The notes beneath the pieces were generated by a model. The model did not search any database and was not told the DNA's origin. It was given only the letters and a program-made list of their open reading frames with translations. Shown piece after piece: positions 1 through 64,000 of a stretch of 64,000 nucleotides of DNA. Numbering within the stretch: the stretch's first letter is position 1; every line of letters begins with the position of its first letter. The translations under genes and the position numbers were made by a program. The stretch comes from a virus (lineage: Duplodnaviria > Caudoviricetes), in IMG/VR virus record IMGVR_UViG_3300013383_000026, positions 21,954-85,953 of that record. One strand, 5' to 3'.

Positions 1-1068
1 AAATATGGTTATAGTAGACCGTTTTTTGATGATTTAGTTGCTATTAGTCTCATATCTGATGTATGTGATATAACAACATTAGAAAATCGAGCCTATCTGT
101 ATAGTGGGTTAAATAATGTTACCAACCCATTCTTACGATTATTGTTTGAAAAGAATGGTAAAAAATATGGCTATACACCTGAAGCTATAGCATGGGGTAT
201 TGCGCCGTTGGCTAATGCATTAGCAAGAGTTGATAATCAAGAGACTAAATTGTTGTTCTTTAAGGCTCTTGTAGGTGATATAGATGGCAATGAGGCACTA
301 ACAGATTTAAGGCGAATTAAACGTCAGCAAGATGAAGCGGTTAAATTAGCTACTAATATCATCGAGCCAAAATTAAATCTTGACCATAAGGTAATTATTG
401 GGTTTGGTGATGTAGAGGATAAAAATTATCTTGGCTTAATAGCTAATAAATTTGTTAGTAAATATAATAAGCCAACTATATTGCTTAGAGAGTCTAATAA
501 TACAACATGGTCTGGCTCGTTGCGTAGTCCAGTTGAATTAGCCGATAAAATCAATACATCTAAGTTTGCTAAAGCTATAGGGCATCAATCGGCTTGTGGC
601 ATAGTAGTTAAGAAATCACAGCTAAGGCGACTTGCTAATTGGCTTGATTCACTTGACTTAGATGTTCAGCCCGATATACCTGTTACGGCTATTGTTGATT
701 TTAACGATATATCTGTTGAGTTGTGTGAAATAATAGATTCTAATAGGCAATTATGGGGGCATGGCTTAGATTCGCCTACATTTTACATATCTACTATTGT
801 TACTCAAGACAATATGGCTGTGTTCAAAAAGAGTACAAATACCATTAGAATATCACTGGGAAATTTAACTTGTTTGAAGTTTTTTGCTAAAGATGAAGAT
901 ATATCCATGCTGACAAGTAAAAAAAAAATTAGGCTTGAAATGATAGTAAAAAACTGTAAGGTTAATGATTATAATAATGTTTTTACGCCCCAATGTGAAA
1001 TAGATAGGTATGAAATAAGTGACGTTGAAGATGGCAATGAATTAAGTTGGGAGGATTTGTTTAAGTAA
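1..1068 (+). CDS. recJ: RecJ-like DHH-family ssDNA exonuclease (5'-truncated by window edge)
   Basis: Frame is open from base 1 (DDLVAISLISDVCDITTLENR, cf. RecJ DLVALGTIADVVPL..ENR). DHHA1-domain motifs SGSLRS and GHQSACG. Confidence 0.8.
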   Translation, partial: KYGYSRPFFDDLVAISLISDVCDITTLENRAYLYSGLNNVTNPFLRLLFEKNGKKYGYTPEAIAWGIAPLANALARVDNQETKLLFFKALVGDIDGNEALTDLRRIKRQQDEAVKLATNIIEPKLNLDHKVIIGFGDVEDKNYLGLIANKFVSKYNKPTILLRESNNTTWSGSLRSPVELADKINTSKFAKAIGHQSACGIVVKKSQLRRLANWLDSLDLDVQPDIPVTAIVDFNDISVELCEIIDSNRQLWGHGLDSPTFYISTIVTQDNMAVFKKSTNTIRISLGNLTCLKFFAKDEDISMLTSKKKIRLEMIVKNCKVNDYNNVFTPQCEIDRYEISDVEDGNELSWEDLFK

Positions 1069-2156
1069 TGATTTATTTAGACCATGCGGCTACCTGTCCG
1101 ACAGTAAAATATTCTTGTTCTAATTATGGCTCATTTTTTAATCCTAATGCTAACTATGCTTATAAAGAAAAGCAGTTACTGCGAGAATGTGAAGATAGAG
1201 TAAGGACAGCTATTGGAGCTAAGAGCGGCAAGATTATTTTTGGTGGTACGACTAGCCAGCTGATTGAGAATTTGATGAATGCCGCAGTCAATGAAACTAA
1301 CTTTTATCACGTTGTGTGTTCTGTTTATGAGCATGATAGTTGTTTTAGATTTCATCAGAGCACTGTCAACAATGTTGAGTTTCTGGATAGGTTGCTTGAA
1401 TCTTATCAGAGTTTCCCCGAAGATTATGATAAAGTTTTTGTAATGTGGCAGGGAGTTAATAATATAACAGGTGAATTTTTTCCCGTCGCGGAGATTGGTA
1501 AGTCTTGCCGCAAACACGACGCTTTTTATATCTGCGACATGACTGCTATGATTGGACATACATCAATTCCTGATAATATCGATGATTGGTGTGATTGTGC
1601 TGTATGGAGTGGACACAAATTGGGAACGGAACTCGGCATCGGGGCTATGTGGATTTCTGATGAGCTTGATAAATGGTTCAATGGGTTTAAGCTCCACGGT
1701 ACGCCCAACCTTGCTGGGGCTTTGGCTGTGGTTCAGGCTGTTGAGGAAGCTTGTGATAAAGATAGATTAATTAGCTATGAAAATAAATGGTCTGATTTGG
1801 TTAATGAGCTTGACAGCAGTTTAGACAAAATAAATATCAAGCATAATTTTATTCCGGTTGTGGGAGTAGAGGAAGCTGGCAAACCTTTTGCTTTAGCAAT
1901 CAATGCTATTCATTTACCCGGAATTAACGCCGATTCTCTTCAACAGTATCTTGCTTCTAAACAAATTTATGTCGGAGCAGGGCATAGTTCTTGTGCAGAT
2001 AGCGCAGATTATATGACGCTAATGAGTGGTTATGGTCTAACCAAACAAGAATCTAGTGAAGTTATCAGAGTTTCATTTGGCAAGGATAGTAGTGTTGAAG
2101 ATGTTGTTACACTAGTTGAGGAAATCAAAAATTTTAAGGAGACATATATAGATTGA
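1068..2156 (+). CDS. iscS: IscS/NifS-like PLP-dependent cysteine desulfurase
   Basis: MIYLDHAAT start, SGHKLG PLP-lysine motif, HGTPN, candidate active-site Cys loop VGAGHSSC, C-terminal IRVSFG. Confidence 0.8.
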   Translation: MIYLDHAATCPTVKYSCSNYGSFFNPNANYAYKEKQLLRECEDRVRTAIGAKSGKIIFGGTTSQLIENLMNAAVNETNFYHVVCSVYEHDSCFRFHQSTVNNVEFLDRLLESYQSFPEDYDKVFVMWQGVNNITGEFFPVAEIGKSCRKHDAFYICDMTAMIGHTSIPDNIDDWCDCAVWSGHKLGTELGIGAMWISDELDKWFNGFKLHGTPNLAGALAVVQAVEEACDKDRLISYENKWSDLVNELDSSLDKINIKHNFIPVVGVEEAGKPFALAINAIHLPGINADSLQQYLASKQIYVGAGHSSCADSADYMTLMSGYGLTKQESSEVIRVSFGKDSSVEDVVTLVEEIKNFKETYID

Positions 2157-2395
2157 GCAGAGCAAGAAATTGGCTGAAGAAAGTCAAGAAAACTGATAAA
2201 CTTGGCAAATCACTGGCTCTAAAATGCCGTTATTGTGGTATGCTTATTGGTAAAGAAATATATGATATGGATGAGCCGTGGGGATATACTTGTAAAATTT
2301 GTGGCAAGCAACCTTATATTGAACTGAAAGAACTAATAGATAAGAATAGGAATTTTAAGCTTAATGAGGTAAATGATGATGCGTGGATATCATAA
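2153..2395 (+). CDS. small zinc-ribbon protein
   Basis: CRYC...CKIC pairs; overlaps both neighbours in operon fashion. Confidence 0.55.
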   Translation: MSRARNWLKKVKKTDKLGKSLALKCRYCGMLIGKEIYDMDEPWGYTCKICGKQPYIELKELIDKNRNFKLNEVNDDAWIS

Positions 2396-3023
2396 AATAG
2401 AAACAGTATTTAATCGTTCTACTGATGGCGATAAGAGACTCGTTTGGGGCGATTATAGAAATGAAGCTGTTGAGTATCTTGCTGATAATATTTGGCAGTT
2501 CACAGAAAAGATAGATGGAACAAATATTAGAATACATTGGGATGGACATGATGTAAAAATAGGCGGCAGAACTGATAGAGCACAGATTCCCAATCATCTC
2601 ATGGATTATCTGAGCGCAACATTTCTTACACCTGAAGTTGAAGGACTGTTTGAACAGACTTATGGTGAGAAAGATGTAATTCTGTTTGGTGAAGGCTATG
2701 GCGCTAAGATACAAGGCTGTGGCGGTGATTATCGTTCTGATGTATCGTTTATCCTGTTTGATGTATTGATTGGCGATAATTGGCAGTCTCGTGAATGGGT
2801 CGAAGCTACGGCTAAAATGTTCGATGTTGATGTCGTTCCTATTGTTCTGGAAGGTACTATTGGTGATGGGATAGATTATGTAATGCACCATAATAACTCT
2901 ACTATTGGCAATGCAATAATGGAAGGCGTTGTTGGTAGACCTAAAGTTGAAATGAAAGACCGACTCGGCAATAGAATAATCGTTAAAATTAAATGGAAAG
3001 ATTTTAAGAATTTCGTAGAATAA
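2373..3023 (+). CDS. ATP-dependent RNA ligase-like nucleotidyltransferase (Rnl2-type)
   Basis: Motif I FTEKIDGTNIRI, motif III LFGEGYG, IIIa FILFDV, IV EGVVGRP, V IVKIK. Confidence 0.75.
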   Translation: MMMRGYHKIETVFNRSTDGDKRLVWGDYRNEAVEYLADNIWQFTEKIDGTNIRIHWDGHDVKIGGRTDRAQIPNHLMDYLSATFLTPEVEGLFEQTYGEKDVILFGEGYGAKIQGCGGDYRSDVSFILFDVLIGDNWQSREWVEATAKMFDVDVVPIVLEGTIGDGIDYVMHHNNSTIGNAIMEGVVGRPKVEMKDRLGNRIIVKIKWKDFKNFVE

Positions 3024-3026
3024 TAC

Positions 3027-3055
3027 TTGACAACCTCCTTGATTTGTGATATATT
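3027..3055 (+). promoter_or_regulatory. sigma-A/70-type promoter
   Basis: TTGACA-17 nt-TATATT with extended TG; AAGGAGG at 3071-3077 before ATG 3085. Confidence 0.7.
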
Positions 3056-3084
3056 ATGGTTACATAAATCAAGGAGGTTATTCA

Positions 3085-3249
3085 ATGAACATCAAAAAAT
3101 CTGATAAGCTCAAGAAATGCGCAATAGAGATAATAAAATATTGTAATAAAACCAAGAATTGTCACGAATGTTGTCTTTGTGTTGATGGATTTTGTCCATT
3201 TAATTCCGCTCCAAGTGGATGGGATTTTGAATATGAGGAGGACGAGTAA
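3085..3249 (+). CDS. small Cys-rich hypothetical protein
   Basis: Start moved to ATG 3085 (strong RBS); CHECCLC...CPF motif. Confidence 0.55.
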   Translation: MNIKKSDKLKKCAIEIIKYCNKTKNCHECCLCVDGFCPFNSAPSGWDFEYEEDE

Positions 3250-3515
3250 TGAATAATGGCAACGTGATAACAAGCTTAAATACTCTTGAATGCGACATAT
3301 GGAAGAGGTATAATTGCATTTGTTCTTTTATAGAAACTTCGCCCAATTCTAACAAATTTGAAATTCGTTGCCAATTCAAAGACGCAATTAATTCGTCTTG
3401 GACATTTACTTATGTATTTAATATATACGATTTAATAACCAATTACAACTCTGTTTTAGGCAAGATTATAATTGAGCTTGAAGAAGAATGGATGAATAGG
3501 ATATATAGAATATGA
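3249..3515 (+). CDS. hypothetical protein
   Basis: TAATG coupling with upstream gene; no recognisable motif. Confidence 0.5.
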   Translation: MNNGNVITSLNTLECDIWKRYNCICSFIETSPNSNKFEIRCQFKDAINSSWTFTYVFNIYDLITNYNSVLGKIIIELEEEWMNRIYRI

Positions 3516-3712
3516 ATAAGATATATAAATTGGCAGACGATTATATTGGTACGCTCGATAAGATATGTCATAACCTTGAACTCGCATGGAAAGAGCATTG
3601 CCGAAAATTGCTTTATGCCGAAGAAATCTTGACAAATTCACACATATCTGATATAATCTCTTATAGAAAAGGGGTGGATTGGAATTGGCTAAATCTGGTT
3701 GGGTTGAAATAA
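3512..3712 (+). CDS. hypothetical protein
   Basis: ATGA coupling with upstream gene; no motif. Confidence 0.45.
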   Translation: MNKIYKLADDYIGTLDKICHNLELAWKEHCRKLLYAEEILTNSHISDIISYRKGVDWNWLNLVGLK

Positions 3713-5370
3713 AAAAGAAATATAAGATATATTCGACAAGAAAATATAATTCTATTAAAAGAATATATTCCAGCCCAGCCGAATTTGAAGCCAAGGTAAG
3801 AGCCGAGCCTTATCATATGATACATGAATATCTTGATAAGCCATTCAAAAACGCCGACACTCTTATTCTTGAGTTATTCCCCGGCTTACACGTATCGCTT
3901 GAAAGATGCAAATGGTGCTGTTTATATCTACTTAAACAAAATGAAGCCAAAGGACATACCAAATTAAGTGCAAGTATATTATTTAATCAAATAAACCAAA
4001 ACTATCCCGAGCTTATTGATTATGTATATGAAGCTGTTACGACTTGGGATAGAATATATTATGATAAATCGTCTAAGGCTACAAGTATAGCGAGCACATA
4101 TTGCAATGAGTCACTTGTTGCCGAAGAGATAAAAAAGCGAACAAACAATCCGCTTATTGATAACATGGATTGGCAAAAATATCGTAATATAGATGATATT
4201 GAACTTACCGATGAGCAGATGAGTTTGCTTGGGGCTGTTTGTAATAATAGTATTGTTATGCTGAATGGCAGCGCCGGATGTGGCAAGACTTCCGCTACAA
4301 AAGCATTAACACAAATGCTGTATGATAATGGTAAATCATTTACCCTATTAGCTCCAACTGGTATAGCTGCAAAACGGCTTAGGCAAGCAACAGGCAAAGA
4401 TGCTTCTACTATTCATCGATTTTTAGCAAGTGGGCAATCTATGGGCGAATATCTTATAATAGACGAAGGGTCGATGCTGGGCATAAATCTATTAGGGCTA
4501 TTATTTACTAATCTATCCAAAAAGACTAAAATAATTCTTATTTGTGATGAAGCTCAGTTAGCATCAATATCTTGTGGCAACATAGTAAAAGATATAATAG
4601 ATAGTGGCATAGTCCCAATAGTTAATCTGACTCATGTATTTCGATATGGTACAAGCGGACTTACAACTATAGCTACTGATGTTCGCACAGGTAAAGAAAT
4701 ATCGCCCGATACAAATTTTGATGATTATTCATTTATTCAAATAGATAAAAAGCCGATAAATGATATATTAAATGTATATGCCGAATTACTTGAAACATAT
4801 AAACGAGACGATATATTGATATTATCTCCGTTTAATGTTAGAGAAGCCGGTACATACGTTATAAATAAAGCCATTCAAGATAAATATAATTCTAATCCAA
4901 CGTTAACATCGTATAATAGACAGTCTGTTGAAATAGACTTCAAAGCCGATGATATAATAGTTAATACAGAAAATAACTATCACATGATGGGCGAAAATTT
5001 CTCTGATATACCTGTTATGAATGGGGACATTGGCAGAGTATTGGATTATTATGAATCGAGTGGGCTGCTTGAGGCTCAGTTTGAAAGCGGCATAGCTTAT
5101 CTTGAAAAGGGCGATATATATAAGCAACTATTAGGCTATTGTTTAACCGTACATAAAGTACAAGGCATGCAAGCCAAAGCCGTAATTGTTGTTATTGATA
5201 AAAGTCATGGTTTCTTTTTGACACGAAATTTGTGTTATGTGGCTATGAGCCGTGCGCAAGAAAAATTGGTAGTAATCGGCGATATAGATACCATAAATGA
5301 ATCACTAAAAATTCAAGAAGAAAAACGCCGCAATACTTGGCTAAAGGAGTTGTTAGTAAATGGCAATTAA
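3679..5370 (+). CDS. recD: RecD2-like superfamily 1B helicase
   Basis: Walker A GSAGCGKTS, IIDEGSM, DEAQLASISCG, YCLTVHKVQG, YVAMSRAQEKL. Confidence 0.85.
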   Translation: MELAKSGWVEIKKKYKIYSTRKYNSIKRIYSSPAEFEAKVRAEPYHMIHEYLDKPFKNADTLILELFPGLHVSLERCKWCCLYLLKQNEAKGHTKLSASILFNQINQNYPELIDYVYEAVTTWDRIYYDKSSKATSIASTYCNESLVAEEIKKRTNNPLIDNMDWQKYRNIDDIELTDEQMSLLGAVCNNSIVMLNGSAGCGKTSATKALTQMLYDNGKSFTLLAPTGIAAKRLRQATGKDASTIHRFLASGQSMGEYLIIDEGSMLGINLLGLLFTNLSKKTKIILICDEAQLASISCGNIVKDIIDSGIVPIVNLTHVFRYGTSGLTTIATDVRTGKEISPDTNFDDYSFIQIDKKPINDILNVYAELLETYKRDDILILSPFNVREAGTYVINKAIQDKYNSNPTLTSYNRQSVEIDFKADDIIVNTENNYHMMGENFSDIPVMNGDIGRVLDYYESSGLLEAQFESGIAYLEKGDIYKQLLGYCLTVHKVQGMQAKAVIVVIDKSHGFFLTRNLCYVAMSRAQEKLVVIGDIDTINESLKIQEEKRRNTWLKELLVNGN

Positions 5371-5539
5371 AGTTGATACTATCGGTCAACTTATATCTGT
5401 TTTATCAAAATATAACCCTAACACGCCTATTCGCGTCCGTAGAGGTAATAAATTAGTTGATATTAGTGACATTATATCTGTCATTGATATAGATAATAGT
5501 AAAAACTCAAGTATATGTATATGGATTAAGGAGGATTGA
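5360..5539 (+). CDS. hypothetical protein (59 aa, absent from ORF track)
   Basis: Hand translation MAIKVDTIGQLISVLSKYNPNTPIRV...IWIKED*; fills the gap between recD and the glutaredoxin. Confidence 0.6.
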   Translation: MAIKVDTIGQLISVLSKYNPNTPIRVRRGNKLVDISDIISVIDIDNSKNSSICIWIKED

Positions 5540-5543
5540 TTAT

Positions 5544-5741
5544 TTGATTGTATTGTATTCAACTCATTGTCCTAAGTGTAAGGTGCTCGAAATGAAACTC
5601 AAGCAGAAAAATCTATTTTATACAGAAATAGATGATGTAGATACTATGCTTAATAAGGGCATCAAGACTGCGCCTTATCTTGAAGTTGATGACAAACTTA
5701 TGGATTTTAATACAGCAGTGAAGTGGGTGAATAATCAGTAA
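5544..5741 (+). CDS. NrdH/glutaredoxin-like redoxin
   Basis: CPKC redox motif, TAPYLEV; immediately upstream of nrdD. Confidence 0.75.
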   Translation: MIVLYSTHCPKCKVLEMKLKQKNLFYTEIDDVDTMLNKGIKTAPYLEVDDKLMDFNTAVKWVNNQ

Positions 5742-5744
5742 TAT

Positions 5745-7667
5745 ATGGATATAACACTAAAGCTTACTAAGGATTTTGAACGTTGTCTTGATGACCTGAA
5801 GAAAAAGTATGGTGAGGAGTTTGAATATATTAATGGTATTCATCCCAGCCAGCTTGATTTTAGTGAATTTCTCGATAAATTTGTCGATAAAGACACTATG
5901 GCCGATGCAACCATAGACCCTAACGCCAATGCAAGACATAAAGACATTCGTTCATTTATGACCGAAAAGGGCAAGAGTGAAGATAAGCTCTTTGGGCTTA
6001 ATAAAATATTCCTTGAGATTAAAAAGCGTTGGGGGCTGAGAACGGCTAAACAGTGGCTTGAACAAGAGTTTAGTAAGGGTTTTTATTTGAATGATTCGGC
6101 TACGGCTAGTTATTTTCCTTATTGCTGGGCTAATGATTTTACTCGACTGGCTACCGAAGGTCTGTTCTTTATCGAGGGTTATAATAATCAGCCTCCTAAA
6201 CATCTTACGACATACTTTGACGATGTAATAGAGTTTGTATCTTTCCTCTCGAATCGGCAGTCAGGCGCGGTCGGTATGCCTAATGTTCTTATTTGGGCAT
6301 ATTATTTTTGGAAGAATGATGTAGCTAATGGATATTATCTAAAAGACCCCGACACATATCTTAGACAGAATTTCCAGAAACTTGTATATCGTCTCAATCA
6401 GCCGTTTCTTAGAATAGACCAGTGCGCCTTTACAAATGTAAGCATATTTGACCGACCTTATCTCGAATCTCTATTTGGCGGCGTTGTATTTCCCGATGGC
6501 TCATGCGCTATTGACCAGATAGAAGAACTGATAAAGTGTCAGCAGACATTTATGGAGGTAGTAAGTGAAATTCGAGACGAACAAATGTTCACTTTTCCGG
6601 TTTTGACCTACTCTCTGCTTTATCAGGACGGAAAGTTTATTGACGAGCCGTTTGCAAAATGGTGCTCAACTCATAATATTAAATGGTCTGATAGTAACTT
6701 TTTTGTAAGTGATAATGTGGGTGTATTGAGTAACTGTTGTAGACTGTTGTCTGATACTAAGAAGCTCGATGCGTTTATCAATAGTATCGGTGGCACGGCT
6801 CTTTCAGTTGGTTCTTGCCGAGTAAGCACAATAAATCTTGTTCGCATAGCTTATGAGAGTGAGTTTGATAAAAAGAAATACCTCAAAATACTTAAAGATA
6901 GAGTGCTGCTTGATTGTAAGGCGCTCACATCTATGCGACATATTATTGAGCGAAATATAGAAAAGGGACTGCTTCCCAACTATCAGGACGGCGCTGTCGA
7001 GCTTGACAAGCAGTTTTGTACTATCGGTGGCATCGGTATGTATGAAGTAATGGATTTATTTAGTTTTATTTATACAGATGAGTTTGGAAATAAGTCTTAT
7101 TCGGATGAAGCCGTTGATTTCGCTACGCAGATACTTGATACAATCAATACTGTTAAAGATAATTTCGAGTGCGATTTCAGCTTTAATGTAGAGATGATCC
7201 CCGCAGAGAATTGTGCCGGTGTTATTTGTACTGCTGATAATCTGCTATTTGAACAGGATAAATATTTTATTTATTCTAATCAGTGGGTTCCACTTACTGA
7301 GAAATGCACAATTCAGGAAAAATGCCGTCTTGGGCATCTGTTTGATGCTAAATGTGGTGGTGGCTGTATAGCTCACATCGACATTGAGAATAGGTTCCCC
7401 AATGAAGAAATGGCGTGGAATATGCTTAATTATGTTGCATCTCAAGGCGTTATTTATTTTGCTTTTACAACTAAGATAAATGTATGTGAAGATAAACATG
7501 CTTTTATTGGCGCACAGAATTGTCCTCAGTGTGGTAAGCCTGTGAATGACTATTACTCACGCGTAGTCGGCTTTTATACCCCAGTTTCAGGTTATCAGGC
7601 AATTCGTAAGAAAGAATTTAATAAGCGCCAGTGGTATAACGTACTTGACAAAGATGGTATCATGTGA
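5745..7667 (+). CDS. nrdD: anaerobic (class III) ribonucleoside-triphosphate reductase
   Basis: C-terminal CEDKH...CPQC metal site and glycyl-radical loop SRVVGFYTP; SNCCRL; adjacent activase. Confidence 0.9.
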   Translation: MDITLKLTKDFERCLDDLKKKYGEEFEYINGIHPSQLDFSEFLDKFVDKDTMADATIDPNANARHKDIRSFMTEKGKSEDKLFGLNKIFLEIKKRWGLRTAKQWLEQEFSKGFYLNDSATASYFPYCWANDFTRLATEGLFFIEGYNNQPPKHLTTYFDDVIEFVSFLSNRQSGAVGMPNVLIWAYYFWKNDVANGYYLKDPDTYLRQNFQKLVYRLNQPFLRIDQCAFTNVSIFDRPYLESLFGGVVFPDGSCAIDQIEELIKCQQTFMEVVSEIRDEQMFTFPVLTYSLLYQDGKFIDEPFAKWCSTHNIKWSDSNFFVSDNVGVLSNCCRLLSDTKKLDAFINSIGGTALSVGSCRVSTINLVRIAYESEFDKKKYLKILKDRVLLDCKALTSMRHIIERNIEKGLLPNYQDGAVELDKQFCTIGGIGMYEVMDLFSFIYTDEFGNKSYSDEAVDFATQILDTINTVKDNFECDFSFNVEMIPAENCAGVICTADNLLFEQDKYFIYSNQWVPLTEKCTIQEKCRLGHLFDAKCGGGCIAHIDIENRFPNEEMAWNMLNYVASQGVIYFAFTTKINVCEDKHAFIGAQNCPQCGKPVNDYYSRVVGFYTPVSGYQAIRKKEFNKRQWYNVLDKDGIM

Positions 7668-8151
7668 TAAAATAAGGTTAAAGGATATAGTGATGGAGGA
7701 CTTTGTTAACTACAAAGTCCCCTCTATGTTCCTTATAACGTCAATATGTGATTGGAAATGTTGTAAAGAAGCTAATATAGATATATCTATATGTCAAAAT
7801 CAATCGTTGGTTAAACAACCAACTAAGACATATTCATATGAATCTATATATCAAGCTTATATAAATAATCCAATCACAAAAGCAATAGTAATAGGTGGCT
7901 TAGAACCATTCGACCAATTTGAAGAAATATTTCAACTAATTCTTTATTTTAGAGCTAAAGGCTGCGACGATATGTTTGTTATATATACTGGGTATGATAA
8001 GCACGAATTATCTGAGCTATATATGCTAAGGATGCCGAAAAATATTACTGTCAAATTTGGCCGATTTAAGCCGAATAATAAACCGCATTTTAATTCTGTA
8101 TTAGGCGTTAATCTAATAAGTGATAACCAATATGCAGAGGTGATAAGTTGA
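7645..8151 (+). CDS. nrdG: NrdG-like radical-SAM activating protein
   Basis: Cys cluster CDWKCC...CQN, IGGLEPF, IYTGY, KFGRF, SDNQ; follows nrdD. Confidence 0.8.
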   Translation: MTKMVSCDKIRLKDIVMEDFVNYKVPSMFLITSICDWKCCKEANIDISICQNQSLVKQPTKTYSYESIYQAYINNPITKAIVIGGLEPFDQFEEIFQLILYFRAKGCDDMFVIYTGYDKHELSELYMLRMPKNITVKFGRFKPNNKPHFNSVLGVNLISDNQYAEVIS

Positions 8152-8333
8152 GAATAGAAGTAACAAGCGACGAAAATAAAAAGCAAGAAATAAGGGCAGC
8201 ATTAAAGGCTAATGACAATTATTGCCCATGCAGACTTAAGCATATACCAGAAAATAAATGTATGTGCAAAGAGTTTAGAGAGCAAAAATCTGGATGGTGT
8301 CATTGCGGACTTTATTGCAAATATAAGGAGTGA
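8148..8333 (+). CDS. ferredoxin:thioredoxin reductase catalytic-subunit-like protein
   Basis: YCPC...CMC...CHCGLY, the FTR 4Fe-4S motif pattern. Confidence 0.75.
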   Translation: MRIEVTSDENKKQEIRAALKANDNYCPCRLKHIPENKCMCKEFREQKSGWCHCGLYCKYKE

Positions 8334-8337
8334 TATA

Positions 8338-8562
8338 TTGATAAGAATATTTGAAGGTGAACTTGGTCGAGAAAAGCATCTTATGGATATTGATGAGAAT
8401 GAATTCAAAGTATATCCAAATAAAGGTGAACTTATAGCCCTTGAAAGTAATGAAGAAAATGACGATTATACAGTATGGGAAGTAATTAATATGCTTCATG
8501 ACTATACTATTAACGAAATGAATATATTTGTTAAAAGATATATTTGGCCAGATGAGAGGTAG
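8338..8562 (+). CDS. hypothetical protein
   Basis: TTG start after AAGGAG; same frame as track ORF 8212..8562. Confidence 0.5.
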   Translation: MIRIFEGELGREKHLMDIDENEFKVYPNKGELIALESNEENDDYTVWEVINMLHDYTINEMNIFVKRYIWPDER

Positions 8563-8568
8563 AATTTA

Positions 8569-9735
8569 TTGATTAAAGTTGAAAATATAGAAACATTTGG
8601 TTGGGAAGCGGCTCTTCGCGGTATGCGAAACCCTAAGCAGAGTCATGCTAAATCGGACAGTTATAACACCGAAAGTAACGGCTATTATGTCGGCGAAAAT
8701 GATATGAAACTTGCGTCAGCTCTTGTTAAAGCTGGAACAGAACACAGAAAGTTTACTCGAATGATTCACATCCAGATGGATATAACAGCACCTATGTTTT
8801 GGTGGAAAGAAATGGACCAGTATCGAGTGGCAACGACTACAAATGGATGTTCTACTATGCACAAATTATTAGATAAGCCATTTGTAGTAGAGGACTTTAC
8901 TTTCGATAGTTTACCGGGATATAAAAGGGAAATCAAGCAATTTAGGCCTGAAGTTGATGAACAGGAAGAAATTTGGGCTGAAATTCAAAATTCTTATAAA
9001 ATAAGTAATTGCGGACGTGTTAAAAATAAATATGGGCGCGTTTTAGGAGGTAGCCTACATAAAGATGGGTATATTTTTATTACTTTGAACGGCAAACAAA
9101 TCCCCCTACATCGGCTGGTAGCCACGGCATTTATTCCAAACCCTGAAAATAAACCGGAAATAAACCATAAAGATGGGAATAAGCAAAATAATTTTGTGGA
9201 TAATCTTGAATGGTGTACACGTTCCGAAAACCAGACACATGCAGTGGAAAATAATCTGCAACCAAAACCCGTTAATACTTATAAGGGGAAATTTTCTTTA
9301 GAACAAAGAGAAGAGATTAAGCGTCTATGGAACGAAGGAGTGTCTGAGCGCCAAATTGCGAAACAATTCAATGTATCACATTCTACAATTTGTTCTATTA
9401 TAAACGATAAATATAAATATGCCGACCAAGTAAACATTTATCAAGAAGTTGCAATACCTTTGGTAGATACTTTGAATGAGCTAAGAGACGCTTACTTTAT
9501 GTGCGAAACGGAAGAGGGGAAAAAGAAAATCTGGTATTCCATTATTGAATTGCTCCCATCCTCTTACAACCAGAAGCGTACATGGGACGGTTCGTTTGAA
9601 ACAATACTTAATATTATGCATCAGAGAGATGGGCATAAGCTCAAAGAGGAGTGGGAGCCGTTTAGACGGGCTTGCTTTGATAATATCCCTTATCTTGAAG
9701 AATTTTATAATATAGCTTATAAGAAAGGAGAATAA
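8569..9735 (+). CDS. thyX: phage ThyX-like (flavin-dependent thymidylate synthase-like) protein with in-frame NUMOD4/HNH/HTH insertion
   Basis: Flanks match the phage ThyX-like family as I recall it (HRKFTRMI, APMFWWKEMDQY, CSTMHKL ... LLPSSYNQKRT ... RDGHKL). Residues ~116-285 are HNH (HRLVATAFIPNPENKPEINHKDGNKQNNFVDNLEWCT) plus an HTH. Confidence 0.65.
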   Translation: MIKVENIETFGWEAALRGMRNPKQSHAKSDSYNTESNGYYVGENDMKLASALVKAGTEHRKFTRMIHIQMDITAPMFWWKEMDQYRVATTTNGCSTMHKLLDKPFVVEDFTFDSLPGYKREIKQFRPEVDEQEEIWAEIQNSYKISNCGRVKNKYGRVLGGSLHKDGYIFITLNGKQIPLHRLVATAFIPNPENKPEINHKDGNKQNNFVDNLEWCTRSENQTHAVENNLQPKPVNTYKGKFSLEQREEIKRLWNEGVSERQIAKQFNVSHSTICSIINDKYKYADQVNIYQEVAIPLVDTLNELRDAYFMCETEEGKKKIWYSIIELLPSSYNQKRTWDGSFETILNIMHQRDGHKLKEEWEPFRRACFDNIPYLEEFYNIAYKKGE

Positions 9736-9739
9736 TAAA

Positions 9740-10096
9740 ATGCACTTTAACGGATATGACCCCTTTACAACATCTCTTGATGCTACAGTTACAACATCTC
9801 TTGATGCTACAGTATATATCACCCCAGGAATACTTAAAAGAATACTCGGCGATACTCCTATAATGTTTTATCCTAAAGACAACCCCGTGCTTGGTATATC
9901 GATAAAAGACGTTAGATTCTCGCCTCCTGCAACAATAGTATTTTGGTCAGATAATACCAAAACAGTCGTAAAAGCTCAGAATGGTGAACCGTTCGATGCT
10001 GAAAAGGGACTTATGGCTTGTATTGTTAAGCGTATAACTGGCAATACTGGTCGATATAATGAGCTGTTCAAGAAATATATCAAGGAGGATAAGTAA
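9740..10096 (+). CDS. conserved phage hypothetical protein
   Basis: PPATIVFWSDNTKTVVK...FDAEKG motif; 24-bp tandem duplication at 9766-9813. Confidence 0.55.
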   Translation: MHFNGYDPFTTSLDATVTTSLDATVYITPGILKRILGDTPIMFYPKDNPVLGISIKDVRFSPPATIVFWSDNTKTVVKAQNGEPFDAEKGLMACIVKRITGNTGRYNELFKKYIKEDK

Positions 10097-10353
10097 TGGT
10101 TAAGAAGCTTGATACGCCTATCATTGCCGATGCAAGCACAATAGATGTTGACGTTAATCAGTTTAAGTCATGGGGTAGAGAAACATGGTATAATACATTC
10201 GTTGTAATGTTTCTTAAAATGAATAATAAAGAAATAGCCGATTGTGCCGATAACATTGTCGAAGCCGTTTGTGATGCAATGGATATTTCTACTATTAAAC
10301 ATTATTATGAAGATAATGACAGAACACTTGAATCTGAGGCAATCAATGATTGA
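10096..10353 (+). CDS. hypothetical protein
   Basis: TAATG coupling; RBS GGAGG. Confidence 0.5.
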   Translation: MVKKLDTPIIADASTIDVDVNQFKSWGRETWYNTFVVMFLKMNNKEIADCADNIVEAVCDAMDISTIKHYYEDNDRTLESEAIND

Positions 10354-10822
10354 TATAAAAATAAAACGTCTTACTGATACGGCTACCATTCCGACCAAAG
10401 CTCATTTTAGCGATGGGTGCTTTGATATTTATGCCGATTGTCCTAACGATATGTTTTATGATTGGGATAAACGAGAAGATGTAAATGGTATAAGAATCGA
10501 ACCGGGCTTTGCAAAAACTATTGGCACAGGGTTTGCTACTAATATTCCCAATGGTTATTTTGCCGCCGTATTTCCCCGTAGTGGCATGGGCATCAAGCGT
10601 CATTTGCGCCTATCAAATAGTACGGGAATAATAGACTCTAATTATACTGGCGAATGGTTAATATCTATATATAATGACGGCAATGAAACACAAGTTATAA
10701 AGCATGGCGATAGAATAGCTCAATTCGCAATTTTACCTGTTCTCGATGTTAATCTTAATGAAGTCAATGAACTTGACGAAACAGATAGAGGAGCTAACGG
10801 TTTTGGCTCAAGCGGCTCATAA
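10346..10822 (+). CDS. dut: trimeric dUTPase
   Basis: DGCFDIYA, PRSGMG, GIIDSNYTGE, RIAQ, RGANGFGSSG motifs; start moved to ATG 10346. Confidence 0.9.
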   Translation: MIDIKIKRLTDTATIPTKAHFSDGCFDIYADCPNDMFYDWDKREDVNGIRIEPGFAKTIGTGFATNIPNGYFAAVFPRSGMGIKRHLRLSNSTGIIDSNYTGEWLISIYNDGNETQVIKHGDRIAQFAILPVLDVNLNEVNELDETDRGANGFGSSGS

Positions 10823-10940
10823 ATAATCAATAAAAATAAGTCTAATTTTAATCCTATTGCTCAACTAATATAAATTATCATCTTATTAAATTACAAGCGT
10901 TTTTAGCATTAAAATTATACTAAATAAATAAAGAAAAAAA

Positions 10941-10983
10941 ATAGGGAACATATACATCAATTAAGATAATATATGTTCCCTAT
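10941..10983. terminator. bidirectional intrinsic terminator between convergent blocks
   Basis: Perfect 14-bp inverted repeat ATAGGGAACATATA / TATATGTTCCCTAT, flanked by A and T tracts. Confidence 0.75.
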
Positions 10984-10988
10984 AATTA

Positions 10989-11393
10989 TTATGATTTTAT
11001 TTTATACCAAAAATCGCCAGTAGATAATCCAGTCGGTTGTGCTGATTGCAACACAGCTTTAAGAGTTGAAACCGTAATTGCACCCGTTTGCCCATTTACA
11101 CTCGTAACAGGATAAGGAGGTGGGTTAGAAGAGCTATATTGTTTAACGTTTTCTACGTTTCCCAATCCAACGTCAGACTTGCCGACTGTTACGTTAGCTG
11201 ATAATGCATAGCCATTTACCGTTCGAGAAGTAGGCACCGCTCCAATATCACTTGCTGCAAGTGTCACTACACCCACTTTGCCATTAACTGATTGAACAGG
11301 GGCTCGAGCGACAGTAATGTAATCACTATCGTTCTTTAATTGGCTAGTTTTAGTAGGTATAGAATTTTTTATGGATTCATCGCTAAATGGCAA
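10989..11393 (-). CDS. tail-fibre-like repeat protein (frame open to 11549, no own start upstream of 11393)
   Basis: PVQSVNGKVGVVTLAASDIGAVP repeats; paralogous to 22939..24210. Confidence 0.55.
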   Translation of the reverse strand: MPFSDESIKNSIPTKTSQLKNDSDYITVARAPVQSVNGKVGVVTLAASDIGAVPTSRTVNGYALSANVTVGKSDVGLGNVENVKQYSSSNPPPYPVTSVNGQTGAITVSTLKAVLQSAQPTGLSTGDFWYKIKS

Positions 11394-11455
11394 CTGAGAA
11401 TACTTCTTTATTCCATCACCAACTTTGTACCTAACCTCGCCAGCGTCAGTATCTA

Positions 11456-12241
11456 CTATAACAATTTCGCCATCAAAGATATAGAACCGCCACCATAATA
11501 AACCAAGCCACTCCAGGCAGTTTGTCCATCGCCTATTTTGAAGCGCCCTTTATTTTGCCCGTCAGTAGTTAATCCTAATTCGCCCAACATCAATAATGGG
11601 TCGTTAGCCGTCCAATTTTCTTCGGTGTCAGACCTCATTTGCATATGAGCCGTCAATATGTCAGAGTGAATTCCTGTTGCAAAATCTGTACTATCTCCAC
11701 CATTAATTGAGTCAATATCAATATTCGCCTTATAAGTGGGAATGGCTATATCGCTCAATTCGTATTCATGCTTAGATGGATTATATATCATCCAAACCCC
11801 ACTACTATCAGGATAGGGCGGATGATTATTTATTTCAGATATATTGTTTTCTATCTGATAAAATTCACTAGGCACAGGGTCGTATGCAGCGCCGGGGTCA
11901 ATGCTATATTTAACCCAACCATTAAATTGCTCACTATGATATACTCTACCATCAGAATTAATACCTCTTAATTGAAGTATATATTTTCCACTAAACGGCA
12001 ACATACCAGCCGTTAATGTAACAGAACAAACGTTGCCAGTTCGAGTTAAATCAACAACATTATATAATGTTTCGCCTGAACATAATTTTTGACTATATCG
12101 TACATCTAATTTATATTTCCACGATTCGTCAGTGTCTACGGTGACACTAATAACATCTACGCCGTTATTTTTTTCAAACGCAAATGTATTGATGTTTTGT
12201 GTAACCTTAGTTCCAATAAGTGTTACATTCACCTCGACCAA
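11456..12241 (-). CDS. virion structural/tail fibre protein with Mtd_N-like (hyaluronidase N-terminal-like) motif
   Basis: MRSDTEENWTANDPLLMLGELGLTTD...FKIGDGQTAWSGL motif. Confidence 0.55.
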   Translation of the reverse strand: MVEVNVTLIGTKVTQNINTFAFEKNNGVDVISVTVDTDESWKYKLDVRYSQKLCSGETLYNVVDLTRTGNVCSVTLTAGMLPFSGKYILQLRGINSDGRVYHSEQFNGWVKYSIDPGAAYDPVPSEFYQIENNISEINNHPPYPDSSGVWMIYNPSKHEYELSDIAIPTYKANIDIDSINGGDSTDFATGIHSDILTAHMQMRSDTEENWTANDPLLMLGELGLTTDGQNKGRFKIGDGQTAWSGLVYYGGGSISLMAKLL

Positions 12242-12271
12242 CTCCTTTGTGTTTAGATTTTATTATTTAAT

Positions 12272-12796
12272 TTAATCACCAGCTGTTTCCTCAAGCTCAA
12301 TGGTAATGGTCTGATCTCCATTATTAGTGACGGTCTGGGTCTTAGTAGCATAGCCCTCTTTGCTTACTTCAACAGTATAAGTATCACCAAGTCCACTAAG
12401 TAAGAAAGTATTAACCGTACCAGCAATAGGGCTAATTTCCTCACTACTAACATCAATTACTTTAATAGCCGCGCCAACAGGAGTAACATTAACAGTAAGA
12501 ATAAAACCGTCCTGAAGAGAAACAACCCCCTTAGCCAGCTTAAAGAAACGACCATCAAGACCAATACCGCAATTGCCCTTAATCTTCACGGGTGTACCAA
12601 CTTCATCTCCCTCAGAATTATGTAAGGTTATAACCTTATCAGAGACAGCAAATAAAGCGCCATCCCAAAGCTGTCCGCAAACAGAAACAGCCTTACTAGC
12701 ATCGACAGCACTTGCTTCAGCATCACAAATAATACCATCAATTATCTTCATGGTAGAATCTATTTTTATGCCGCCGCAATATCTAGCTTTAGCCAT
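12272..12796 (-). CDS. putative structural protein with C-terminal PEGA-like beta domain
   Basis: YTVEVSKEGYATKTQTVT...ITIELE. Confidence 0.45.
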   Translation of the reverse strand: MAKARYCGGIKIDSTMKIIDGIICDAEASAVDASKAVSVCGQLWDGALFAVSDKVITLHNSEGDEVGTPVKIKGNCGIGLDGRFFKLAKGVVSLQDGFILTVNVTPVGAAIKVIDVSSEEISPIAGTVNTFLLSGLGDTYTVEVSKEGYATKTQTVTNNGDQTITIELEETAGD

Positions 12797-12812
12797 ATTA
12801 TATCATCCTTTC

Positions 12813-13943
12813 TTATAATGAAATAACATACACATCAAGTGCACTTGTCGTAGAAAGATTATTTATATAAATGCTATTACTTACAGCACCTTTAGACACA
12901 GTCCAACTAGACAAAGTACAAACATGAGATACTTTGAATTTATCACCTGAAATATTAATAACAGCTACACCGCTATGCCCATCATCGCAAGTCACAAGCA
13001 TATACACACCATCGTTAAGAGTATAAGTATGTCCAGTATTTGCATCGAAACTAAGCACCTTTTGAGAAACCGGCTCATCTCTCATTTCTTGAGTAAGATA
13101 TGCTAAATTAACGGCGTGATTAGGCGCAGTGGGAGTACCAACATTAATGGGTTTATAAACCGATTGACTATCAGTTGCTACAATAGCAGCTTCATTATTA
13201 GTCGTTGAAGTAATTCTTACGCCGCTAGTACCCGTTGGGTGAATAACGTTCCCAAGATATAACGGATATTCCCCATCAATTCTAAGCTCTTGAACATCAG
13301 TAATATTATTATTGGCCATGCTTAAATTACCATCAATAGTACCGCCAGATACTTTAAGATATTCGCCTACCTGGTCATTATCAGTCCATTCATCGGCGTT
13401 GGCCGTATGGAAATAATTTATAGCACGAGTAGATACTAGTGAACCGTTAGTAGTAACTTGAGTATAACCGAAAGTAAAGCCACCCTCACTACCACCATTA
13501 GCAAATTGAGCGTTCATAAGCGGCAATCTAGCATTATCATACGAGACAGCTATATTCTCTTTAGCGTCATATGCGGTTTTAACCTCAACAAAAGTTTTAT
13601 CAGCCGTATATTCGCCTTCTTGTCCAGCAATAGGTGTTAATGTTATAATAAAATCAGCCGATGCAAATTCCTGCCAATGCGTAACATCACCATCGTTGCT
13701 AAGAAAATGTCCAGCCGTCTCACTAGTAATCGGAGGCAATCCAGTATCAATAACTGTAGTATCTTCAGGTTGTTCTATCCATTCATTACTCGCAGCATTA
13801 TATTTATATATCTTGCCAGTATCTATCTCATAAAATTCATCAGAATTATAGGCATCTATAATTAACTTATCGTCAGTACTTAATCCAGTATATTCACTAT
13901 ATCTTTTAGCCTCATAATATGCAGGTCTTTCAAGCGTTATCAA
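12813..13943 (-). CDS. putative tail fibre / receptor-binding protein
   Basis: Position in the fibre block; YLKVSGGTIDGNLSMANNNI and INVGTPTAPNHAVNLAY fibre-like repeats. Confidence 0.5.
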   Translation of the reverse strand: MITLERPAYYEAKRYSEYTGLSTDDKLIIDAYNSDEFYEIDTGKIYKYNAASNEWIEQPEDTTVIDTGLPPITSETAGHFLSNDGDVTHWQEFASADFIITLTPIAGQEGEYTADKTFVEVKTAYDAKENIAVSYDNARLPLMNAQFANGGSEGGFTFGYTQVTTNGSLVSTRAINYFHTANADEWTDNDQVGEYLKVSGGTIDGNLSMANNNITDVQELRIDGEYPLYLGNVIHPTGTSGVRITSTTNNEAAIVATDSQSVYKPINVGTPTAPNHAVNLAYLTQEMRDEPVSQKVLSFDANTGHTYTLNDGVYMLVTCDDGHSGVAVINISGDKFKVSHVCTLSSWTVSKGAVSNSIYINNLSTTSALDVYVISL

Positions 13944-14126
13944 TCATCTCACCTTGCCTTCATACCAACGATTATTTTCAGTATCATAGCGATAAATGCG
14001 CCCCGTATCTATCTCTTTATATACTGCGCCATTCTCTACATTAGCCGGTTTAGTATCAATTGACCTGCCAGAAAACGTCGGGGCTTTAGATATATTGCTA
14101 TATGCTGCGCGATATTGAGTAATCAT
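13944..14126 (-). CDS. small hypothetical protein, paralog of N-terminus of 12813..13943
   Basis: EIDTGRIYRYD...W vs EIDTGKIYKYN...W. Confidence 0.6.
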   Translation of the reverse strand: MITQYRAAYSNISKAPTFSGRSIDTKPANVENGAVYKEIDTGRIYRYDTENNRWYEGKVR

Positions 14127-14154
14127 ATTATCACTCCAATTTAATTAAAAAATA

Positions 14155-14185
14155 AAGAGAGCTAATAAAATTTACTAGCTCTCTT
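14155..14185 (-). terminator. intrinsic terminator after endolysin
   Basis: AAGAGAGCTA / TAGCTCTCTT inverted repeat followed by a T tract on the minus strand. Confidence 0.65.
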
Positions 14186-14198
14186 AGCATATGTGTGT

Positions 14199-16517
14199 TT
14201 AATTATTAATCAGCCAAGCCCATGTTGCTTTATCTGCCATACCAGTAGCAGGTATCTTGGCTTTTGCTTGTGCTATTTTTATTGCATTATAAGTGCCAGA
14301 ACCAAAGTCGGCATCTGCACCAGACGAACCACAAGAAATATTACTATCAATTAAAAGGTGCTGAAGCTTTTTGACAGCCATACCCTTATCGCCCTTTTTA
14401 AGTTCAGGAGGATTAAATACAACCTCAGTCTCATCGGGATTCTCAGGCTTAGGCTCTTCGGGCTTTTTGCCTATATAATCATCTGTACCATAACCATCAT
14501 TATACATCGGATGTCCAAAACCAGCTATTTCACTTATATAGCGCTTCTTCTTAACAACGCCGTCAACGCCATTACGAACTTCCTGATTGCCCTCAATGGT
14601 ATCAATCATAGTATCAGATACACCAACAACTAAGCCAGTATGCCCGGTAGAACCCATGCCATCAGATAAGAAGAATTGGTCTCCAATCTGGGGCTTCATA
14701 TCAAGTCTATTTTGTGCCTTATAATATGCCATAGATTGAGGACAACCGGCACCATAGCTATACTGAGGCTGACAATTAACGGTAAAGGAATCGTTCTCGC
14801 CATATGCTTTAACAAAACACCAGTCGCAGAATATGTCACACCAATTCAACCCTTGCTTGCGGTCGTGATAGTAATAATTCTTTATAGCATCTAAATCTCT
14901 GGCATACTTGTTAAAATTAGCCTGTCCAGCATTCGCTTCTCTGTCGTCAAGCTGTGATTCACTCTTTTTCTCAAGATAACCAACTTCTGCATAAGCTATA
15001 TCAAGCAAAACCTGTCTGTCGAATTGAGTTTTAGTAGGCGTAGGTGCTGGAACATTATCTTTCTTAACCTCAGTCGGCTCATCGTCCTTTATATCATCAC
15101 CAAGCAATTTAGCCCAAGTGGCTTCACCAATAATGCCATCAACTTCAAGACCATTAGCCTTCTGAAAAGCTATAACAGCATTATATGTGCCATCACCAAA
15201 ATCACCATCAGCTCCAAAACTACCACAAGAATAACCTCTGGCTATAAGTAGCTGTTGCGCTTTCTTTACATGTGTCCCCTTATCGCCCTTCTTAATTTCG
15301 GGCATTCCAGTTGATGTAGCCGTATTATCATCTTGTTTTGGCTCAGTAGGAACAACAGTGCTATCTTCAACAGAATTACCAACAAACTCGTCATTATAAT
15401 TCGGTCTACCATAACCAGCTATGAAACTATAGTTGAGCGGATAGGACTTCTTGCACACGCAGCCGCCGTTCGATATGACGCCGAACGCATCGGACGTATT
15501 GCCCTCTATGGTGTACACCGTCGTGTCGTCCACCTTGTACACAAGCCCGGTATGGTTGCTGTTGCCGACGTTCCCGAAGAATATCTGGTCGCCTGGCTCA
15601 GGTCTCTCTCCGCGCTTGTGGAATCTTCCGGCGGCGATGAAGTAGTTGAGGGAATACGTGCAGCCAGCGCCGCTGCTCCCTCGCTTGGCGCAGAGCAGCT
15701 TGAGAGCGTTATCAACACCGAAGCTCTTGACGAAGAGCCAGTCAACGAACACCTCGCACCATGCGTGTCCCTGCTTCTTGCCGTTGTAGAAATTGCCTAT
15801 CGCGTCAAGGTCGCGTGCATACTTCGTGTAGTTGGCAGAACCGCCGTTCGCCAGCTTCTCATCCAGAAGCAGCGCGTTGCGCTTCTCTATGTACCCGACT
15901 TCGGACTCAGCGAGAGCTATGAGCTCCCGCCGGTCAAATACGTCAGTCTCCGGCGCGGCGGGTGCAGTCGGGGTTTCCGGCTCAGTCGTGCCGCCCTCAG
16001 AGATGAGCTCTTCCCATGCATTCGCACACCGCGTGCGCTTCTCAATCGCGCTGCTCTGGTTGGCAGATTTCTCATACTCTGTCACGCATATCTTCACGGC
16101 GGCGGTGATGCTGTCCGTGGTGGTGAGTATTTTCCACGTCCGGGTGTAACGCGTCTGCATCTCCTTGAGCATGAACGCTATCTGCGTGTCAAGGTCACCT
16201 ACGGACGCGCCGCGCGACTTTGCGAAGTCAAGAAGATTCTTCTTCCTACCCCAGTACGTCCACTGCGCTATGCCGTACCCAGCGCTGTCCTTGATGAAAA
16301 ACTTTCCGTTACAGATAGGCTCGCCAGCGTCTGCACGTCGGGTATATTCTTCCTCTGTCAGCTTGAAGCGGTTGAGGTATGAGGTCTCAACGCGCATCGG
16401 GTCGAAGTCGCTTGCCTCACCCTGCAAGTTCCCCAGCAGTCCTATCGCTCCCGCGAGGGTCATGCCTGCCGCACGGCAGGCGTTGTAGATGTATTGCGCT
16501 CTCTCGTTAGTGGTCAT
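14199..16517 (-). CDS. modular endolysin: phage-tail-lysozyme domain + CHAP + PG-binding + CHAP + PG-binding
   Basis: GLLGNLQGE...GYGIAQWT (Phage_lysozyme2-like); two CHAP domains with AWCEVF/NWCDIF and HTGLV...TIEGN; two GADGDFG-type PG_binding_1 repeats. Confidence 0.85.
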   Translation of the reverse strand: MTTNERAQYIYNACRAAGMTLAGAIGLLGNLQGEASDFDPMRVETSYLNRFKLTEEEYTRRADAGEPICNGKFFIKDSAGYGIAQWTYWGRKKNLLDFAKSRGASVGDLDTQIAFMLKEMQTRYTRTWKILTTTDSITAAVKICVTEYEKSANQSSAIEKRTRCANAWEELISEGGTTEPETPTAPAAPETDVFDRRELIALAESEVGYIEKRNALLLDEKLANGGSANYTKYARDLDAIGNFYNGKKQGHAWCEVFVDWLFVKSFGVDNALKLLCAKRGSSGAGCTYSLNYFIAAGRFHKRGERPEPGDQIFFGNVGNSNHTGLVYKVDDTTVYTIEGNTSDAFGVISNGGCVCKKSYPLNYSFIAGYGRPNYNDEFVGNSVEDSTVVPTEPKQDDNTATSTGMPEIKKGDKGTHVKKAQQLLIARGYSCGSFGADGDFGDGTYNAVIAFQKANGLEVDGIIGEATWAKLLGDDIKDDEPTEVKKDNVPAPTPTKTQFDRQVLLDIAYAEVGYLEKKSESQLDDREANAGQANFNKYARDLDAIKNYYYHDRKQGLNWCDIFCDWCFVKAYGENDSFTVNCQPQYSYGAGCPQSMAYYKAQNRLDMKPQIGDQFFLSDGMGSTGHTGLVVGVSDTMIDTIEGNQEVRNGVDGVVKKKRYISEIAGFGHPMYNDGYGTDDYIGKKPEEPKPENPDETEVVFNPPELKKGDKGMAVKKLQHLLIDSNISCGSSGADADFGSGTYNAIKIAQAKAKIPATGMADKATWAWLINN

Positions 16518-16627
16518 GTGGATACCTCTTCTGCTAGCAGTGCCTCAACTGCCGCGCGCAGTCGGGCGGGTACATCATCTATCGTTTTCAAGCCCTTGCG
16601 TATCAAGGCGGCGTAGATTTTAACCAT
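16514..16627 (-). CDS. CD1375-like small tail-associated protein (37 aa, absent from track)
   Basis: Hand translation MVKIYAALIRKGLKTIDDVPARLRAAVEALLAEEVST*; ATGA overlap with the endolysin start. Confidence 0.7.
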   Translation of the reverse strand: MVKIYAALIRKGLKTIDDVPARLRAAVEALLAEEVST

Positions 16628-17015
16628 TTCCGGAACCTCCAATCATTGCTTCATAGATTTCCGCGAGCGCAAGCTGTATCTCAGTTATCGCGTCGGCGTT
16701 CTTCTGCGCGGTGGGGGCGTTCGCCTGAGCCTTTCGCTGAGCCTCTATCCCCGTCAGCTCGTCTGCGGTATACGGCACGTAGATCTGTATTGTTATCTCC
16801 TCGTCCCATGCGTCCTGTGCCTTTACAGCGGCGACGTCAATGACCTTGGCAACGTCCTGTCCGCCGTTGGGATACTCAGCAATGGTTTCGTAATGTGACA
16901 GCTCCTCTACGCCTGCGACGGCGTCATGGTGCACAGTCTGAGTCTCCTGCTTGACGTAGCCTTTTGACAGGTCGGGGTTTTCAGCAACGCTGCCGTCAAT
17001 ATTAAATATTTGCAT
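16620..17015 (-). CDS. tail-fibre-associated hypothetical protein
   Basis: RBS AGGAGG before ATG 17015; C-terminal EIQLALAEIYE coiled coil typical of genes upstream of CD1375-like ORFs. Confidence 0.55.
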   Translation of the reverse strand: MQIFNIDGSVAENPDLSKGYVKQETQTVHHDAVAGVEELSHYETIAEYPNGGQDVAKVIDVAAVKAQDAWDEEITIQIYVPYTADELTGIEAQRKAQANAPTAQKNADAITEIQLALAEIYEAMIGGSGNG

Positions 17016-17025
17016 ACTTCCTCCT

Positions 17026-17469
17026 TTAAGCAACACGTTTCCACATATAAATTACTACATATGGGGGCATATTGTTGTGGGCGGCGCTGCCGCCTGTGCT
17101 GTTGCCATAAACACCCAACCGTTTGATAGTTTCTGCTGAGGAGTTCTGGAAGAAAGTGCCGTCCTGACAAAGCCAGTCCCACTGCCTGACATCGATTTGC
17201 GGCACGCCGTTGGTTTGGTTCATCGCATACATATGAGAGTGACTCGGCATCTCTTTGATGATTAACGTGTGCGTCGGCTCGCCGCCCGTACTGCCCGCCG
17301 TATATGTATCGCCTGCCGCAAGCAGGAATGTGTCTTTTATCTGCTCCCAAGTACCGCCGAAGAGCGATGCGGGGGAGGTTTCAGAAACGGACATATATAC
17401 GCTGCCGACTGGATACACGTCGAGCGCCAGTCCTCCCGAACCGCCGCCTGCATTTGTCCTCCCAAGCAT
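17026..17469 (-). CDS. tail-fibre tip / baseplate protein (YPVGS...GGTW...HNNMPPY family)
   Basis: YPVGSVYMS, GGTWEQI, GGEPTHTL...EMPSHSH, HNNMPPYVVIYMWKR; TAATG overlap with upstream gene. Confidence 0.7.
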   Translation of the reverse strand: MLGRTNAGGGSGGLALDVYPVGSVYMSVSETSPASLFGGTWEQIKDTFLLAAGDTYTAGSTGGEPTHTLIIKEMPSHSHMYAMNQTNGVPQIDVRQWDWLCQDGTFFQNSSAETIKRLGVYGNSTGGSAAHNNMPPYVVIYMWKRVA

Positions 17470-17921
17470 TAAGCATTCCCCCTCCAGCAAAGTATTGTCG
17501 GGATAATTATAGCTGTGTCAGGTACGGATTCAGCATATAAGTATATACCACCATCATAACACGCCGCCACAGGTGCAAAATTGCCGCCTGTTGCATCTAC
17601 AACAGACAAAACAACGTCCGGTATCATGCTCGATAGAACTCCTGTTAGTGGTACAGATGCTCGATATGAATAATCCACATAAGAGCTATCTGCCACAAAA
17701 GCCGTGGTAGCCACAGATATATTCTCAAATATCAATTTGACAGCATCCGTAGCTAGTTTTGTTGCAGTTACCGTCTTATCGCCATAATTGTTAGTCTGAC
17801 ACACCAAAGGGTCGGTGCCATCAGCCTTATGACTGGCGGCATGAGTTGCAGGAGTAGGAAGCAATGTGTCATAATCAGTACCATTATACCGATTTATATC
17901 TATTTCATATTTTTGAGCCAA
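17469..17921 (-). CDS. tail-associated hypothetical protein
   Basis: Context in fibre block; ATHAASHKADGTDP motif. Confidence 0.5.
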   Translation of the reverse strand: MAQKYEIDINRYNGTDYDTLLPTPATHAASHKADGTDPLVCQTNNYGDKTVTATKLATDAVKLIFENISVATTAFVADSSYVDYSYRASVPLTGVLSSMIPDVVLSVVDATGGNFAPVAACYDGGIYLYAESVPDTAIIIPTILCWRGNA

Positions 17922-17927
17922 ATTATA

Positions 17928-18593
17928 TCACTCCTTCATTTTTAACCAAATTTGACCTAAATATCTTTTAGTTGGTTGTTCAATAGATGATTCAATACCA
18001 ACAGGCTCATGTTTAACAAATATCTCCCAATATTCAGAAGATTCGCTTGGAGCTTGATTCACATTAGTAGCCTTTGCCACCCATGACGCATTATTATAAA
18101 ACACTAAATCAAGTGGATTATAATTAACAAATGAACTCCAATTATAAAGCAAATTTAACCCAACGCCCGGAGCGCCTATATCACCCCTAAGCCCTATTTC
18201 TTTCCAATATGTAATATTAGTAGGCAAATTCCCTGTACTATCGACTGAATTTATATACATATAATACAGATTGTTATATATTACAAAGTTGTATCTAGTA
18301 TATTCTCCACCAACATCCCATTCATGTGCATTCCTAAATTCATTTATTAATGTATTATATTGAACCTCTAATGAGTCCATATAATCGGGAACATTGGCAA
18401 AGTAATTCTGTTGTTGAGCCGTTAATGAATCTGCTATATCATTAATTTTATCAGCATCAAATATTTTTGTATCTAATTGAGGATTAGCCGAAATAATGTT
18501 ACTCATTCCAGCATAATCGCCATTAGTCATATTTTGAGCATATTGATTTTTTAATGTTAAATCATCTATTTGTATATCTTGTACTCTAGCCAT
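17928..18593 (-). CDS. tail protein with carbohydrate-binding-like (CBM5/12-type) repeats
   Basis: Repeats W....Y....V.YN...Y......G..P....YW. Confidence 0.55.
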   Translation of the reverse strand: MARVQDIQIDDLTLKNQYAQNMTNGDYAGMSNIISANPQLDTKIFDADKINDIADSLTAQQQNYFANVPDYMDSLEVQYNTLINEFRNAHEWDVGGEYTRYNFVIYNNLYYMYINSVDSTGNLPTNITYWKEIGLRGDIGAPGVGLNLLYNWSSFVNYNPLDLVFYNNASWVAKATNVNQAPSESSEYWEIFVKHEPVGIESSIEQPTKRYLGQIWLKMKE

Positions 18594-18602
18594 TTATCAC
18601 CA

Positions 18603-19334
18603 TCACGACTTTCTCTTAAACCACAAATAGCCCTCTTGCATATTTGTAGGTTGAGTTGTAGAAAAGGGGTAAACGACCTGTTGTGGGCTATATATGCTTT
18701 GCCAATATGAAGAGCCTGATTGCGGCGTTTGATTAGTATTTTGAATCAAACAGCCCCATACTACATTATCGTATACTACAACATCTTCAACATAATAAGT
18801 TTCATCGGATTTCCAAGCGTATCTAAATGACAAATTTTCCCCAGACGCGCCTTGTATCCCTTTGAAGCTTAATTGCCGCCAGTAATTACTATCAGTCGGC
18901 GGTGTTCCAACAGGCGGTCTTACAGTACATATAAATACCTGTGTATCGCCATTAATAACATAAGTAATAAAATTATTTATTTCATATTGTATACTAACGC
19001 TATAATCGCCGACATAATTAAATTGATTTATTCTATTGCCCCATATAGTTTGCTGAGACTGTATATAAGGTTCTATGTCCGACTTATAAAATCGTTGCAA
19101 TGCTACACAAGTATCCATCAATGTATTCATTTTTGTAGCATCGATAAATTTCTGATTGGCATTTGTTATTTGGCTATAATACTGCTGCGCCAATGTATTA
19201 TTGCCAGCTTGCATAGCCTGTTGATAACCAGTTACAGCCGCTCCGTCAGCTATACTCATATTGAGCATTGTAACGAAGCTCTGAATATTATCAGGAAATG
19301 TAGTAAATTGCAATGATGGATATTGATTACTCAA
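18603..19334 (-). CDS. tail protein with carbohydrate-binding-like repeats, paralog of 17928..18593
   Basis: YAWKSDETYYVEDVVVYDNVVW...PQSGSSYW and PPTDSNYW repeats. Confidence 0.55.
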   Translation of the reverse strand: MSNQYPSLQFTTFPDNIQSFVTMLNMSIADGAAVTGYQQAMQAGNNTLAQQYYSQITNANQKFIDATKMNTLMDTCVALQRFYKSDIEPYIQSQQTIWGNRINQFNYVGDYSVSIQYEINNFITYVINGDTQVFICTVRPPVGTPPTDSNYWRQLSFKGIQGASGENLSFRYAWKSDETYYVEDVVVYDNVVWGCLIQNTNQTPQSGSSYWQSIYSPQQVVYPFSTTQPTNMQEGYLWFKRKS

Positions 19335-19354
19335 ATACTTATCACTCCTTTCTA

Positions 19355-20920
19355 TTAAAATGACTCATACAGAGGATAAAATCTACTTAAATTCCATGTT
19401 TGCTTGCCATCGGGGGCTAAATCAACGTCAATAGATTGAACTAAATATTGATTAATTATATCCCCGCCAAGTGGTCTATAATTAACTTTCCAACCAACAT
19501 CAGCCCAATATATAGGAACTGTTGTTACATTAAGAGTATCATTTAATCTGCACCTTAAATATATCTCATATTTAGCTCTCTCTAACGCCAATTCATCGGT
19601 TTGGATGTTTTCATAATCATCGCCATATAATGGCAATGTTATTTTGCCTAATGTGCCACCAACATAAAACGGGCTATTGGGATTATTGTCTTGCCACTTA
19701 GCTTGAGCTTGCGCATGCCCCATAAATAGCCAAGTGCCATTGGCTTGATAAGAAAATACCCAATATGTATCTTTATCTAACCGCATAATTGGTGCGCCAC
19801 TTGCATTAACAACTGAATGTCGGCCAAGAAAATTAATTATTACACCTTCGCCGTTTGTTAATATTAAGCTTTCATCGGCCACATAGCCATTTCGAGACAA
19901 GAGCGTTTCATCGACAACAGAGTCTACCTTAATTGTTAAATCCTCATTATTAACGATATATACTATCTCACTACTGGAAATAGCATCCTCAGGCAAGACC
20001 AACCCTATCATATCATATTCTTTTAACTCTGTCAAGGCCGCAAATTGTGGTATTATTATATTATCTTCAACAGTTGTCTTGTCTTTTTCGCTGAAATTAT
20101 CAGGTTCATGTATAACACCATATACTTCAACGGCATTTTTAACCGATTCAAAATCAACCGCCACTGATTCACCAATAGCATTATTATCCCATGTATTTAA
20201 GTCGATTCTTATAGGGTCATCAGCCTTATAAGGTATCATATCATAATGAAATATTCCATCAACGTCAAAATACATTTGATAAGACGGCAATATATCTCTT
20301 AACGCCGTTAATACATCCCACCAAGTAGAGCCTTGTTCAAACTCCATCTCATAAGGCACATTTTGAATAGCACCGTCAACATTTTGACACTCCGACACTA
20401 CATAACGATTAAAGCCGTTTTCTTGTAATACGCCAATAATAATCTTTCGGATGTTTTGACCAACACTAAGTAATACCTTATCTTCGCCAGCTAAGCCAGT
20501 CACATAACCATTTCTAAGTCCAGTTAATTTAGCCATCAAATCAACGCCTTGAAATGATAAAGTATGTGTTTGAGCATCATAACTATAACTCGGCTGATTA
20601 ATTAAATATATGCCCATATTAGTCCATGATGTTTCGCCAGTACGAATATCATCTATACCAACATAAATTTGTATATATTTATCTAACCATATTTTACCAC
20701 CAGCCTGAACATTATATGAACTATCAGTTACTACTAATTTAATATTGCAAGTTCGCCGCATATCGCTATTAGCATCAATACTAACTGAGCCTTTAAGTAG
20801 ATTCCCCTCTAAACTATCAACTGTCAGAAACTGAAAATTAAGTAAATTAACCCTTATATATATATTTCTTATATTTTGATGAGCCGTATTATACTGTGAT
20901 TGAGTAATTTGGTTAGACAT
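19355..20920 (-). CDS. baseplate hub / minor tail protein
   Basis: GSVSIDANSDMRRTCNIKL, DLMAKLTGLRNG, MYFDVDGIFHY; position after the Dit-like gene. Confidence 0.55.
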   Translation of the reverse strand: MSNQITQSQYNTAHQNIRNIYIRVNLLNFQFLTVDSLEGNLLKGSVSIDANSDMRRTCNIKLVVTDSSYNVQAGGKIWLDKYIQIYVGIDDIRTGETSWTNMGIYLINQPSYSYDAQTHTLSFQGVDLMAKLTGLRNGYVTGLAGEDKVLLSVGQNIRKIIIGVLQENGFNRYVVSECQNVDGAIQNVPYEMEFEQGSTWWDVLTALRDILPSYQMYFDVDGIFHYDMIPYKADDPIRIDLNTWDNNAIGESVAVDFESVKNAVEVYGVIHEPDNFSEKDKTTVEDNIIIPQFAALTELKEYDMIGLVLPEDAISSSEIVYIVNNEDLTIKVDSVVDETLLSRNGYVADESLILTNGEGVIINFLGRHSVVNASGAPIMRLDKDTYWVFSYQANGTWLFMGHAQAQAKWQDNNPNSPFYVGGTLGKITLPLYGDDYENIQTDELALERAKYEIYLRCRLNDTLNVTTVPIYWADVGWKVNYRPLGGDIINQYLVQSIDVDLAPDGKQTWNLSRFYPLYESF

Positions 20921-21837
20921 TAATTACTCACCTCAGTTAAACCATTGTTATACAAATCGGCTTGATTATTAGAGTTGCCAATTTCAATCCAGTCAAAACT
21001 AACGTCGGCTATGCCCATACCGTATTTACTATCATAAGACGTTGATATATTGTCTACCACGAGTAGGCACCAAGAATGACCATTCCAATCCTTAAGTATC
21101 TTAGCCTTCTTATTAGTTAAGAAATCCTTTAATGCTTTTTGCTCTTTAACCATAGCCATACGATTCATGGCTTTAGTCTTAAGATAATCATCGGCTAATA
21201 CAGTACCAGTAACAGAGCCGGTTTCATAATTAATCAGCCCATTACTTACAACAACGGGATACTTACGTCCATAAGGCTCAAATACGCCTATTTTCTGTAC
21301 TCGCTCATTAGTGCCATATTTGACACCAGCATAGAATTTATATATAGTGTCTAAATCACAAATAAATACACCGTCAAATTTTGTTGATATTGTATTGGTT
21401 ATATAATTACCCTCAACGCCACCAACAACTGGTACAAAAGCGTATTCGTATTGTTCACCACTTGTAGCCAAATTATCATTTAATGTAAAAGATTGAGTAG
21501 TTAATGTATCGGCTGAAATATATCTTATTGATACCCAATAAAAATCAGTCGTTTTACGGCGCTTAATTTTAATGCCATCTATTTGAGACAGAGAAAAGGT
21601 GCTGTTACCAGCATTTATACTGCCATTAAAATTAGCATCCATAATGGTTAAATATTCCCAAGTGGTAGGAATTGCCGAACTGTAACTACTACTTACATCT
21701 CTTGTCGCATTCCAATGGTCAAATATACCGTTAGTCAATCTAACTGTTTTGAAATTATTAGTCAGTATGGGCGCAGGGTCTAAGGCATTGCCATCTTTAC
21801 AAAAATTATATCCGCACATCATAAACATTGACAACAC
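20920..21837 (-). CDS. distal-tail (Dit)-like protein
   Basis: GRKYPVVVSNGLINYETGSVTG, FLTNKKAKILKDWNG, VSFDWIEIG. Confidence 0.5.
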   Translation of the reverse strand: MLSMFMMCGYNFCKDGNALDPAPILTNNFKTVRLTNGIFDHWNATRDVSSSYSSAIPTTWEYLTIMDANFNGSINAGNSTFSLSQIDGIKIKRRKTTDFYWVSIRYISADTLTTQSFTLNDNLATSGEQYEYAFVPVVGGVEGNYITNTISTKFDGVFICDLDTIYKFYAGVKYGTNERVQKIGVFEPYGRKYPVVVSNGLINYETGSVTGTVLADDYLKTKAMNRMAMVKEQKALKDFLTNKKAKILKDWNGHSWCLLVVDNISTSYDSKYGMGIADVSFDWIEIGNSNNQADLYNNGLTEVSN

Positions 21838-21844
21838 CTCCTTA

Positions 21845-22921
21845 TTATGTTGTTACATTAGCTAATTTTATAGAATATTGATAACCAATACGCCTAATCC
21901 AAAATTGTATCTTATCGGTTTCTGTCGGCTTAGGAATCGAAGCGCTATAAACGTAATATTTAATATCACCATTAGTAACAGTAGCGTCGGCATATACAGT
22001 ACCATTATCATTAGTTCTATATCGCACAACTATCCTATTGTCATAATCGTCTATCATAGTGATTATGTCTGAATTTTCATTGAAATCTCTACCCCACAAT
22101 GATGCAGTGAAATTATCATTTAATTCAAAGCCTGAGTCCCATTCGACGTATTGGCCGTTGTTTCTGGCATCAACCGCAGTATTATCATCGATATAGATAG
22201 GTGGGTCAGGTTCGCTTTCAGAGCCAATTTCGACCAAATTAGATTTAACAACTACATAACCGCCAGAACAATTGTTAGTCAATTCAACAATACTAAATAC
22301 ACTCGGAACAGTATATGCAACCGATATCATGATAAGCCCAGTGTCTACTTGGGTGCCTTGAGCCGTCTGCCCTATTGCTCTAATATAATATCCCGTTCTA
22401 TCAATAAATCCAGTGAATTGATAAGAAACAATAGTCGGAGGCGCAGTGGTAGAACCGGTATATTGTGTGCCACTTGTGGTTATCTGTACTCTTTGAGCAT
22501 CATATAAAGTAAATGAATAACTATTTAATAACTCACCCTCGGCTTGATTGTAAGTTGCTTGAAAATTATATGAGCTGTTGATTATAATATTGTTTATAGG
22601 CAAGTTACTAAATACAAAACTCGGCTCAGAATAACAATAAAACTGTATGCTGTTAGATTGCGAAGAAGCCGTGCCATTAGCATTATATGTCACTACATAA
22701 GCCGAATAGTACACGCCGTTAGTTAATATACCAGCCGGTAATACATGCTCAAATTTATAGGTAGTCTGTACTGCCCGATATATAACTTCACTCGTGGCTT
22801 GATTTATTATAACCAATCTATTTTGTGCTACCTGTTCACCACCTACTACATTAAAAGTAAATGTATGAGCTTGAGTAGCATCAAATGCCGCTTGTGAATA
22901 TAAAATAGGAGCAGTTAACAT
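21845..22921 (-). CDS. tail/baseplate protein with FN3-like beta domains
   Basis: Thr/Asn-rich beta-strand repeats; context. Confidence 0.5.
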   Translation of the reverse strand: MLTAPILYSQAAFDATQAHTFTFNVVGGEQVAQNRLVIINQATSEVIYRAVQTTYKFEHVLPAGILTNGVYYSAYVVTYNANGTASSQSNSIQFYCYSEPSFVFSNLPINNIIINSSYNFQATYNQAEGELLNSYSFTLYDAQRVQITTSGTQYTGSTTAPPTIVSYQFTGFIDRTGYYIRAIGQTAQGTQVDTGLIMISVAYTVPSVFSIVELTNNCSGGYVVVKSNLVEIGSESEPDPPIYIDDNTAVDARNNGQYVEWDSGFELNDNFTASLWGRDFNENSDIITMIDDYDNRIVVRYRTNDNGTVYADATVTNGDIKYYVYSASIPKPTETDKIQFWIRRIGYQYSIKLANVTT

Positions 22922-22938
22922 AACATTATATCACTCCT

Positions 22939-24210
22939 TTACGTTTTAATTTTATACCAAATATCACCACTATTCATATTAGTAGGTTGAGCTGAAACAA
23001 GTTTATTTTTATTGGCTTCCGGATAAGGCGGAGGATTGCTTGCTGAATATTGTCTTACATTATCAACATTACTTAATCCTATATCTGATTTACTAAGAGT
23101 AACAGCACCAGTTTTTGTATTGACCGAAACAACAGGTGCATTATTCATTACATAATCAACTATGCCACCAGCATCAGCAACCGCATTAGTAGCATCATAT
23201 GTAGCTCTCATCATATCGCCGCCACCAGCAGCAGTTATAGCATCAGAAACAGCTTTTTCACTAGGTACTTTAGTGGTACTAGAACCCAATGTTGTTGTTA
23301 CATCAGAAGTTGAAACAGCCCCAATATCACCAGCCACTAAACTGACTGCGCCAGTCTTGTTATTGATAGATTGAACAGGAGCTTGGGCTGATGTGATAAA
23401 ACCCGAATCATTAGTAATATCACTTGTTTTACTTGGAATGGACGGCTTATTAGTTAAATTGTCATAATTCCCATCGCCAGCCCCAATGTTAGTACGAGCC
23501 TGTGTTTTCTGTGCGTCAGTTAATGCTTGAGACACATACTTAACCATATTGCTAGTTACTGCACCGCTTTCACCATCAATAGTGGCAACATAAACCGTAT
23601 TATCCGACAATGCGCCAATATCGGCAGGAGTTAAAGTAATATTTTGATTAAGTTGTTTAGAATTAACCGTCCTCGTATCAGGAACAGCATTAATATCGCT
23701 CGCTTGTGTAGGAACAACTATATTTGCAGTTATATCATCAGCGTCATTCGCCGTAAATTCTGCCACTTTAGTGCCGTTCTTCTGTATAGTTAACTTAGCA
23801 TCATTAACTACTGGTATAATAGTAGTGCTGGGCATTGCGCCAACATCTGTTGCCGTCAATACAACTGCGCCTTTTTTATTGTTTACGCTAGTTACTGGAT
23901 ATGCAATTTCATCAATTTTATTATTAACAAAAGAATCTATGCCGCCAGCAAGCTTGACATCGCCATTGGCATCATAATCATCTTTTTTCATATCTCCTTG
24001 CCCAACATTTGTTATGGCATCGGAAACTGCCTTCTCGCTAGGTACTTTAGTTGTGCTAGAACCTAATGTTTGAGTAATATCAGTTACGGCAACAGCGCCT
24101 ATGTCTGCTGGGCTTTTAGGTATATCCAAACTAGAAATAGATTCTCTAGCTTGAGCATCTTTTATGTCATATTTTACATTATCAACAGTTATCGTTGAAA
24201 TATCTGCCAT
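22939..24210 (-). CDS. tail fibre protein with internal duplications
   Basis: TLGSSTTKVPSEKAVSDAIT...GDM present twice; PVTSVNNKKGAVVLTATDVGA repeats. Confidence 0.65.
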   Translation of the reverse strand: MADISTITVDNVKYDIKDAQARESISSLDIPKSPADIGAVAVTDITQTLGSSTTKVPSEKAVSDAITNVGQGDMKKDDYDANGDVKLAGGIDSFVNNKIDEIAYPVTSVNNKKGAVVLTATDVGAMPSTTIIPVVNDAKLTIQKNGTKVAEFTANDADDITANIVVPTQASDINAVPDTRTVNSKQLNQNITLTPADIGALSDNTVYVATIDGESGAVTSNMVKYVSQALTDAQKTQARTNIGAGDGNYDNLTNKPSIPSKTSDITNDSGFITSAQAPVQSINNKTGAVSLVAGDIGAVSTSDVTTTLGSSTTKVPSEKAVSDAITAAGGGDMMRATYDATNAVADAGGIVDYVMNNAPVVSVNTKTGAVTLSKSDIGLSNVDNVRQYSASNPPPYPEANKNKLVSAQPTNMNSGDIWYKIKT

Positions 24211-24237
24211 ATAGAATAACCACTTCCTTTAAGTAGT

Positions 24238-24600
24238 TTATTTTGTACTCAGTACACCATCAACAATCGTCAAACCATTGCCTATTTTAACACCACCTAA
24301 TTCAGTGGCAGAAGCAACAGGTAATACATATTCATCTGGGCTACTTGTAGAAATAACAAAAGCCTTACTCATACCAGCGGGAGGAACGAATACAGGATAT
24401 TTTTTATTTATCTTAGGAGCATAATCGCCATAATAAGATAAGTTATATCCAATAGTATTTATGTCTACTACGCAAGTATTATTACTTTTTACTTCTGTTA
24501 CTACACCAAATAATATGTTGGGTGTTGATTTTTTTATGGCGGCATCAACAATTATTTTTATCGCATCAAGTATTTCTTTTTGGACTTTTGTATCTGCCAT
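24238..24600 (-). CDS. baseplate-associated hypothetical protein
   Basis: ATG 24600 after AAAGGTG; LPVASATELGGVKIGNGL motif. Confidence 0.5.
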   Translation of the reverse strand: MADTKVQKEILDAIKIIVDAAIKKSTPNILFGVVTEVKSNNTCVVDINTIGYNLSYYGDYAPKINKKYPVFVPPAGMSKAFVISTSSPDEYVLPVASATELGGVKIGNGLTIVDGVLSTK

Positions 24601-24620
24601 TACTTCACCTTTATTATCCA

Positions 24621-24645
24621 AAGGGGCAAGATTAACTTACCCCTT
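24621..24645 (-). terminator. possible terminator hairpin after tape-measure gene
   Basis: AAGGGG-AAG / CTT-CCCCTT imperfect inverted repeat. Confidence 0.4.
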
Positions 24646-24654
24646 ATCAATTTT

Positions 24655-27600
24655 TCATGCTCTCGCATAGCTATATTGATATGCAAGATTCTTTAAGCCA
24701 TCTAAAAACTCACCAGCATTAGAAACGCCCGGCAATTCAAGCCGACCAATATCAAATGAATAATTAGTCACTACTGCTCGACCTATATTAGACAAAACAT
24801 CCTTAACATTGAGACTAGATAGCGCCATAAGATTCTTTGTTGCTTCAGCCGGAATTATACCATCACCATGCCCAATCACACGCATCTCAGGGCCATTTTC
24901 ACCAACTAAGGACAAGCCACCTCTGGCATTAGTTGTACCATGAGCATATTTGCCCGTTAACTGGTCAACTTCTCTTTGAGCCTTTGCTATGGCATCAAGA
25001 TTCTGAATATACTGGAAACGACCGCCAGTAAATGCCAATATCCTATTCTCTTTGGCTTTAGCTAAATCGCTTAATTTCTCTTCAAGTTGAATCTGCTCTT
25101 CGAGAGACTGATTTTGATACTTATATATCTCTTCTTCATGTTGCCAATAATCATCTTTAGCATCGGCAAGATTCTTTAAGTATCTTTCATTCATTATCTC
25201 TAAATCACGATAATATTGTGCTTCAGAGATAATATCCATATTCAGCCAGTGTTTCTTTTCTTTCAGCCATTCATCAAAATTCTTCTTTAAGTCCTCGCCA
25301 GAGCCGGGAAGCGCCGTAACACCAGAATAAGTCGGGTCATTTCGTCTATCAGGATATTTAGGATTATTCTTAGTACCATTAGCCATAGCCGGGATAGGAT
25401 TCTCAGCTACATCGTCAACTGTTAGCTTGCGATCTTTAAGAATATCTTGAGTTTGTCTCGCCGTATAAATCTTAGCACCTTTAGGTATTGGCTGAACGGT
25501 TTCTTTGCCGTCATTATAAATCTGCCCAACACCATTATGTACGACTAATTCGCCGGAGGAACCATTGACAGGCGCACCGTCATTTATTAATGCCAATCCA
25601 CCGGGAGCCGATTTGGCACCCTTGGCAAATTTATAAGCGCCCGTTTTTGTGTAGTTAACGGTAACATTTATTGTTTTATCGTGGAGCGAATTCAGTTCAT
25701 TCTTTACAAGATTAATAGCTTGTAAAGCATTAAAAGCATTACAAGAAACAGAAAATGATTTATCGCTAATATGATAGTTTTGTACTATCCTAAGAGACGT
25801 CATAGCTGAACTCGTATTGGCTCTAACATTGACAACAGGCTGGTAAGAAGTCAATGCTTGTGCTGTAGATTGAACAACTTGTAATTGTCCAGCAACCTCG
25901 ACAGCATTGGTTGTTATCTCAACATTAACACCAGCAATTATATTGTTGACTTCTTGAACAACCGAATTGATTTGGTCTTTAGCTGCGGATACATCAGCCT
26001 CAAGCGTTACTTTAACTGTTTTGCCGTTTACCTTATCTATCCAACTATCAATTTCTTGCAGAGCAGTAGCAAGTGCTTGACCCTCTTCTGCTGTAGTAAC
26101 AGTTATTTGCTTTTGTTCATCCTCAGTATCAAGAGAGTTTAATTTAGCATTAGCCTCATCCGCATTCGTCTCGACGTTAATGTTTTTATCGCTAAACTTG
26201 ATACCCTCGGCTTCTACCAATTTAGCTATAAAATCGTCTATATTACCGATTTTAGATAAATCAATAGCTCCGCTCTCTGCTAGACTCAGTAATGCCGTTT
26301 TTAGTCCCTCAACAGAAGTTATACCTAATTCAGAATTATTAACAAGTGCTTTAGCAACCTCTCCTATCGCACTTGAGCTATTCCTCATGTGGTCGGGGAA
26401 ATTAGCTAGAGCTTTGTCCACTGTTTCGACTGATTTATTGTATTCGTCTAATGCAGCTTGCCCATTTTTATAAGCTTCCAGAAGGCTATTGTAGCCTGAT
26501 AGCCAGCTCAACTCAGCATCGGACAATTTTTCACCAGTTTCTAACCTAGCTTCTAACCCATCGGCTATTGCCTTATTTGAATCTATATAGCTTTTTGCCA
26601 GATTTAGCTGTTCTTGTGTAGGCTTAACGCTTTTGCTTATGTTGTCAGCCAAATCTTGAAATGCCGACGAAGCATCCTCTAAACTGGTAGTGACATCTTC
26701 TATATGATAGCCATAATCATTTATCTCAGCTATCATTTCTTCGGTAGACTTAATAGTGCCATTCGCCTTAACCCACGAAAGTCCTAACGCATTAGCATAT
26801 TGCTCGGCAGCATCCGTCGCATCGTGAAATGTGCTAGGTAACTTTTCTAGGGCGGCTTGCTGGTCGGGAGGCAACTCCGCCCTTTTTATGCGGATTTTAT
26901 CTTCTGCAACGCCAAAAGACGTGGACGATGTATCTCTAGCCGTCACACCCATTTTAACGCCGTCTTTGGCAGCTTCTTGGTATGCTCCTATTGCCGCCTC
27001 AGTTTGCCTCTGTTTTTCGAGGTCTATAAGTTGCTCATAATATTCTATCTGGTCTTGAAGAACTTCTATTTCATGCTGTTGCTCACTTGTTCTATCGGCA
27101 TATGACGTATTATTCAATTCATCAAGCTTCTTCTTTGCATTATCTAAACTCTGCTGATATTCATCTGCCTTTTGTTTAGATTCGTCAAAGTCACCCATGA
27201 ATTTATCGAATTTGCCATCTGCATCTTTAATAGCCTTAACGATTAATATAATAGCCGCCGCGATCGCGCCAAGCCCTAGTGCAATTACTGTCCATTTAGC
27301 TCCGCCAGCTAATGCGGCAAACGCCTCGATGCCACTAGTAGCCGATTTAATAGTAGTAGCAATTTGTGCTATTTTGCTGATAAATTCACCAGCTATACCA
27401 GTAATGCCAGTAATCGCACCGCCAAATAATACCGCCTTGGCAACGGCTTGCCCCATATCGGTATTGGCAAATTCAAGTAATTTTGTGCCAGCGTCTAATA
27501 TCGACCCAATAAATTCTTTTGTAACAGTATTAGATGCAAAATTTTCATATGCGGCTTTAAGATTCTGTAATTTTGCCTCTATAGATTCCATATAAGAGGC

Positions 27601-30600
27601 GTTTTCATTCATTGCGGAATTTTGTGAATCATAGGCCGTATTAGTGGCATTTATAGCCGCTTGGAAGTTATTCATGACTGCGCCAAATACTTCAAACTGG
27701 TTCTTACCAGCATAAGCCAATGCTATAGACTGCTGTTCAGAACTTGACATATTATCCCAGTCGGATTTCAAATCCTTGAATATCTGGAATGTCGATTTCA
27801 TATCTCCCGTGGTTTCATCCATTAGAGATAAAGATTTTGTTACGCCGCCAACTTTATATTCAATTTCTCCTGCATCATTGGCGGCCGAAGCAAAGTTGTT
27901 ACCGATGGTTCTAAGCAATTAATTTCTCATATGTTTCCATATAAGTCAGACTATTTCTTCACCCTCAACATTACTTGTAGGGGCAACCCGTTTTGCTTTC
28001 GCTACTCTATAAAAGATAGTCGTTTGACACATCCCTATTCGGGACTTTGCGACCAAACACCCATTGCTACGATACTTAGGCTTTTGACCATATACCATCT
28101 CTATTGTTGTTTTACTTTCGTTACATTCATATTTGCATATTTCATCAAATATTGTAGTAATAGAGCTTTAGGGGTTACTGGTTTTAGGGTTGTGCTTAAA
28201 TGCACATTACTGTACATTGGGGGCTATAATTCCATCGTAATTATTGTTACCCTCGTGCAACTTTTGTGGCTTGTCCGGTCATAATTTCCGTGCCTGCCGT
28301 AACTACATTTGTTATTAATAGAAGGTCGTTAATCTTCTATGAATTGTATAATTTTTTCTTTATAAGTTTCGTCTTGTATATCTTTATAACTTATTCTTAA
28401 TAACGGGATATTCCATTGTTTGCAATACTCGTTTTTTATAATATCGTGCTTTTGTGTGGCTTCAAAAGTTTTTTGAGCAACTTCATTGCTAATTTGATTA
28501 AAATTACATGGCTTAAAATGTCCCTCTCCATCAACCTCTATTAGCCCCTGATTTTTCTCTATCCAGAAATCAAAAGGCAAAGGGATGACATCTTTACATG
28601 AATTTATTCTATATTGATAAATATATCTTATATTATTATCATCTAAGAATTGCTTAACAATTCTTTCGTATCTTGAGCTACTTTTTGCACATTTATCACA
28701 AGTTATTTTGCCCTGATAAAAAGAAGAAATTGATGTTGTAAATATATCGCCACATTGACATCGGCATTTTATACCTTGCCGCGTCCATTTTTTATCATCA
28801 CAAAAATCAATAACCTCGGATTTTATACCTCTGGTTCGGGCATAAAGATTAGCATTATAGATATAATTCTTTTTATTGGTTCTAACATCAAAAATAGCTA
28901 TTTGACGGCCTGATTTTAGTTTATTATAAGAAATAAAACCCTTATAACCATCCTTATCCTCGACCTCTAAATATTCATTTCTTAAAAAGAACTCTGGCTC
29001 ATTTAGAACTGTATATCCTTTAGCTCTAAAAAATTCCAATGTCTCCTGTTTGTCTTTACGATGTGATTTTCCGCGATTTTTTATAGCACATTTATTACAT
29101 TCAGAAACATATGTTAACGTTTGAAGATTATCCCACGTTTTATTAAACACATTTCCACATTTACATCGCATAGTTATTAGGACTCGTTTGTGCTTTGATT
29201 TGGTTATTATTTCTATGCTTAATATTTCAGCATTGGGGTCTTTCTTCTTTATAAATGTTTCTATATTTTCTTTCCAAAAAGGATTGGATAGAGAAAAGAA
29301 CCTTTTACTCGTAGACTTGCCTTGCTTATGCGTAATATCTACGACACTACACCAACTCTTCAACCCATCTTTTTCACAACAAATATTTTGCTGAGTATTT
29401 ATATATTCTTCTTCAGGTGTTAAAATATGATAGCCAAATTTATTCAATCTTTCCTTAATTTCTTCATAACTTAATTTATCCAATTATACAACTCCTCATA
29501 CCTTTCGTATAAGATTAGATTATATCTTACATTCTTTAATAGAATGTCAACCCATTTCCCCAAACTTTTGGGTATGCCACTAACGACAATGGACTTACTA
29601 ATCGTTGAACCTTCATCTAGTATCTATAGATGCTTGGCTGCTGATTGCCCAATCCTTATCTTTGTCACCATACCAAGTTCATTGCGCTTGCCGTTATAAT
29701 ATTTCTATTATAATTTGGTAGATAAGGCTCTAAGGGGTTCCCAGTCAATTAGGGTTGTTTTAATAGACCAAGTTTTAGCCTATGGTTTGTTCAAAATCAT
29801 TGCCCAAAACGCCCATTGCAGAGCTGGTTTTAGACAGAGCCGTAGCAACATCCGTAGACGAAACAGCAAAATTATTACTGACGGCATTGATACTATCTAT
29901 AATGTGAATCGCGTCCTCAGCAGGAATATTGAACGCCTTCATTTGAGATATTATAATCGCCGCACTATCACTTGCAGATATTGCATCATCAGCAACGTTC
30001 TGGTATAATGTTGCTACTTGTGCCAGAGTCGCGGAATCTTCATCATTGAATGAGTTTTTGCGAAATTCCAATAAATGTTCAGTAAGTTCGTTAAGCTTAC
30101 CAGCAGCACTACCCGCATCTTATAGTTTCCTACAAGTTCAGACTATATCTTTATCTATTAACAAATAGATATGGGGCGCTTCGATTTCACTTGAAACCTA
30201 CAGATATTATTTCAATCTTAGTCGTTGAACCTTCCAATAACTCAATATTGGCTTGGCTGCTGATTACCCAATTCTTACAATTATCACGCTTTGGTATGTA
30301 AGACTCTAAGGGTTTCCCAGCAATTCACCCCATTCATTATATATGTTGCCATATACTCAACCAAATTATTTAGTTGCTGCCTCAATCATTTCTGACTGAT
30401 TAATTAAGGCCAAAAATAATGTTCATCAAAAAATTCACCATACTGCTCAAGCCCCTCTTCCTCATCAGTTTTTATTTGAGTCCCAGAAGAAGTATGCTTA
30501 TTACTGTCATTTGTTTTGGGCTTTGTAACTAATGAATGTATAATACTTGCAAAAAATGTAATATACACAACCGGCACAATAATCACTACAACAATAATCA

Positions 30601-31837
30601 CCATAAACATATAATCAACCTCCTTTGGTTGATTCGACTATAACACATAATGAATCTTTTGTCAAGTAGTTTTCAATTACTTATCGACTATTTCTTCATC
30701 CCATAAATTGGTGGACTGCTCTGTATAGTCTGTTGACACATCCCTCATCAGGACTTCGCGCCCAATCTGCCCTTTTGTCCCGTTTATTATATAATATTCG
30801 TGACATAATACTTAGGTCTTTCGACCATATATCATCCTTGCCGTTTTATTGATTTCTCACCATGTAATTGCATGATTTTATATTATATGGAGAAAATCTA
30901 CGCATTTTTTACAGCGAGGTTATGTGTACTTCAACACATTTCTCCAACGACTTTTATACAAATTTACATATTTTCACACTTAGGCTTATCTCATCCTTAT
31001 GTTGTAGTGACAAGGCTCTTGAGGCTTTCAAGGGTTTAGGAGCTATTCTTCGTGCTGGTTTACCATCCCATCACGGCGGCTCAGAAAAGTTAACCGCTAC
31101 GTCCAACTTGCTTACCCATATCGGCAAGCTTTTTCGTATAATTATCTAACGACTTACCAGACAAGTCAGAGACTTTCTTAACGTTATATTCAGCACAGTT
31201 CGCTACACCATGCCCGTCTTATTGACCGCTTTATATCTCTATAAAGACTAGACTATATCTTCATCTTATTAAAGATGTCTGCCGCTGTCTTGCGCTTGCA
31301 AGCACTTAGTCGTTGAGCCTTCTTCATAATTATATCACATCGCCACATATAAATCAATATAATTTTAGAAGCTTGGTTGCTGATTGCCCATTATTATAAC
31401 ACTTAGGATTTAACCATATGTCATGCTCATACTTTTTTCTGCTTTCGCCACTATCACATCCATCATTTCTAATCATGCTGTAGTGTATAAGCCTTTAGGG
31501 GTTTCCAGCAATTCGACAGATATTTGTTCTATTATTTCACAATAATAGTGAGCTATTTTGTTAACTCTGTTTGTGCAGAATCTAACTTCTTTGTCTGTTC
31601 GGCCATACTAGTTATTGCTTTGGCACAGTTATCTAATATGAGTCTGTACTGTTGATAAGTTAAACCAGCGGCCTTGGCGCTTTCACTGGCCTTTTCTGTC
31701 GCTTCGCCCAGTTTCCCAACTTCTTCAGTACCACTCGCCTTAACCGTTAACTTGCTTTGCTTTTCTTGTAGTTTAGCATCAATCTCGCTAGTATCAAGGT
31801 CAACGCCAACTTTAATTTTCCATGCACTATTCGCCAA
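24655..31837 (-). CDS. tape-measure protein (TP901-type core), six exons, ~1331 aa when spliced
   Basis: Exons 31837-31564, 31181-31093, 30395-30372, 30068-29777, 28305-28250 and 27915-24655 sum to 3996 nt in one frame. Junction peptides TEFKKVSDL, GRSGSEMIEAATEFRKNSF, QTIGLVTAGTE, KVARGLRTIG. Confidence 0.85.
27916..28249 (-). mobile_element. group I intron 5 of tape-measure gene (ORF-less, atypical 5' junction)
   Basis: R TCAAACGACTAT and S AAGAAATAGTCTG (P7 GACUA/UAGUC). In-frame join is CGAGGG|TAAC...AATTG|CTTAGA. Confidence 0.8.
28306..29776 (-). mobile_element. group I intron 4 of tape-measure gene with homing endonuclease
   Basis: Canonical GGCT|AAAAC...AAATG|TAGTT; P1 AUAGGCU/GGUCUAU; R GTTCAACGATTAG, S AAGATATAATCT; ORF lies 3' of P7. 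Confidence 0.85.
28329..29483 (-). CDS. intron-encoded Vsr/PD-(D/E)xK-like (EDxHD-type) homing endonuclease
   Basis: Repeated CxC/CxxC modules plus C-terminal LPFDF...LIEVDGEGH...KHD...LLRI. Confidence 0.75.
   Translation of the reverse strand: MDKLSYEEIKERLNKFGYHILTPEEEYINTQQNICCEKDGLKSWCSVVDITHKQGKSTSKRFFSLSNPFWKENIETFIKKKDPNAEILSIEIITKSKHKRVLITMRCKCGNVFNKTWDNLQTLTYVSECNKCAIKNRGKSHRKDKQETLEFFRAKGYTVLNEPEFFLRNEYLEVEDKDGYKGFISYNKLKSGRQIAIFDVRTNKKNYIYNANLYARTRGIKSEVIDFCDDKKWTRQGIKCRCQCGDIFTTSISSFYQGKITCDKCAKSSSRYERIVKQFLDDNNIRYIYQYRINSCKDVIPLPFDFWIEKNQGLIEVDGEGHFKPCNFNQISNEVAQKTFEATQKHDIIKNEYCKQWNIPLLRISYKDIQDETYKEKIIQFIED
30069..30371 (-). mobile_element. group I intron 3 of tape-measure gene (ORF-less)
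   Basis: Canonical GCAACT|AAAT...TATTG|GAATTT; P1 CAACU/GGUUG; R GTTCAACGACTAA, S AAGATATAGTCTG. Confidence 0.85.
30404..30610 (-). CDS. intron-borne single-pass membrane protein (68 aa)
   Basis: Hydrophobic N-terminus MFMVIIVVVIIVPVVYITFFASIIHSLV, acidic tail; RBS AAAGGAGG; own promoter. Confidence 0.7.
   Translation of the reverse strand: MFMVIIVVVIIVPVVYITFFASIIHSLVTKPKTNDSNKHTSSGTQIKTDEEEGLEQYGEFFDEHYFWP
30637..30665 (-). promoter_or_regulatory. sigma-A-type promoter inside intron
   Basis: TTGACA-17 nt-TATAGT with extended TG. Confidence 0.7.
31182..31563 (-). mobile_element. group I intron 1 of tape-measure gene (ORF-less)
   Basis: Canonical GAGT|TAAC...TAACG|TTAAG; P1 GAGU/GCUC; R CTCAACGACTAA, S GAAGATATAGTCT. 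Confidence 0.85.
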
Positions 31838-31852
31838 TATCCATCACACTCC

Positions 31853-32386
31853 TTATTGTGATTTATTCTCTTGGCTACGTCTATATTTTACAATTTGACT
31901 ATAAGCTATAAGTATGCCCTCGGCAATATCATCATCATTTAATTTGCTTTTAGGCGAAACCCAATTAAGCTTAATGCCAAACTCATCATTCACCGTCTGT
32001 ACGGCTTTCTGTTTAAGTATATCTCTTTGTAATCCTTGTCGAGTACCATCATATAAGTCAAGCTCTTTTCGCCAATGAACGGGTAAAAGAAATATTGGTT
32101 TACAATTATATTGACTACATAAAGCCAATATCATACCTTGCATAGCGCCTAATTTTACCAATGTTGACGAGCCGGGCTTTAATGGCACATCTTCTACATA
32201 CGCCTTTATTGGGTGGTATTTGCGTATTATATCACCCAATGATGTTGCTTGTTCTTCTATACGTTCTCGCCAATCTTTATTCTTTGGCTTAATTTTGCCG
32301 TATGCTATAAGACCAGATTTATCAAATATACTATATCCAGTACAAGATGTAGATAAATCTAAGCCCATAATACAATTACTTCTCAT
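31853..32386 (-). CDS. RuvC-like Holliday junction resolvase
   Basis: MGLDLSTSCTGYSI, YVED, LGAMQG, DDIAEGI acidic catalytic motifs. Confidence 0.75.
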   Translation of the reverse strand: MRSNCIMGLDLSTSCTGYSIFDKSGLIAYGKIKPKNKDWRERIEEQATSLGDIIRKYHPIKAYVEDVPLKPGSSTLVKLGAMQGMILALCSQYNCKPIFLLPVHWRKELDLYDGTRQGLQRDILKQKAVQTVNDEFGIKLNWVSPKSKLNDDDIAEGILIAYSQIVKYRRSQENKSQ

Positions 32387-32884
32387 TTAATCCTCATGCG
32401 ATGTTTTAACCGGGTCGCCACTCGCTTTCTTTATAGGTAGTCCAGCCCGTTTCATACCACGCTGATATAATTCAACTATTTTATTTTTACTGAACCATTT
32501 ATCTGTTTTCCTCCATGCGTTACGCTTAGTTGGCCTATGAAACAAACCCGGCCCACTTTGATATATTAAATCTGCCATTTCATCAGCCATTGATTCTCCA
32601 TATATATCAGTGTGTTGCAAATCATCGGCATTAACAGATAAATTGCTTGGCTCAAAATAAAATTCGCCTTCAACTGATTTGCCAGATTTTGAGTGGTCTA
32701 TATCCCAAGCCAACTTAAAATCATCTGTGCGCTTATAAACATCGGGTGAATAAGCATCATAAACTGTTTTTTGCACTCGCTTTTCGTTCTCTATGAGCAA
32801 TTCGCCCATCATATAATTCATAGCTTGGTCAAGTCTATCAGTTGCGGCTTCGGATAATTCTTCATCGTTTTCAAACGTTGGCAT
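32387..32884 (-). CDS. hypothetical tail-region protein
   Basis: Context; VYDAYSPDVYKRT motif seen in HK97 gp10-like neck proteins (weak). Confidence 0.45.
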   Translation of the reverse strand: MPTFENDEELSEAATDRLDQAMNYMMGELLIENEKRVQKTVYDAYSPDVYKRTDDFKLAWDIDHSKSGKSVEGEFYFEPSNLSVNADDLQHTDIYGESMADEMADLIYQSGPGLFHRPTKRNAWRKTDKWFSKNKIVELYQRGMKRAGLPIKKASGDPVKTSHED

Positions 32885-33308
32885 TTCCGATAACGTCCTT
32901 AATGCCTATACCTTTAAGCTGTTCAAGTAATTCAGGTATATTTTGAGCTATATCAGCTATCATCCTAACAGGCGATTCATAATGCTTAATCGCGTCGTAA
33001 ATATCAGAGAAGTTAATTATATGCAACATAACTTCGCTATAAAGCCCACTACTTGCAACCATATCGGGGTCGAGTTCTTCAATCTTACTCTCGCCAATAT
33101 CAGTCGCATAGCACAGCACTTTATAGCAAATCATCTGCTCGCGCTCAAGCCAAGTGCCAAGATTAATCACGGTCTTAGCAATATCTTCAACTTGCGTCGG
33201 TGTTAAATAAGGATTAACTTTAACATCGTATTCTTCGAGATATACTTTCTTTGCTTTTAATTCCTTCATTTCCTTTTGTCTCCTTTTATTTCTCAAACTT
33301 GTAGCCAT
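32871..33308 (-). CDS. hypothetical protein, possible tail assembly chaperone
   Basis: Position between major tail and tape-measure genes. Confidence 0.45.
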   Translation of the reverse strand: MATSLRNKRRQKEMKELKAKKVYLEEYDVKVNPYLTPTQVEDIAKTVINLGTWLEREQMICYKVLCYATDIGESKIEELDPDMVASSGLYSEVMLHIINFSDIYDAIKHYESPVRMIADIAQNIPELLEQLKGIGIKDVIGNANV

Positions 33309-33591
33309 TCTTTATTTTCTTTACTTTTACATATTGAGGAATATCATCAAAGGGATTGTCATAAGGTCTAACAACTCCATCCATATTAATATATAGTTTT
33401 CCATGCCGAACAAATTCTACTTTAGTATAACCCTTCGGCACATCAATCATTTCATCGCTCATATACTTACATACCTCTTTGGCTCGGCTTATTTCTTTCC
33501 AACCCATTATCTTATCACACCAATACATAGCAATACATACATCATTTAATTTCTTGCATTTATTGCCATCATATCTATATTGACAACTCAT
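33286..33591 (-). CDS. Cys-containing hypothetical protein
   Basis: RBS and operon context. Confidence 0.5.
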   Translation of the reverse strand: MSCQYRYDGNKCKKLNDVCIAMYWCDKIMGWKEISRAKEVCKYMSDEMIDVPKGYTKVEFVRHGKLYINMDGVVRPYDNPFDDIPQYVKVKKIKNGYKFEK

Positions 33592-33608
33592 TATTATCTC
33601 CTTAAAAA

Positions 33609-33640
33609 ATAAGGAGGCTAGAATCGACTAACCTCCTTAT
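33609..33640 (-). terminator. intrinsic terminator after major tail gene
   Basis: ATAAGGAGG / CCTCCTTAT inverted repeat followed by a T tract on the minus strand. Confidence 0.65.
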
Positions 33641-33654
33641 AAATTAATTCTTAT

Positions 33655-36389
33655 TTAACCGACAGTAACAGTCGCATATGCAACTATATCGGCATAGCCG
33701 GTAAGCGTTGCAGAAATAACAGTATCTCCATCAGTAGCGCTCGCCGTAATCTCACCAGTACTAGCATCAACAGTCGCGGACGAACCAGACTGCACTGCAA
33801 AAGTAAGGTTGCTGTTGTCAATACGCGCAGAAGCGACAGAGCCGCCATAAACCGCACGAACAATCAGAGTCTCCTTAGCGCCCTGAGCAAGCTCAATGTC
33901 TGCATTCTCAATGGCAAGAGCAACAACATCATCTTTCCAGTTCGCGCCAAAAATTTCCTCAGTTATAGTGCCGTAGTACGGGTCCTCCTCGCAACTATCG
34001 CCAGCTTCAACACCAAGGGCATTGCCAGTCAGAGAAACAGTGGCAGCAGAAGTTGCAGTTAAATTAAGGTCTTGATTCTAATATGTTCACATAAGTTCGC
34101 TACGCTTATGCAGTTCTCTTATGAACTTCTTATGCTTTCACATAAGTACAGACTATATCTTCATCTTGTTTATTCATATCTATATACACAATGCTGTGAT
34201 TATGAACCAAATAATCAACAGCTCTTTTTATAGTATCTTCATCGGGCAATTCATCATATTTATTGCCCTTAATTCTTAGTATCTTATATCCTTGTTTTAA
34301 TACACACCCATTGCGCCGATTATCATATAACTCTCTCTTATTATGGTAATATGCACCGTCATATTCAACATCTATTAAAATATTATCCGCTTTTAACAAG
34401 CAGTCAAAATTAACTCTATCTAATGGATATGCAGGAATACAATTATCTTCGCCATATAATCTTGCCAATATGTCACATAACTTTCGTTCGGGCTTAGAAG
34501 TTGGAGCTGTGCCGTGCTCGTAAAAAGATTGCGTCACTTTTCGCATTATCTCATCAGACTGCAATGCATGTTTAACGCCATATTTCTCAAGCATTGTTTG
34601 TTTGCCACGTTCCCTAACTTCTTTAGCTTGTAAAGTATATTCTACGCCGTACTTATCTAAACTTTTTTGCCTCTTTTTATCCTTAACAGCTTCTATTTGA
34701 GACATATTGTCCACGCCATAACGTTCCTGCATGGTAGATTTATGTTTATGCCATTGGCATGAATCACAGGCCAGTAAACCAGTTTTTATGCTATGTAAAT
34801 ATAACTTATACATTAACTTATATGGCCCACCACAATAATCACAAATACAATTCACCATTACATGACTTCCACTGGTTAAATCTTTAGCTTTAGCTTCAAA
34901 CTCATCGCCCATTTTAGTAAAACGATAGCCTCTTTTGACATAATGAGATTTTATCTTAGAATTCCATTTAACTAAAACAAGCTGATTTTCATCAAACATT
35001 TATTCACTTCTTCTTGGTTCAAATTTATAAAATAAACAAGAGCAGTATTTTTCGACTACGCTAGTAGCCTACTCTCCCCTAAGGAGATAGTCGTTGGGGG
35101 TTCTCCATGTATATTATATTATATAGCTTAATATAAGTCAATAATATATTTAGGAGCTTCCTTGCTAAACACCCATTGTAAATAACACTTAGGACGTATA
35201 TTATTATAAATATACGCTTTTATTTCACCATATGTCATCCCACGATTTTTTCTGCTTTCGCACCATTCAGCATATTGTTTCCAATTACTGTTTAGGTTGT
35301 GGGCTTTAGGGATTAAAAGCATTTAACACTGAATCTGCACCAATCACTTGATACAGAGGGCAAATCACCCGTCCAGCTGGAAAGAGGGAATATCAGTAAT
35401 CAGACGTCCATACTTACTTGCATTCGCAACATCCTTAGTATCACCAGAAAACAGGTCATTAAGAATAACAACATGAAGCGTCTTAGGCACATACTGAGTA
35501 TTGATAGTAATGTGACGCGCATTCAGATTCTGATAGAAATACTTAATGCAATAGCTGTCACCGGCCTGATAGTTAGGAATAGTAATCTTATTGCCAACAA
35601 TATTTGCAATGGTCCAATAGTTATCAGAGGGTTTCTTATACCAACCAATAATGGAGCCATTAAATGCAACAGCAGTATTAGTAAGCGTAATTACGCCACC
35701 AGTGCCAATCGTCTCGCCCTGAGCCGGGGACTCATAGACAGAAAGTCCACCCTGTTCAATATCAACACCAAGATTCGCTGCGACATATTCAAGCTTGAAC
35801 ATTGCGTCCGTGAGCGTAATTGCGAGATTGCTATCATGGAAATGCTTGCCAAACAGCGCATTACCGCTACCGCCACGAATCTCTTCATTGGCTATACTAA
35901 AATTAAAGGTGCTCTCAGTTAAGGTCTTTGCATAATTTTCACATAAGTTCGTTAGGCTTATGCCGTTTATTCGAGCAAAATAAACTGCTCATGCCTTCAC
36001 ATGAGATAAGACTATATGTTCTTCTTATTTGTTCATATAAGAAGTGGATTTTTCAGGGCACTTGCCCCTACTCCCTCGCAAAGGGATAGTCGTTGAGCGT
36101 TTCCCTTATCTTTATAGACTTAGGGATTTCGTTGCTGAAGACCCATTGTATAGATACTTAGGATTTAACCATATATCCATCTTACAACTTTTTTCTACTT
36201 TCGTAACCATTCAGCTTGTCATTTCTAACTACTGTTTAGGTATGTAAGCTTTAGGGATTGCCAGCATTTAACCCAAAGTACACACTTTTCACAAAATGTG
36301 CATGGCCATTATTTTACCACACCTATAAGATTATTAGAATCGAAGAGGAGTGCGCGACCGACACCCGCCAGAAAATGATTCTGAGCCAT
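33655..36389 (-). CDS. major tail protein with C-terminal Ig-like domain, three exons, ~352 aa spliced
   Basis: Exons 36389-36317 (MAQNHFLAGVGRALLFDSNNLIGV), 35930-35368 and 34077-33655 (NQDLNLTATSAATVSLTGNAL...VTVG*) total 1059 nt. Exons 1 and 3 are absent from the ORF track. Confidence 0.8.
34130..34999 (-). CDS. intron-encoded Vsr/EDxHD-like homing endonuclease
   Basis: CDYCG and CDSC zinc motifs, EKYGV repeats, DVEYDGAYYH...DNRR...GYKILRI. Confidence 0.75.
   Translation of the reverse strand: MFDENQLVLVKWNSKIKSHYVKRGYRFTKMGDEFEAKAKDLTSGSHVMVNCICDYCGGPYKLMYKLYLHSIKTGLLACDSCQWHKHKSTMQERYGVDNMSQIEAVKDKKRQKSLDKYGVEYTLQAKEVRERGKQTMLEKYGVKHALQSDEIMRKVTQSFYEHGTAPTSKPERKLCDILARLYGEDNCIPAYPLDRVNFDCLLKADNILIDVEYDGAYYHNKRELYDNRRNGCVLKQGYKILRIKGNKYDELPDEDTIKRAVDYLVHNHSIVYIDMNKQDEDIVCTYVKA
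35113..35141 (-). promoter_or_regulatory. sigma-A-type promoter inside intron upstream of the endonuclease
   Basis: TTGACT-17 nt-TATAAT. Confidence 0.55.
35931..36316 (-). mobile_element. group I intron 1 of major tail gene (ORF-less, atypical 5' junction)
   Basis: R CTCAACGACTATC, S ACATATAGTCTT; in-frame join GGTGTGG|TAAAA...TTATG|CAAAG. Confidence 0.8.
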
Positions 36390-36391
36390 TT

Positions 36392-37252
36392 TTATCCTCC
36401 TATAAATTTATCGAATTGTGAGGTTAATTCCCCACTATTATTTGTTTTGGACATAGTATGTATCATACCATCCCCACCCATAGATTTATTATAACTTTCA
36501 ACAGATGTAATATAATCGTCATACTTGCCTTTAGATTTCTTAAATATCCACTGAACATTATCAGCTTTGCCAGCATACATAGCTAACGGTTTAGTAACCA
36601 TATATTCAACTTCGCCAGACGCCTCAGAGAATAATAAGCTATGATAACGTAACGTCATAGCTAATTGTTCTGTTTTAGTTAATCCAGTATGGGCTGAAAT
36701 AATAGCCATGCGCCGTTCAAGATTAGGTGGATTAATGCCCTTAGCTTTTAATTCATCATATTCAGCCATATTCGCCTTTAATTCAGGATTGACATATTCA
36801 TCATCAAAATTAGGCAAATTCTGATAAAGAACTATTCGCTTTATATCATCAAATTCTTTAGCCGTTATAATCAGGTCTAATTTATATTCATTAGTATCTG
36901 TATCACGAACCGCATTAACTAATAAAGCGCGTCCTTTATCATCATAATCTAAATATGGCAGTTCAAAGCCAAGACATAATAGACATATATTTACTAATTG
37001 CTGCTTAGTGGCATTGTCTATTAATATCTTTTCTTTAAGAAATTTAAGATATGACATTTGGATTATTTCTACATCTGTACTAAGATTTTTATCTATATCT
37101 AAAATTCCATAACTTGTCATAAAAATCATGGAATCTTCAAGTTTAACAGGATTTATGTATAATGTTTTGCCGCATTTGAGCGGATAAGGAACTGGTTTAT
37201 CGAATGTAAAATAGGCTTCATTAAGAAAACCAATATCAACCGCCACATCCAA
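36392..37252 (-). CDS. hypothetical neck/tail-region protein
   Basis: Operon context only. Confidence 0.5.
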   Translation of the reverse strand: MDVAVDIGFLNEAYFTFDKPVPYPLKCGKTLYINPVKLEDSMIFMTSYGILDIDKNLSTDVEIIQMSYLKFLKEKILIDNATKQQLVNICLLCLGFELPYLDYDDKGRALLVNAVRDTDTNEYKLDLIITAKEFDDIKRIVLYQNLPNFDDEYVNPELKANMAEYDELKAKGINPPNLERRMAIISAHTGLTKTEQLAMTLRYHSLLFSEASGEVEYMVTKPLAMYAGKADNVQWIFKKSKGKYDDYITSVESYNKSMGGDGMIHTMSKTNNSGELTSQFDKFIGG

Positions 37253-37805
37253 CCTCCGTGCCAGAATCGCCCATTTGCGTACTTAACCACATTTGTACTC
37301 CTGTGAATGTTTTACTATTACCAATAACACTATGAGCCGCATCATATCTTGCTTGGTCATCATTAAATATTAATTTGCCTACGCCGCCGATATAAACACC
37401 ATTAAGAGTATTTAATATCTCATGGATAAACAGCGTCCCACGATTAGTAGGAATACCATTATAATCAATCAGCGCCATAGTACCGCCATATAAGAAATCA
37501 AATTCATATACAGCCGTAGATAGATATTCACTCGGACTTGCATAAACATGATAATTATATAGCTTAAATATACACTTGCTTTCACATATAGCATCCTCGA
37601 CTAAATTAGTTAAAAACACGCCATACTTTTCTTGAGTACCAGTTTTCCATAAGAAATCTAACTTTTCACCTATGGTTAAATTCGGCTTGCTCAATGCATC
37701 GTAGCCATTATATTTAAGCATCTTCCATATATTCTCATTATTAACCACAAGATATTCAAGTATCTTATATAAGCTAGTGGGTAAAGCAGATAAGCTATTA
37801 TACAT
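37236..37805 (-). CDS. putative tail terminator/completion protein
   Basis: Position upstream of the major tail gene. Confidence 0.4.
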   Translation of the reverse strand: MYNSLSALPTSLYKILEYLVVNNENIWKMLKYNGYDALSKPNLTIGEKLDFLWKTGTQEKYGVFLTNLVEDAICESKCIFKLYNYHVYASPSEYLSTAVYEFDFLYGGTMALIDYNGIPTNRGTLFIHEILNTLNGVYIGGVGKLIFNDDQARYDAAHSVIGNSKTFTGVQMWLSTQMGDSGTEVGCGG

Positions 37806-37808
37806 ACA

Positions 37809-39083
37809 TTAACCTCCTAACATACTTGTAACAGTTATAGATTTAGTTTCAGTGTATACTATATCGCCGTTATCATCTTTGACTTCAATACTATATTCAA
37901 CCGGCATAGAGCTAATCTTAACACCAGTAAATTTATATGTATTTATACCAATAGATATAATAGATATATTATCACTATTGACATTTATTCCGACTGTTAT
38001 GTTATCTTGTTTGACATTATTTCTATAGAGAGCATATGTTACATCAATAGACTCATATTGTTTAATAATAGATATTTCAGGTTCAGCATTTATACTCCAT
38101 GCATCAGCCGAAGTCTCTACAACTTCAACAGTGCATTGAGCATTAACATCGGGATTGCCTTTAAGATATGCTGTAATAGTGGCTTTATCCCCCACATCGC
38201 CAATAATAATATAAGAACCATCATCAGTAATATTTATTACAGTGTTATCATAATCCCATACTATATCTCGGCTCACTTCATTGCCGTTCAACAAAACAGT
38301 AGTATTAATTTGACCAGTCGCGCCTTTAATCGCTTGAATATCATCACCTATGGCAATCGAATATTCATACGTACCGTTATCAGCCACACCAGTTACAATA
38401 TCATCACCATCATGTAATTCATCGAGATATAATTCTAAATATAATAATGTATCGTGTTGTAATGTTAAATCATGTTCAACGGCGTTTTGATAACCCAACA
38501 GCTTAAACGGTCTCCCAGATAGCATATATCTAGTATTCGTCTTAAATAATCTTAATGTATCTTCATTGCCCTGAACCATTACTGTTGCATGATTGCTCGG
38601 TGTATTGATATATCTTGACACTTTAAGACTGCTTGCCGCCATATCATAATTAACTACACATGGTATGCTAAATATAGCCCCATTATCGGGGTCAATTATT
38701 TTTAACCGATTATTACATCTTCTTATACCACATGATTGAACAACTCCATCCCACGGCGTATAGCTATGTACTATCCAATAATTATTCTCAAATTTGTACA
38801 TTAATCCCCACATAGTAGTGTGATTAATATCTCTGAAAACAATCTTATTGAAGTCATAAGGCTGCTTGAGTCCAGTCGTGGTATCAGCAATAGTAGAATC
38901 GATCCATACCTCAAGGCACTTATATTCATTACTGCCAAGCCCTTGCTGTTCTTGTACAGTAACTAAAACCGAAGTATTGTCCCATTGTTCTAATACATAT
39001 TGTTGCTGTTGTTCACGATACATTTCATCGGGCATAGGCTGTGCTTCATTGATTATAGCATTATCAAAAAACTTAAATGCCAT
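37809..39083 (-). CDS. putative head-completion protein with Ig-like C-terminus
   Basis: GIRRCNNRLK motif and beta-rich C-terminal half; neck context. Confidence 0.45.
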   Translation of the reverse strand: MAFKFFDNAIINEAQPMPDEMYREQQQQYVLEQWDNTSVLVTVQEQQGLGSNEYKCLEVWIDSTIADTTTGLKQPYDFNKIVFRDINHTTMWGLMYKFENNYWIVHSYTPWDGVVQSCGIRRCNNRLKIIDPDNGAIFSIPCVVNYDMAASSLKVSRYINTPSNHATVMVQGNEDTLRLFKTNTRYMLSGRPFKLLGYQNAVEHDLTLQHDTLLYLELYLDELHDGDDIVTGVADNGTYEYSIAIGDDIQAIKGATGQINTTVLLNGNEVSRDIVWDYDNTVINITDDGSYIIIGDVGDKATITAYLKGNPDVNAQCTVEVVETSADAWSINAEPEISIIKQYESIDVTYALYRNNVKQDNITVGINVNSDNISIISIGINTYKFTGVKISSMPVEYSIEVKDDNGDIVYTETKSITVTSMLGG

Positions 39084-39367
39084 TAATCACCAGTCCCTTC
39101 CAGCCTATTAATGCTATCAATAAGCCCGAATACGACCGATTTAACCTGTTGATGTGTAGCCTCTCGACCTAATATATATAGACCCTTAATAGAATTATAT
39201 ATCTCATATTGCCCTGAACCTAGCCAATGAATATACATTCTATCTAAGTAGCCTAAATAACTATCAAGATTAACAGGTGAATCAGCCTTATCTATATCCT
39301 CATAAAGCCCTAAAATTTTATAAATTGCATTAATGTCTTGAATTTTACCCATCTTACTACCTCTCAA
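39083..39367 (-). CDS. hypothetical protein
   Basis: Coupled stops and starts with both neighbours. Confidence 0.5.
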   Translation of the reverse strand: MRGSKMGKIQDINAIYKILGLYEDIDKADSPVNLDSYLGYLDRMYIHWLGSGQYEIYNSIKGLYILGREATHQQVKSVVFGLIDSINRLEGTGD

Positions 39368-39792
39368 TAATAAGATGATATATCTTCAAGCTGATATGCT
39401 CTTATTTGTCTATCAACTTCTTCTCGCATTTTATCGGCATATACCGAATTTTCTTTCAAATTCTGAGCCTCGCTATGATTCTTGAATGAGCCGCTATTCT
39501 GTAGATGTATTCTATATAGAGCGTATGTCTGATTATCTTTTAGATACCAATGGACAGCCCATAAGTAAGCTAATATCTTTTGCTCTGTTTGCGTTAAATC
39601 TGATTCAAATGTACGCGTCTCAGTATCATAAGCAAGGTCTTGCCGACAATCCTTAAAATCTTGAACAGCTCTTATTAAAAAGCCATCACAATATCGCTTG
39701 AAGCCGTCAATATCTTTATCATATAATTTCCGTAAACGATAATCGTTTACGTCTATTAGGGCTAAATCTATCACCGAATCAAACTCGGTCAT
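39364..39792 (-). CDS. putative head-tail adaptor
   Basis: FESDLTQTEQKILAYL...FKNHSEAQNL; position after the capsid gene. Confidence 0.45.
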   Translation of the reverse strand: MTEFDSVIDLALIDVNDYRLRKLYDKDIDGFKRYCDGFLIRAVQDFKDCRQDLAYDTETRTFESDLTQTEQKILAYLWAVHWYLKDNQTYALYRIHLQNSGSFKNHSEAQNLKENSVYADKMREEVDRQIRAYQLEDISSYY

Positions 39793-39805
39793 GGTTTATC
39801 ACCCC

Positions 39806-40465
39806 TTAATTTTCCATTTGTTCTATGTTAATTAAATCCTTGCCGCAAAGCTTGCCAAGTTGCATAAGTATATTTGCATCAACAAGTTGACCATTAATAA
39901 GCCGCCCAGAAATCATATTAATAATAATATCCTTCTGTTCATCATTTGCATTACGATATATCTCACATACATCAGTCGCATTCCGACTAAGTAACTTCTC
40001 AAGGTCAGTATTGCTCAGTAAATCAGCATAAACATCATCAAGCTCACATTCCTCAACAAAGTCGTGGTCAGCTATATAAAGTAAGCCACTAGAAACCGAC
40101 TTAGGCATGTTATTAACAACAATCTTAGCCTCAGTCTCAGAAAGCAACTTATAATCAAATTGCTTATCGAGATGATACATTCGAGTACCGCGAATAGTAA
40201 AGCCACCAGCCGTCATATTAATAAACTTAATATTGCGCTTAGTCGGCTTAGTCCCGGACAGTTCACGTGCAGGTATATTAGCCTGAGCTTGCATCATAAG
40301 CTTCATTTGAGCCATAAGCTCATCCATCTTCTGTTGCTGTTCAGCTAATTGTGCCTTCAACTGTTCTTTTTCTGCGTCAACCGCGATTACATTAATATTC
40401 TTATCAACCTCATCAATAACTTGTGATGTTACCTTTGCGCCAGAATTTTTCGGGGGTCTACCCAT
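39806..40465 (-). CDS. hypothetical protein with coiled coil
   Basis: RBS AAGGAG; context after the capsid terminator. Confidence 0.55.
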   Translation of the reverse strand: MGRPPKNSGAKVTSQVIDEVDKNINVIAVDAEKEQLKAQLAEQQQKMDELMAQMKLMMQAQANIPARELSGTKPTKRNIKFINMTAGGFTIRGTRMYHLDKQFDYKLLSETEAKIVVNNMPKSVSSGLLYIADHDFVEECELDDVYADLLSNTDLEKLLSRNATDVCEIYRNANDEQKDIIINMISGRLINGQLVDANILMQLGKLCGKDLINIEQMEN

Positions 40466-40506
40466 ATCTATATTATCTCCTTTTTAATTCCTTTAATTCA
40501 AAAATA

Positions 40507-40533
40507 AGCAGAGAGCCTATATTGACTCTCTGC
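40507..40533 (-). terminator. intrinsic terminator after major capsid gene
   Basis: GCAGAGAG / CTCTCTGC inverted repeat followed by a T tract on the minus strand. Confidence 0.6.
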
Positions 40534-40554
40534 TATATGTGTGTTGTTATTTAA

Positions 40555-42853
40555 TTACTCAGTAATCGAATAAACCCCAGCGAAACTCGCCCCGATAAAT
40601 TCGAACGAGTAGCCCTTGCGCATCGTGAAATTCTGCGAGATGTCAGCGTTCTCATAGAAATCGTTAGAGTTCGTGAGAGCAGTGGACATAACACCAGCAA
40701 CCGGCTTATTAACAGCAGCGCTAACGACATACAGCTTAGTATCGTCAAGGGCAAGACCAAAATCAGCAGAGCCGGTAGGAGCCTGAGGCAGCTCGTACAT
40801 GGGGAAGCCGTAGAAATCCTTAACGTAAGTCACAACAGGCTCACGACCATCAATAACCAGACGTCCACCAAGAGCACTATCGGGAAGAACGTTCATAAGA
40901 GCCGCAGCAGTACCCATGATAACGGGCTTTGCCATCATGTTGTAAGCCTGAACGCGCTGAGCAAGCTGAACAAGCTTCTTGCCGTCAAATGCGCCGGACT
41001 CAACAAACTGAGTGGGATAAGTGGAAGCGCCAAGACCAGTGGTCAGAGCAGCCATAACTTCCTTATTCATATCAATCTCAATAGAGACAACGATAGCGCG
41101 AACAGCCTCAGCAAGGTCATCCTTGCCAGCGAGAACACGAGCCATATCAACATAAGTAGTAATGATGTGCTCAATGGGGCTGAGAACGATGTTGCCAGCG
41201 TACTTGCGCTGTCTAAACGAAGTGCGCTCACCTCTTGCACGTTGTGTTCACATAGATTCGCAATATCTATGCCGTCTTGTAGAGCGCTAAACAAGACTGC
41301 TCATACTTTCATATGAGACCAGATTATTTCTTCATCTTATATATCTAATTCTAATTCAGTATAAGAATGATTACCCCTGACTAAATAATCAATCTTTTCT
41401 TTTATTTGCGTTTGTGTGGGGATGGCCCTTCTACTTTTTATCCTTAATACTTTATAACCTTGAGATTTAACATATTCGTCTCTGCGTCTGTCCTTTTGCA
41501 TATCTCTATGCCAATAAGAACCATCATATTCTACATCGACTTTAACTCCATCAATATCCATAACACAATCCAACAAAGCATCGCCACAAGGCACATTCAT
41601 ATCACAATTACCATAAATGTTAGGTAACATTAAAGCAACTTCTATTTGTTGAGATGAGGTTGGGCAAGTTCCATGTTGATAATAACTATTTAATATTTTC
41701 TCTCTTACTTGTTTTGACGCTAAATGTTTTTTACATCCAAATTTTTCTATACAAGTATTTTCATACTTCTGTGTAAATTCTGGATATTGCAAAGCATGAG
41801 CAACGCCATATATATCTAACATAGAATCTTCCATTTTCTTACTCCAACAATTTTTACAGCAATCCTTACCTTTATGGTAATATTGATGTTTGTATTGTTG
41901 CCTATATGTATTGCCACAATAATCACATATTACATCTACATACTTTTCACTGCCTTTAGTTAAATCTTTCGCTTTAACTAAAAAGACATCAAACAATTTA
42001 GTGAATTTATATCCAAGAGATTCATACCTCTTCCTATTTCGTGCGACCCATTGCATTTCTACTAATTGAATGTTATCAAACATATCCTCATCTCCTTTCT
42101 CTATTATACTATATTTAATTATAAATGTCAAGTTTAGAATATATAAGAGCCATATTTTTCGACCGTCATTAGCTTACGGCCTACTCCTCCATCAGAGGAT
42201 AATCGTTGAACCTATCCCTATTCGGAATGTGGATGCTAAATACCCATTTACATTTACTTAGGATTTAACCATATAAATATCTCTTATGCTTTTTTATACT
42301 TTCGTAGCATATCACGCTTAAGCATATTTCATCTTTACGTTGTAGCGATAAGAGCTTTAGGGATTCAAAGCAGTTAACATGGGATGTTTGCCAGTCACCC
42401 GACAAACAGGGCGGTTGGTTGCCATTAAGCGGCAATCTTGTTACCCTTAGAAACAGTGTAAAGAGTCTTGGGCGGAATCTTGAGATTCACAACATCAGCA
42501 TAACCGACAGTACGAAAATCAACAAAGGGAGCAAAAGTAGCCTGAACATAGCCGGGCAGAACAACATTAACAGCTGCGTTAATAACAGCAAAAGTAGCAA
42601 ATCTAGTCATAGGATTTGCCATCCACATATCCTTGTTCTCGGCAGTCATCTTGCAGCCAGAGAGACGCTCAACCTCAGCAAAGAAAGCATCGCGAACCTT
42701 GCTGGACTTCACAGACAGAGAAACATTGTGGTCATAAGCACCCATCTTGGAATTCCATTCCTCAGCCGCCTTATGATTATGGTAATCGGCAAATGCCTCA
42801 TAAAAATCAGTGTTGCCATTCGCAAACTGAATGATTTCTTCAGATATAACCAT
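40555..42853 (-). CDS. major capsid protein, two exons, ~364 aa spliced
   Basis: Exons 42853-42444 and 41239-40555 (1095 nt); junction LYTVSKGARGERTSFRQRKY; biased high-expression codon usage; follows protease and decoration genes. Confidence 0.8.
41337..42083 (-). CDS. intron-encoded Vsr/EDxHD-like homing endonuclease, paralog of 34130..34999
   Basis: Start moved to ATG 42083 (RBS AAAGGAG); MFDNIQLV..W, CDYCG, DVEYDGSYWH...DRRR...GYKVLRI. Confidence 0.75.
   Translation of the reverse strand: MFDNIQLVEMQWVARNRKRYESLGYKFTKLFDVFLVKAKDLTKGSEKYVDVICDYCGNTYRQQYKHQYYHKGKDCCKNCWSKKMEDSMLDIYGVAHALQYPEFTQKYENTCIEKFGCKKHLASKQVREKILNSYYQHGTCPTSSQQIEVALMLPNIYGNCDMNVPCGDALLDCVMDIDGVKVDVEYDGSYWHRDMQKDRRRDEYVKSQGYKVLRIKSRRAIPTQTQIKEKIDYLVRGNHSYTELELDI
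42103..42131 (-). promoter_or_regulatory. consensus sigma-A promoter inside capsid intron
   Basis: TTGACA-17 nt-TATAAT directly upstream of the endonuclease RBS. Confidence 0.75.
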
Positions 42854-42907
42854 ATTTATATTATCTCCTTTTAATATGTATAATTAAATCAAACAATAAT
42901 TTATAAA

Positions 42908-43393
42908 TTACTGCTTCATCAGAATCCAAGTCTTAACAATCTCACCACCGCAATCAATAGTGTGAGTACCAAGAATCTTGAACGGGTCAGAGTTAGTAGC
43001 AGAGCCAGTCAGCTTACCAGAAGCTGCAACCTTGGCATAACCATTAGCAGCGGGGTCGGCAGTAAACGCGGCAAGGTCAACCTCAATGCAGTCACCAGCA
43101 ACAAGGCGCTTCACAGAGATAGGCTTGCCAGCCTCATTAGTGAAGTAACGAGGGTCATCAAACAGACCAGCCTCAATGCCGTAACCCTGTGCCGGAGTAC
43201 CAGCAATATAAGTGCCGTCACCGCCAGCGGTAACAGTGAACTCATAGCCACCATCATCAGCAAGACCGATTGCACCCAGAGTCAGAAAAGTAGCGTTATC
43301 AATATCGGTAGCAGCGATACCGCAAATATTAAAGGCGTCAATATCCCAGAACGCGCAGCTCGTGCCGTTAAATATAGCATGATTCTTTGCCAT
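42908..43393 (-). CDS. putative capsid decoration/stabilising protein
   Basis: Gly/Ala-rich, capsid-like codon bias, lies between protease and capsid genes. Confidence 0.55.
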   Translation of the reverse strand: MAKNHAIFNGTSCAFWDIDAFNICGIAATDIDNATFLTLGAIGLADDGGYEFTVTAGGDGTYIAGTPAQGYGIEAGLFDDPRYFTNEAGKPISVKRLVAGDCIEVDLAAFTADPAANGYAKVAASGKLTGSATNSDPFKILGTHTIDCGGEIVKTWILMKQ

Positions 43394-43409
43394 TGTTATA
43401 AAATCTCCT

Positions 43410-44198
43410 TTATTCTTTTATTATAATCTTATACATTTGTTTGAAGTCCCTTCTCAGACCTCTTTTAATATAATCTTCGCGCATATTATATCTACCATAA
43501 AACCAACCATTAACCGTGTCTACGGGAATGTTTTCTTGTCTGCAAAATTCACAAACCGATGGATATTCTTTGTCATCGCAAAGCACCCATTTTCTTTTAG
43601 AGAGAATTTCTTGATATTCTACAACTACTCCCAGTGGATGTAATTGTTTGTCAACAAATTCTTTCGGCACGTAACCTATACCTCTAAACCAATTATTCAT
43701 AGTTCCGGGCGATATTCCATAATAGTCCGCGCAATCTTTAATTGAACGAAACAGCTTTCCCCCACAAACTATTTTTCTCGCCTTAGGAGGATTGGGATTC
43801 TCAGCTCTGCGCCTCATTACCTCATTGCTCATAATTCGCCCTTTATTCTTTTCAGATATTTTATCTAATGCTTCTTGCGGTAAAATATTGGTTTCACCAC
43901 CGGCACAAACGTTATATCCAAATAAAGGGTTGTTAGAATTATATTTAGCAATCAATTCTTGCTCTAAAACGCACGCTTCATCAATAGTTAATTTCTCAGC
44001 TACTATAGTATGCTCAAATGCGTTCCAACCATATTTCTGGATTGAAGCATAAAAATGCTTATTGTTATAATAGCCATTACCAGCGCGTCCCCATCTTTCT
44101 TTGGGGTCTACCTTACTAGTAATGCCTACATACCTTTTATTGTTCACAATATTTCTATGAACATATACACAATAAAATGCGCTATCTGTTTTAATCAT
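43410..44198 (-). CDS. free-standing GIY-YIG homing endonuclease
   Basis: CVYVHRNIVNNKRYVGITS...E...GYN; two C-terminal NUMOD/HTH-like repeats; start moved to ATG 44198. Confidence 0.8.
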   Translation of the reverse strand: MIKTDSAFYCVYVHRNIVNNKRYVGITSKVDPKERWGRAGNGYYNNKHFYASIQKYGWNAFEHTIVAEKLTIDEACVLEQELIAKYNSNNPLFGYNVCAGGETNILPQEALDKISEKNKGRIMSNEVMRRRAENPNPPKARKIVCGGKLFRSIKDCADYYGISPGTMNNWFRGIGYVPKEFVDKQLHPLGVVVEYQEILSKRKWVLCDDKEYPSVCEFCRQENIPVDTVNGWFYGRYNMREDYIKRGLRRDFKQMYKIIIKE

Positions 44199-44215
44199 AA
44201 ACATCCTCCTTAATA

Positions 44216-44290
44216 AATATAAAGAGGTGGTTGGTAATTATCCAACAAATCCCCATATGGTGGAGGATGTCTATTCCTCAAACCATTATT
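44216..44290 (-). repeat. 75-bp element, copy 1 (upstream of GIY-YIG gene)
   Basis: 74/75 identical to 46778..46852. Confidence 0.9.
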
Positions 44291-44292
44291 AA

Positions 44293-45795
44293 TTAAATTC
44301 TATCCCAAACAGAATCGCTCTTTTTGGAATTGTTAGAAATGGGAGCCGCAAAGCCCCAAATACTAGTATTTTCTTTCTTAGACTTCTTGTTCTTAGAGGC
44401 TTCAAAAGATGCAGCCTTTACTTTATTAGCCCAGCCGTCAATCTCGGACATCTTACAAAGCATACCTTCTTCACGATAAGCCTTAAACGCCTCATCATCA
44501 AGAAATTCTTTGACTTCAGCCATAATGCCCTCAACAGACTTGGCCTTTTCTTTCTCCTCGACATCAGCCTTAAACTGTCTCAGCTCTTCAAGCTCTTTAT
44601 CTTTCTCCATGATAATATTATCACGTTCTTCTATATCCTGTTCGAGCTTTGCCAGCTTTTCAGCCATATCCTCTTCCTGCTCATCTTCGTCATCAGTTTC
44701 AGCCTTAGACTCGTCTTTGTCGGCCTTACCATCTTCAGTAACGGGCTGATTTACAACTTCCTCAGATTCTGCAAGATTCTGATTCTCATCTGCGGGTTCC
44801 TCAGTTTCAACCTTATCAAATTCAATCTCGTTCATCTTAACATCTTCCTCCTTCCCCTCAGAATCGTCTATATCGAGCTTTTTATATATCCGCTCGATTT
44901 TATTAATAACCTCAGTCTCATCTTCTTGCTTGGCATATGACAGCCCAGCCGCGAGCGCATATCGGTTATAAACTAAAGTATCACCCTCAAAGCACATAAC
45001 AGGATATTTAAGGTGCTCAGACGGCGCATCTTCCCAGCCATCTTCGACAAGCATATATACATCCTTGACAAGTTTAGCTTTATTGGAAGCTTCCATTATT
45101 CTATTTCTCAGGTCGGTTTTGTCTACATCACCCCATGCCTTTTCAGACATAGCCTCTTTAGACTTATCGATCTTATAGGATTTATCAGCCATTGATTGTT
45201 TCCTCTCGTTAACAAATTTTTGTAAAGCGGTAGAAGTGTCTCGTTGTTCTTCAAAAAATCTGTTAGCCTTTTCATCAGAAAAGCGAACAAATGTAATGTC
45301 GGAATCAGGACAACTTGGTTTAACAGTTTTACCAAGTACAGTTACTCCAATGATAACAAAACCGATAACTTCGTTTTCATCATCCTCTGATACAGTAACT
45401 TTCATTTCTACTGAAACAGCCCTATTTGCATCTAAGGCAAATGCTTCACAAAAATCTTTAGCATAAATCTTGGAAATAACTGTATCAACATAAGCCCTAA
45501 GATACCCATCTTCATCATAAATGAATTCAATAGATTGGTCTTTTGGAATTTTGCCAACTATATGCTCATTCTTCGTATGAGTGGTCGGCTCTCCAAATTG
45601 CATATCAGCAACAACCCATTTATCGAGCACGCTCTTCGCGCACTCCGTCAAAACCTTTTCTGAAATTTTTAATTTATGTGAATTTGGTTTTGTCGAAAGA
45701 AAGCCCATACGGGCAATAGCAAACTCTTCATCTGAATAATCATCAAAATCAATTTTTTTTATTTCGTCAATTTCAAAGTTCACTAATCTCTCCAA
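44293..45795 (-). CDS. prohead protease-scaffold fusion (SPbeta YonD-like organisation)
   Basis: N-terminal protease-like region (NSHKLKIS, VSVEM, GVTVLG..P); acidic coiled-coil C-terminus; lies between portal and capsid genes. Confidence 0.65.
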   Translation of the reverse strand: MERLVNFEIDEIKKIDFDDYSDEEFAIARMGFLSTKPNSHKLKISEKVLTECAKSVLDKWVVADMQFGEPTTHTKNEHIVGKIPKDQSIEFIYDEDGYLRAYVDTVISKIYAKDFCEAFALDANRAVSVEMKVTVSEDDENEVIGFVIIGVTVLGKTVKPSCPDSDITFVRFSDEKANRFFEEQRDTSTALQKFVNERKQSMADKSYKIDKSKEAMSEKAWGDVDKTDLRNRIMEASNKAKLVKDVYMLVEDGWEDAPSEHLKYPVMCFEGDTLVYNRYALAAGLSYAKQEDETEVINKIERIYKKLDIDDSEGKEEDVKMNEIEFDKVETEEPADENQNLAESEEVVNQPVTEDGKADKDESKAETDDEDEQEEDMAEKLAKLEQDIEERDNIIMEKDKELEELRQFKADVEEKEKAKSVEGIMAEVKEFLDDEAFKAYREEGMLCKMSEIDGWANKVKAASFEASKNKKSKKENTSIWGFAAPISNNSKKSDSVWDRI

Positions 45796-46760
45796 TCTTC
45801 GGCCTCCTTTCCATCATAGATTTTCCATACATACCCCTTAAACGTTCTATACGTATAACCAGTAACGCTATTGTATTTATTATAGATGGTCTTATATAAT
45901 TGGGAAGCACCTCCATTGTACGCTTTAGTAGCCTCAATTACCGAGTCGTATATTCGTACTAATTCTCCATCTTTTGTGTATTGAGCAATGCTTTTACCAT
46001 AATGTACCCTCGGCGGTAAACGCACTGGTTGCATATGTGTCTGCGGTTCGTTATCATAATAACGAAAAACATATCCGCAACAAAAATACCCATCAAGATT
46101 ACAATTATGTTGTATAGCGCTTTCTGTTCGCCCAACATATTCTCCTGCTTCTTTCGCACTACGGAAACACTTAATTAGACATCCTTCTTTATCGTACATA
46201 GCGACTTTCTTTTTCTTGGAATAAAAAGAAATGGGAGGTATTTTATCAAGTTTCTCATATCGCCACTGATAACCGCAAGATGTTCTCCCAGCAACTCCAA
46301 TGACGTTTTGAATGGCTCCATTGTCAGAGTTTAACCCCATAGCTTTAGAAGCGTCCTTTATGCTCCTATATTCTGCTATAAAGTTCCCGTCCAAGCTATA
46401 TTGATATGCACTGCGCATTTGATGGACACCGCCACCGCCTGCGCCGCCATCATTTAGATTATAACCCTTATCCCCAATAGTCGTCGATTCATAAAACTTA
46501 ATCCAATATTGCTCTCTTTCATAAAGCTCTGATTCATCACATTCTTCTATTATAGAAAACTCGAAAGAATCAACTCCGTACTTCCTCATTGCCCTATAAA
46601 GGACCTTGTCGTAGTCTCTACTATACTTATCTTCTGATAAATTTCGGCCTATCTTTTTGTGCTGTCTCCATCTTCTTTCAATATCGACAGATTGCCCAAT
46701 ATAAATCTTGCCATTTATAATATTTGTAATTTTATAAACTCCGCAAATTTGTTCGTGCAT
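45783..46760 (-). CDS. free-standing GIY-YIG homing endonuclease with NUMOD1 repeats
   Basis: GVYKITNIINGKIYIGQSVDIERRWRQHK; three QYxxDG..I..Y.S..EA repeats; start moved to ATG 46760. Confidence 0.85.
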   Translation of the reverse strand: MHEQICGVYKITNIINGKIYIGQSVDIERRWRQHKKIGRNLSEDKYSRDYDKVLYRAMRKYGVDSFEFSIIEECDESELYEREQYWIKFYESTTIGDKGYNLNDGGAGGGGVHQMRSAYQYSLDGNFIAEYRSIKDASKAMGLNSDNGAIQNVIGVAGRTSCGYQWRYEKLDKIPPISFYSKKKKVAMYDKEGCLIKCFRSAKEAGEYVGRTESAIQHNCNLDGYFCCGYVFRYYDNEPQTHMQPVRLPPRVHYGKSIAQYTKDGELVRIYDSVIEATKAYNGGASQLYKTIYNKYNSVTGYTYRTFKGYVWKIYDGKEAEDWRD

Positions 46761-46777
46761 AAACACCCTCCTCAATG

Positions 46778-46852
46778 AATATAAAGAGGTGGTTAGTAAT
46801 TATCCAACAAATCCCCATATGGTGGAGGATGTCTATTCCTCAAACCATTATT
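46778..46852 (-). repeat. 75-bp element, copy 2 (upstream of GIY-YIG gene)
   Basis: 74/75 identical to 44216..44290. Confidence 0.9.
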
Positions 46853-46854
46853 GA

Positions 46855-47283
46855 TTAATCATCATCTTTAGGATTAGCCATAGAATAATCTATGTCCCAA
46901 CTATCCATTTCATCCAATAGTTCTTTCGCAAAACTATTACCATGTAATCTACCAACATAAATATCTTTAATTTTGAGCAAATATTTATGCTCATACAATG
47001 GAATAGTCTTTGTGTCATAATACTTATAAAAAGCGTCTTTTATGATTCCACGACACTGTTCCCGTGTAAAATCAACGGTAATAGCATTTAATGACTCAAT
47101 AAAATCAAGTTTATCATTAATAGAATTAAGCTTTTCTTCTATTTTAACCATACTATCATCATTGCCGTATTTCTTGAATATATTACCTATAAACGTCTTA
47201 GCCGATTTTGAACAAATTGTGAGTACCGCTGAAAAAGAACAAATTACGCCAAGCACGGCGGCTATGTCTTTTACTATCTCCAC
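46855..47283 (-). CDS. membrane-anchored hypothetical protein (lysis-cassette-associated type)
   Basis: N-terminal hydrophobic helix; IPLYE...Y..LHGNSF motif. Confidence 0.5.
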   Translation of the reverse strand: MEIVKDIAAVLGVICSFSAVLTICSKSAKTFIGNIFKKYGNDDSMVKIEEKLNSINDKLDFIESLNAITVDFTREQCRGIIKDAFYKYYDTKTIPLYEHKYLLKIKDIYVGRLHGNSFAKELLDEMDSWDIDYSMANPKDDD

Positions 47284-47306
47284 ATAGTTTCCTCCTTTCC
47301 AGCAAA

Positions 47307-47486
47307 CTACCCTTTTATTCCATTACTTTCTAACCATTTAACAAACTTATTCGTTTTCTTGAACCATAATGTTCCATCTTCACTTTTCCACTCAGGAGGA
47401 AACCCAGATTGATGAGCCAGAAAAGCCTCATTATCATCAAGTATAATATATTTATCAATTTGAGATGGAGTGCCTAATCTAATCAT
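47307..47486 (-). CDS. hypothetical protein (59 aa, absent from track)
   Basis: Hand translation MIRLGTPSQIDKYIILDDNEAFLAHQSGFPPEWK...GIKG*; ATGA overlap with upstream gene. Confidence 0.6.
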   Translation of the reverse strand: MIRLGTPSQIDKYIILDDNEAFLAHQSGFPPEWKSEDGTLWFKKTNKFVKWLESNGIKG

Positions 47487-48004
47487 TTCTCATCTTCTCC
47501 TAAAATCCAAAAATGAGAAATATCGTGGTCAAATTCCATTATCTTATCTTCACCATAATAATCAATCTTATCAGCCATCAGAATTGCCTGTTCAACTAAC
47601 CTATTATATCCAGTCAACAAACCAAGCATATCAGTATAAACATTTATATCATTATTCTCAAATGCTATTTTACATACAGCCATCATAGCCGATTGAAAAT
47701 CAATTATACGATTTTCTATAATGTGGATAATTTCGACCACTTTATCATAATCTTCAAAAGCACTCGGTGTTTCGCCATAAAGTACAGATATATTGTATCT
47801 TTCTAAACACAGACTTCCGATTTCATCACTAAGCCCTGGGAAATAATGGGCAATATTATGATGAATTAAATTAGCCGTTTCATTCATGGCGAACTTAACA
47901 TTTAAAATCGACACAATCCTATCGAGCTTGCGATTCTCAATGAAACATTGTTTAATTAACTCCATGAGAGCATCTTGTGTAGGTTTAGACACTATCATAT
48001 TCAC
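47483..48004 (-). CDS. helical, possibly ferritin-like, hypothetical protein
   Basis: All-alpha pattern with E..H-like residues; context. Confidence 0.4.
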   Translation of the reverse strand: MNMIVSKPTQDALMELIKQCFIENRKLDRIVSILNVKFAMNETANLIHHNIAHYFPGLSDEIGSLCLERYNISVLYGETPSAFEDYDKVVEIIHIIENRIIDFQSAMMAVCKIAFENNDINVYTDMLGLLTGYNRLVEQAILMADKIDYYGEDKIMEFDHDISHFWILGEDEK

Positions 48005-49563
48005 ATTTCCTCATTTCGTTCAGTAGATTCATCTACTATTCCTTCTGATTTAGGGCGTCCAGCATTTTCGCCTCTATCAGTCATTATATTAGTATTAAGA
48101 AGCAAACTAAGTTTATCTTGCATACCGCCCCACTTACCCTCATCAAGTAAATGTTCAAAGTCTATCGGATTATAGCCTAAAACACTAGCCCATGCGGACG
48201 GGCCAAGCACAATGCCCTTATCGGCTACTTTAGTCAGTTTATCGAATCTCGCTTGTCTCTCATGTGGATAGGTAGAACCATCAAAGATAAACTTAAAATG
48301 ATATTTCTTAGTAAGCTTGTTTGCAAAGAACTCCATAAAATTACTAAACTGATAATATAACGGCTTCATGGTATTATAAGTTTCATCCTTAGCCGCCTCA
48401 ATCTCGGCATTACTCATTCTATCAGTTGAATAAATAACACGACTAAGTCCAGTACCCACAGCCGCAGAAGTAGAAAGCTGAGTTTGATACATATCAGTAT
48501 TCTTATCTTCAAACTGATACATATCAAGATTCTTTAAGGGTAATGCGGCCAATCTAATACCATTACTCAATCCAGCTTTAGCCTTGCTCATAAATTGACC
48601 AAGCGTCTTAGGATTAAAAACCATTTGGTCGGCTTGAGTACCAGACTTAGCATTATCAAATGTGGCTATTTCGCCAGCCAATATTGCATATGCCTCTTGT
48701 ACATCTTTACTTCTTTGTAATTGCTCAACCTCATCATTAGTTATGGCATTTTTAAGATAAGGCGCTAAAAACGGCGTAGTATTAAAGTTGCTTGGAGAAA
48801 ATTTGAATACCCAAGCCCCATCCTCAGGTGAAGTCTGCGCCCACATAGCATATGAGCCAACACGCTCGTTGAGAGGATTGGTTGGACGATAATCCATCAT
48901 ACTACTTACCGAATTGCCAAATACTCGATTATAATATTTCTTAAATGCCGGGTCGTAACCATCAATATCTACGCCAGCCTGAAGGAAATACGACATATCA
49001 AAGTCAAACAATAAGCCCTTTTCCCAATAGCCAGTAAGCAAGCATCTATCTTGTGGTAAAGTCTGTAAAGCAAACTTCATGCCCTTATTACCCCATTTAG
49101 TTTTTCTAAACCAAGTGAAATAAGCCTCATGAAGCATTATTTGCTCAACTACCTTACGGAATTCGTATTTATAGTTAAATTTATTTAAGAAATCTTCAAT
49201 GCGTCTTTTATCAGCTAAATATTCATCGGATTGGTAATCGTCCTGAGTAAACGCATTTGTGCATGTCATCTGAAGGTCAAAAGATAAGGCATTTACATAA
49301 GACATAACAGTTCGAGCAAAGAGCATATCATAGAAATTCATATACTCCATATAGCCCTGAATCGTCTCGGCACTATCTTTATAATTCGCTAATGCTTCTC
49401 GAACCTTATCGACAGACGGCGTTTTAGGATTATTGTTTAACCCTTGAAGAGTCGAATTGCTTAGCCACGGTGACCAGTAACCGAATTTATCATAAGCATA
49501 TAAGCCCTCACTAAACTGTACGACAGCATCCACTTGTTCTTTGCTTAATAATTTATCAGCCAA
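48001..49563 (-). CDS. portal protein
   Basis: 520 aa, directly downstream of TerL and upstream of the protease; C-terminal GRPK motif. Confidence 0.75.
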   Translation of the reverse strand: MADKLLSKEQVDAVVQFSEGLYAYDKFGYWSPWLSNSTLQGLNNNPKTPSVDKVREALANYKDSAETIQGYMEYMNFYDMLFARTVMSYVNALSFDLQMTCTNAFTQDDYQSDEYLADKRRIEDFLNKFNYKYEFRKVVEQIMLHEAYFTWFRKTKWGNKGMKFALQTLPQDRCLLTGYWEKGLLFDFDMSYFLQAGVDIDGYDPAFKKYYNRVFGNSVSSMMDYRPTNPLNERVGSYAMWAQTSPEDGAWVFKFSPSNFNTTPFLAPYLKNAITNDEVEQLQRSKDVQEAYAILAGEIATFDNAKSGTQADQMVFNPKTLGQFMSKAKAGLSNGIRLAALPLKNLDMYQFEDKNTDMYQTQLSTSAAVGTGLSRVIYSTDRMSNAEIEAAKDETYNTMKPLYYQFSNFMEFFANKLTKKYHFKFIFDGSTYPHERQARFDKLTKVADKGIVLGPSAWASVLGYNPIDFEHLLDEGKWGGMQDKLSLLLNTNIMTDRGENAGRPKSEGIVDESTERNEEM

Positions 49564-49590
49564 ACTTCAACCTCCTTTCTTGCTTATTTG

Positions 49591-51742
49591 TTACCATATT
49601 AATTGCATATTCTCTATATCATAATCTTCGACATTTTCTTGCCGAGTCCATTCACGTTCAATTAAATCAAATATTAACATACCCATAGCCATAGTAACGA
49701 TTCTATCTCTATGCCCACTACGAGGCGCTGTAAGTTGAATATTATCGTTCTTAATATTCGTTTTAAGATTAACGGCTTCGGTAATTAATTCGTCAGTTTG
49801 GCCATAAGGCAAAATAGCATTAACTATCTGATTAGAATCCATCTTAAAATACTCGCCAGAATCTTCTAATTTGCCTTGAGCGTCAGCCGCGCCTATTAAA
49901 AACTTAACCCTGTTTCTTTCAAGCGCTTGTTTAGTCGATTTCCAATAAGCTGTATTCAAAGAAGCCGAACCAATAATGGGAATAATGCAAGGTAAGCTAT
50001 TTTTGTCTACTATATTATTCCTATAATAATCTATCTTACTTGCATCAGCAACTTGATATACATCTTTATCTGACGGCATTAAGCCACAATTATTTATGCC
50101 AGTACCATATAACCCACTTGTATACGGCTTGCTAAATGAGTGCATAATAGCCTCACCATTACTTCTCGCGTCTGGCACGGCATAATCGGCATCATATAAC
50201 CAGAATAATTCTCTTACTCTATCAGCACAAGCATCAGGGTCATCAGCCGTGGGTAATAATTCAATGTAATCAATATGCCGTTCAAAATAATCTCTCTTCC
50301 AATGCCCAGACATACATATAGCTACACTGCGGTCAGATTCATTACCGCCGCTCTTAGTTTCAGTCCACGCAAAGTCGGCTACCACAAGCCGAACTTCTTT
50401 ATCTTTCTTAGGCTTATTACCTAAATCATTCCCCATAATTATATCTGTTGGGGTGGGTGGTCTAAAGCATTTTTCTAATATTTGATTATTCTTAAACGAT
50501 TCAAGACTAAAGAACGCATCTTCACTATTGCCAACAGCTTCATTGAGATAGTTCATTCTAAACTCAATGTCGCCATTAATTTTCTTGGCTCTTCTATAAT
50601 CTCCCCATGTCTTTAAGTTAGCATCTATACTAACAAAAAAGTCTGAAGCATATACATTATATCTTGTACGCTTATCTATATAATAGCCCGAAACACAATC
50701 TTTCCACGTCTTATACCACCACATAAATTGATAATAAGACGATGTTAGATATATAGCCTTTGATTCTTCAACCCAACGTTTATTCTTAGCATACAAAGGA
50801 TTGCTAAGATAAACAGCTTGACGAGGGAATAGCATACCATCGAATATATCATCAATATCGCCTTTTTTCATAATGGCAACTTCATCATATATAGTAAATG
50901 TACTACGGCTACCCTTAGAACTAGGAACAGGAGCAAGAACTTTTAATGTCGAACCATTTAACGTATTCTTTATAACATAACCATCACCGGGCTTAGTTAC
51001 TTCTATCCATCTATTTTGATAGAAATAAAGTAAATAAGGTGATAATTTAAGTATTATCTCGCCGACGATTTTATCTTCAACAATTTTATTAGCTTGGTCA
51101 GAAGTCGATGCAGTAACAACTATCCAAGAATTTGGATAAAGCATAAGCTTGACTATTGCTGCCAGCGCGGAAATAAAGGTTTTCTTCTTAATCACACAAA
51201 GTGATAGGTAGGCTTTTTATCCTACCTACTTATAGTTATTGAATCCTATAAGAATAGCATACATTTTCGCACATATAACATGGTGTGCGTCCGACACTCG
51301 TGGGAGAATTATATTCCATTAATGGTTTCATCTCCTATGCGTTACGATGCTTATATATGTTACTATATAAGTTATCTCGGTATTACCCTCTAAGTCAATG
51401 GGCCTCCACCGATATTGCCGGATTTCAGAATAAGCTATCCATGTTTTACTTATTCTAAGCAAAATATTATATTTTACTAGTACCTCTACTTGCACGCCAA
51501 AAGAAAACGTCAGAAACCCCAAGTAAATGTAGCGCTTGACGTTGGAAGGGCTTTAACTTAACGCCTAATATTAACTCAGCATAAATATCCCAATTTCGCC
51601 TAAATAGTGTGTCCCATTCAATAATATTTTCTTCTTTTTCGGCCTTTATTAGACCGCCTCTTGACACAGTGCGTCTAAGCTTTTCATTGATAAATTTTTG
51701 TTGAATACCACCCATTTGACTGAGACTATTAGTTTGAGCCAT
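49591..51742 (-). CDS. terL: terminase large subunit, two exons, ~619 aa spliced
   Basis: Exons 51742-51476 and 51183-49591; spliced Walker A ASRGTSKTF; Walker B TIYDE; nuclease VVADFA...HRDR. Confidence 0.85.
51184..51475 (-). mobile_element. ORF-less group I intron in terL with variant P7
   Basis: Canonical ACTAGT|AAAA...AGAAG|AAAACC; P1 CUAGU/GCUUAG; P7 candidate CGTAACGCATAG / GTATGCT. Confidence 0.75.
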
Positions 51743-51747
51743 AATAT

Positions 51748-52608
51748 TTACCTTTCATCACGGGGTATCTCAGGATAGTCGCGTGTTCCTGCGATAGCAT
51801 TCCTAAGACATCTCATCATTTCCGCATTATCACGCTCATGTCCGCACATGTCAACATATTTATCAAGTTCTTCACACTCAGCGGGTTTGGTATATTCAAT
51901 CATAGCTATAGCCTTTTCAAAAGCTATCTGTGCATCACTTTTAGCAACATCTTGAAAATTGTTTAACTTTAATAATGCCAACATATCATTAACAACTTTT
52001 TGAGCCTTTTGTATTTCCCCAATATCACCCGACTCATCGGCCACTCGCTTTTGATACTCAGCCTTACACAAATCTCTATAACGGTTTGTTAGATTCGCAT
52101 CCATATCTAATATATCTTTAGTATATTCGTTAAACCTATCTTCAAGAAAATCGTATGCCTCGGCATATTTATCATCAGGATATTTGCCCCATATTCTATT
52201 CATTAAAGCTAAATCTAACTTAGGGTCAAGAGTTTCTTTATGCTCGTTTAATATATCATCAAGCATAGTATCACTATCCCAAAAGCCATCATATTTCATA
52301 TCGAGCAGATTAAGCTTTTTTACATACAACTCAACTAAATCCGGACGTTTAGCACCTTTTTTAATACTAATCGAAGCGTGATAGGCAGCATCATAAACTT
52401 GTTGGATGAACGGTATACCAAATTCAGCCATTAACAACCAAAATGCACCAACTCGCCCTACCCGCTGCTCATATTTTTCTAACTTAGAAGCACAACATTC
52501 CTTGCAAACAGATACTTTGCGACCTGCTTGCGCGCCATATCCATTAGCAAATTCAGATTGATGTTTTATTGTTCGGCAAGAAGAACATAATATTTCATTA
52601 CTTTTCAT
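51748..52608 (-). CDS. zinc-finger protein, putative terminase small subunit
   Basis: CSSC...CKEC N-terminus; immediately upstream of terL. Confidence 0.5.
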   Translation of the reverse strand: MKSNEILCSSCRTIKHQSEFANGYGAQAGRKVSVCKECCASKLEKYEQRVGRVGAFWLLMAEFGIPFIQQVYDAAYHASISIKKGAKRPDLVELYVKKLNLLDMKYDGFWDSDTMLDDILNEHKETLDPKLDLALMNRIWGKYPDDKYAEAYDFLEDRFNEYTKDILDMDANLTNRYRDLCKAEYQKRVADESGDIGEIQKAQKVVNDMLALLKLNNFQDVAKSDAQIAFEKAIAMIEYTKPAECEELDKYVDMCGHERDNAEMMRCLRNAIAGTRDYPEIPRDER

Positions 52609-52631
52609 TTTATTCCTCTTATTCTATAAAA

Positions 52632-52664
52632 AATCCCTTAGAATTAGCATAATTCTAAGGGATT
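52632..52664. terminator. hairpin/terminator
   Basis: Perfect 14-bp stem AATCCCTTAGAATT / AATTCTAAGGGATT. Confidence 0.65.
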
Positions 52665-52806
52665 CGTTCAATATTCAATTGACATAGTAGTTCACATTGA
52701 GTTGTGCTTACTATGAGATATGCCCAAATGGGCAGACCACCTCCTTTTAATTATGCTTCGGATAAACCAGTGGATAATTCAAAGAACAGTAGCCTCCTTT
52801 CGAATA

Positions 52807-54009
52807 TTATAAATAATATTCTCTACGCCAAGTACGACCTTCATCGGTATAAATACATACAGTCGATGATGGACGCGCGGCTTTTCTTATCTTCTTAGCA
52901 TAAGGGTCAATGCCACATATAGAACCAACTCGCTCTATATGCCTATCGCCAACATCAGTTATGCCACAAGCATTATCTTTGCTGAATGAATGTAAATGGC
53001 CAGCATATACCTCATCGATATCAATATTATACAGATTGCTAAAATATTCCAAGTCTTGAGCTAAATCCTTAGTCACGCCGTGAGTAAACATTACATTCGT
53101 CCCGCGAATATTCTTAACGGCTACTTCAGTATAATCGTCTATATATACATCTGGACAATCTTTAAGCCGTAATTTCATAAATTCTACTACAAGCTTAACA
53201 AGATTCTCTTCCTCGAACTGAGGCTTAGAGCCAAGCGGTCGTGATATATCATGATTGCCGCCGATTGTTACAACATTAATCGGTACATTAAAATCTCTCT
53301 GTACTTCAGCAATCCATTGAGATATAAACTCGGAAAATTTTATAACAGTATCAATAACCGGCTCTCTAAGCTTGGTTAAGCTACCCGGTCTAAGTATATT
53401 CTCAAAACAATCGCCTAATAACGCAATAGTAATATCGTCATATACTATATCGTCTTGTTCAAGCTTATCAAGCAAGCGCCACATACGAGCCTTCATAATA
53501 TCAAAACTATACTTATTAACTGTTTCATCATAAAGCCCTTTTATCTCAAACGTCGAACCGGCATGGAAATCACTTAGGCAAATAAGCCCGGTTGAATCTA
53601 CCTTAGGCAACCCAAGATTATGCGGCACTTTAACCTTAATCGGTTCAAGATTATTTATAGCATCAATTATTCTTTCTTGATAAAGCTCGTTTCTTGCTTG
53701 CCATCTATAGTTTTCTTTAAGCTCTAAATTCTGTTGATGTATCTTCATTCGTTCTCGCTCAAGCTCATCCTTTGCCCGTCTCATCTCGGCCAGCTTATCA
53801 ACATCGTCAATAGAGTTAATTTTTTCTTGATTTAATCTATCTAAGAATCGGCTAAAGAATAACGAGCACCTACGCAATGTTTCATCAGAATAAGGTATCT
53901 CACCTAATACATCTGTAGCCCATTCTTGATAATTTATTGTTCCTAATGCAAGAGCTTGAGTACATCTTTCACAATAATTTATGTAACTCTCTTTTTCTTT
54001 CCTTTGCAT
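52807..54009 (-). CDS. calcineurin-like metallophosphoesterase
   Basis: LSDFHAG, LGDCFE, GGNHD, THG, GHLH motifs. Confidence 0.8.
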   Translation of the reverse strand: MQRKEKESYINYCERCTQALALGTINYQEWATDVLGEIPYSDETLRRCSLFFSRFLDRLNQEKINSIDDVDKLAEMRRAKDELERERMKIHQQNLELKENYRWQARNELYQERIIDAINNLEPIKVKVPHNLGLPKVDSTGLICLSDFHAGSTFEIKGLYDETVNKYSFDIMKARMWRLLDKLEQDDIVYDDITIALLGDCFENILRPGSLTKLREPVIDTVIKFSEFISQWIAEVQRDFNVPINVVTIGGNHDISRPLGSKPQFEEENLVKLVVEFMKLRLKDCPDVYIDDYTEVAVKNIRGTNVMFTHGVTKDLAQDLEYFSNLYNIDIDEVYAGHLHSFSKDNACGITDVGDRHIERVGSICGIDPYAKKIRKAARPSSTVCIYTDEGRTWRREYYL

Positions 54010-54032
54010 TCCTTTTATTCCTTATGGGTTAA

Positions 54033-54353
54033 TTACTTCTTATTAAGCTCCTTAGAAAGGCCAACCATAGCGTCAATCATATCAGACATCTTAGCCTTAG
54101 CTTCATCGTCGTAATTATAACTAATGCTCCGAGCTGCATCAGCCACAGCATCCATAACCCACTCTTTCTTATCTGCGCCATTAGCAAAGTTACCCTCAGC
54201 ACTAATCATAAACTGCATAGCAATCTTGCACAGCTCAGACCAATTCTTTTCCTTGATAACATCCTTAACCGCAACGACCAGCCTAACGACAAGAGGTATG
54301 CAAACAGCCAGTCCGCTAAGAACGCTAACAATAAAATTAAGCCACATTTCCAT
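54033..54353 (-). CDS. holin (LL-H-like family)
   Basis: Single N-terminal TM helix; AE....GADKKEWV...IDAMV..LNKK pattern. Confidence 0.7.
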   Translation of the reverse strand: MEMWLNFIVSVLSGLAVCIPLVVRLVVAVKDVIKEKNWSELCKIAMQFMISAEGNFANGADKKEWVMDAVADAARSISYNYDDEAKAKMSDMIDAMVGLSKELNKK

Positions 54354-54499
54354 ATTTAAGTCATACTCCTTAATATTTTTATTTAACTAATTCAGCAACT
54401 AAATTATGTTGCCTCCCTAATGATACTATAGTTTTAATGAATTAAATCAATAAAACCCCAGTATCATCAATGCTTTGGGCCAAATTTATTTTCAAAGTT

Positions 54500-57400
54500 T
54501 CAGCCATTTTCCCAACGGGCATAAGACGCTTGTTTATTAGCCAAATTCAAACATTCATCAGAACAATACTTGCTATTGCCCTGTACTCTCGGTTTGAATC
54601 TCCTACCACATATCGGACATATCTTACCCTGCCTTTCTTCCAGTTCAGGCAAGTTCCGCTTAATGTTCTCTACTATTTCTTTCCCGAAACAAGCCCATAA
54701 TAATTTTTTATTACTCGACTTCTTAACTGTATAACAATAAGCAACTAAACTATTAACCACATAATCTTTATCGCCCAGATCAAGTATCTTTTCTCTTATC
54801 TGCTGATACATATATAAATCTTCATCATCTATACTTTCATTGGGGTCATAAAATTCATACTTATGTCTCAGCCAATAGTCATACGAATCGAGTATCGGAC
54901 TGCGGCGTATAGTAAAATCAGCATCATGGTTCATTAACATCTGATAATCGAATTGCCGTAAATTTTTATTATATCTAACCATTGGATTCGGTATAACATT
55001 TGATATACGATTCATAGTTGAATTATTTACTTGCTCACATTGAGCCGATTCTTTGTCTTTTGCATAAATAAAAAAATGTGGTACTTTAGCTTTTGTATAT
55101 GATTTAATTTTTTTGTTTATATCTTTTGGCGGTTCAGGCAACCACAACGTTTTGGCATAGTCTATAACCGCATTATTATATAAACACAACCACTTAACCA
55201 CATTTAACTGCTCTTCACCAATGTTACCGCTATTCCATACTTTTGTTATATTATTGCTAATAGGGCCAATATTGCCGCCAGTATAAGCATGACTCATGCC
55301 CTCATATAATGCTTCTGGCGTTATTAAACCGCCCTTGGCTTTTTTGAGTTCATAAGCAAGCGGTCTAATATCTTTCATATTTCTTTTAGCTATGGCAGTT
55401 AATGTCCTGTCTTGTATAACTAAAGATTTATCTCCGTCCACCACTTGGAGTTGCTGACTATATCATAGCCATGCGGTTTCCCGTTTAGGCTCAGTGCGCT
55501 TGGTAAATAGGAATTTCACCTATAAACTACTCCATAAAGGATAGTCGATGCACCTTGCTTTACGCCTTGGCACAGGATTAGACTCACTTTCCCCTGTTAG
55601 CCATTCTTCAAATCATCATTTCCTATGATTCCCAATATGGTAAGAACGACACCCTACATTTATAGGTTCACACTGTTTTATATCCTATTGTTTCCAATAG
55701 GTTCGACATGGACGATTTATCGAACATAAGATAGCGGCTAATTAAATCATGCGTACTTGTATAAATACATTTAGTACAACCGAACCATTTATCTAACTCT
55801 TCTCCACGTTTATTTTTTCTTACAGCCCATTCACGATAAAGATGAGGACTACGCAAACAAGCTAATTCAGCTCCGTCACGATTCAGCCGACTATATACTT
55901 CACCATCGGCCAATAATCCATCAGGATTCTGAATGCCTAAAAATAACCATTCGCAAAAAGCATATAAATCAGGAGCTAAAAACTGATAGCGTCCATTTAC
56001 TACTAATCTACCGCCTTTGGCTTGTTTAACTAAGCTTTTCTTAACTTGTTTTAATATATCTCGATGATAAGCATCTCTAAACAATTCAGGATAGAGCATT
56101 AGCGCCTGTTGAAAATAATTTGGATTTTGATTATAATCCGTAGCACCTAACAATCTCATGGTCGTTTGATAATCATTGCCAACCTTATTTATCTCATCAA
56201 CTGTGCGCCGTGTTATTCGCTCAATCTCATCATCTTTTATATCGCTAAGCGTCTGAAGCATTTGATAATTTATTTTAGCTTTAGGAATAAACGGCTCTTC
56301 GATATTGCAATAACAAGCTTCGCATTGCCATGCTTTGAACTGGGCTTTATAGCAATCCCACGAATCATAAAATTTCCTTTATACCCTCGGTTTCCCGATA
56401 TTTATTAGGGGAGTAGACTATATCATCACCCTTGATAAACAAGGGGCGTGGCACTTCCAAATGAGGAATTTCACCTCATCTGTACTCCTTTTCAGGATAG
56501 TCGTTTAACCTTCCTCCTTAGAGGCTTGGCACAGAGTTGACTTATAATTGATTGATTGTAAAAAGTTATCTATAAGATTTTGTAAGTCTTGATTATATGG
56601 TATTTCAAGCAAAGGAATATTATGTAATTGGCAATATTGTCTTTTTAAAGCGTCTGTTTCTTCTCGTTCAAGCTCACCAATGCCAGTATTCTTATAATGT
56701 TGTATTCCTTGATATTCTATTAAACCAAGAACATCATTGTTATCATCCAATACAGCAAAATCAAACCGCAACCTTCCATTGTTGCTACTTCGCAAATCAC
56801 TATATGTTTTCTGTGTTAAATATCTGATATTGTTATCATTTAAATATTTTCTAACCAATAATTCTCCACGAGATACCACACATCCACAAGACTGCGTATT
56901 CCCATTTAATAAATTCTTACCTATGACATCAATTTCTGTCCCACATTCGCATCTGCAATGCCAAAGTGACTTTTTATCGCCGTTTCCTTGAACTTGAGTT
57001 CCTGCTCTATAAAGGACTGTTAATTTGCCAAATACTTTACCATCTAATTTACTACTAAATCTTTTAGACGCTATTTCCCTTTTAAGACATCCGCAAGATT
57101 GTACTCGTTTCGATATATCTTTATTTGTAAGATTGCTCGTAGAGACGACTACCCTATTACCACATTCACAAACACAATTCCAATGAATATAGCCATTGAC
57201 ACTTCGTTCTTTGTTCTTAGAAATTACTTCCAACCTGCCGAACTTTTTGCCTGTTAAGTCCAAAAAGTCTTTGCTCAAACATCCACATGATTTTGTGCCA
57301 CCGCTCATTAAAGCGCCAGTCGCTATAACTTTAATGCTACCACAATCACATTTACAAATCCACTTTCTGCGACCATTAATTGTAATTGGCTCAATCGCTA

Positions 57401-58556
57401 CAAGTCTCCCGAATCGCTCCCCAGCTATATCAATTCCTTTTATTTTTCTCACCTCCATTCAAATAAAAATATATTCAATCAATTACTTAGTTTTCCCTGT
57501 TAGCGCAGTATAATCTGCACACCCTACATTTGTAGGTTCACCACGTTATTCGATACGTATTACTACGTAAAGGCACCAAATTTAATGCAGTTTGAATTGC
57601 GATTTAGTAAATATATATCGTATGTTTTCTTTTATTATATCGTGTTCTACACCATATATATCTGTAACTATTGCTTCACCATTACAACGTTCTTGAATAA
57701 ATTTGTCGAATGGGAACGTTACTAACAATCCTTTAATAAAAGGCAGTCGACACATTCTAGTTGGGGAATCTAACATCATACCACATCCATCCATGTGAGG
57801 AATAGGTGTGTCCATCCACTTGCGTTCGATTTCGTATGTCACATTGTTAATATAATCAACTTCACCAGCAACATCAGTTTCAAAATCATCAACTACTATC
57901 GACCGATCAATATCAAAATCTTCCCAAACATCAGTGGCAGAATTACAGAGGGCAAGGTAGGCAAGATACTTGTTAGTATTTATACCCCCACGATTATTTA
58001 TCTCTTCGACCGTTAGCCCACACATAATTTTCTGCTGAATAGCTTCATATCTATCCTCTCGAATAAATACGGCTCGTTTAGTGCGAATTTGACCAGCCGA
58101 AGCCGTAAGAAATACATATTTATTGCCGTTATAAATAAAGCCGTCTTTTACTAATGATTCAAATATCTGGAAGAAGAAAACATTGAGAATAAATAAATCT
58201 CGAGTAAGTTCATTTTGCTTAATCTCTAAAGCCCGTGTAAGGCTGCTCTCAAACAGACTAATAATAGCCTTATCTTTAAGCGCATCAGGATTTAATATTC
58301 TTGGCGTCCTATCATTGAGTCTCCTATCAAGAATTTCACTTAATTTATCCTTTTCGGCTTTAATTAATATATTAACCGACTTTTTCCAGAAATCATAATC
58401 GTTAACAATTTCATTTTTAGCTATTAGCTTGGAATCTTTAAGTAGTTTCCGTAAGCTATATAGTTTTAATAGCCGCTTATGTATCTCTTGTTCCTCTGGC
58501 TCATAAAAAGCATCAGTACAAACCGAATACAAAAAACATTGCCGATTAAGGCTCAA
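54500..58556 (-). CDS. YonO-like single-subunit (RdRP-related) DNA-dependent RNA polymerase, three exons, ~856 aa spliced
   Basis: Exons 58556-57585, 56375-55719 and 55441-54500; TASAGQIRTK, HMDGCG, RLPFIKGLL, TKSQFKL|KFYDSW, LRSPHL, catalytic MFD|VDGD. Confidence 0.8.
55442..55718 (-). mobile_element. ORF-less group I intron 2 of RNA polymerase gene
   Basis: Canonical TTCGAT|AAAT...AAGTG|GTGGAC; P1 UUCGAU/GUCGAA; R CATCGACTATC, S GATATAGTCAG. Confidence 0.85.
56376..57584 (-). mobile_element. group I intron 1 of RNA polymerase gene with homing endonuclease
   Basis: Canonical CTGCAT|TAAA...AAAGG|AAATTT; R GTTAAACGACTATC, S GATATAGTCTAC. Confidence 0.85.
56505..57458 (-). CDS. intron-encoded endonuclease (AP2-like/CxCxCG repeats + PD-(D/E)xK domain)
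   Basis: Three G.KFG.L.V...W.C.C.CG...SCGC repeats; LRFDF...LIEYQGIQH...D..K...LLEI. Confidence 0.75.
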   Translation of the reverse strand: MEVRKIKGIDIAGERFGRLVAIEPITINGRRKWICKCDCGSIKVIATGALMSGGTKSCGCLSKDFLDLTGKKFGRLEVISKNKERSVNGYIHWNCVCECGNRVVVSTSNLTNKDISKRVQSCGCLKREIASKRFSSKLDGKVFGKLTVLYRAGTQVQGNGDKKSLWHCRCECGTEIDVIGKNLLNGNTQSCGCVVSRGELLVRKYLNDNNIRYLTQKTYSDLRSSNNGRLRFDFAVLDDNNDVLGLIEYQGIQHYKNTGIGELEREETDALKRQYCQLHNIPLLEIPYNQDLQNLIDNFLQSINYKSTLCQASKEEG

Positions 58557-58735
58557 TTATCTTCCTCCTGTTCTTGATAATTATTTATATCAAAATCATC
58601 AGGCTCATTTTCACATCTTTGAGATAATGACAAATCTCTATAAGCCCAATAATCATTATAACTCATTTCAAACCAAATAATTGCTTCACCTCCTTGGTTC
58701 AAATGCATTATACCACAAAATCGGACATAAGTCAA
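58553..58735 (-). CDS. small acidic hypothetical protein (true start probably downstream, near 58680-58650)
   Basis: RBS GGAGGTG at ~58686-58692; stop overlaps the polymerase start. Confidence 0.4.
   Translation of the reverse strand: MTYVRFCGIMHLNQGGEAIIWFEMSYNDYWAYRDLSLSQRCENEPDDFDINNYQEQEEDN
58707..58735 (-). promoter_or_regulatory. sigma-A promoter driving RNA polymerase operon
   Basis: TTGACT-17 nt-TATAAT with extended TG. Confidence 0.75.
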
Positions 58736-58821
58736 ATAAATTATGTCCAGCTGCAGCTAATTAGAACTCTTTTGTAAAGAAAGTACCAAAGAAATATTAT
58801 AATATATTATATATTATAATA

Positions 58822-58850
58822 ATTATAACATAAATATAAATATTTGTCAA
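58822..58850 (-). promoter_or_regulatory. consensus sigma-A promoter (leftward, tandem)
   Basis: TTGACA-17 nt-TATAAT. Confidence 0.7.
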
Positions 58851-58894
58851 TAATAATATTTAATTAATTTATAATATATTATATTATTTATACA

Positions 58895-58923
58895 TTGACA
58901 AATTAACTAAGTTATATTATAAT
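58895..58923 (+). promoter_or_regulatory. consensus sigma-A promoter (rightward, tandem)
   Basis: TTGACA-17 nt-TATAAT. Confidence 0.7.
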
Positions 58924-58985
58924 TATTTAATAATATAATATTAAAGGGGTTGTAGGGGAAATTAAAAATTTTTATTAATTTCCTA

Positions 58986-59014
58986 TTGACAAGTAAAAAT
59001 CGATATGATATATT
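58986..59014 (+). promoter_or_regulatory. sigma-A promoter (rightward)
   Basis: TTGACA-17 nt-TATATT with extended TG; RBS AAAGGAG follows. Confidence 0.7.
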
Positions 59015-59038
59015 AGTAGCACAAAGGAGCTAAGATAT

Positions 59039-60154
59039 ATGAGTTTGTTTGATTCGATAAAAAGATATAACGCTCAAGTTGATGAGGCTAAGGCAAAATT
59101 GGCTGAAATTAATAAGCAAATTTATGAAGTCGAAAATAAAAAGAAAGCCATTGAAGTCGAATTAAATTCTGTTCAAAATCGACTTGATGCGACAAATATT
59201 TATATTGACCTTGGACAGACCTATATTCCAGCTCAAAGCCTTGATGAATTGGAACAGCAAAGAGTCGATTTGCAGAACGAAATTATTCATTCTCTCAATT
59301 TTGGACTTTGGCGAATTGAGCAACAAGTAACTCTGGATGATTCTATATCTAAAGGCAAAGCTCTTCAGAAAGCTCATGGTGATGGGCTGATGTATAGCAT
59401 GACAGCTTATATTGACTCCAAAGAAAAATCCATTACTTTGAATAATTATGAAGAATCAAAGCGTTTAATCGAAAAGAAATTCAATCAACTCCAAAAGAAA
59501 GCAGTTGCTATCGGCATATCGCTGAATAAAAATTATGTTGCTAAACGAATAGAAATGCTAAAACTTAAAGCCCAAATAAAAGAAGCTAATAAAATTCGTA
59601 AAGAGCAAGAAAGAAAAGAACGGGAACAACTTAGAGAAGAACAGAAATTGCTTGAAGAAGCTGAAAAAGAAAGGAAACAACTTAAAGCAGAAAAAGAAGC
59701 GATGGATGTTGCATTTGCTCATGCCCTTAGCGAATCTGAACGAGAAGAAATTAAATCTAAATTAGCTAATATAGATTTGAGGCTTGTCGATATTGATTAT
59801 CGTATAAATAATCCTAAAGCCGGTTATTTGTATATTATTTCTTCTCCGTCTTTACCTGATATGGTTAAAATAGGTGTAACTCGCCGTCTATCTGGGCCGA
59901 TGGCGAGAGTGAAGGAATTAAGCTCGTCAAGCCTGCCATTCCCGTTCAAACTTGAAGCCTATTGCTTTAATAACGACGCATTTGAGCTTGAATCAAATAT
60001 GCATAATTATTTTGATGCTTATAGAGTATCGCCCAATAGAGAGTTCTTTTATATTCCCATAGAACAAGCAATAGATGTATTAAAAAATAATTTTAATCAG
60101 GAGGTACATTATGGAACTTATGAAGAAAATATTGAAAGTGAGGATGATGAGTAA
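59039..60154 (+). CDS. coiled-coil DUF4041 / T5orf172 (GIY-YIG-like) protein
   Basis: YLYIISSPSL...VKIGVTRRL..ARVKELSSSSLPFPF...LE..MH..F..YRV..NREFF. Confidence 0.75.
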   Translation: MSLFDSIKRYNAQVDEAKAKLAEINKQIYEVENKKKAIEVELNSVQNRLDATNIYIDLGQTYIPAQSLDELEQQRVDLQNEIIHSLNFGLWRIEQQVTLDDSISKGKALQKAHGDGLMYSMTAYIDSKEKSITLNNYEESKRLIEKKFNQLQKKAVAIGISLNKNYVAKRIEMLKLKAQIKEANKIRKEQERKEREQLREEQKLLEEAEKERKQLKAEKEAMDVAFAHALSESEREEIKSKLANIDLRLVDIDYRINNPKAGYLYIISSPSLPDMVKIGVTRRLSGPMARVKELSSSSLPFPFKLEAYCFNNDAFELESNMHNYFDAYRVSPNREFFYIPIEQAIDVLKNNFNQEVHYGTYEENIESEDDE

Positions 60155-60643
60155 TTGACACACGAAAGATTTGAACAGCTACTTGATGAGCTTGACGGCG
60201 AAAGTCTGGTCACGCTCAAGGCTAAGAATCGAATATATAGCGCACCTAATGATGCCCTCCATAATTTTGCATCTGGCGCTGACATAAGTGGTTGCACTGA
60301 AGCTCAAGCTTGTTGGGGGTATCTTGTCAAGCATCTTGTAGCACTCAGAGATAAGATAAAAAATAATGATTTCTCGAACAAAGATGATCTCAAAGAGAAA
60401 TGCCAAGATAGTATAAATTATATTCGATTTATTTGGGCTATTGCTCACGAGGGCGAAGACACATCGTTTGATTATGATTTCAGTGGTGATATGGCAGACT
60501 GTTTTGAATGTAAATATAACAATGTCGAACATGATGGAATAACATGGAAAGAACCATGCAAGTCTTGTAAAAATGGTATACGAACAGATTCCCCACAATA
60601 CGAAATTGCGAAACTTAAATGGAAATCAATGGAGGATAAATAA
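60155..60643 (+). CDS. hypothetical protein (helical N-terminal domain, Cys-rich C-terminus)
   Basis: DALHNF...QACWGYLVKH; CFEC...CKSC. Confidence 0.55.
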   Translation: MTHERFEQLLDELDGESLVTLKAKNRIYSAPNDALHNFASGADISGCTEAQACWGYLVKHLVALRDKIKNNDFSNKDDLKEKCQDSINYIRFIWAIAHEGEDTSFDYDFSGDMADCFECKYNNVEHDGITWKEPCKSCKNGIRTDSPQYEIAKLKWKSMEDK

Positions 60644-60645
60644 TT

Positions 60646-60786
60646 ATGACAGTTAGAGAGCTTATAGAAGAACTTGAAGAAATTATCGATAAAAATCTTG
60701 AGGTAACTGATTCAGAGGGAATATCAATAACACAGATAGATATATGTAAAGATAATTGGGGATATAATTATGTCGAACTCGGTTAA
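60646..60786 (+). CDS. small hypothetical protein (46 aa, absent from track)
   Basis: MTVRELIEELEEIIDKNLEV...; RBS GGAGG. Confidence 0.55.
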   Translation: MTVRELIEELEEIIDKNLEVTDSEGISITQIDICKDNWGYNYVELG

Positions 60787-60922
60787 GGGCACATATGAAA
60801 TTCTTGATGATTTACATATGTTAATGGCTTATGGGCATACTGAATTTGTTCGAGATATAGCTAAAAATGCTATAAAATTAATTGAGATATTGTTAAAAGA
60901 AAGAGGTATAAATGAGCGGTAA
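60770..60922 (+). CDS. small hypothetical protein (50 aa, absent from track)
   Basis: MSNSVKGTYEILDDLHMLMAYG...; overlaps both neighbours. Confidence 0.4.
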   Translation: MSNSVKGTYEILDDLHMLMAYGHTEFVRDIAKNAIKLIEILLKERGINER

Positions 60923-62150
60923 TTATGATGTAGATGTTTTGCATACAATAGCAAGCACATCACCCGAAGTTGCTAAAATTCTTAAGAAAGAAATGAATCG
61001 ACAGGATAATACAGTCGAACTTATAGCAAGTGAGAATTATGTATCTGATGCTATCAAGGCGGCTTGTGGCAGTGTGTTCACGAATAAATATGCCGAAGGA
61101 AAGCCGTACACAAGATACTATGGTGGCTGTGAAAATGTCGACGAACTCGAATCTTATTGCCAAAAGAAATGGCTTGAGGTATTTGGCGTAACCGATATGT
61201 ATCACGTTAATGTTCAGCCTCATAGTGGTTCTCAGGCTAATATGGCGGCTTATATGGCTGTGCTTAATCCGGGTGATACTATTCTCTCTATGAGCCTTGA
61301 TAATGGGGGACATCTTTCGCATGGCTCTAAAGTTAATTTTAGTGGCAAGCTCTATAGTATCATCTCATACGATGTAGACTCTAATGGATTTATTGATTAT
61401 GAAGATTTAGAGAAAAAGATAAGGTATTATCAACCTAAGCTTATTCTCGCCGGTGCTAGTGCATATAGCCAGATAATTGATTTTAAGCGAATCCATAAAA
61501 TAATTGAAGCTGTGCGGCTTGATAGGTTTATCGGATATGATATAGATTATCAGCCTATTTTTATGGTTGATATGGCTCATATAGCTGGTCTTGTTGCTTG
61601 CGGTGAACACCCCTCTCCCTTTGGTTATGCAGATATTATCACAACTACTACTCATAAAACACTTAGAGGCCCGAGAGGCGGCTTGATATTCTGTAAGAAT
61701 AATTTAGCTAAAAAGATTGATTCAGCTGTTTTCCCCGGCATTCAGGGTGGCCCGCTTGAGCATATAATTGCAGCTAAGGCGATCTGCGCAGAAGAAGCAC
61801 TTACGTATGAATATCATCAATATATTTATAACGTCGTTAAAAGTTGTAAAGCAATGGCCGATGAATTTATTAAAATGGGCTATGATGTAATTACTGGTGG
61901 TACGGCCAATCATCTGTTTCTTATAGATCTCAGTAAAACTTATCCCAATCTTAGTGGCAAAATGGTACAAGATGAACTTGATAAACACAACATAACACTT
62001 AATAAAAATTGTGTGCCTAATGAAAAACGTAGCCCTATGCAAGCAAGCGGATTAAGAATTGGCACAGCAGCTCAGACCACTAAAGGTTGGAAAGAAGAAG
62101 ATTTTATTAATTGCGCTCATAAGATTGATGAGATAATTAAGAATATGTAA
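60912..62150 (+). CDS. glyA: serine hydroxymethyltransferase
   Basis: ELIASENY, NKYAEG..YYGGCE, NVQPHSGSQAN, GGHLSHG, DMAHIAGLV, TTTTHKTLRGPRGG. Confidence 0.95.
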   Translation: MSGNYDVDVLHTIASTSPEVAKILKKEMNRQDNTVELIASENYVSDAIKAACGSVFTNKYAEGKPYTRYYGGCENVDELESYCQKKWLEVFGVTDMYHVNVQPHSGSQANMAAYMAVLNPGDTILSMSLDNGGHLSHGSKVNFSGKLYSIISYDVDSNGFIDYEDLEKKIRYYQPKLILAGASAYSQIIDFKRIHKIIEAVRLDRFIGYDIDYQPIFMVDMAHIAGLVACGEHPSPFGYADIITTTTHKTLRGPRGGLIFCKNNLAKKIDSAVFPGIQGGPLEHIIAAKAICAEEALTYEYHQYIYNVVKSCKAMADEFIKMGYDVITGGTANHLFLIDLSKTYPNLSGKMVQDELDKHNITLNKNCVPNEKRSPMQASGLRIGTAAQTTKGWKEEDFINCAHKIDEIIKNM

Positions 62151-62153
62151 TAA

Positions 62154-62183
62154 AAAGAGGATGAATTGATTTTCATCCTCTTT
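62154..62183. terminator. bidirectional terminator
   Basis: AAAGAGGATGAA / TTCATCCTCTTT stem between convergent genes. Confidence 0.75.
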
Positions 62184-62185
62184 AT

Positions 62186-63250
62186 TTATGCGTTATCTAT
62201 TAATTCTTTATAATTAGTCTTACTCTCGTCATCGATACATACATCTACAAGCCCAGCCTTAATAGTCTCATATTTAGCCAATACTTGGCTTTTACTGTTT
62301 AAGATTTTATCTTGAGCAGCAAGGTTAAGTATTTTTTTTGCTTTTCGCCTTGAGCAAGTTATTTCTTCGGCAAGGCGCATATCAGGTATAATAAATTTAA
62401 TATCATAAAATTCTTCAATAGAATCGAACTGTAACCCTAATGCTTTTAGCTTATCTATATTTTCAGGTCGATTAATTAGCCGATTCCTTTCTTCAAGTAT
62501 TTGATAAAAATATATTTGCTTTATAGCCGTTCGATTTACAAATGCCCCATCACTTAGTTTCTTCCAGCCGACTTGATTACAAATATTATCTATAGCCTGA
62601 TTTTCTATACTAAATAAAATTTGATAAAGAGCTGTGCCCCTATCTTGATCTGAAGAGCTGATAGGAATAAATGATGTGGTAAAATCTTTGACTATTCTAA
62701 TGGCATATCCATCAAAATATTTTATTATCCGTTCTTGTTCCATTTTATGCAAAGCATTATATACTCTATCAGCCAAAAGATTGCCCATTACCTTGCAGGC
62801 CTCATATTCTTGCTCAAAAGGCCGAGAATAAATCATTTCTAATGTGGCACGCTTATCTTTGCTCATAATGACAGAATAATTATCATTAACCATTCCTATC
62901 TTATTGAGTAACGGGGTTCTTGTAAACCACACTGGCTGATATTGGTTTTTGGCTAAAATTTGGCAGATAGTTGTTTTGAATGACCAGTACCATTCATCTC
63001 TATCGTAATACGGCAATAGGGGTTCGTCTCTTATATCTATGATTCTATACTTGTTTTGTTTGCCAAAAGGAATGTTTTTTATTATAAGCAAATTAGCCAA
63101 GTCTCTAAACTGCTTTGCTTTATTTGTCTTACCAGAAACTCTATTTATCCCTAATTTATCGCACAACTCGCCATATTTATAATCTTGGCCTAAAAGTCCT
63201 TCAGCTATTGATATTATTGAATTTTCTTGCTCTTCAGAAAAACTATACAT
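62186..63250 (-). CDS. hypothetical protein (basic, possibly DNA-binding)
   Basis: ATG 63250 after GGAGG; long ORF with no recognised motif. Confidence 0.55.
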   Translation of the reverse strand: MYSFSEEQENSIISIAEGLLGQDYKYGELCDKLGINRVSGKTNKAKQFRDLANLLIIKNIPFGKQNKYRIIDIRDEPLLPYYDRDEWYWSFKTTICQILAKNQYQPVWFTRTPLLNKIGMVNDNYSVIMSKDKRATLEMIYSRPFEQEYEACKVMGNLLADRVYNALHKMEQERIIKYFDGYAIRIVKDFTTSFIPISSSDQDRGTALYQILFSIENQAIDNICNQVGWKKLSDGAFVNRTAIKQIYFYQILEERNRLINRPENIDKLKALGLQFDSIEEFYDIKFIIPDMRLAEEITCSRRKAKKILNLAAQDKILNSKSQVLAKYETIKAGLVDVCIDDESKTNYKELIDNA

Positions 63251-63349
63251 AGCGCCTCCTTGAAATATGTTAGACCTCCGACCAAGTGCGCCAATAGCAC
63301 TTGGCAGAATCCACAGAATCGGCATTATCAAAAAAATGTTCTAAACCCT

Positions 63350-64000
63350 ATAGTATATTTTATCTATAGGTTCGGCAACATTTTTTATTTAACCGCCTAT
63401 TCCACCACTATCATTCTATCATGTATATATCAATATGTCAATATATATAATTATTAATAATTTGTTAATTATATTTTTATTTCGATTTGTTGGGTTATGT
63501 GAGGTTGGTTTGTTAGAACTACACCTCAATTTTGCTTCAAATAAATTCCTTTTGTCCGAAATTAACCCCCCAATAATTTAACGATTTAATTAAATAAAGG
63601 GTGGTATATCCACCACATAATTATTATTATCTTGTATTAACAGTTTAGATTGATAAAGAATTACAACGAAATGTCGAATATAGTTACAGATTTGTTACAA
63701 TCTGTGTAAACTATATTCGTATTACGTACTGTTCATAGTTTATTAAAACAACTCAACAACTACACCCACTCCCATAACAATAATATAACAACAACGACTA
63801 CACCACACACCACTACACTACTACAAATATATAATAAATATATATAACATATATAAAATAAATACAATCAATAATATTATATAATATATATATATAGATA
63901 ATAATGTTAACATTTGCCCACAGATAGAATAATATATAAATATATAATTAAAATTATAATGACTATAATATGATCATATTATAGTCACCGATAGCCGGAG
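63350..64000. other. very AT-rich non-coding low-complexity region
   Basis: No credible ORF; (AT)n and ACA/ACC-rich runs at 63750-63990. Confidence 0.5.

Follow-up and report, generated by a model that had tools for sequence, protein, structure and literature searches.

What breaks the tape-measure gene of this phage into pieces, and does the fragmentation do anything for the phage that carries it? The window analysed is the whole stretch of 64,000 nucleotides from positions 21,954 to 85,953 of IMG/VR record IMGVR_UViG_3300013383_000026, and the gene lies on its minus strand, running from 31837 to 24655. Comparative sequence analysis makes it very probable that this is the tape-measure gene of an uncultured PMBT24-related siphovirus (~86 kb), and that it is split by five self-splicing group I introns which settled independently in its TP901-type N-terminal core. 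Its relatedness to PMBT24 points to Enterocloster or another member of the Lachnospiraceae as the probable host. A search for near-identical phage records found none.

Exons of the joined gene

Six minus-strand exons (31837-31564, 31181-31093, 30395-30372, 30068-29777, 28305-28250 and 27915-24655; 274, 89, 24, 292, 56 and 3261 nt respectively) join into a single frame of 3996 nt and 1331 codons, in which the sole stop is the last codon; the junctions fall at codons 91.3, 121, 129, 226.3 and 245 of the spliced protein. This map was first proposed in a first-pass annotation of the window, and it is borne out both by the single stop and by alignment to an intron-less homologue, the uninterrupted tape-measure protein of Enterocloster phage PMBT24 (L002:4069-8595). 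Because the local alignment of the two proteins has no gap over approximately residues 19-271, all five junctions lie in gapless sequence, and the joined peptide is consistent with the homologue across each of them. With the last junction at codon 245, the earlier placement of all five introns within the first ~245 codons also holds. The two phages share the gene order RuvC then tape-measure.

Exon 1 (31564-31837) begins with a TTG start 11 nt past an AAGGAG and ends in codon phase 1, its final base, a U, being paired with G in the guide of intron 1 (GAGU/GCUC). Exon 2 (31093-31181) matches PMBT24 residue for residue, as does exon 5 (28250-28305), which matches the related locus L043 equally well and has G as its final base. 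Exon 3 (30372-30395) is a micro-exon of 24 nt that encodes SEMIEAAT, with both of its borders in phase 0; the 6 nt at its 5' end make up P10 of intron 2, the 5 nt at its 3' end belong to P1 of intron 3, and the intron-less relatives L018, L024 and L032 have exactly eight codons at this position. Exon 4 (29777-30068) carries the TP901-type tape-measure core that the first-pass annotation had recognized, since on its own it exceeds the curated cut-offs of both TIGR01760 (37.8 bits, cut-off 28.8) and PF10145 (44.3 bits, cut-off 33.2). The remainder of the protein is encoded by exon 6 (24655-27915), which matches phrog_4211, 'tail length tape measure protein', with an E-value of 7.4e-32. None of the exon frames is broken, and neither the 24-nt nor the 56-nt exon has a start signal of its own. 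The 24-nt exon was said to escape ORF calling; gene finders miss not only this exon but also that of 56 nt and fragment this essential gene, and tape-measure length, hence tail length, would therefore be misread for this phage group.

Group I character of the intervening sequences

The claim that all five inserts are group I introns is sustained by Rfam for introns 1 and 3, and by comparative folds and homologues for the others. Using the covariance model RF00028 (group I intron; gathering score of 50 bits), intron 1 (31182-31563; 382 nt, without an endonuclease ORF) scores 101.4 bits over 31229-31573, and intron 3 (30069-30371; 303 nt, without an ORF) scores 96.6 bits over 30119-30381. In both, the model stops 47-50 nt short of the 3' ends placed by P10, conserved terminal hairpins and relatives, and the 3' sites originally proposed are retained. 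Downstream of P9, intron 1 has two more hairpins and then an unpaired tail ending in G at 31182; canonical U/G junctions are also found at this codon 91.3 site in L034-L041, L044 and L045. The end of intron 3 at the G at 30069 agrees with an in-register 5-bp P10 (GAAUU/AAUUU), with the reading frame, and with a terminal hairpin and tail conserved in L027 and L037. Splicing at the ends of the Rfam model (31229 for intron 1, 30119 for intron 3) was considered and rejected, as it introduces stops in the required frame. The stretch 30119-30069 also contains 17 in-frame open codons with a faint tblastn likeness to the exon 2/3 peptide, which we judge to be chance because using them adds residues absent from every relative.

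Intron 4 (28306-29776) is the longest at 1471 nt, and consists of a core (29776-29496), an ORF (28329-29483) and a 23-nt tail. It scores 42.9 bits against RF00028, under the 50-bit cut-off, with homologues at the same site in L016 and L020 passing at 53 bits; it has a 7-bp P1 with a U-G pair, a P10 of AGUU/AACU, and G as its last base, at 28306. The ORF encodes 384 aa and is homing-endonuclease-like, with PHROG matches to phrog_559 ('HNH endonuclease', E 1.5e-43), phrog_9084 ('homing endonuclease', E 2.6e-26) and phrog_7140 ('intron encoded nuclease', E 2.3e-12), and no Pfam domain above cut-off. Intron 4 still has a gene of this type and is probably mobile. The sunY (nrdD) intron of phage T4 likewise has its ORF downstream of the whole catalytic core, with the 3' splice site more than 1 kb from the core; intron 4 has the same layout, and differs in host gene and endonuclease family.

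Introns 2 and 5 form one family. Intron 2 (30396-31092; 697 nt) belongs to a class missed by Rfam, where it reaches only 10.8 bits, and intron 5 (27916-28249; 334 nt, without an endonuclease ORF, last base G at 27916) scores 36.2 bits. When the two were aligned with eight relatives and duplexes were sought sequence by sequence, each of the helices P2-P9 was found in 10 of the 10 sequences. Column-wise pair counts are too low for P2, P3 and P8 as a result of MAFFT misalignment, and it is the per-sequence duplexes that recover these three. Even in the fixed alignment 70.8% of cells pair, compared with 59.9 ± 1.4% after shuffling (0 of 500 shuffles reaching the observed value) and 37-47% with slid partners; pairing reaches 100% in P6 and 95% in P7, compensatory changes occur in both helices, and 26 pairs have changed on both sides. 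On this covariation across a conserved core (the P3-P7 pseudoknot, P4-P6, P8 and P9), introns 2 and 5 are assigned to group I.

Intron 2 has a P1 of GCGGU/GCCGC with a U-G pair, an in-register P10 of 6 bp (UCAGAA/UUCUGA) and G as its last base, at 30396. Its core is followed by a promoter-like site (30637-30665; TTGACA, 17 nt, TG-TATAGT), which has 11 of 12 matches and is the top site in a 4.2-kb scan, by a Shine-Dalgarno site, and by a small ORF (30404-30610). The product of 68 aa, with a hydrophobic N-terminus and an acidic tail, is a predicted membrane protein with no match in Pfam, PHROG or NCBIfam. In L004, L016, L017, L021 and L033 the introns at the codon 121 site also contain a short hydrophobic ORF, preceded by a similar promoter and Shine-Dalgarno site. 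Introns 1, 3 and 5 are bare ribozymes, and intron 2 carries a small gene for a predicted membrane protein with a putative promoter of its own; the first-pass annotation had correctly counted three introns free of ORFs.

The splice sites are fixed by the P1 and P10 guide pairings, by the terminal G, and by relatives whose introns occupy matching positions. In introns 1-4 a guide G pairs with the U that closes the upstream exon, all five introns end in G, and each of the five sites is also occupied in relatives, where almost every intron is preceded by U and terminates in G. P10 is in register for introns 2, 3 and 4 (6, 5 and 4 bp) and has just 2-3 bp in introns 1 and 5; P1 of intron 1 has just 4 bp on the exon side. 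Each intron would pick its sites by pairing a guide with the upstream exon end (P1) and the downstream exon start (P10), the terminal G closing the intron, and 24 nt would give exon 3 barely enough room for both P10 of intron 2 and P1 of intron 3. An in-frame stop lies within 0-3 codons of every intron start—three codons into intron 1, for example, and as a TAA at the very beginning of intron 2—and may keep ribosomes out of the folding ribozyme. The late transcript would then be spliced five times by the ribozymes themselves, yielding an mRNA for a protein of 1331 residues.

That this splicing occurs is our inference from the exon layout, the RNA folds and the comparisons with relatives. Two RNA runs and one other run were compared with 24000-43000, and contained no exon-exon joints in this region; they yielded contigs of relatives (90-95% identity) and conserved intron cores, and the joints that were seen link similar cores of different introns.

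The 5' splice site of intron 5

Exon 5 ends in G28250, which is paired with C, and the U-G pair lies one base inside the intron, at the first intron base (U28249); this is the only U-G pair in P1 of intron 5 (GGGU/GCCC). The G in front of the 5' splice site went without mention in the first-pass annotation. As far as sequence can decide, intron 5 must be cut after this G, one base upstream of its U-G pair, which is a rare quirk. A U before the splice site is a near-universal rule, and splicing after G, in a P1 whose U-G pair lies one base further on and is followed by an internal loop, was demonstrated by experiment in 2014 for BcISt1, one of the group B IStrons (PMC4227781). P1 of intron 5 has the BcISt1 shape, shifted U-G pair and internal loop included. 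In L009, L017, L021 and L031 the homologous introns at this site are likewise preceded by a G, terminate in G, and have no U near the site; in each of them a single guide base pairs both with the opening base of the intron and with the base that opens the downstream exon, and the L017 guide forms an unbroken pairing with 10 bases of the joined exons. The same one-base offset recurs in this phage's essential major tail gene (intron 36316-35931).

Two other accounts of the offset were examined and rejected. Shifting the 3' junction as well, so that the cuts follow U28249 and C27915, leaves the intron with no terminal G and places Phe where all relatives have Leu: the codon after intron 5 is Leu (CUU) in PMBT24, in all intron-less relatives, and in L043, where the intron at this codon is canonical. 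In the major tail gene, too, relatives have Ala or other small residues at the intron site and never the Val expected from a shifted 3' junction. An extra G from an assembly error would account neither for the major tail gene, where the offset recurs, nor for the four homologues lacking a U. A further possibility is that intron 5 is cut canonically after U28249, leaving an mRNA with one additional base, and that full-length protein is made by ribosomal recoding or from a productive minority of transcripts. The sole U-G pair in P1 and the near-universality of U at this position (PMC4227781) speak for this, but we regard it as quite unlikely: the product would read GGG UCU UAG, with a stop two codons later, the essential major tail gene and the four homologues go against it as set out above, and the experiments with BcISt1 establish that cutting after G does occur.

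The closest known counterparts of intron 5, cut after G28250, are the BcISt1 and other group B IStron ribozymes (Tourasse, Stabell and Kolsto 2014, PMC4227781), in which G also closes the upstream exon, the U-G pair also takes its U from the first intron base, and an internal loop follows at once. The likeness is confined to the 5' splice site. Unlike them, intron 5 lacks both an IS200/IS605 or IS607 transposase part and a long AU-rich inverted repeat; its sole ORF, within 334 nt, is a 50-aa frame on the conserved RNA core sequence, and it sits in a phage structural gene as an ordinary intron of the ORF-less kind. Together with its four homologues it indicates that cutting after G occurs in plain phage introns, beyond the IStrons in which it has so far been demonstrated by experiment.

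Relatives, rival readings and published systems

Across 44 uncultured relatives, introns have entered this gene core at 14 or more sites, and the number of introns per gene ranges from none to at least five; Rfam-passing introns number 17 in 12 related loci, and L044 has five breaks with five Rfam-supported introns. The same 24-nt micro-exon lies between two introns in L008 and L037. The junctions of L016, L022, L037 and L042 are canonical, with a one-residue indel as judged by eye. These 44 loci constitute a natural experiment, with at least 14 sites in ~360 codons, the same sites occupied by different introns and the same introns found at different sites, and they could serve the study of how guide sequences adapt to new targets. 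The conserved core of the gene may be a standing intron sink across this clade of gut phages, including for a lineage of ordinary introns in which a Watson-Crick pair replaces U-G at the cut.

The pile-up of introns most likely reflects the build-up of selfish elements at conserved targets and not a regulatory device. It is very improbable that tape-measure synthesis is paced or timed by five serial ribozymes, one with an unusual cut site, and that occasional skipping of the 24-nt exon gives a second protein form used by the phage; a regulatory role for the multi-intron layout, slow or ordered splicing gating tape-measure supply and skipping yielding a functional shorter isoform, is very unlikely. 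There is precedent for exon skipping by group I introns in Twort, and in the SIOphi terminase it is the form that predominates (PMC11878797). The earlier suggestion that skipping of exon 3 would stay in frame is also right, its phase being 0 on both sides, but skipping would remove a motif of eight residues that every relative conserves; the P10 of intron 2 is formed with exon 3 and is out of register with exon 4, and skipping exon 2 or exon 5 breaks the frame. Moreover, because close relatives make the same protein with none or up to five core introns, no particular intron layout is required.

Least probable of all, and to our minds barely credible, is that one or more of the inserts no longer splices and that the gene lies in fragments, or is a pseudogene of a defective or wrongly assembled genome. 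Introns 2, 4 and 5, three of the five, fall under the Rfam cut-off and the genome is a metagenome assembly, but the exon frames are intact, including those of the two exons that have no start signals, core helices and terminal G are kept in every intron, and CheckV puts the genome at 97% completeness. A contig from another run, which may be the source sample, matches 31078-31456 without a difference, spanning exon 2 and both of its borders.

The gene has several published parallels. The ICP1 tape-measure gene has three introns and four exons, with splicing established by RNA-seq and RT-PCR (Barth et al. 2023, PMC10448857); this Vibrio phage shares with the present one a multi-exon tape-measure gene and an endonuclease gene in one intron, and differs in that its splicing was seen in RNA, whereas the six exons here are known from DNA. 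Orf142 of Twort has three introns (Landthaler and Shub 1999, as cited in PMC11878797), and Bastillevirinae genes for polymerase, terminase and reductase have two or three (PMC11878797); these too place several group I introns in one late or essential gene and have small internal exons, and differ in having at most three introns per gene and exon skipping on record. The first-pass annotation had called five introns in one gene extreme, which stands in relation to the published phage genes compared here, none of which has more than three, and fails in relation to uncultured relatives, among which such numbers are common.

The nearest parallel in the same host gene family is in prophages of the Bacillus cereus group, whose tape-measure introns TMP-IVS1, IVS2 and IVS3a/b occupy three sites (Tourasse and Kolsto 2008, PMC2504315). 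These are likewise IA-type introns, some without an endonuclease gene, and there too related introns are fitted to different sites via P1 and P10 (PMC2504315). The difference is one of number: three sites overall and one or two introns per gene in the described strains, compared with five in the gene analysed here and at least 14 sites in its clade.

Exon map and genome context

The virus record is 85,953 bp in length with an estimated completeness of 97% (CheckV), and a search for phage records near-identical to this genome found none; the nearest cultured relatives are Enterocloster phages of ~100 kb, with 52–54% core identity by tblastn. The tape-measure gene is on the minus strand and is directly preceded by a RuvC-like gene (31853-32386; PF02075). 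The Enterocloster phage PMBT24 has the identical gene order, with a RuvC endonuclease gene followed by an uninterrupted 4527-nt tape-measure gene.

The exon map was rebuilt from sequence and the exons were concatenated by script. All six are on the minus strand: exon 1 (31837-31564, 274 nt), exon 2 (31181-31093, 89 nt), the micro-exon 3 (30395-30372, 24 nt, encoding SEMIEAAT), exon 4 (30068-29777, 292 nt), exon 5 (28305-28250, 56 nt) and exon 6 (27915-24655, 3261 nt). Joined, they give 3996 nt with a single, terminal stop codon, and this rebuild returns exactly the six lengths and the total reported in the first-pass annotation. The spliced protein aligns with that of PMBT24 without gaps over approximately residues 19–271 (40–55% identity), so that all five junctions lie within gapless sequence and the comparison with an intron-less homologue, proposed earlier as a check, is consistent across each of them. 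SEMIEAAT corresponds to DEMVEAAT in PMBT24, and three related phage loci that are intron-less there (L018, L024 and L032) have exactly eight codons at the micro-exon position. Exon 4 by itself passes both TIGR01760 and PF10145. Omission of exon 3 would keep the frame but remove a motif conserved in all relatives; leaving out either exon 2 or exon 5 disrupts it. The two RNA runs compared with this region yielded no exon-exon joint, and so speak neither for splicing nor against it.

Group I identity of the inserts

Rfam passes intron 1 (31182-31563; 101 bits) and intron 3 (30069-30371; 97 bits), and with lax filters scores intron 4 (28306-29776) at 42.9 bits, intron 5 (27916-28249) at 36.2 and intron 2 (30396-31092) at 10.8. 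L016 and L020 have homologues of intron 4 at this same site, and these pass Rfam. Introns 2 and 5 are alike, and both also resemble the codon-121 introns of related genes. In a MAFFT alignment of ten sequences (introns 2 and 5 plus the codon-121 relatives), the core helices P2, P3, P4, P5, P6, P7, P8 and P9 can form at aligned places in all ten; helix sequences often diverge yet remain complementary, with P3 different in nearly every member and P7 varying from GACUAU/AUAGUC to GAACAU/AUGUUC and GAGUAU/GUACUC. With this alignment fixed, 70.8% of cells are paired, versus 59.9 ± 1.4% when shuffled (0/500) and 37–47% with slid partners, and pairing reaches 100% in P6 and 95% in P7. The presence of these helices, with pairing above both shuffles and slid partners, shows that introns 2 and 5 and their relatives are genuine group I ribozymes, belonging to a class poorly reached by Rfam's model. 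The original assignment of five group I introns thus stands, through Rfam for introns 1 and 3, homologues for 4, and covarying helices for 2 and 5.

Short ORFs of 32–64 aa are present in four introns, at 27946-28098 (intron 5), 31354-31476 (intron 1), and 36112-36210 and 35128-35322 (major tail gene). They coincide with the conserved P5-P4 RNA segment, and three of the four share a peptide motif there; these ORFs arise as a side effect of RNA conservation and are not genes. The codon-121 introns of six diverged phages (30396-31092 here; L004:5393-5976, L016:5381-5976, L017:5363-5973, L021:5230-5976 and L033:5345-5976) have similar cargo: following P9, a sigma-70 promoter close to consensus, a strong Shine-Dalgarno sequence, and a small ORF, hydrophobic and with a charged tail, that ends a few bases short of the 3' splice site. 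No obvious sequence similarity was found among the six proteins; the cargo may be an intron-borne accessory gene, for example for a superinfection-exclusion protein.

Splice sites and the predicted cut after a G

A U paired to a guide G immediately precedes each of introns 1–4; every one of the five introns has G as its last base and an in-frame stop within three codons (0–3) of its start. P10 (guide with downstream exon start) is in register beside P1 (guide with upstream exon end), with 6 bp in intron 2, 5 bp in intron 3 and 4 bp in intron 4. In introns 1 and 3, the match to Rfam's model ends 47–50 nt short of the 3' end required by the frame; the additional stretch folds into two hairpins and an unpaired tail, and the last hairpin (UAACGA-type loop) and tail are conserved at the same site in L027 and L037. 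Rfam's 3' ends were rejected on both grounds, which bear out the sites originally placed. A terminal hairpin with a UAACGA or UAGCGA loop, then ~10–20 unpaired bases and the terminal G, ends many of these introns (31182-31228, 30069-30118, 35931-35975, 34071-34115, and just before 6001 in L027 and L037), and is a shared peripheral element outside the Rfam model's coverage.

In intron 5, the reading frame and the terminal G both call for cleavage after G28250, and the sole U-G pair in P1 involves the next base, U28249. Cutting at U28249 with the normal 3' site would add one base and stop translation; shifting both sites by one base would give Phe, versus Leu in PMBT24, L043 and all intron-less relatives. 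The former placement is considered unlikely, and the latter was rejected. L043, with Leu there, has a canonical intron at this codon. In L009, L017, L021 and L031, the homologues occupying this place all follow a G and end in G, without a nearby U; with them A stands both at the start of the intron and at the start of the downstream exon, opposite the same guide U each time, and the corresponding U and C of intron 5 are both opposite a guide G. The L017 guide pairs without a break to 10 bases of joined exons.

The intron 5 P1 consists of GGGU/GCCC, an internal loop and a 6-bp extension. In group B IStrons the last exon base is G and the U is part of the element, the U-G pair is displaced by one base with an internal loop immediately after, and splicing of BcISt1 after G was demonstrated by RT-PCR (Tourasse, Stabell and Kolsto 2014, PMC4227781). 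The two P1 helices have the same shape, and the one-base shift and internal loop matching BcISt1-type P1 indicate that the intron 5 anomaly is this rare, already demonstrated quirk, here in an ORF-less phage intron.

An intron 5 homologue also lies at another site in another phage's tape-measure gene (L048; MT835469.1 130535-135754, on a 176-kb human gut phage contig). Its ORF is endonuclease-like and 379 aa long, its cut site has a C-G pair, and its P10 spans 6 bp. Among homologous codon-121 introns the U-G pair is replaced in three ways: a C-A wobble in which neither original base is kept (L004-L007 at 5393), a C-G pair (L021 at 5230), and a G-C pair without a nearby U (L017 at 5363).

Insertion sites in relatives and other introns

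Forty-four loci were collected by an IMG/VR scan with exon 4, and breaks were mapped by tblastn with the spliced N-terminus. Six (L012-L015, L024 and L026) have an uninterrupted gene; breaks in the others are at codons 91.3, 121, 129, 149, 188.7, 192, 226.3, 228.3, 231, ~235, 245, 315, 321 and 356.7, and all five sites of this gene are occupied in other phages too. About four-fifths of script-found junctions have a U preceding the intron and a G ending it, which validates the junction-finding approach. L034-L036, L038, L039, L041 and L043 have four introns each, L044 shows five breaks, with five introns that pass Rfam, and the same 24-nt micro-exon is flanked by two introns in L008 and L037. 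Among close relatives this core contains anywhere from no intron to five and the protein made is the same, so no particular layout is needed; we read the pile-up as selfish introns gathering at conserved target sequences.

Group I introns occur at three sites in B. cereus prophage tape-measure genes (PMC2504315), three introns in the ICP1 tape-measure gene were confirmed by experiment (PMC10448857), and Bastillevirinae have at most three introns per gene, with a small internal exon and dominant exon skipping (PMC11878797). The five introns here, predicted from sequence, exceed all of these, and the first-pass description of five in one phage gene as extreme holds against these reports but not against the uncultured relative L044, which also has five.

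The major tail protein gene (33655-36389, minus strand) contains two group I introns. That at 36316-35931 has a G before its predicted cut site and begins with U, the same one-base offset as intron 5; at this position relatives carry Ala, Cys, Gly or Ser, never the Val of a shifted junction. The other (35366-34071) is canonical and contains a 289-aa homing-endonuclease-like ORF (34130-34999; phrog_12131). Weaker RF00028 matches are located at 41302-41366, 55435-55652 and 56394-56703; counting these with the seven introns examined, the phage probably carries at least ten group I introns.

What the first reader, a model, noticed from the sequence alone, without database searches (positions are those of the whole stretch)
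27916..42443. Four group I introns whose junctions are systematically one nucleotide off the canonical rule
Seen in sequence: seven introns here follow U|intron...G|, with the exon-terminal U in the P1 U.G wobble. Four do not: capsid (TCTAAGGG|TAAC...CAACG|TGCA), major tail 1 (GGTGTGG|TAAA...TTATG|CAAAG), major tail 2 (GACGGG|TGAT...ATTAG|AATCAA) and tape measure 5 (CGAGGG|TAAC...AATTG|CTTAGA). In each, P1 (e.g. GGGU/GCCC, GUGUGGU/GCCAUGC) still puts the U.G pair at the U after GG, and the terminal G sits at the same place after P9 as in the canonical introns. Cutting after that U and joining after omega-G leaves one extra base and frameshifts an essential virion gene. Established knowledge: the U.G pair defines the 5' splice site of group I introns. 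Inference: this subfamily cleaves 5' of the wobble U (exon ends in G), or uses a 3' site one base past omega-G, or needs a +1 recoding step. Four independent cases in three genes argue against a sequencing slip.
Basis: partly seen in the sequence, partly recalled or inferred. Interest (0 to 1): 0.9.

Follow-up and report, generated by a model that had tools for sequence, protein, structure and literature searches.

The report
Phage introns that splice after G
Four self-splicing introns in this phage's capsid and tail genes must be cut one base before the usual U marker, right after a G; this rare habit was shown in 2014 for transposon-linked introns, and here it appears in a widespread phage intron lineage together with two RNA-structure changes that may explain it.

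Summary
Observation confirmed. The capsid, major-tail 1 and 2, and tape-measure 5 introns (minus strand) match intron-less homologs only when joined G|U...G|. Homolog residues favour the 5' shift over a 3' shift (A/G not V, N/S/A not Y, L not F). The same junctions recur in independent genomes, so this is not an assembly slip. It is not unprecedented: group B (IS607) IStrons splice after G, shown by RT-PCR for BcISt1 (PMC4227781), and this scan noted it before on other genomes (e1-1935150, e1-5656567). Not found in the papers I searched: (1) a P1-P2 'ruler': the guide base 13 nt before the L2 GNRA loop is G in 27/28 ordinary introns and all three Twort orf142 introns, but C in 60/62 introns of this type, putting a G-C pair at the cut site and U.G at +1; (2) the wobble-receptor A (Tetrahymena A207, Twort A83) is U; (3) about 15 insertion sites, and cultured phages (Remus, SEP1, ECP3, PMBT8) carry this type, mostly without a transposon. 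No RNA data exist for this phage, and CboIStron splices after G with an intact receptor. New variant of a known kind.

The parts
42444..42853 (-). major capsid protein exon 1 (ends ...AAG GG)
   Evidence: relative annotated as major capsid in Enterocloster phage PMBT24
41240..42443 (-). capsid group I intron, 1204 nt, G|U...G|; IGS G 42412 (pairs +1 U), IGS C 42411 (pairs exon G), L2 GUGA 42398-42395, J5/4 UAU with U 42240 at the A207 position
41337..42131 (-). intron-encoded homing-endonuclease-like ORF (DUF7487 + DUF559), not TnpB
40555..41239 (-). major capsid protein exon 2
36317..36389 (-). major tail protein exon 1 (ends ...GTG G)
35931..36316 (-). major tail intron 1, 386 nt, ORF-less, G|U...G|; IGS C 36305, L2 GUGA 36292-36289, J5/4 UCU (U 36139)
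35368..35930 (-). major tail protein exon 2 (ends ...GAC GGG)
34078..35367 (-). major tail intron 2, 1290 nt, G|U...G|; IGS C 35360, L2 GUGA 35347-35344, J5/4 UGU (U 35169)
34130..34999 (-). intron-encoded homing-endonuclease-like ORF (DUF7487 + DUF559)
33655..34077 (-). major tail protein exon 3
31564..31837 (-). tape measure exon 1; followed by canonical intron 1 (31563-31182; J5/4 CAA; IGS G 13 nt before L2), an internal control
30396..31092 (-). tape measure intron 2, canonical junction (exon 2 = 31181-31093)
30069..30371 (-). tape measure intron 3, canonical (exon 3 = 30395-30372, 24 nt; J5/4 UAA; IGS G 13 nt before L2)
28306..29776 (-). tape measure intron 4, canonical, with HNH-like ORF 29483-28329 (exon 4 = 30068-29777)
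28250..28305 (-). tape measure exon 5, 56 nt (ends ...CGA GGG)
27916..28249 (-). tape measure intron 5, 334 nt, ORF-less, G|U...G|; IGS C 28223, L2 GUAA 28210-28207, J5/4 UGU (U 28057)
24655..27915 (-). tape measure exon 6

Best explanation
These are ordinary two-step group I (IA2-like) introns whose 5' splice site is the phosphodiester 3' of an exon G paired Watson-Crick with a C of the internal guide sequence. The U.G wobble sits one pair further out, at intron position +1. The intron still ends at omega-G, so G|exon-2 is ligated and the protein is in frame. Shown by comparison: intron boundaries, the G-C pair at -1, the constant 13-nt distance from the guide base paired with the last exon base to the L2 GNRA loop, and U in place of the A207-equivalent receptor base. 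Inferred: P1 stacks on P2 and L2 docks on the core, so this distance rather than the wobble fixes which bond reaches the active site. A one-base register change moved U.G out, and the J4/5-J5/4 receptor, no longer contacting a wobble G amine, changed A to U. The retained guide G probably pairs first with the +1 U and then with the first base of exon 2 (C or U in 30/38) to start P10.
For: Homolog residues at informative sites all fit the 5' shift: tail 1 A16/G3 vs V0; tail 2 N13/A10/S8/G2 vs Y0; tape measure L11/A1 vs F0; in relatives R/K vs C, A vs V (two sites; one of 49 homologs has V at TD|A), D vs V. Combined test (5' site chosen by the ruler among homolog-plausible cuts, intron length from homologs): U-type introns have G-C at -1 in 37/38 and end in G in 35/38, the 3 exceptions being slides in G runs or a two-intron span; A-type have U.G in 9/10 and end in G in 10/10. 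Homolog-free ruler: base 13 nt before L2 is G in 27/28 A-type and C in 60/62 U-type, and G in all three Twort orf142 introns, where the J5/4 A is nt 83, matching the published A83 = A207 (PMC1891724). The +1 U.G is not obligatory: L036 has A at +1 at the same tape-measure site, and 8 U-type introns have A at -14. Precedent: BcISt1 ligated exons lack the U and the full-length circle contains it (PMC4227781). A BcISt1-like Bacillus IStron (L256) has the same U-type J5/4 and C at -13.
Against: The capsid junction alone cannot separate 5' from 3' shift, because the base after omega-G is U. The receptor change is not necessary for splicing after G: the c-st/CboIStron element, A. noterae and L133 begin GG|UAAC yet keep CAA in J5/4, with a P2 pentaloop and G 13 nt before it. 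The core tree is weakly resolved.
Confidence: 0.88

Rival explanations
1. Canonical 5' cut after the wobble U, with a 3' splice site one base past omega-G, so the intron ends in G-N.
For: Keeps the textbook U.G rule. It cannot be excluded for the capsid junction (same product). Introns with a non-G last base are known (Coxiella Cbu.L1917 and Lactobacillus phage LL-H terL, from memory; LL-H has an ordinary receptor and ends near ...CAUUA).
Against: It would need terminal U, C, A and C in the four introns, each preceded by G. It gives V, Y and F where homologs almost never have them. Relatives with A at +1 (L036) have no U to cut after. BcISt1 RT-PCR shows the U is intronic.
Confidence: 0.05
2. 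Canonical splicing leaves one extra base, and the frame is restored by ribosomal frameshifting or editing.
For: Only that U.G and omega-G both exist in canonical-looking places.
Against: It would require efficient recoding in the capsid and major tail proteins at about 15 unrelated sites with no shared slippery motif. The published BcISt1 and CboIStron products are scarless.
Confidence: 0.02
3. The cut is after G as proposed, but the J5/4 A-to-U change and the 13-nt distance are lineage marks; site choice is set by something else, such as the internal loop next to the U.G (the suggestion of Tourasse 2014).
For: CboIStron-type elements splice after G with an intact CAA receptor. The U label is clustered on the tree (4 changes vs 40.6 shuffled), so it could be inherited rather than causal. 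In U-type introns the U.G usually closes P1 next to a loop.
Against: The 13-nt distance holds across both types and in Twort, with the paired base switching exactly with the junction class. A207 is the base known to contact the wobble G.
Confidence: 0.3
4. Assembly or sequencing error adding one base at each junction.
For: The record is a metagenomic virus contig and no reads were examined.
Against: The same junction class appears in more than 30 other introns from independent genomes and in cultured phages Remus, SEP1 and ECP3.
Confidence: 0.01

Closest known systems
Group B (IS607-family) IStron ribozymes: BcISt1 of Bacillus cereus, CbISt/CboIStron of Clostridium botulinum (Tourasse et al. 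2014, PMC4227781; PMC10690162)
   Same: IA2-like core; 5' exon ends in G (GG); intron starts with U; U.G shifted by one pair and followed by a loop. A BcISt1-like element (L256) shares the U-type J5/4 and C at -13, and falls among the U-type phage introns in the tree.
   Different: The window's introns carry no TnpA or TnpB, do not end in CGG, and sit at fixed conserved sites in virion genes. Two encode DUF559-type homing nucleases and two are ORF-less. CboIStron keeps the ordinary receptor.
Turicibacter group IA2 intron with a GGAGG site (noted in PMC4227781)
   Same: A non-IStron intron with a GG-ending site.
   Different: A single bacterial case, not analysed for structure. Here a large phage lineage at about 15 sites.
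Phage Twort orf142 introns I1-I3 (IA2; crystal structure of I2)
   Same: Multiple introns in one virion gene; same P1-P2-L2 GNRA layout; same 13-nt distance.
   Different: U.G at the splice site and A83 intact; canonical junctions.
Introns with a non-G 3' end (Lactobacillus phage LL-H terL; Coxiella Cbu.L1917)
   Same: Break one of the two end rules.
   Different: The exception is at the 3' end, and LL-H has the ordinary CAA receptor. Their published status is recalled from memory.

Membership tests
Group I intron (IA2-like) | Conserved P3-P9 core with P4-P6, P7 G-binding site and J8/7 | tested here: met
   RF00028 hits for tail 1 (E 2.9e-9), TM5 (1.4e-5) and tail 2 (3' part, 0.021), all below the gathering score; R and S elements found in all four
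Group I intron (IA2-like) | P1 between 5' exon and internal guide sequence | tested here: met
Group I intron (IA2-like) | Terminal omega-G | tested here: met
   G at 41240, 35931, 34078, 27916 under homolog-fixed intron lengths
Group I intron (IA2-like) | U.G wobble at the 5' splice site (near-universal; exceptions published) | tested here: not met
   G-C at -1, U.G at +1
Group I intron (IA2-like) | A-rich J4/5-J5/4 wobble receptor (A207/A83) | tested here: not met
   J5/4 is UAU, UCU, UGU, UGU versus CAA/UAA in the canonical neighbours and Twort
Group I intron (IA2-like) | GTP-dependent self-splicing | not testable with these tools
Group B IStron | 5' exon ends in GG, U.G shifted by one pair | tested here: met
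Group B IStron | IS607 TnpA and/or TnpB inside the intron | tested here: not met
   ORFs are DUF7487/DUF559 homing-nuclease-like or absent
Group B IStron | 3' end CGG | tested here: not met
   ends are ACG, AUG, UAG, UUG
Group B IStron | Long AU-rich terminal inverted repeat | not tested
   no inverted-repeat search was run on the 3' ends
Group B IStron | Scattered insertions in unrelated genes | tested here: not met
   orthologous introns recur at the same conserved virion-gene sites

The most novel reading that the evidence does not exclude
A natural, widespread lineage of group I ribozymes has a rebuilt 5' splice-site recognition module: a Watson-Crick pair (G-C, occasionally C-G) replaces the wobble, the P1-P2-L2 ruler alone sets the register, and the A207 receptor is replaced by U. 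It may also have supplied the ribozyme of at least some group B IStrons, since a G-ending splice site matches the GG core that IS607 transposases need.
Probability: 0.55. Interest if true: 0.72.

Novelty: new variant of a known kind. Interest (0 to 1): 0.55.

Why it matters
The U.G wobble and its A-minor receptor are textbook determinants of group I splice-site choice. Tourasse et al. 2014 showed an exception in IStrons and left its cause open. This set gives a specific, cheaply testable answer (register set by the P1-P2 ruler, receptor A to U) with small ORF-less natural examples (334 and 386 nt) and cultured phages that carry the type (Enterococcus ECP3, Staphylococcus Remus, SEP1, PMBT8). 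A ribozyme that cuts after G would widen the target range for trans-splicing and scarless RNA circularisation, which normally need a U. It also matters for annotation: applying the U|...G rule to these introns frameshifts capsid, portal and tail genes, and the ECP3 and Remus records leave such genes truncated or unjoined.

Tried and rejected
The Twort 1999 and Romulus/Remus papers were not held. The Bastillevirinae, B. cereus intron survey, Cluster J and 2026 IStron mutagenesis papers showed no G-ending junction or receptor analysis in the passages retrieved. Literature searches for the ruler or receptor change returned nothing relevant, but the library lacks most subscription papers, including Michel and Westhof 1990. 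A missed canonical U|...G| pair was enumerated and rejected. The LL-H terL intron was checked as a possible same case and rejected (ordinary receptor, 3'-end exception). The first core finder was too noisy and was replaced. Three junction calls were discarded as wrong or spanning two introns (L120, L097 second core, L068). A single origin of the U-type could not be shown: 4 changes on a 174-column tree, at least 2 forced by supported branches; no AU test run.
Full report
Setting. The window lies in an 85,953-nt virus record, 97% complete. It is a tailed phage with an RdRP-like (YonO-type) polymerase, many gut-phage relatives in IMG/VR and distant cultured relatives infecting Enterocloster bolteae (38% capsid identity). 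The virion genes are on the minus strand. Eleven group I introns are present: five in tape measure, two in major tail, one in capsid, one in terminase and two in the polymerase.

Checking the observation. Joining after the U and after omega-G frameshifts. Joining G|...G| gives open capsid (364 aa), major tail (352 aa) and tape measure (1331 aa) frames that align gap-free across each junction to 11-38 distinct intron-less homolog segments. Every in-frame canonical alternative within 30 nt scores at least 12 units lower. The same junctions occur in other genomes (L012 and L026 for capsid; L064, L078, L111 and L241 for tail 1).

5' shift or 3' shift. The capsid site is uninformative. At the other three, homologs have A/G (never V), N/A/S/G (never Y) and L/A (never F). 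Four further sites in relatives agree: LLG|R not C, TD|A not V (1 of 49 homologs has V), W|A not V, FG|D not V. The base after omega-G varies (U16, C14, A4, G4), which is not what a 3' end marker looks like. An orthologous tape-measure intron (L036) has A at +1, so there is no U to cut after.

A structural correlate in the core. In the four introns the J5/4 strand reads UAU, UCU, UGU, UGU, against CAA or UAA in tape-measure introns 1, 3, 4 and the terminase intron. Counting in Twort orf142-I2 puts the last A of CAA at nt 83, the A83 that PMC1891724 equates with Tetrahymena A207, whose 2'-OH contacts the wobble G amine. So the base that reads the wobble is U in all four. I collected further introns with patterns for each J5/4 type, reduced them to 134 distinct candidate cores and called junctions from intron-less homologs. 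U-type introns gave G|, and A-type gave U| (one C|, L153).

A ruler. In introns with a GNRA-capped P2, the guide base 13 nt before the loop is G in 27/28 A-type (the exception is a mis-picked hairpin) and C in 60/62 U-type; the base at -14 in U-type is G51, A8, U3. All three Twort orf142 introns have G at 13. The search patterns did not include P1 or P2, so this is independent of the selection, though not of ancestry. Using the ruler to choose the 5' site among homolog-plausible cuts and homologs for the length, U-type introns have G-C at -1 in 37/38 and end in G in 35/38; A-type have U.G in 9/10 and end in G in 10/10. In the window the count is 13 to the guide C for all four shifted introns and 13 to the guide G for tape-measure introns 1 and 3. 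That a fixed P1-P2 length to the L2 GNRA loop helps define the splice site in IA introns is, from my own knowledge, an old proposal (Michel and Westhof 1990). I found no paper applying it to G-ending junctions. The resolved U-type introns occupy about 15 distinct insertion sites. The type is also in cultured phages: ECP3 tail tube (CAG|UGAG...CUG|UUC), Remus portal and tail lysin, SEP1 tail lysin and several PMBT8 introns (PMBT8 by receptor and ruler only).

Mechanism. Shown by comparison: boundaries, G-C at -1, U.G at +1, the 13-nt distance, and U at the A207 position. Inferred: P1-P2 docks through L2, presenting the bond after the G-C pair to exogenous GTP; exon 1 ending in G then attacks after omega-G. 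The guide G at -14 pairs with the +1 U in step 1 and likely with the first base of exon 2 in P10 (pyrimidine in 30/38). A one-base register change followed by loss of the receptor A is the simplest history, but the order is not shown.

Comparison with what is known. The c-st phage hit led to IStrons. Tourasse et al. 2014 (PMC4227781) report that group B IStrons have G as last exon base, a U.G shifted by one pair, and RT-PCR and circle-junction proof for BcISt1. They mention a non-IStron Turicibacter intron with a GG site and pose the cause as an open question. The splice-after-G habit is therefore known. A Bacillus IStron with AGGG site, truncated TnpA and TnpB (L256, BcISt1-like by those features) has the U-type J5/4 and C at -13, tying the proven case to this lineage. 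The window's introns work like group B IStron ribozymes but are not IStrons: no TnpA or TnpB, no CGG end, fixed sites. Earlier scan notes reached the same reading on other genomes. I found none mentioning the receptor change; a look-up for the ruler did not run.

Limits. There is no RNA evidence for this genome. CboIStron, the A. noterae element and L133 start GG|UAAC but keep CAA and have a P2 pentaloop with G at 13, so the receptor change is not required and the ruler needs the loop type taken into account. L032 pairs an exon C with G, and L179 likely does too. With the receptor columns masked, the U label needs 4 changes on the tree against 40.6 for shuffles, but support is weak and a single origin is not shown.

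Verdict.

Noticed in passing
window 30372-30395 and 28250-28305 (-): Tape measure gene has six exons, including 24-nt and 56-nt micro-exons between adjacent introns; exon skipping as in Twort is possible.
   Followed up: partly
window 30404-30610 (-): 68-aa hydrophobic ORF with no Pfam match inside tape-measure intron 2, where a nuclease would usually sit; this intron has an unusual J5/4 (CAGA) with a canonical junction.
   Followed up: no
window 54500-58556 (-): RdRP-like (YonO-type) polymerase gene split by two group I introns of a different structural type, one with a DUF2726 nuclease-like ORF (56505-57458).
   Followed up: partly
window about 51180-51475 (-): ORF-less terminase intron with canonical AGU|...AAG| junction and UAA receptor, missed by Rfam.
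   Followed up: partly
window 43410-44204 (-): Free-standing GIY-YIG endonuclease upstream of the capsid cluster.
   Followed up: no
L032 about 18710 (+) and L179 (-): U-type introns with G at -13; in L032 the exon ends in C paired with that G (C-G at the splice site), one base upstream of the TM5 site.
   Followed up: partly
L116:3551-4480 (Enterococcus phage ECP3); L114 about 9160-11100 and 16370-16810 (Remus): Cultured phages with G|U introns that are not annotated as introns; the ECP3 tail tube is annotated 130 aa against 142 aa in phage K because the last exon is missed. The Remus portal intron contains an IS605 OrfB (TnpB) gene.
   Followed up: partly
L249:7700-11750 (Staphylococcus phage PMBT8): Six group I intron cores in about 4 kb of the tail region, four of U-type, not annotated.
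   Followed up: partly
L045, L046, L050, L236, L242: IStron-like elements (GG|UAAC start; L045 is 1897 nt and ends CGG) with U-type receptor; two of them nest among A-type cores in the tree, hinting at domain recombination or a second origin.
   Followed up: partly
L068 (also L017, L023, L025): Two introns back to back in the major tail gene with a very short exon between them, the first U-type.
   Followed up: no

Follow-up and report, generated by a model that had tools for sequence, protein, structure and literature searches.

A tape-measure group I intron of gut phages with a predicted promoter-driven membrane-protein cassette

Intron boundaries and RNA fold

The tape-measure gene considered here contains five introns, the second of which is 697 nt long (31092-30396, minus strand; coordinates refer to the window, that is, the whole 64,000-nt stretch of viral DNA analyzed). 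The minus strand is the coding strand of every gene in the region. The intron is preceded by tape-measure exon 2 (89 nt, 31093..31181, minus strand, ending ...KKVSDLSGKSLDNYTKKLADMGKQVGRSG), which runs colinear with relatives and with the tape-measure protein of Enterocloster phage CB473P1, where no intron interrupts the sequence, and followed by micro-exon 3 (24 nt, 30372..30395, minus strand), whose translation SEMIEAAT is in register with DEMVEAAT of CB473P1 and SEMVEAAT of relatives. The predicted exon joining, ...VGRSG + SEMIEAAT, keeps the register of the CB473P1 protein and of intron-less relatives; many relatives have an interruption at this site, while others have none. The original prediction had placed here a group I intron, a promoter, a ribosome-binding site, a hairpin and an ORF, and all these elements were recovered on the minus strand where it had put them.

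Three agreeing lines of evidence set the boundaries at 31092 and 30396, namely P1, P10 and colinearity of homologues over the junction. The internal guide sequence (31076..31087, minus strand), read directly from the sequence, consists of the P10 strand UUUCUGA (31087-31081) and, directly 3' of it, the P1 strand GCCGC (31080-31076). The latter pairs with GCGGU (31097-31093), the final five bases of exon 2, leaving a U.G pair at the splice site (31093), and this pair covaries with the Gly codon across relatives (U.G in 11, C.A in 2, G-C in 3). The P10 strand pairs with UCAGAAA of the 3' exon; this P10 helix has 7 bp, compared with 5 bp in most relatives and 10 bp in L024, and adjoins the P1 strand in every case. 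The last eight nucleotides of the intron (30396..30403, minus strand) read uuaaucaG, and the terminal G (G30396) precedes the 3' exon in every relative with a locatable 3' exon.

The consensus fold, built over 18 relatives, comprises 13 helices and 56 pairs, including the P3/P7 pseudoknot. Paired bases occupy 95.7% of the cells in this fold, versus 27-43.5% when the partners are slid, and the covariation score is 0.505, versus at most 0.096 with slid partners. Compensatory changes are found in 33 pairs, and the observed score is reached by none of 500 shuffles. These changes support P3, P5, P6, P7 and P8, while P4, being just 3 bp long and invariant in most sequences, is uninformative. In the P2 hairpin (31051..31075, minus strand, conserved loop GAUGGUAAA) they occur in six of seven pairs, with 100% of the cells paired, and in the P9 hairpin (AAGUA ... 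UACUU, 30664..30682, minus strand) in all five pairs; the final bases of P9 overlap the -35 box of the promoter described below.

The 3' half of the catalytic core (P7, P3', P8, J8/7; 30686..30730, minus strand) is recognized by both covariation and likeness to the RF00028 consensus. P7 (GACUA, 30730-26, with UAGUC, 30690-86) and J8/7 (GAAGAAA) agree with the consensus strings of RF00028, all 18 sequences share the first G-C pair of P7, and P3' (GAGC, 30721-18) pairs with GCUC at 31043-40. The Rfam search of the intron with RF00028 gave no match even at E<=10. An ORF-less intron at 28249-27916, with a core homologous to that of the cassette intron, scores 36 bits against the RF00028 threshold of 50; L013 and L014, relatives of this ORF-less intron, score 60-61 bits, above the gathering threshold. 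From P1/P10, exon colinearity and the covarying fold, the assignment of 31092-30396 to group I introns of the self-splicing type, made in the original prediction, is confirmed at the sequence level, with splicing being predicted.

Promoter, leader and cargo gene of the cassette

A sigma-70/sigma-A type promoter, TTGACA-17-TATAGT (30637..30665, minus strand), directly follows P9. The -35 box TTGACA (30665-30660) and the -10 box TATAGT (30642-30637) are separated by a 17-nt spacer, with TGn of an extended -10 ahead of the latter. Agreeing with the consensus in 11 of 12 positions, it is the top match in 29400-32000; the scan gave 14 promoter-like sites versus 10.0 +/- 2.9 in shuffles, and a single match is thus within chance. 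What takes the promoter call beyond chance is its conservation across intron copies: TTGAC[AT]-16..18-TAnnnT is found 94-115 nt past the same core motif in all 55 copies (see below), and in 37 distinct leaders TTGAC and T-A---T reach 2.0 bits, the spacer is variable, and TGn is present in 35. Hence the claimed internal promoter is borne out by the consensus match and its presence in every relative, its activity being predicted. The scan found no terminator 3' of the cargo ORF, which speaks against a moron complete in itself.

The Shine-Dalgarno sequence AAAGGAGG (30626-30619, minus strand), read in the sequence, lies within an 8-bp hairpin AATCAACC/GGTTGATT (30613..30634, minus strand), identified from the sequence and leader folding. 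Transcription is predicted to begin at about 30631-30629, within the 5' arm of this hairpin, and the original prediction had proposed a switch in which the hairpin is intact in the long transcript and truncated in the short one. Most other lineages have analogous hairpins with differing sequences. Over the 37 leaders, the median interaction energy is -7.3 kcal/mol versus -3.4 kcal/mol in shuffles, and in 13 of them the observed value is reached by at most five of 100 shuffles. For the leader in the window, however, it is -3.4 versus -3.1 in shuffles (reached by 41 of 100), and the stretch from the Shine-Dalgarno sequence to AUG is predicted to be unpaired with a value of 0.40 in the long RNA and 0.50 in the short one. 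Folding thus suggests a hairpin switch as a real tendency over the family, which is weak in the window.

The cargo ORF P0001 (30404..30610, minus strand) encodes 68 amino acids with the tail ...EQYGEFFDEHYFWP, and its stop codon is located 8 nt ahead of the terminal G30396; a single-transmembrane ORF of this length and position had been claimed originally and was found as described. Residues 2-28, forming one N-terminal transmembrane helix, are hydrophobic and are followed by a K/H-rich (basic juxtamembrane) segment and then by an acidic, aromatic C-terminal tail. In close variants of this protein the C-terminal 19 residues are identical, and the alignment of the cargo family (A5) has an invariant aromatic-Gly near the C-terminus. 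Topology prediction places the N-terminus outside and the C-terminus, with its aromatic-Gly tail, in the cytoplasm; a conserved cytoplasmic motif of this kind speaks for a particular partner more than for unspecific damage to the membrane. A profile search yielded 73 clusters at 50% identity, nearly all of 50-130 aa, and in five whole phage records the family is found only within this intron.

P0001 matched no nuclease family in Pfam and PHROGs, and no family at all in Pfam, PHROG, the NCBI-style defence set (PADLOC) and the atlas families. Within cargo types having several DNA variants, none of them of the window type, dN/dS is 0.02-0.28, which shows purifying selection acting on related cargo types. 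The view that the ORF is neither an endonuclease nor a relic of one holds on both counts, and its reading as a degenerate endonuclease is rejected.

Relatives and exchange of the cargo

The window and 54 IMG/VR viral contigs sharing the core motif form a set of 55 intron copies from gut phages. Each of the 55 contains one to three small membrane ORFs of 33-110 aa from a single fast-diverging family, in some copies as tandem paralogues (up to three). Identity is 93-95% in the core with the promoter, compared with 70-81% in the flanking exon and 28-60% in the cassette, and in 96 intron pairs the ribozymes are at least 88% identical, yet the first cargo proteins are less than 35% identical. The search among homologous introns at the same tape-measure site, which the original prediction had put forward, thus revealed variation of the cargo, and also a related cargo-less intron (L011) and intron-less alleles (L010, L013, L014, L019 and Enterocloster phage CB473P1).

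As far as comparison of the copies can tell, the intron is a chassis carrying an accessory gene cassette with exchangeable cargo. Its description as a neutral landing site makes too little of this bond: the promoter and one protein family are present in 55/55 copies, and for this reason the cassette is an integral module of the lineage rather than a passenger picked up now and then.

In some relatives (L012), the neighboring intron, just 24 nt away, contains a gene for an endonuclease. A tyrosine recombinase of 283 aa, which is short, is encoded by the phage. Among about 185,000 representative genomes, the intron motif is found in only one, on a phage-sized contig, and expression of the cassette in a lysogen is speculative.

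Proposed function, alternatives and known systems

A self-splicing intron with an independently expressed accessory cassette, taken as the whole explanation, has about an even chance of being correct. The mechanism that we infer, covering splicing, promoter activity, timing, topology and function of the cassette, would be as follows. In the late long transcript, the ribozyme P1-P9 (31092 to about 30664) would pair with both exons via one guide, excise all 697 nt and join ...GRSG to SEMIEAAT, while the 3' tail from P9 to the terminal G, which the core fold does not require, houses the cassette. Short transcripts from the host-type promoter right after P9 would start at about 30630, with the Shine-Dalgarno sequence exposed or less occluded, and would yield the 68-aa membrane protein. 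Since host RNA polymerase can read such a promoter, the protein may appear early in infection or come from a resident phage genome, ahead of tail-gene expression or in its absence. In the long precursor, the ribosome-site hairpin would limit ribosome entry into the intron, as in the intron ORFs of phage T4.

Tentatively, and with low confidence, below that in the mechanism, the cargo may be a membrane effector that provides superinfection exclusion for the infected or lysogenic cell, or targets a host membrane protein; as no family was matched, this proposal is drawn from the general features of the protein. A broader and more doubtful proposal is that the lineage serves as a gene-delivery platform, the constant ribozyme and promoter module spreading among divergent tape-measure genes although it has no endonuclease itself, possibly through co-conversion with the neighboring intron, and the exchangeable arms-race membrane cassette giving the phage or host immunity to competing phages and so paying for intron upkeep.

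A lysis-timing role of the cargo, as a holin- or antiholin-like protein, is unlikely. Holins and antiholins are small, with one to three membrane segments and a charged C-terminal tail, and the cargo fits this general description in its size, number of transmembrane segments and charged C-terminus. However, the consensus host-type promoter points to early expression, whereas holins are late genes beside the endolysin; the cassette is located in the tape-measure gene, a lysis clock would not usually come with fast exchange and with divergent paralogues numbering one to three, and the cargo matched no holin family in Pfam and PHROG searches.

It is quite unlikely that the cargo is a small type I-like membrane toxin or addiction element, penalizing loss of the intron and serving the intron rather than the phage. 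Translation of type I-type toxins is commonly controlled by a ribosome-site hairpin, which the leader hairpin would fit, as do the small size, hydrophobicity and charged tail of the cargo and the persistence of an intron that has no endonuclease of its own, yet is better conserved than its exons. Against this, no promoter of quality for an antisense RNA lies opposite the ORF (just a 9/12 match at 30392-30420, plus strand), and the conserved cytoplasmic aromatic-Gly suggests a specific partner.

Strict linkage of the cargo to the tape-measure gene (55/55 copies, and nowhere else in the five whole phage genomes) might be taken to mean that it helps the intron, for instance as a splicing cofactor, or the host gene, for instance by aiding tail assembly or injection. 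This is very improbable, as the intron-less alleles and the cargo-less intron at the same site indicate that related phages do without the cargo, a membrane protein with a host-type promoter and late-transcript silencing runs counter to the needs of a late assembly factor, and known maturases are RNA-binding rather than membrane proteins. Hardly credible, finally, is the absence of any intron, with the tape-measure gene split into separately translated pieces around a small gene, or the ORF being a decayed endonuclease or a chance frame: the region does receive no Rfam score and split phage genes with free-standing nucleases are known (passages of PMC10448857), but the 89-nt and 24-nt exons have neither start codon nor ribosome site, the P1/P10 guide and the covarying 13-helix fold point to a ribozyme, and the cargo family is under purifying selection and has no nuclease similarity.

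The intron with an independently expressed cassette has partial parallels among known systems. Own promoters and RBS hairpins have been described for the intron endonucleases of phage T4 (PMC2988022). Like the ORF here, each T4 intron ORF has a promoter of its own within the transcription unit of the gene that the intron interrupts. In T4, a hairpin formed only on the long transcript occludes the RBS; a comparable effect here is a tendency over the family that is weak in the window. The products of the T4 ORFs are homing endonucleases, expressed inside early genes from middle or late promoters of the phage, whereas here a small membrane protein with a host-consensus promoter lies inside a late structural gene, so that the timing logic is reversed; moreover, the cargo here is exchangeable and sometimes multi-copy. 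In the T4 nrdD intron, the ORF is reportedly located downstream of the catalytic core, which is also the position of the cassette.

IStrons combine a group I intron with an insertion sequence joined to its 3' end, and, much as predicted here, foreign coding DNA in the 3' part of the ribozyme is removed at the RNA level. The present intron differs in having neither transposase nor IS ends, and in carrying 33-110 aa cargo of one dedicated family behind a fixed promoter; the stretch from P9 to the 3' splice site holds only small membrane ORFs in 55/55 copies, and assignment to IStrons is rejected. HK97 gp15, a temperate-phage moron, is said to encode a superinfection-exclusion membrane protein next to the tape-measure gene. 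Such morons resemble the cassette as independently promoted small membrane-protein genes within the late tail region, but they lie between genes and usually have their own terminator, while the cassette is inside an intron within a coding sequence, with no terminator found.

[quoted passage not shown] In this lineage (at least 55 copies on gut phage contigs), a fast-diversifying membrane cassette with a host-type promoter replaces the endonuclease slot in an essential late gene. Provided that the RNA splices and the promoter is active, introns could offer late operons insulated sites from which early or lysogenic accessory genes are expressed, retention of an endonuclease-less intron would have a selective reason, and the cargo would constitute a novel family of small membrane proteins of phages, whose aromatic-Gly motif points to a specific partner.

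The closest parallels by host gene are the tape-measure group I introns TMP-IVS1/2/3 of Bacillus cereus-group prophages and the three-intron tape-measure gene of Vibrio phage ICP1, for which splicing was shown, as described in passages of PMC2504315 and PMC10448857, respectively. They share with the present case the host gene, several introns per gene, presence or absence at fixed sites and, in some of the introns these passages cover, the lack of a complete endonuclease gene. Unlike the cassette here, the introns in these passages are ORF-less or contain HNH or GIY-YIG endonucleases, and the same parts of the two papers describe no promoter-driven non-nuclease gene in tape-measure introns. 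Tape-measure genes of the phages studied here get annotated as fragments, and cargo genes are easily overlooked.

A group I intron in a heavily interrupted tape-measure gene

The tape-measure gene of the window (bases 21954-85953 of the source IMG/VR virus record, which comprises 85,953 bp and is estimated to be 97% complete) occupies positions 24655-31837 of the minus strand; the genes surrounding the cargo intron are on this strand too. According to colinearity with the uninterrupted protein of the Enterocloster phage CB473P1 and with relatives, the gene consists of six exons, at 31837-31564 (274 nt), 31181-31093 (89 nt), 30395-30372 (24 nt), 30068-29777 (292 nt), 28305-28250 (56 nt) and 27915-24655 (3261 nt), separated by five introns. 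The Rfam model RF00028 identifies group I introns on the same strand at 31573-31229 (101 bits) and 30381-30119 (97 bits), and a sub-threshold one at 29857-29501 (38 bits).

The second intron (31092-30396, minus strand), which carries the cargo, yields no RF00028 match even at E<=10, be it in scans of the window, of 29500-32000 or of the core alone. In the tblastn alignment of the 1509-aa CB473P1 protein with the window, and on inspection of relatives, ...KKVSDLSGKSLDNYTKKLADMGKQVGRSG (end 31093) is joined in register to SEMIEAAT (30395-30372) and further to EFRKNSFND... The end of the 5' exon, GCGGU, pairs with GCCGC (31080-31076) to form P1 with a U.G pair at the splice site, and P10 is formed between UCAGAAA, with which the 3' exon starts, and UUUCUGA (31087-31081), immediately 5' of GCCGC; as read from the sequence, these pairings are those of a classical internal guide. 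The splice-site pair covaries with the exon Gly codon: the guide base is G where the codon is GGU, A where it is GGC, and C where it is GGG. The intron core is homologous to that of intron 5 (27916-28249, minus strand), an ORF-less element scoring 36 bits with RF00028, whose relatives in two related loci (L013 and L014) exceed the gathering threshold with 60-61 bits.

Fifteen related viral loci were retrieved with the protein sequence of the following exon, and a pattern derived from P6-J6/7 matched 54 viral contigs. The fold was obtained with RNAalifold from 18 diverse copies (P1, P2, P5 with its extensions, P6, P7, P8 and P9), P3 and P4 being added by hand. In these copies 95.7% of the cells of the resulting structure (56 pairs, 13 helices) are paired, versus 27-43.5% with slid partners; compensatory changes are seen in 33 pairs, and the covariation score is 0.505 versus at most 0.096, none of 500 shuffles reaching the observed value. 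P7 (GACUA/UAGUC) and J8/7 (GAAGAAAUAGUC) resemble the RF00028 consensus. Taken together, the guide pairings, exon colinearity, homology, covarying fold and core motifs lead to the conclusion, in agreement with the original prediction, that the element is a true group I intron with predicted splicing, of a subtype poorly captured by the general Rfam model.

In one lineage (L005-L008, L021, L064) the last exon base is C opposite a guide A, so that C.A replaces the near-universal U.G wobble, changing together with the Gly codon GGC. In the window copy, the P5 extension region is enlarged by a peripheral insert of about 117 nt (intron nucleotides 120-236; approximately 30856-30973, minus strand), which none of the 54 relatives has.

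The promoter, the hairpin and its regulatory potential

The cassette elements noticed originally can all be read on the minus strand of the window. The predicted promoter is formed by TTGACA (30665-30660) and TATAGT (30642-30637) with a 17-nt spacer and a TGn before the -10 box; it is followed by the hairpin AATCAACC/GGTTGATT (30634-30613), the Shine-Dalgarno sequence AAAGGAGG (30626-30619), mostly within the hairpin loop, and an ORF of 68 codons (ATG at 30610, TAA at 30406-30404), whose stop is separated from the 3' exon by eight bases, the last being G30396. Residues 2-28 of the encoded protein are hydrophobic, the sequence after them is rich in K and H, and the tail is acidic and aromatic; the positive-inside rule predicts that the N-terminus is out and the C-terminus in.

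The promoter is conserved in all 55 copies of the intron (window included), TTGAC[AT]-16..18-TAnnnT being located 94-115 nt past the P6-J6/7 motif, directly 3' of the P9 hairpin. Among 37 distinct leaders, conservation amounts to 2.0 bits each for the -35 box and for T-A---T in the -10 box; 35 of them have TGn, whereas the spacer varies. Downstream of the promoter, the copies have a Shine-Dalgarno sequence and then small ORFs, one to three in tandem, that encode one to three hydrophobic segments.

In most lineages a hairpin links the -10/start region with the Shine-Dalgarno/AUG region, the arm sequences varying among lineages. The interaction energy of the upstream and downstream parts, computed with the start assumed 7 nt past the -10 box and with shuffled upstream parts as a control, has a median of -7.3 kcal/mol versus -3.4 for the shuffled controls (37 leaders), and in 13 of the 37 at most 5 of 100 shuffles reach the observed energy. 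The interaction through which the hairpin would silence the cargo in the late mRNA, as proposed, is a tendency across lineages, but for the window, where the hairpin is present, the energy is -3.4 versus -3.1 shuffled and the accessibility of the region from the Shine-Dalgarno sequence to AUG changes from 0.40 to 0.50. Given these small differences, a switch in the window is plausible but weak, and would depend on the exact start site. The hairpin was also considered as a terminator and rejected, as it contains only three G-C pairs, lacks a proper U-tract, and would be harmful in this role within the tape-measure gene.

In T4 intron ORFs, an occluding hairpin restricts the access of ribosomes to the intron and thereby safeguards splicing (PMC2988022). 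Independent expression of the ORF, predicted here, is a feature in common with these introns, whereas the exchangeable cassette encoding a non-nuclease membrane protein sets the intron apart from them. Group I introns in tape-measure genes are already known: those of Bacillus cereus-group prophages either have no ORF or contain HNH or GIY-YIG genes (PMC2504315), and the tape-measure gene of Vibrio phage ICP1 has four exons, with splicing shown by RNA-seq and RT-PCR (PMC10448857). The window intron differs from them in its non-nuclease membrane cargo. A full-text search of a limited literature found no published account of a phage group I intron with a promoter-driven gene for a non-nuclease membrane protein, an absence that is not proof.

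Variation and possible function of the cargo

At the site of the cargo intron, the tape-measure gene is interrupted in L005-L009, L011, L012 and L015-L018 and continuous in L010, L013, L014, L019 and CB473P1; the intron of L011 is related but has no cargo. Thus cargo-bearing, cargo-less and intron-less alleles of the same site exist, and the cargo itself varies. The 3' end of the intron is ...G|TCNGARATG in every copy for which the downstream exon was located.

The 41 distinct cargo proteins collected (33-110 aa) share little sequence, and BLASTP between two cargo types gives no alignment. We nevertheless assign them to one family because of the common layout, the aromatic-Gly pair near the C-terminus, invariant in 20 of 20 aligned representatives (frequent forms are (Q/E)(D/E)KYDN(D/E)WG, EEYG..D..WG and KYWGTIDYWEDK), and the profile matches: a search of 1.84 billion representatives yielded 73 clusters, nearly all of 50-130 aa. 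In five whole phage records the family is confined to the cargo intron. Close variants of the window protein have identical last 19 residues. Cargo types with several DNA variants, the window type not being among them, show dN/dS of 0.02-0.28. A single-protein search of viral contigs with the 68-aa ORF, the window's own record left out, gave no match; comparison of the cargo with Pfam, PHROGs and PADLOC gave nothing significant, and with the protein atlas nothing beyond unnamed viral clusters, which scored below 0.9. Family conservation, purifying selection within related cargo types and the lack of known-family matches argue that the ORF is not a decayed endonuclease.

In 96 intron pairs the ribozymes are at least 88% identical and the first cargo proteins less than 35% identical. 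Among pairs whose ribozymes are nearly identical, examples show 93-95% identity in the core and promoter, 70-81% in the flanking exon and 28-60% in the cassette. Divergence starts right after the -10 box. The ribozyme-promoter module thus acts as an unchanging frame for a hypervariable slot. Its conservation exceeds that of the host tape-measure gene, as would be expected if it had spread horizontally in recent times, although constraint on the RNA may play a part.

The original interpretation was partly supported, the underlying observation being confirmed. Tentatively, the cargo may be a conflict-related effector, acting by superinfection exclusion or by inhibiting a membrane protein or a defence system of the host, since a host-type promoter is found in a late gene, the product is predicted to be a small membrane protein with a conserved motif in the cytoplasm, and there is purifying selection within types, wholesale replacement between close relatives, and tandem paralogues. 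Alternatively, the cargo could be holin-like or toxin-like.

Neighboring introns and possible spread of the cargo intron

The phage encodes a 283-aa tyrosine recombinase. Searches of a cultured-phage collection with the intron and the ORF (blastn, tblastn) gave no match, and when about 185,000 representative genomes were scanned for the intron motif, no sign of integrated prophages emerged, the sole match being a phage-sized contig (L075, UREA01000005.1; 81,289 bp) from the uncultured 'Tenericutes' gut MAG UMGS910. This contig probably represents a phage genome that was binned with the MAG, the bin giving a weak hint at the host group. A lysogenic setting for the cassette is accordingly speculative.

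The cargo intron has no endonuclease. In the window and in L041, a second intron lies 24 nt downstream of it. In the window this is intron 3 (30069-30371, minus strand), whose 3' end is probably about 50 nt past the end of the Rfam match, at uug|GAAUUU (30069|30068): the 3' exon at 30068 pairs with AAUUU, which adjoins the P1 strand, and the proposed join SEMIEAAT|EFRKN is identical to the sequence of relatives. The in-frame GSAAGKLNELTEHLL (tblastn alignment 'NELTEHLL') was rejected as an exon, as it would fall in the 3' tail of this intron. L012 likewise has a second intron after the cargo intron (Rfam match 2913-3173), and directly after this second intron a 266-aa ORF (3184-3984, plus strand) with an ...IEVDGELHY... 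motif, recognized by eye as typical of Vsr/DUF559-like nucleases. This ORF is a candidate helper mobilizing the adjacent endonuclease-less cargo intron, which may possibly spread by hitch-hiking on a neighboring intron element.

In intron 5, P9.x hairpins occupy the place where the cassette would be, and the base before the 5' splice site, usually U, is G (codon GGG), a feature shared with the cargo introns of the L012 and L057 lineages. Intron 4 (29776-28306, minus strand) has a complete ribozyme core and, downstream of it in the 3' part, a 384-aa ORF (28329-29483, minus strand) resembling HNH homing endonucleases from Thomasclavelia, Streptococcus, Enterococcus and Lactococcus phages; in Thomasclavelia phage TR-TP1, the annotated tape-measure gene is split by two such HNH-like genes.
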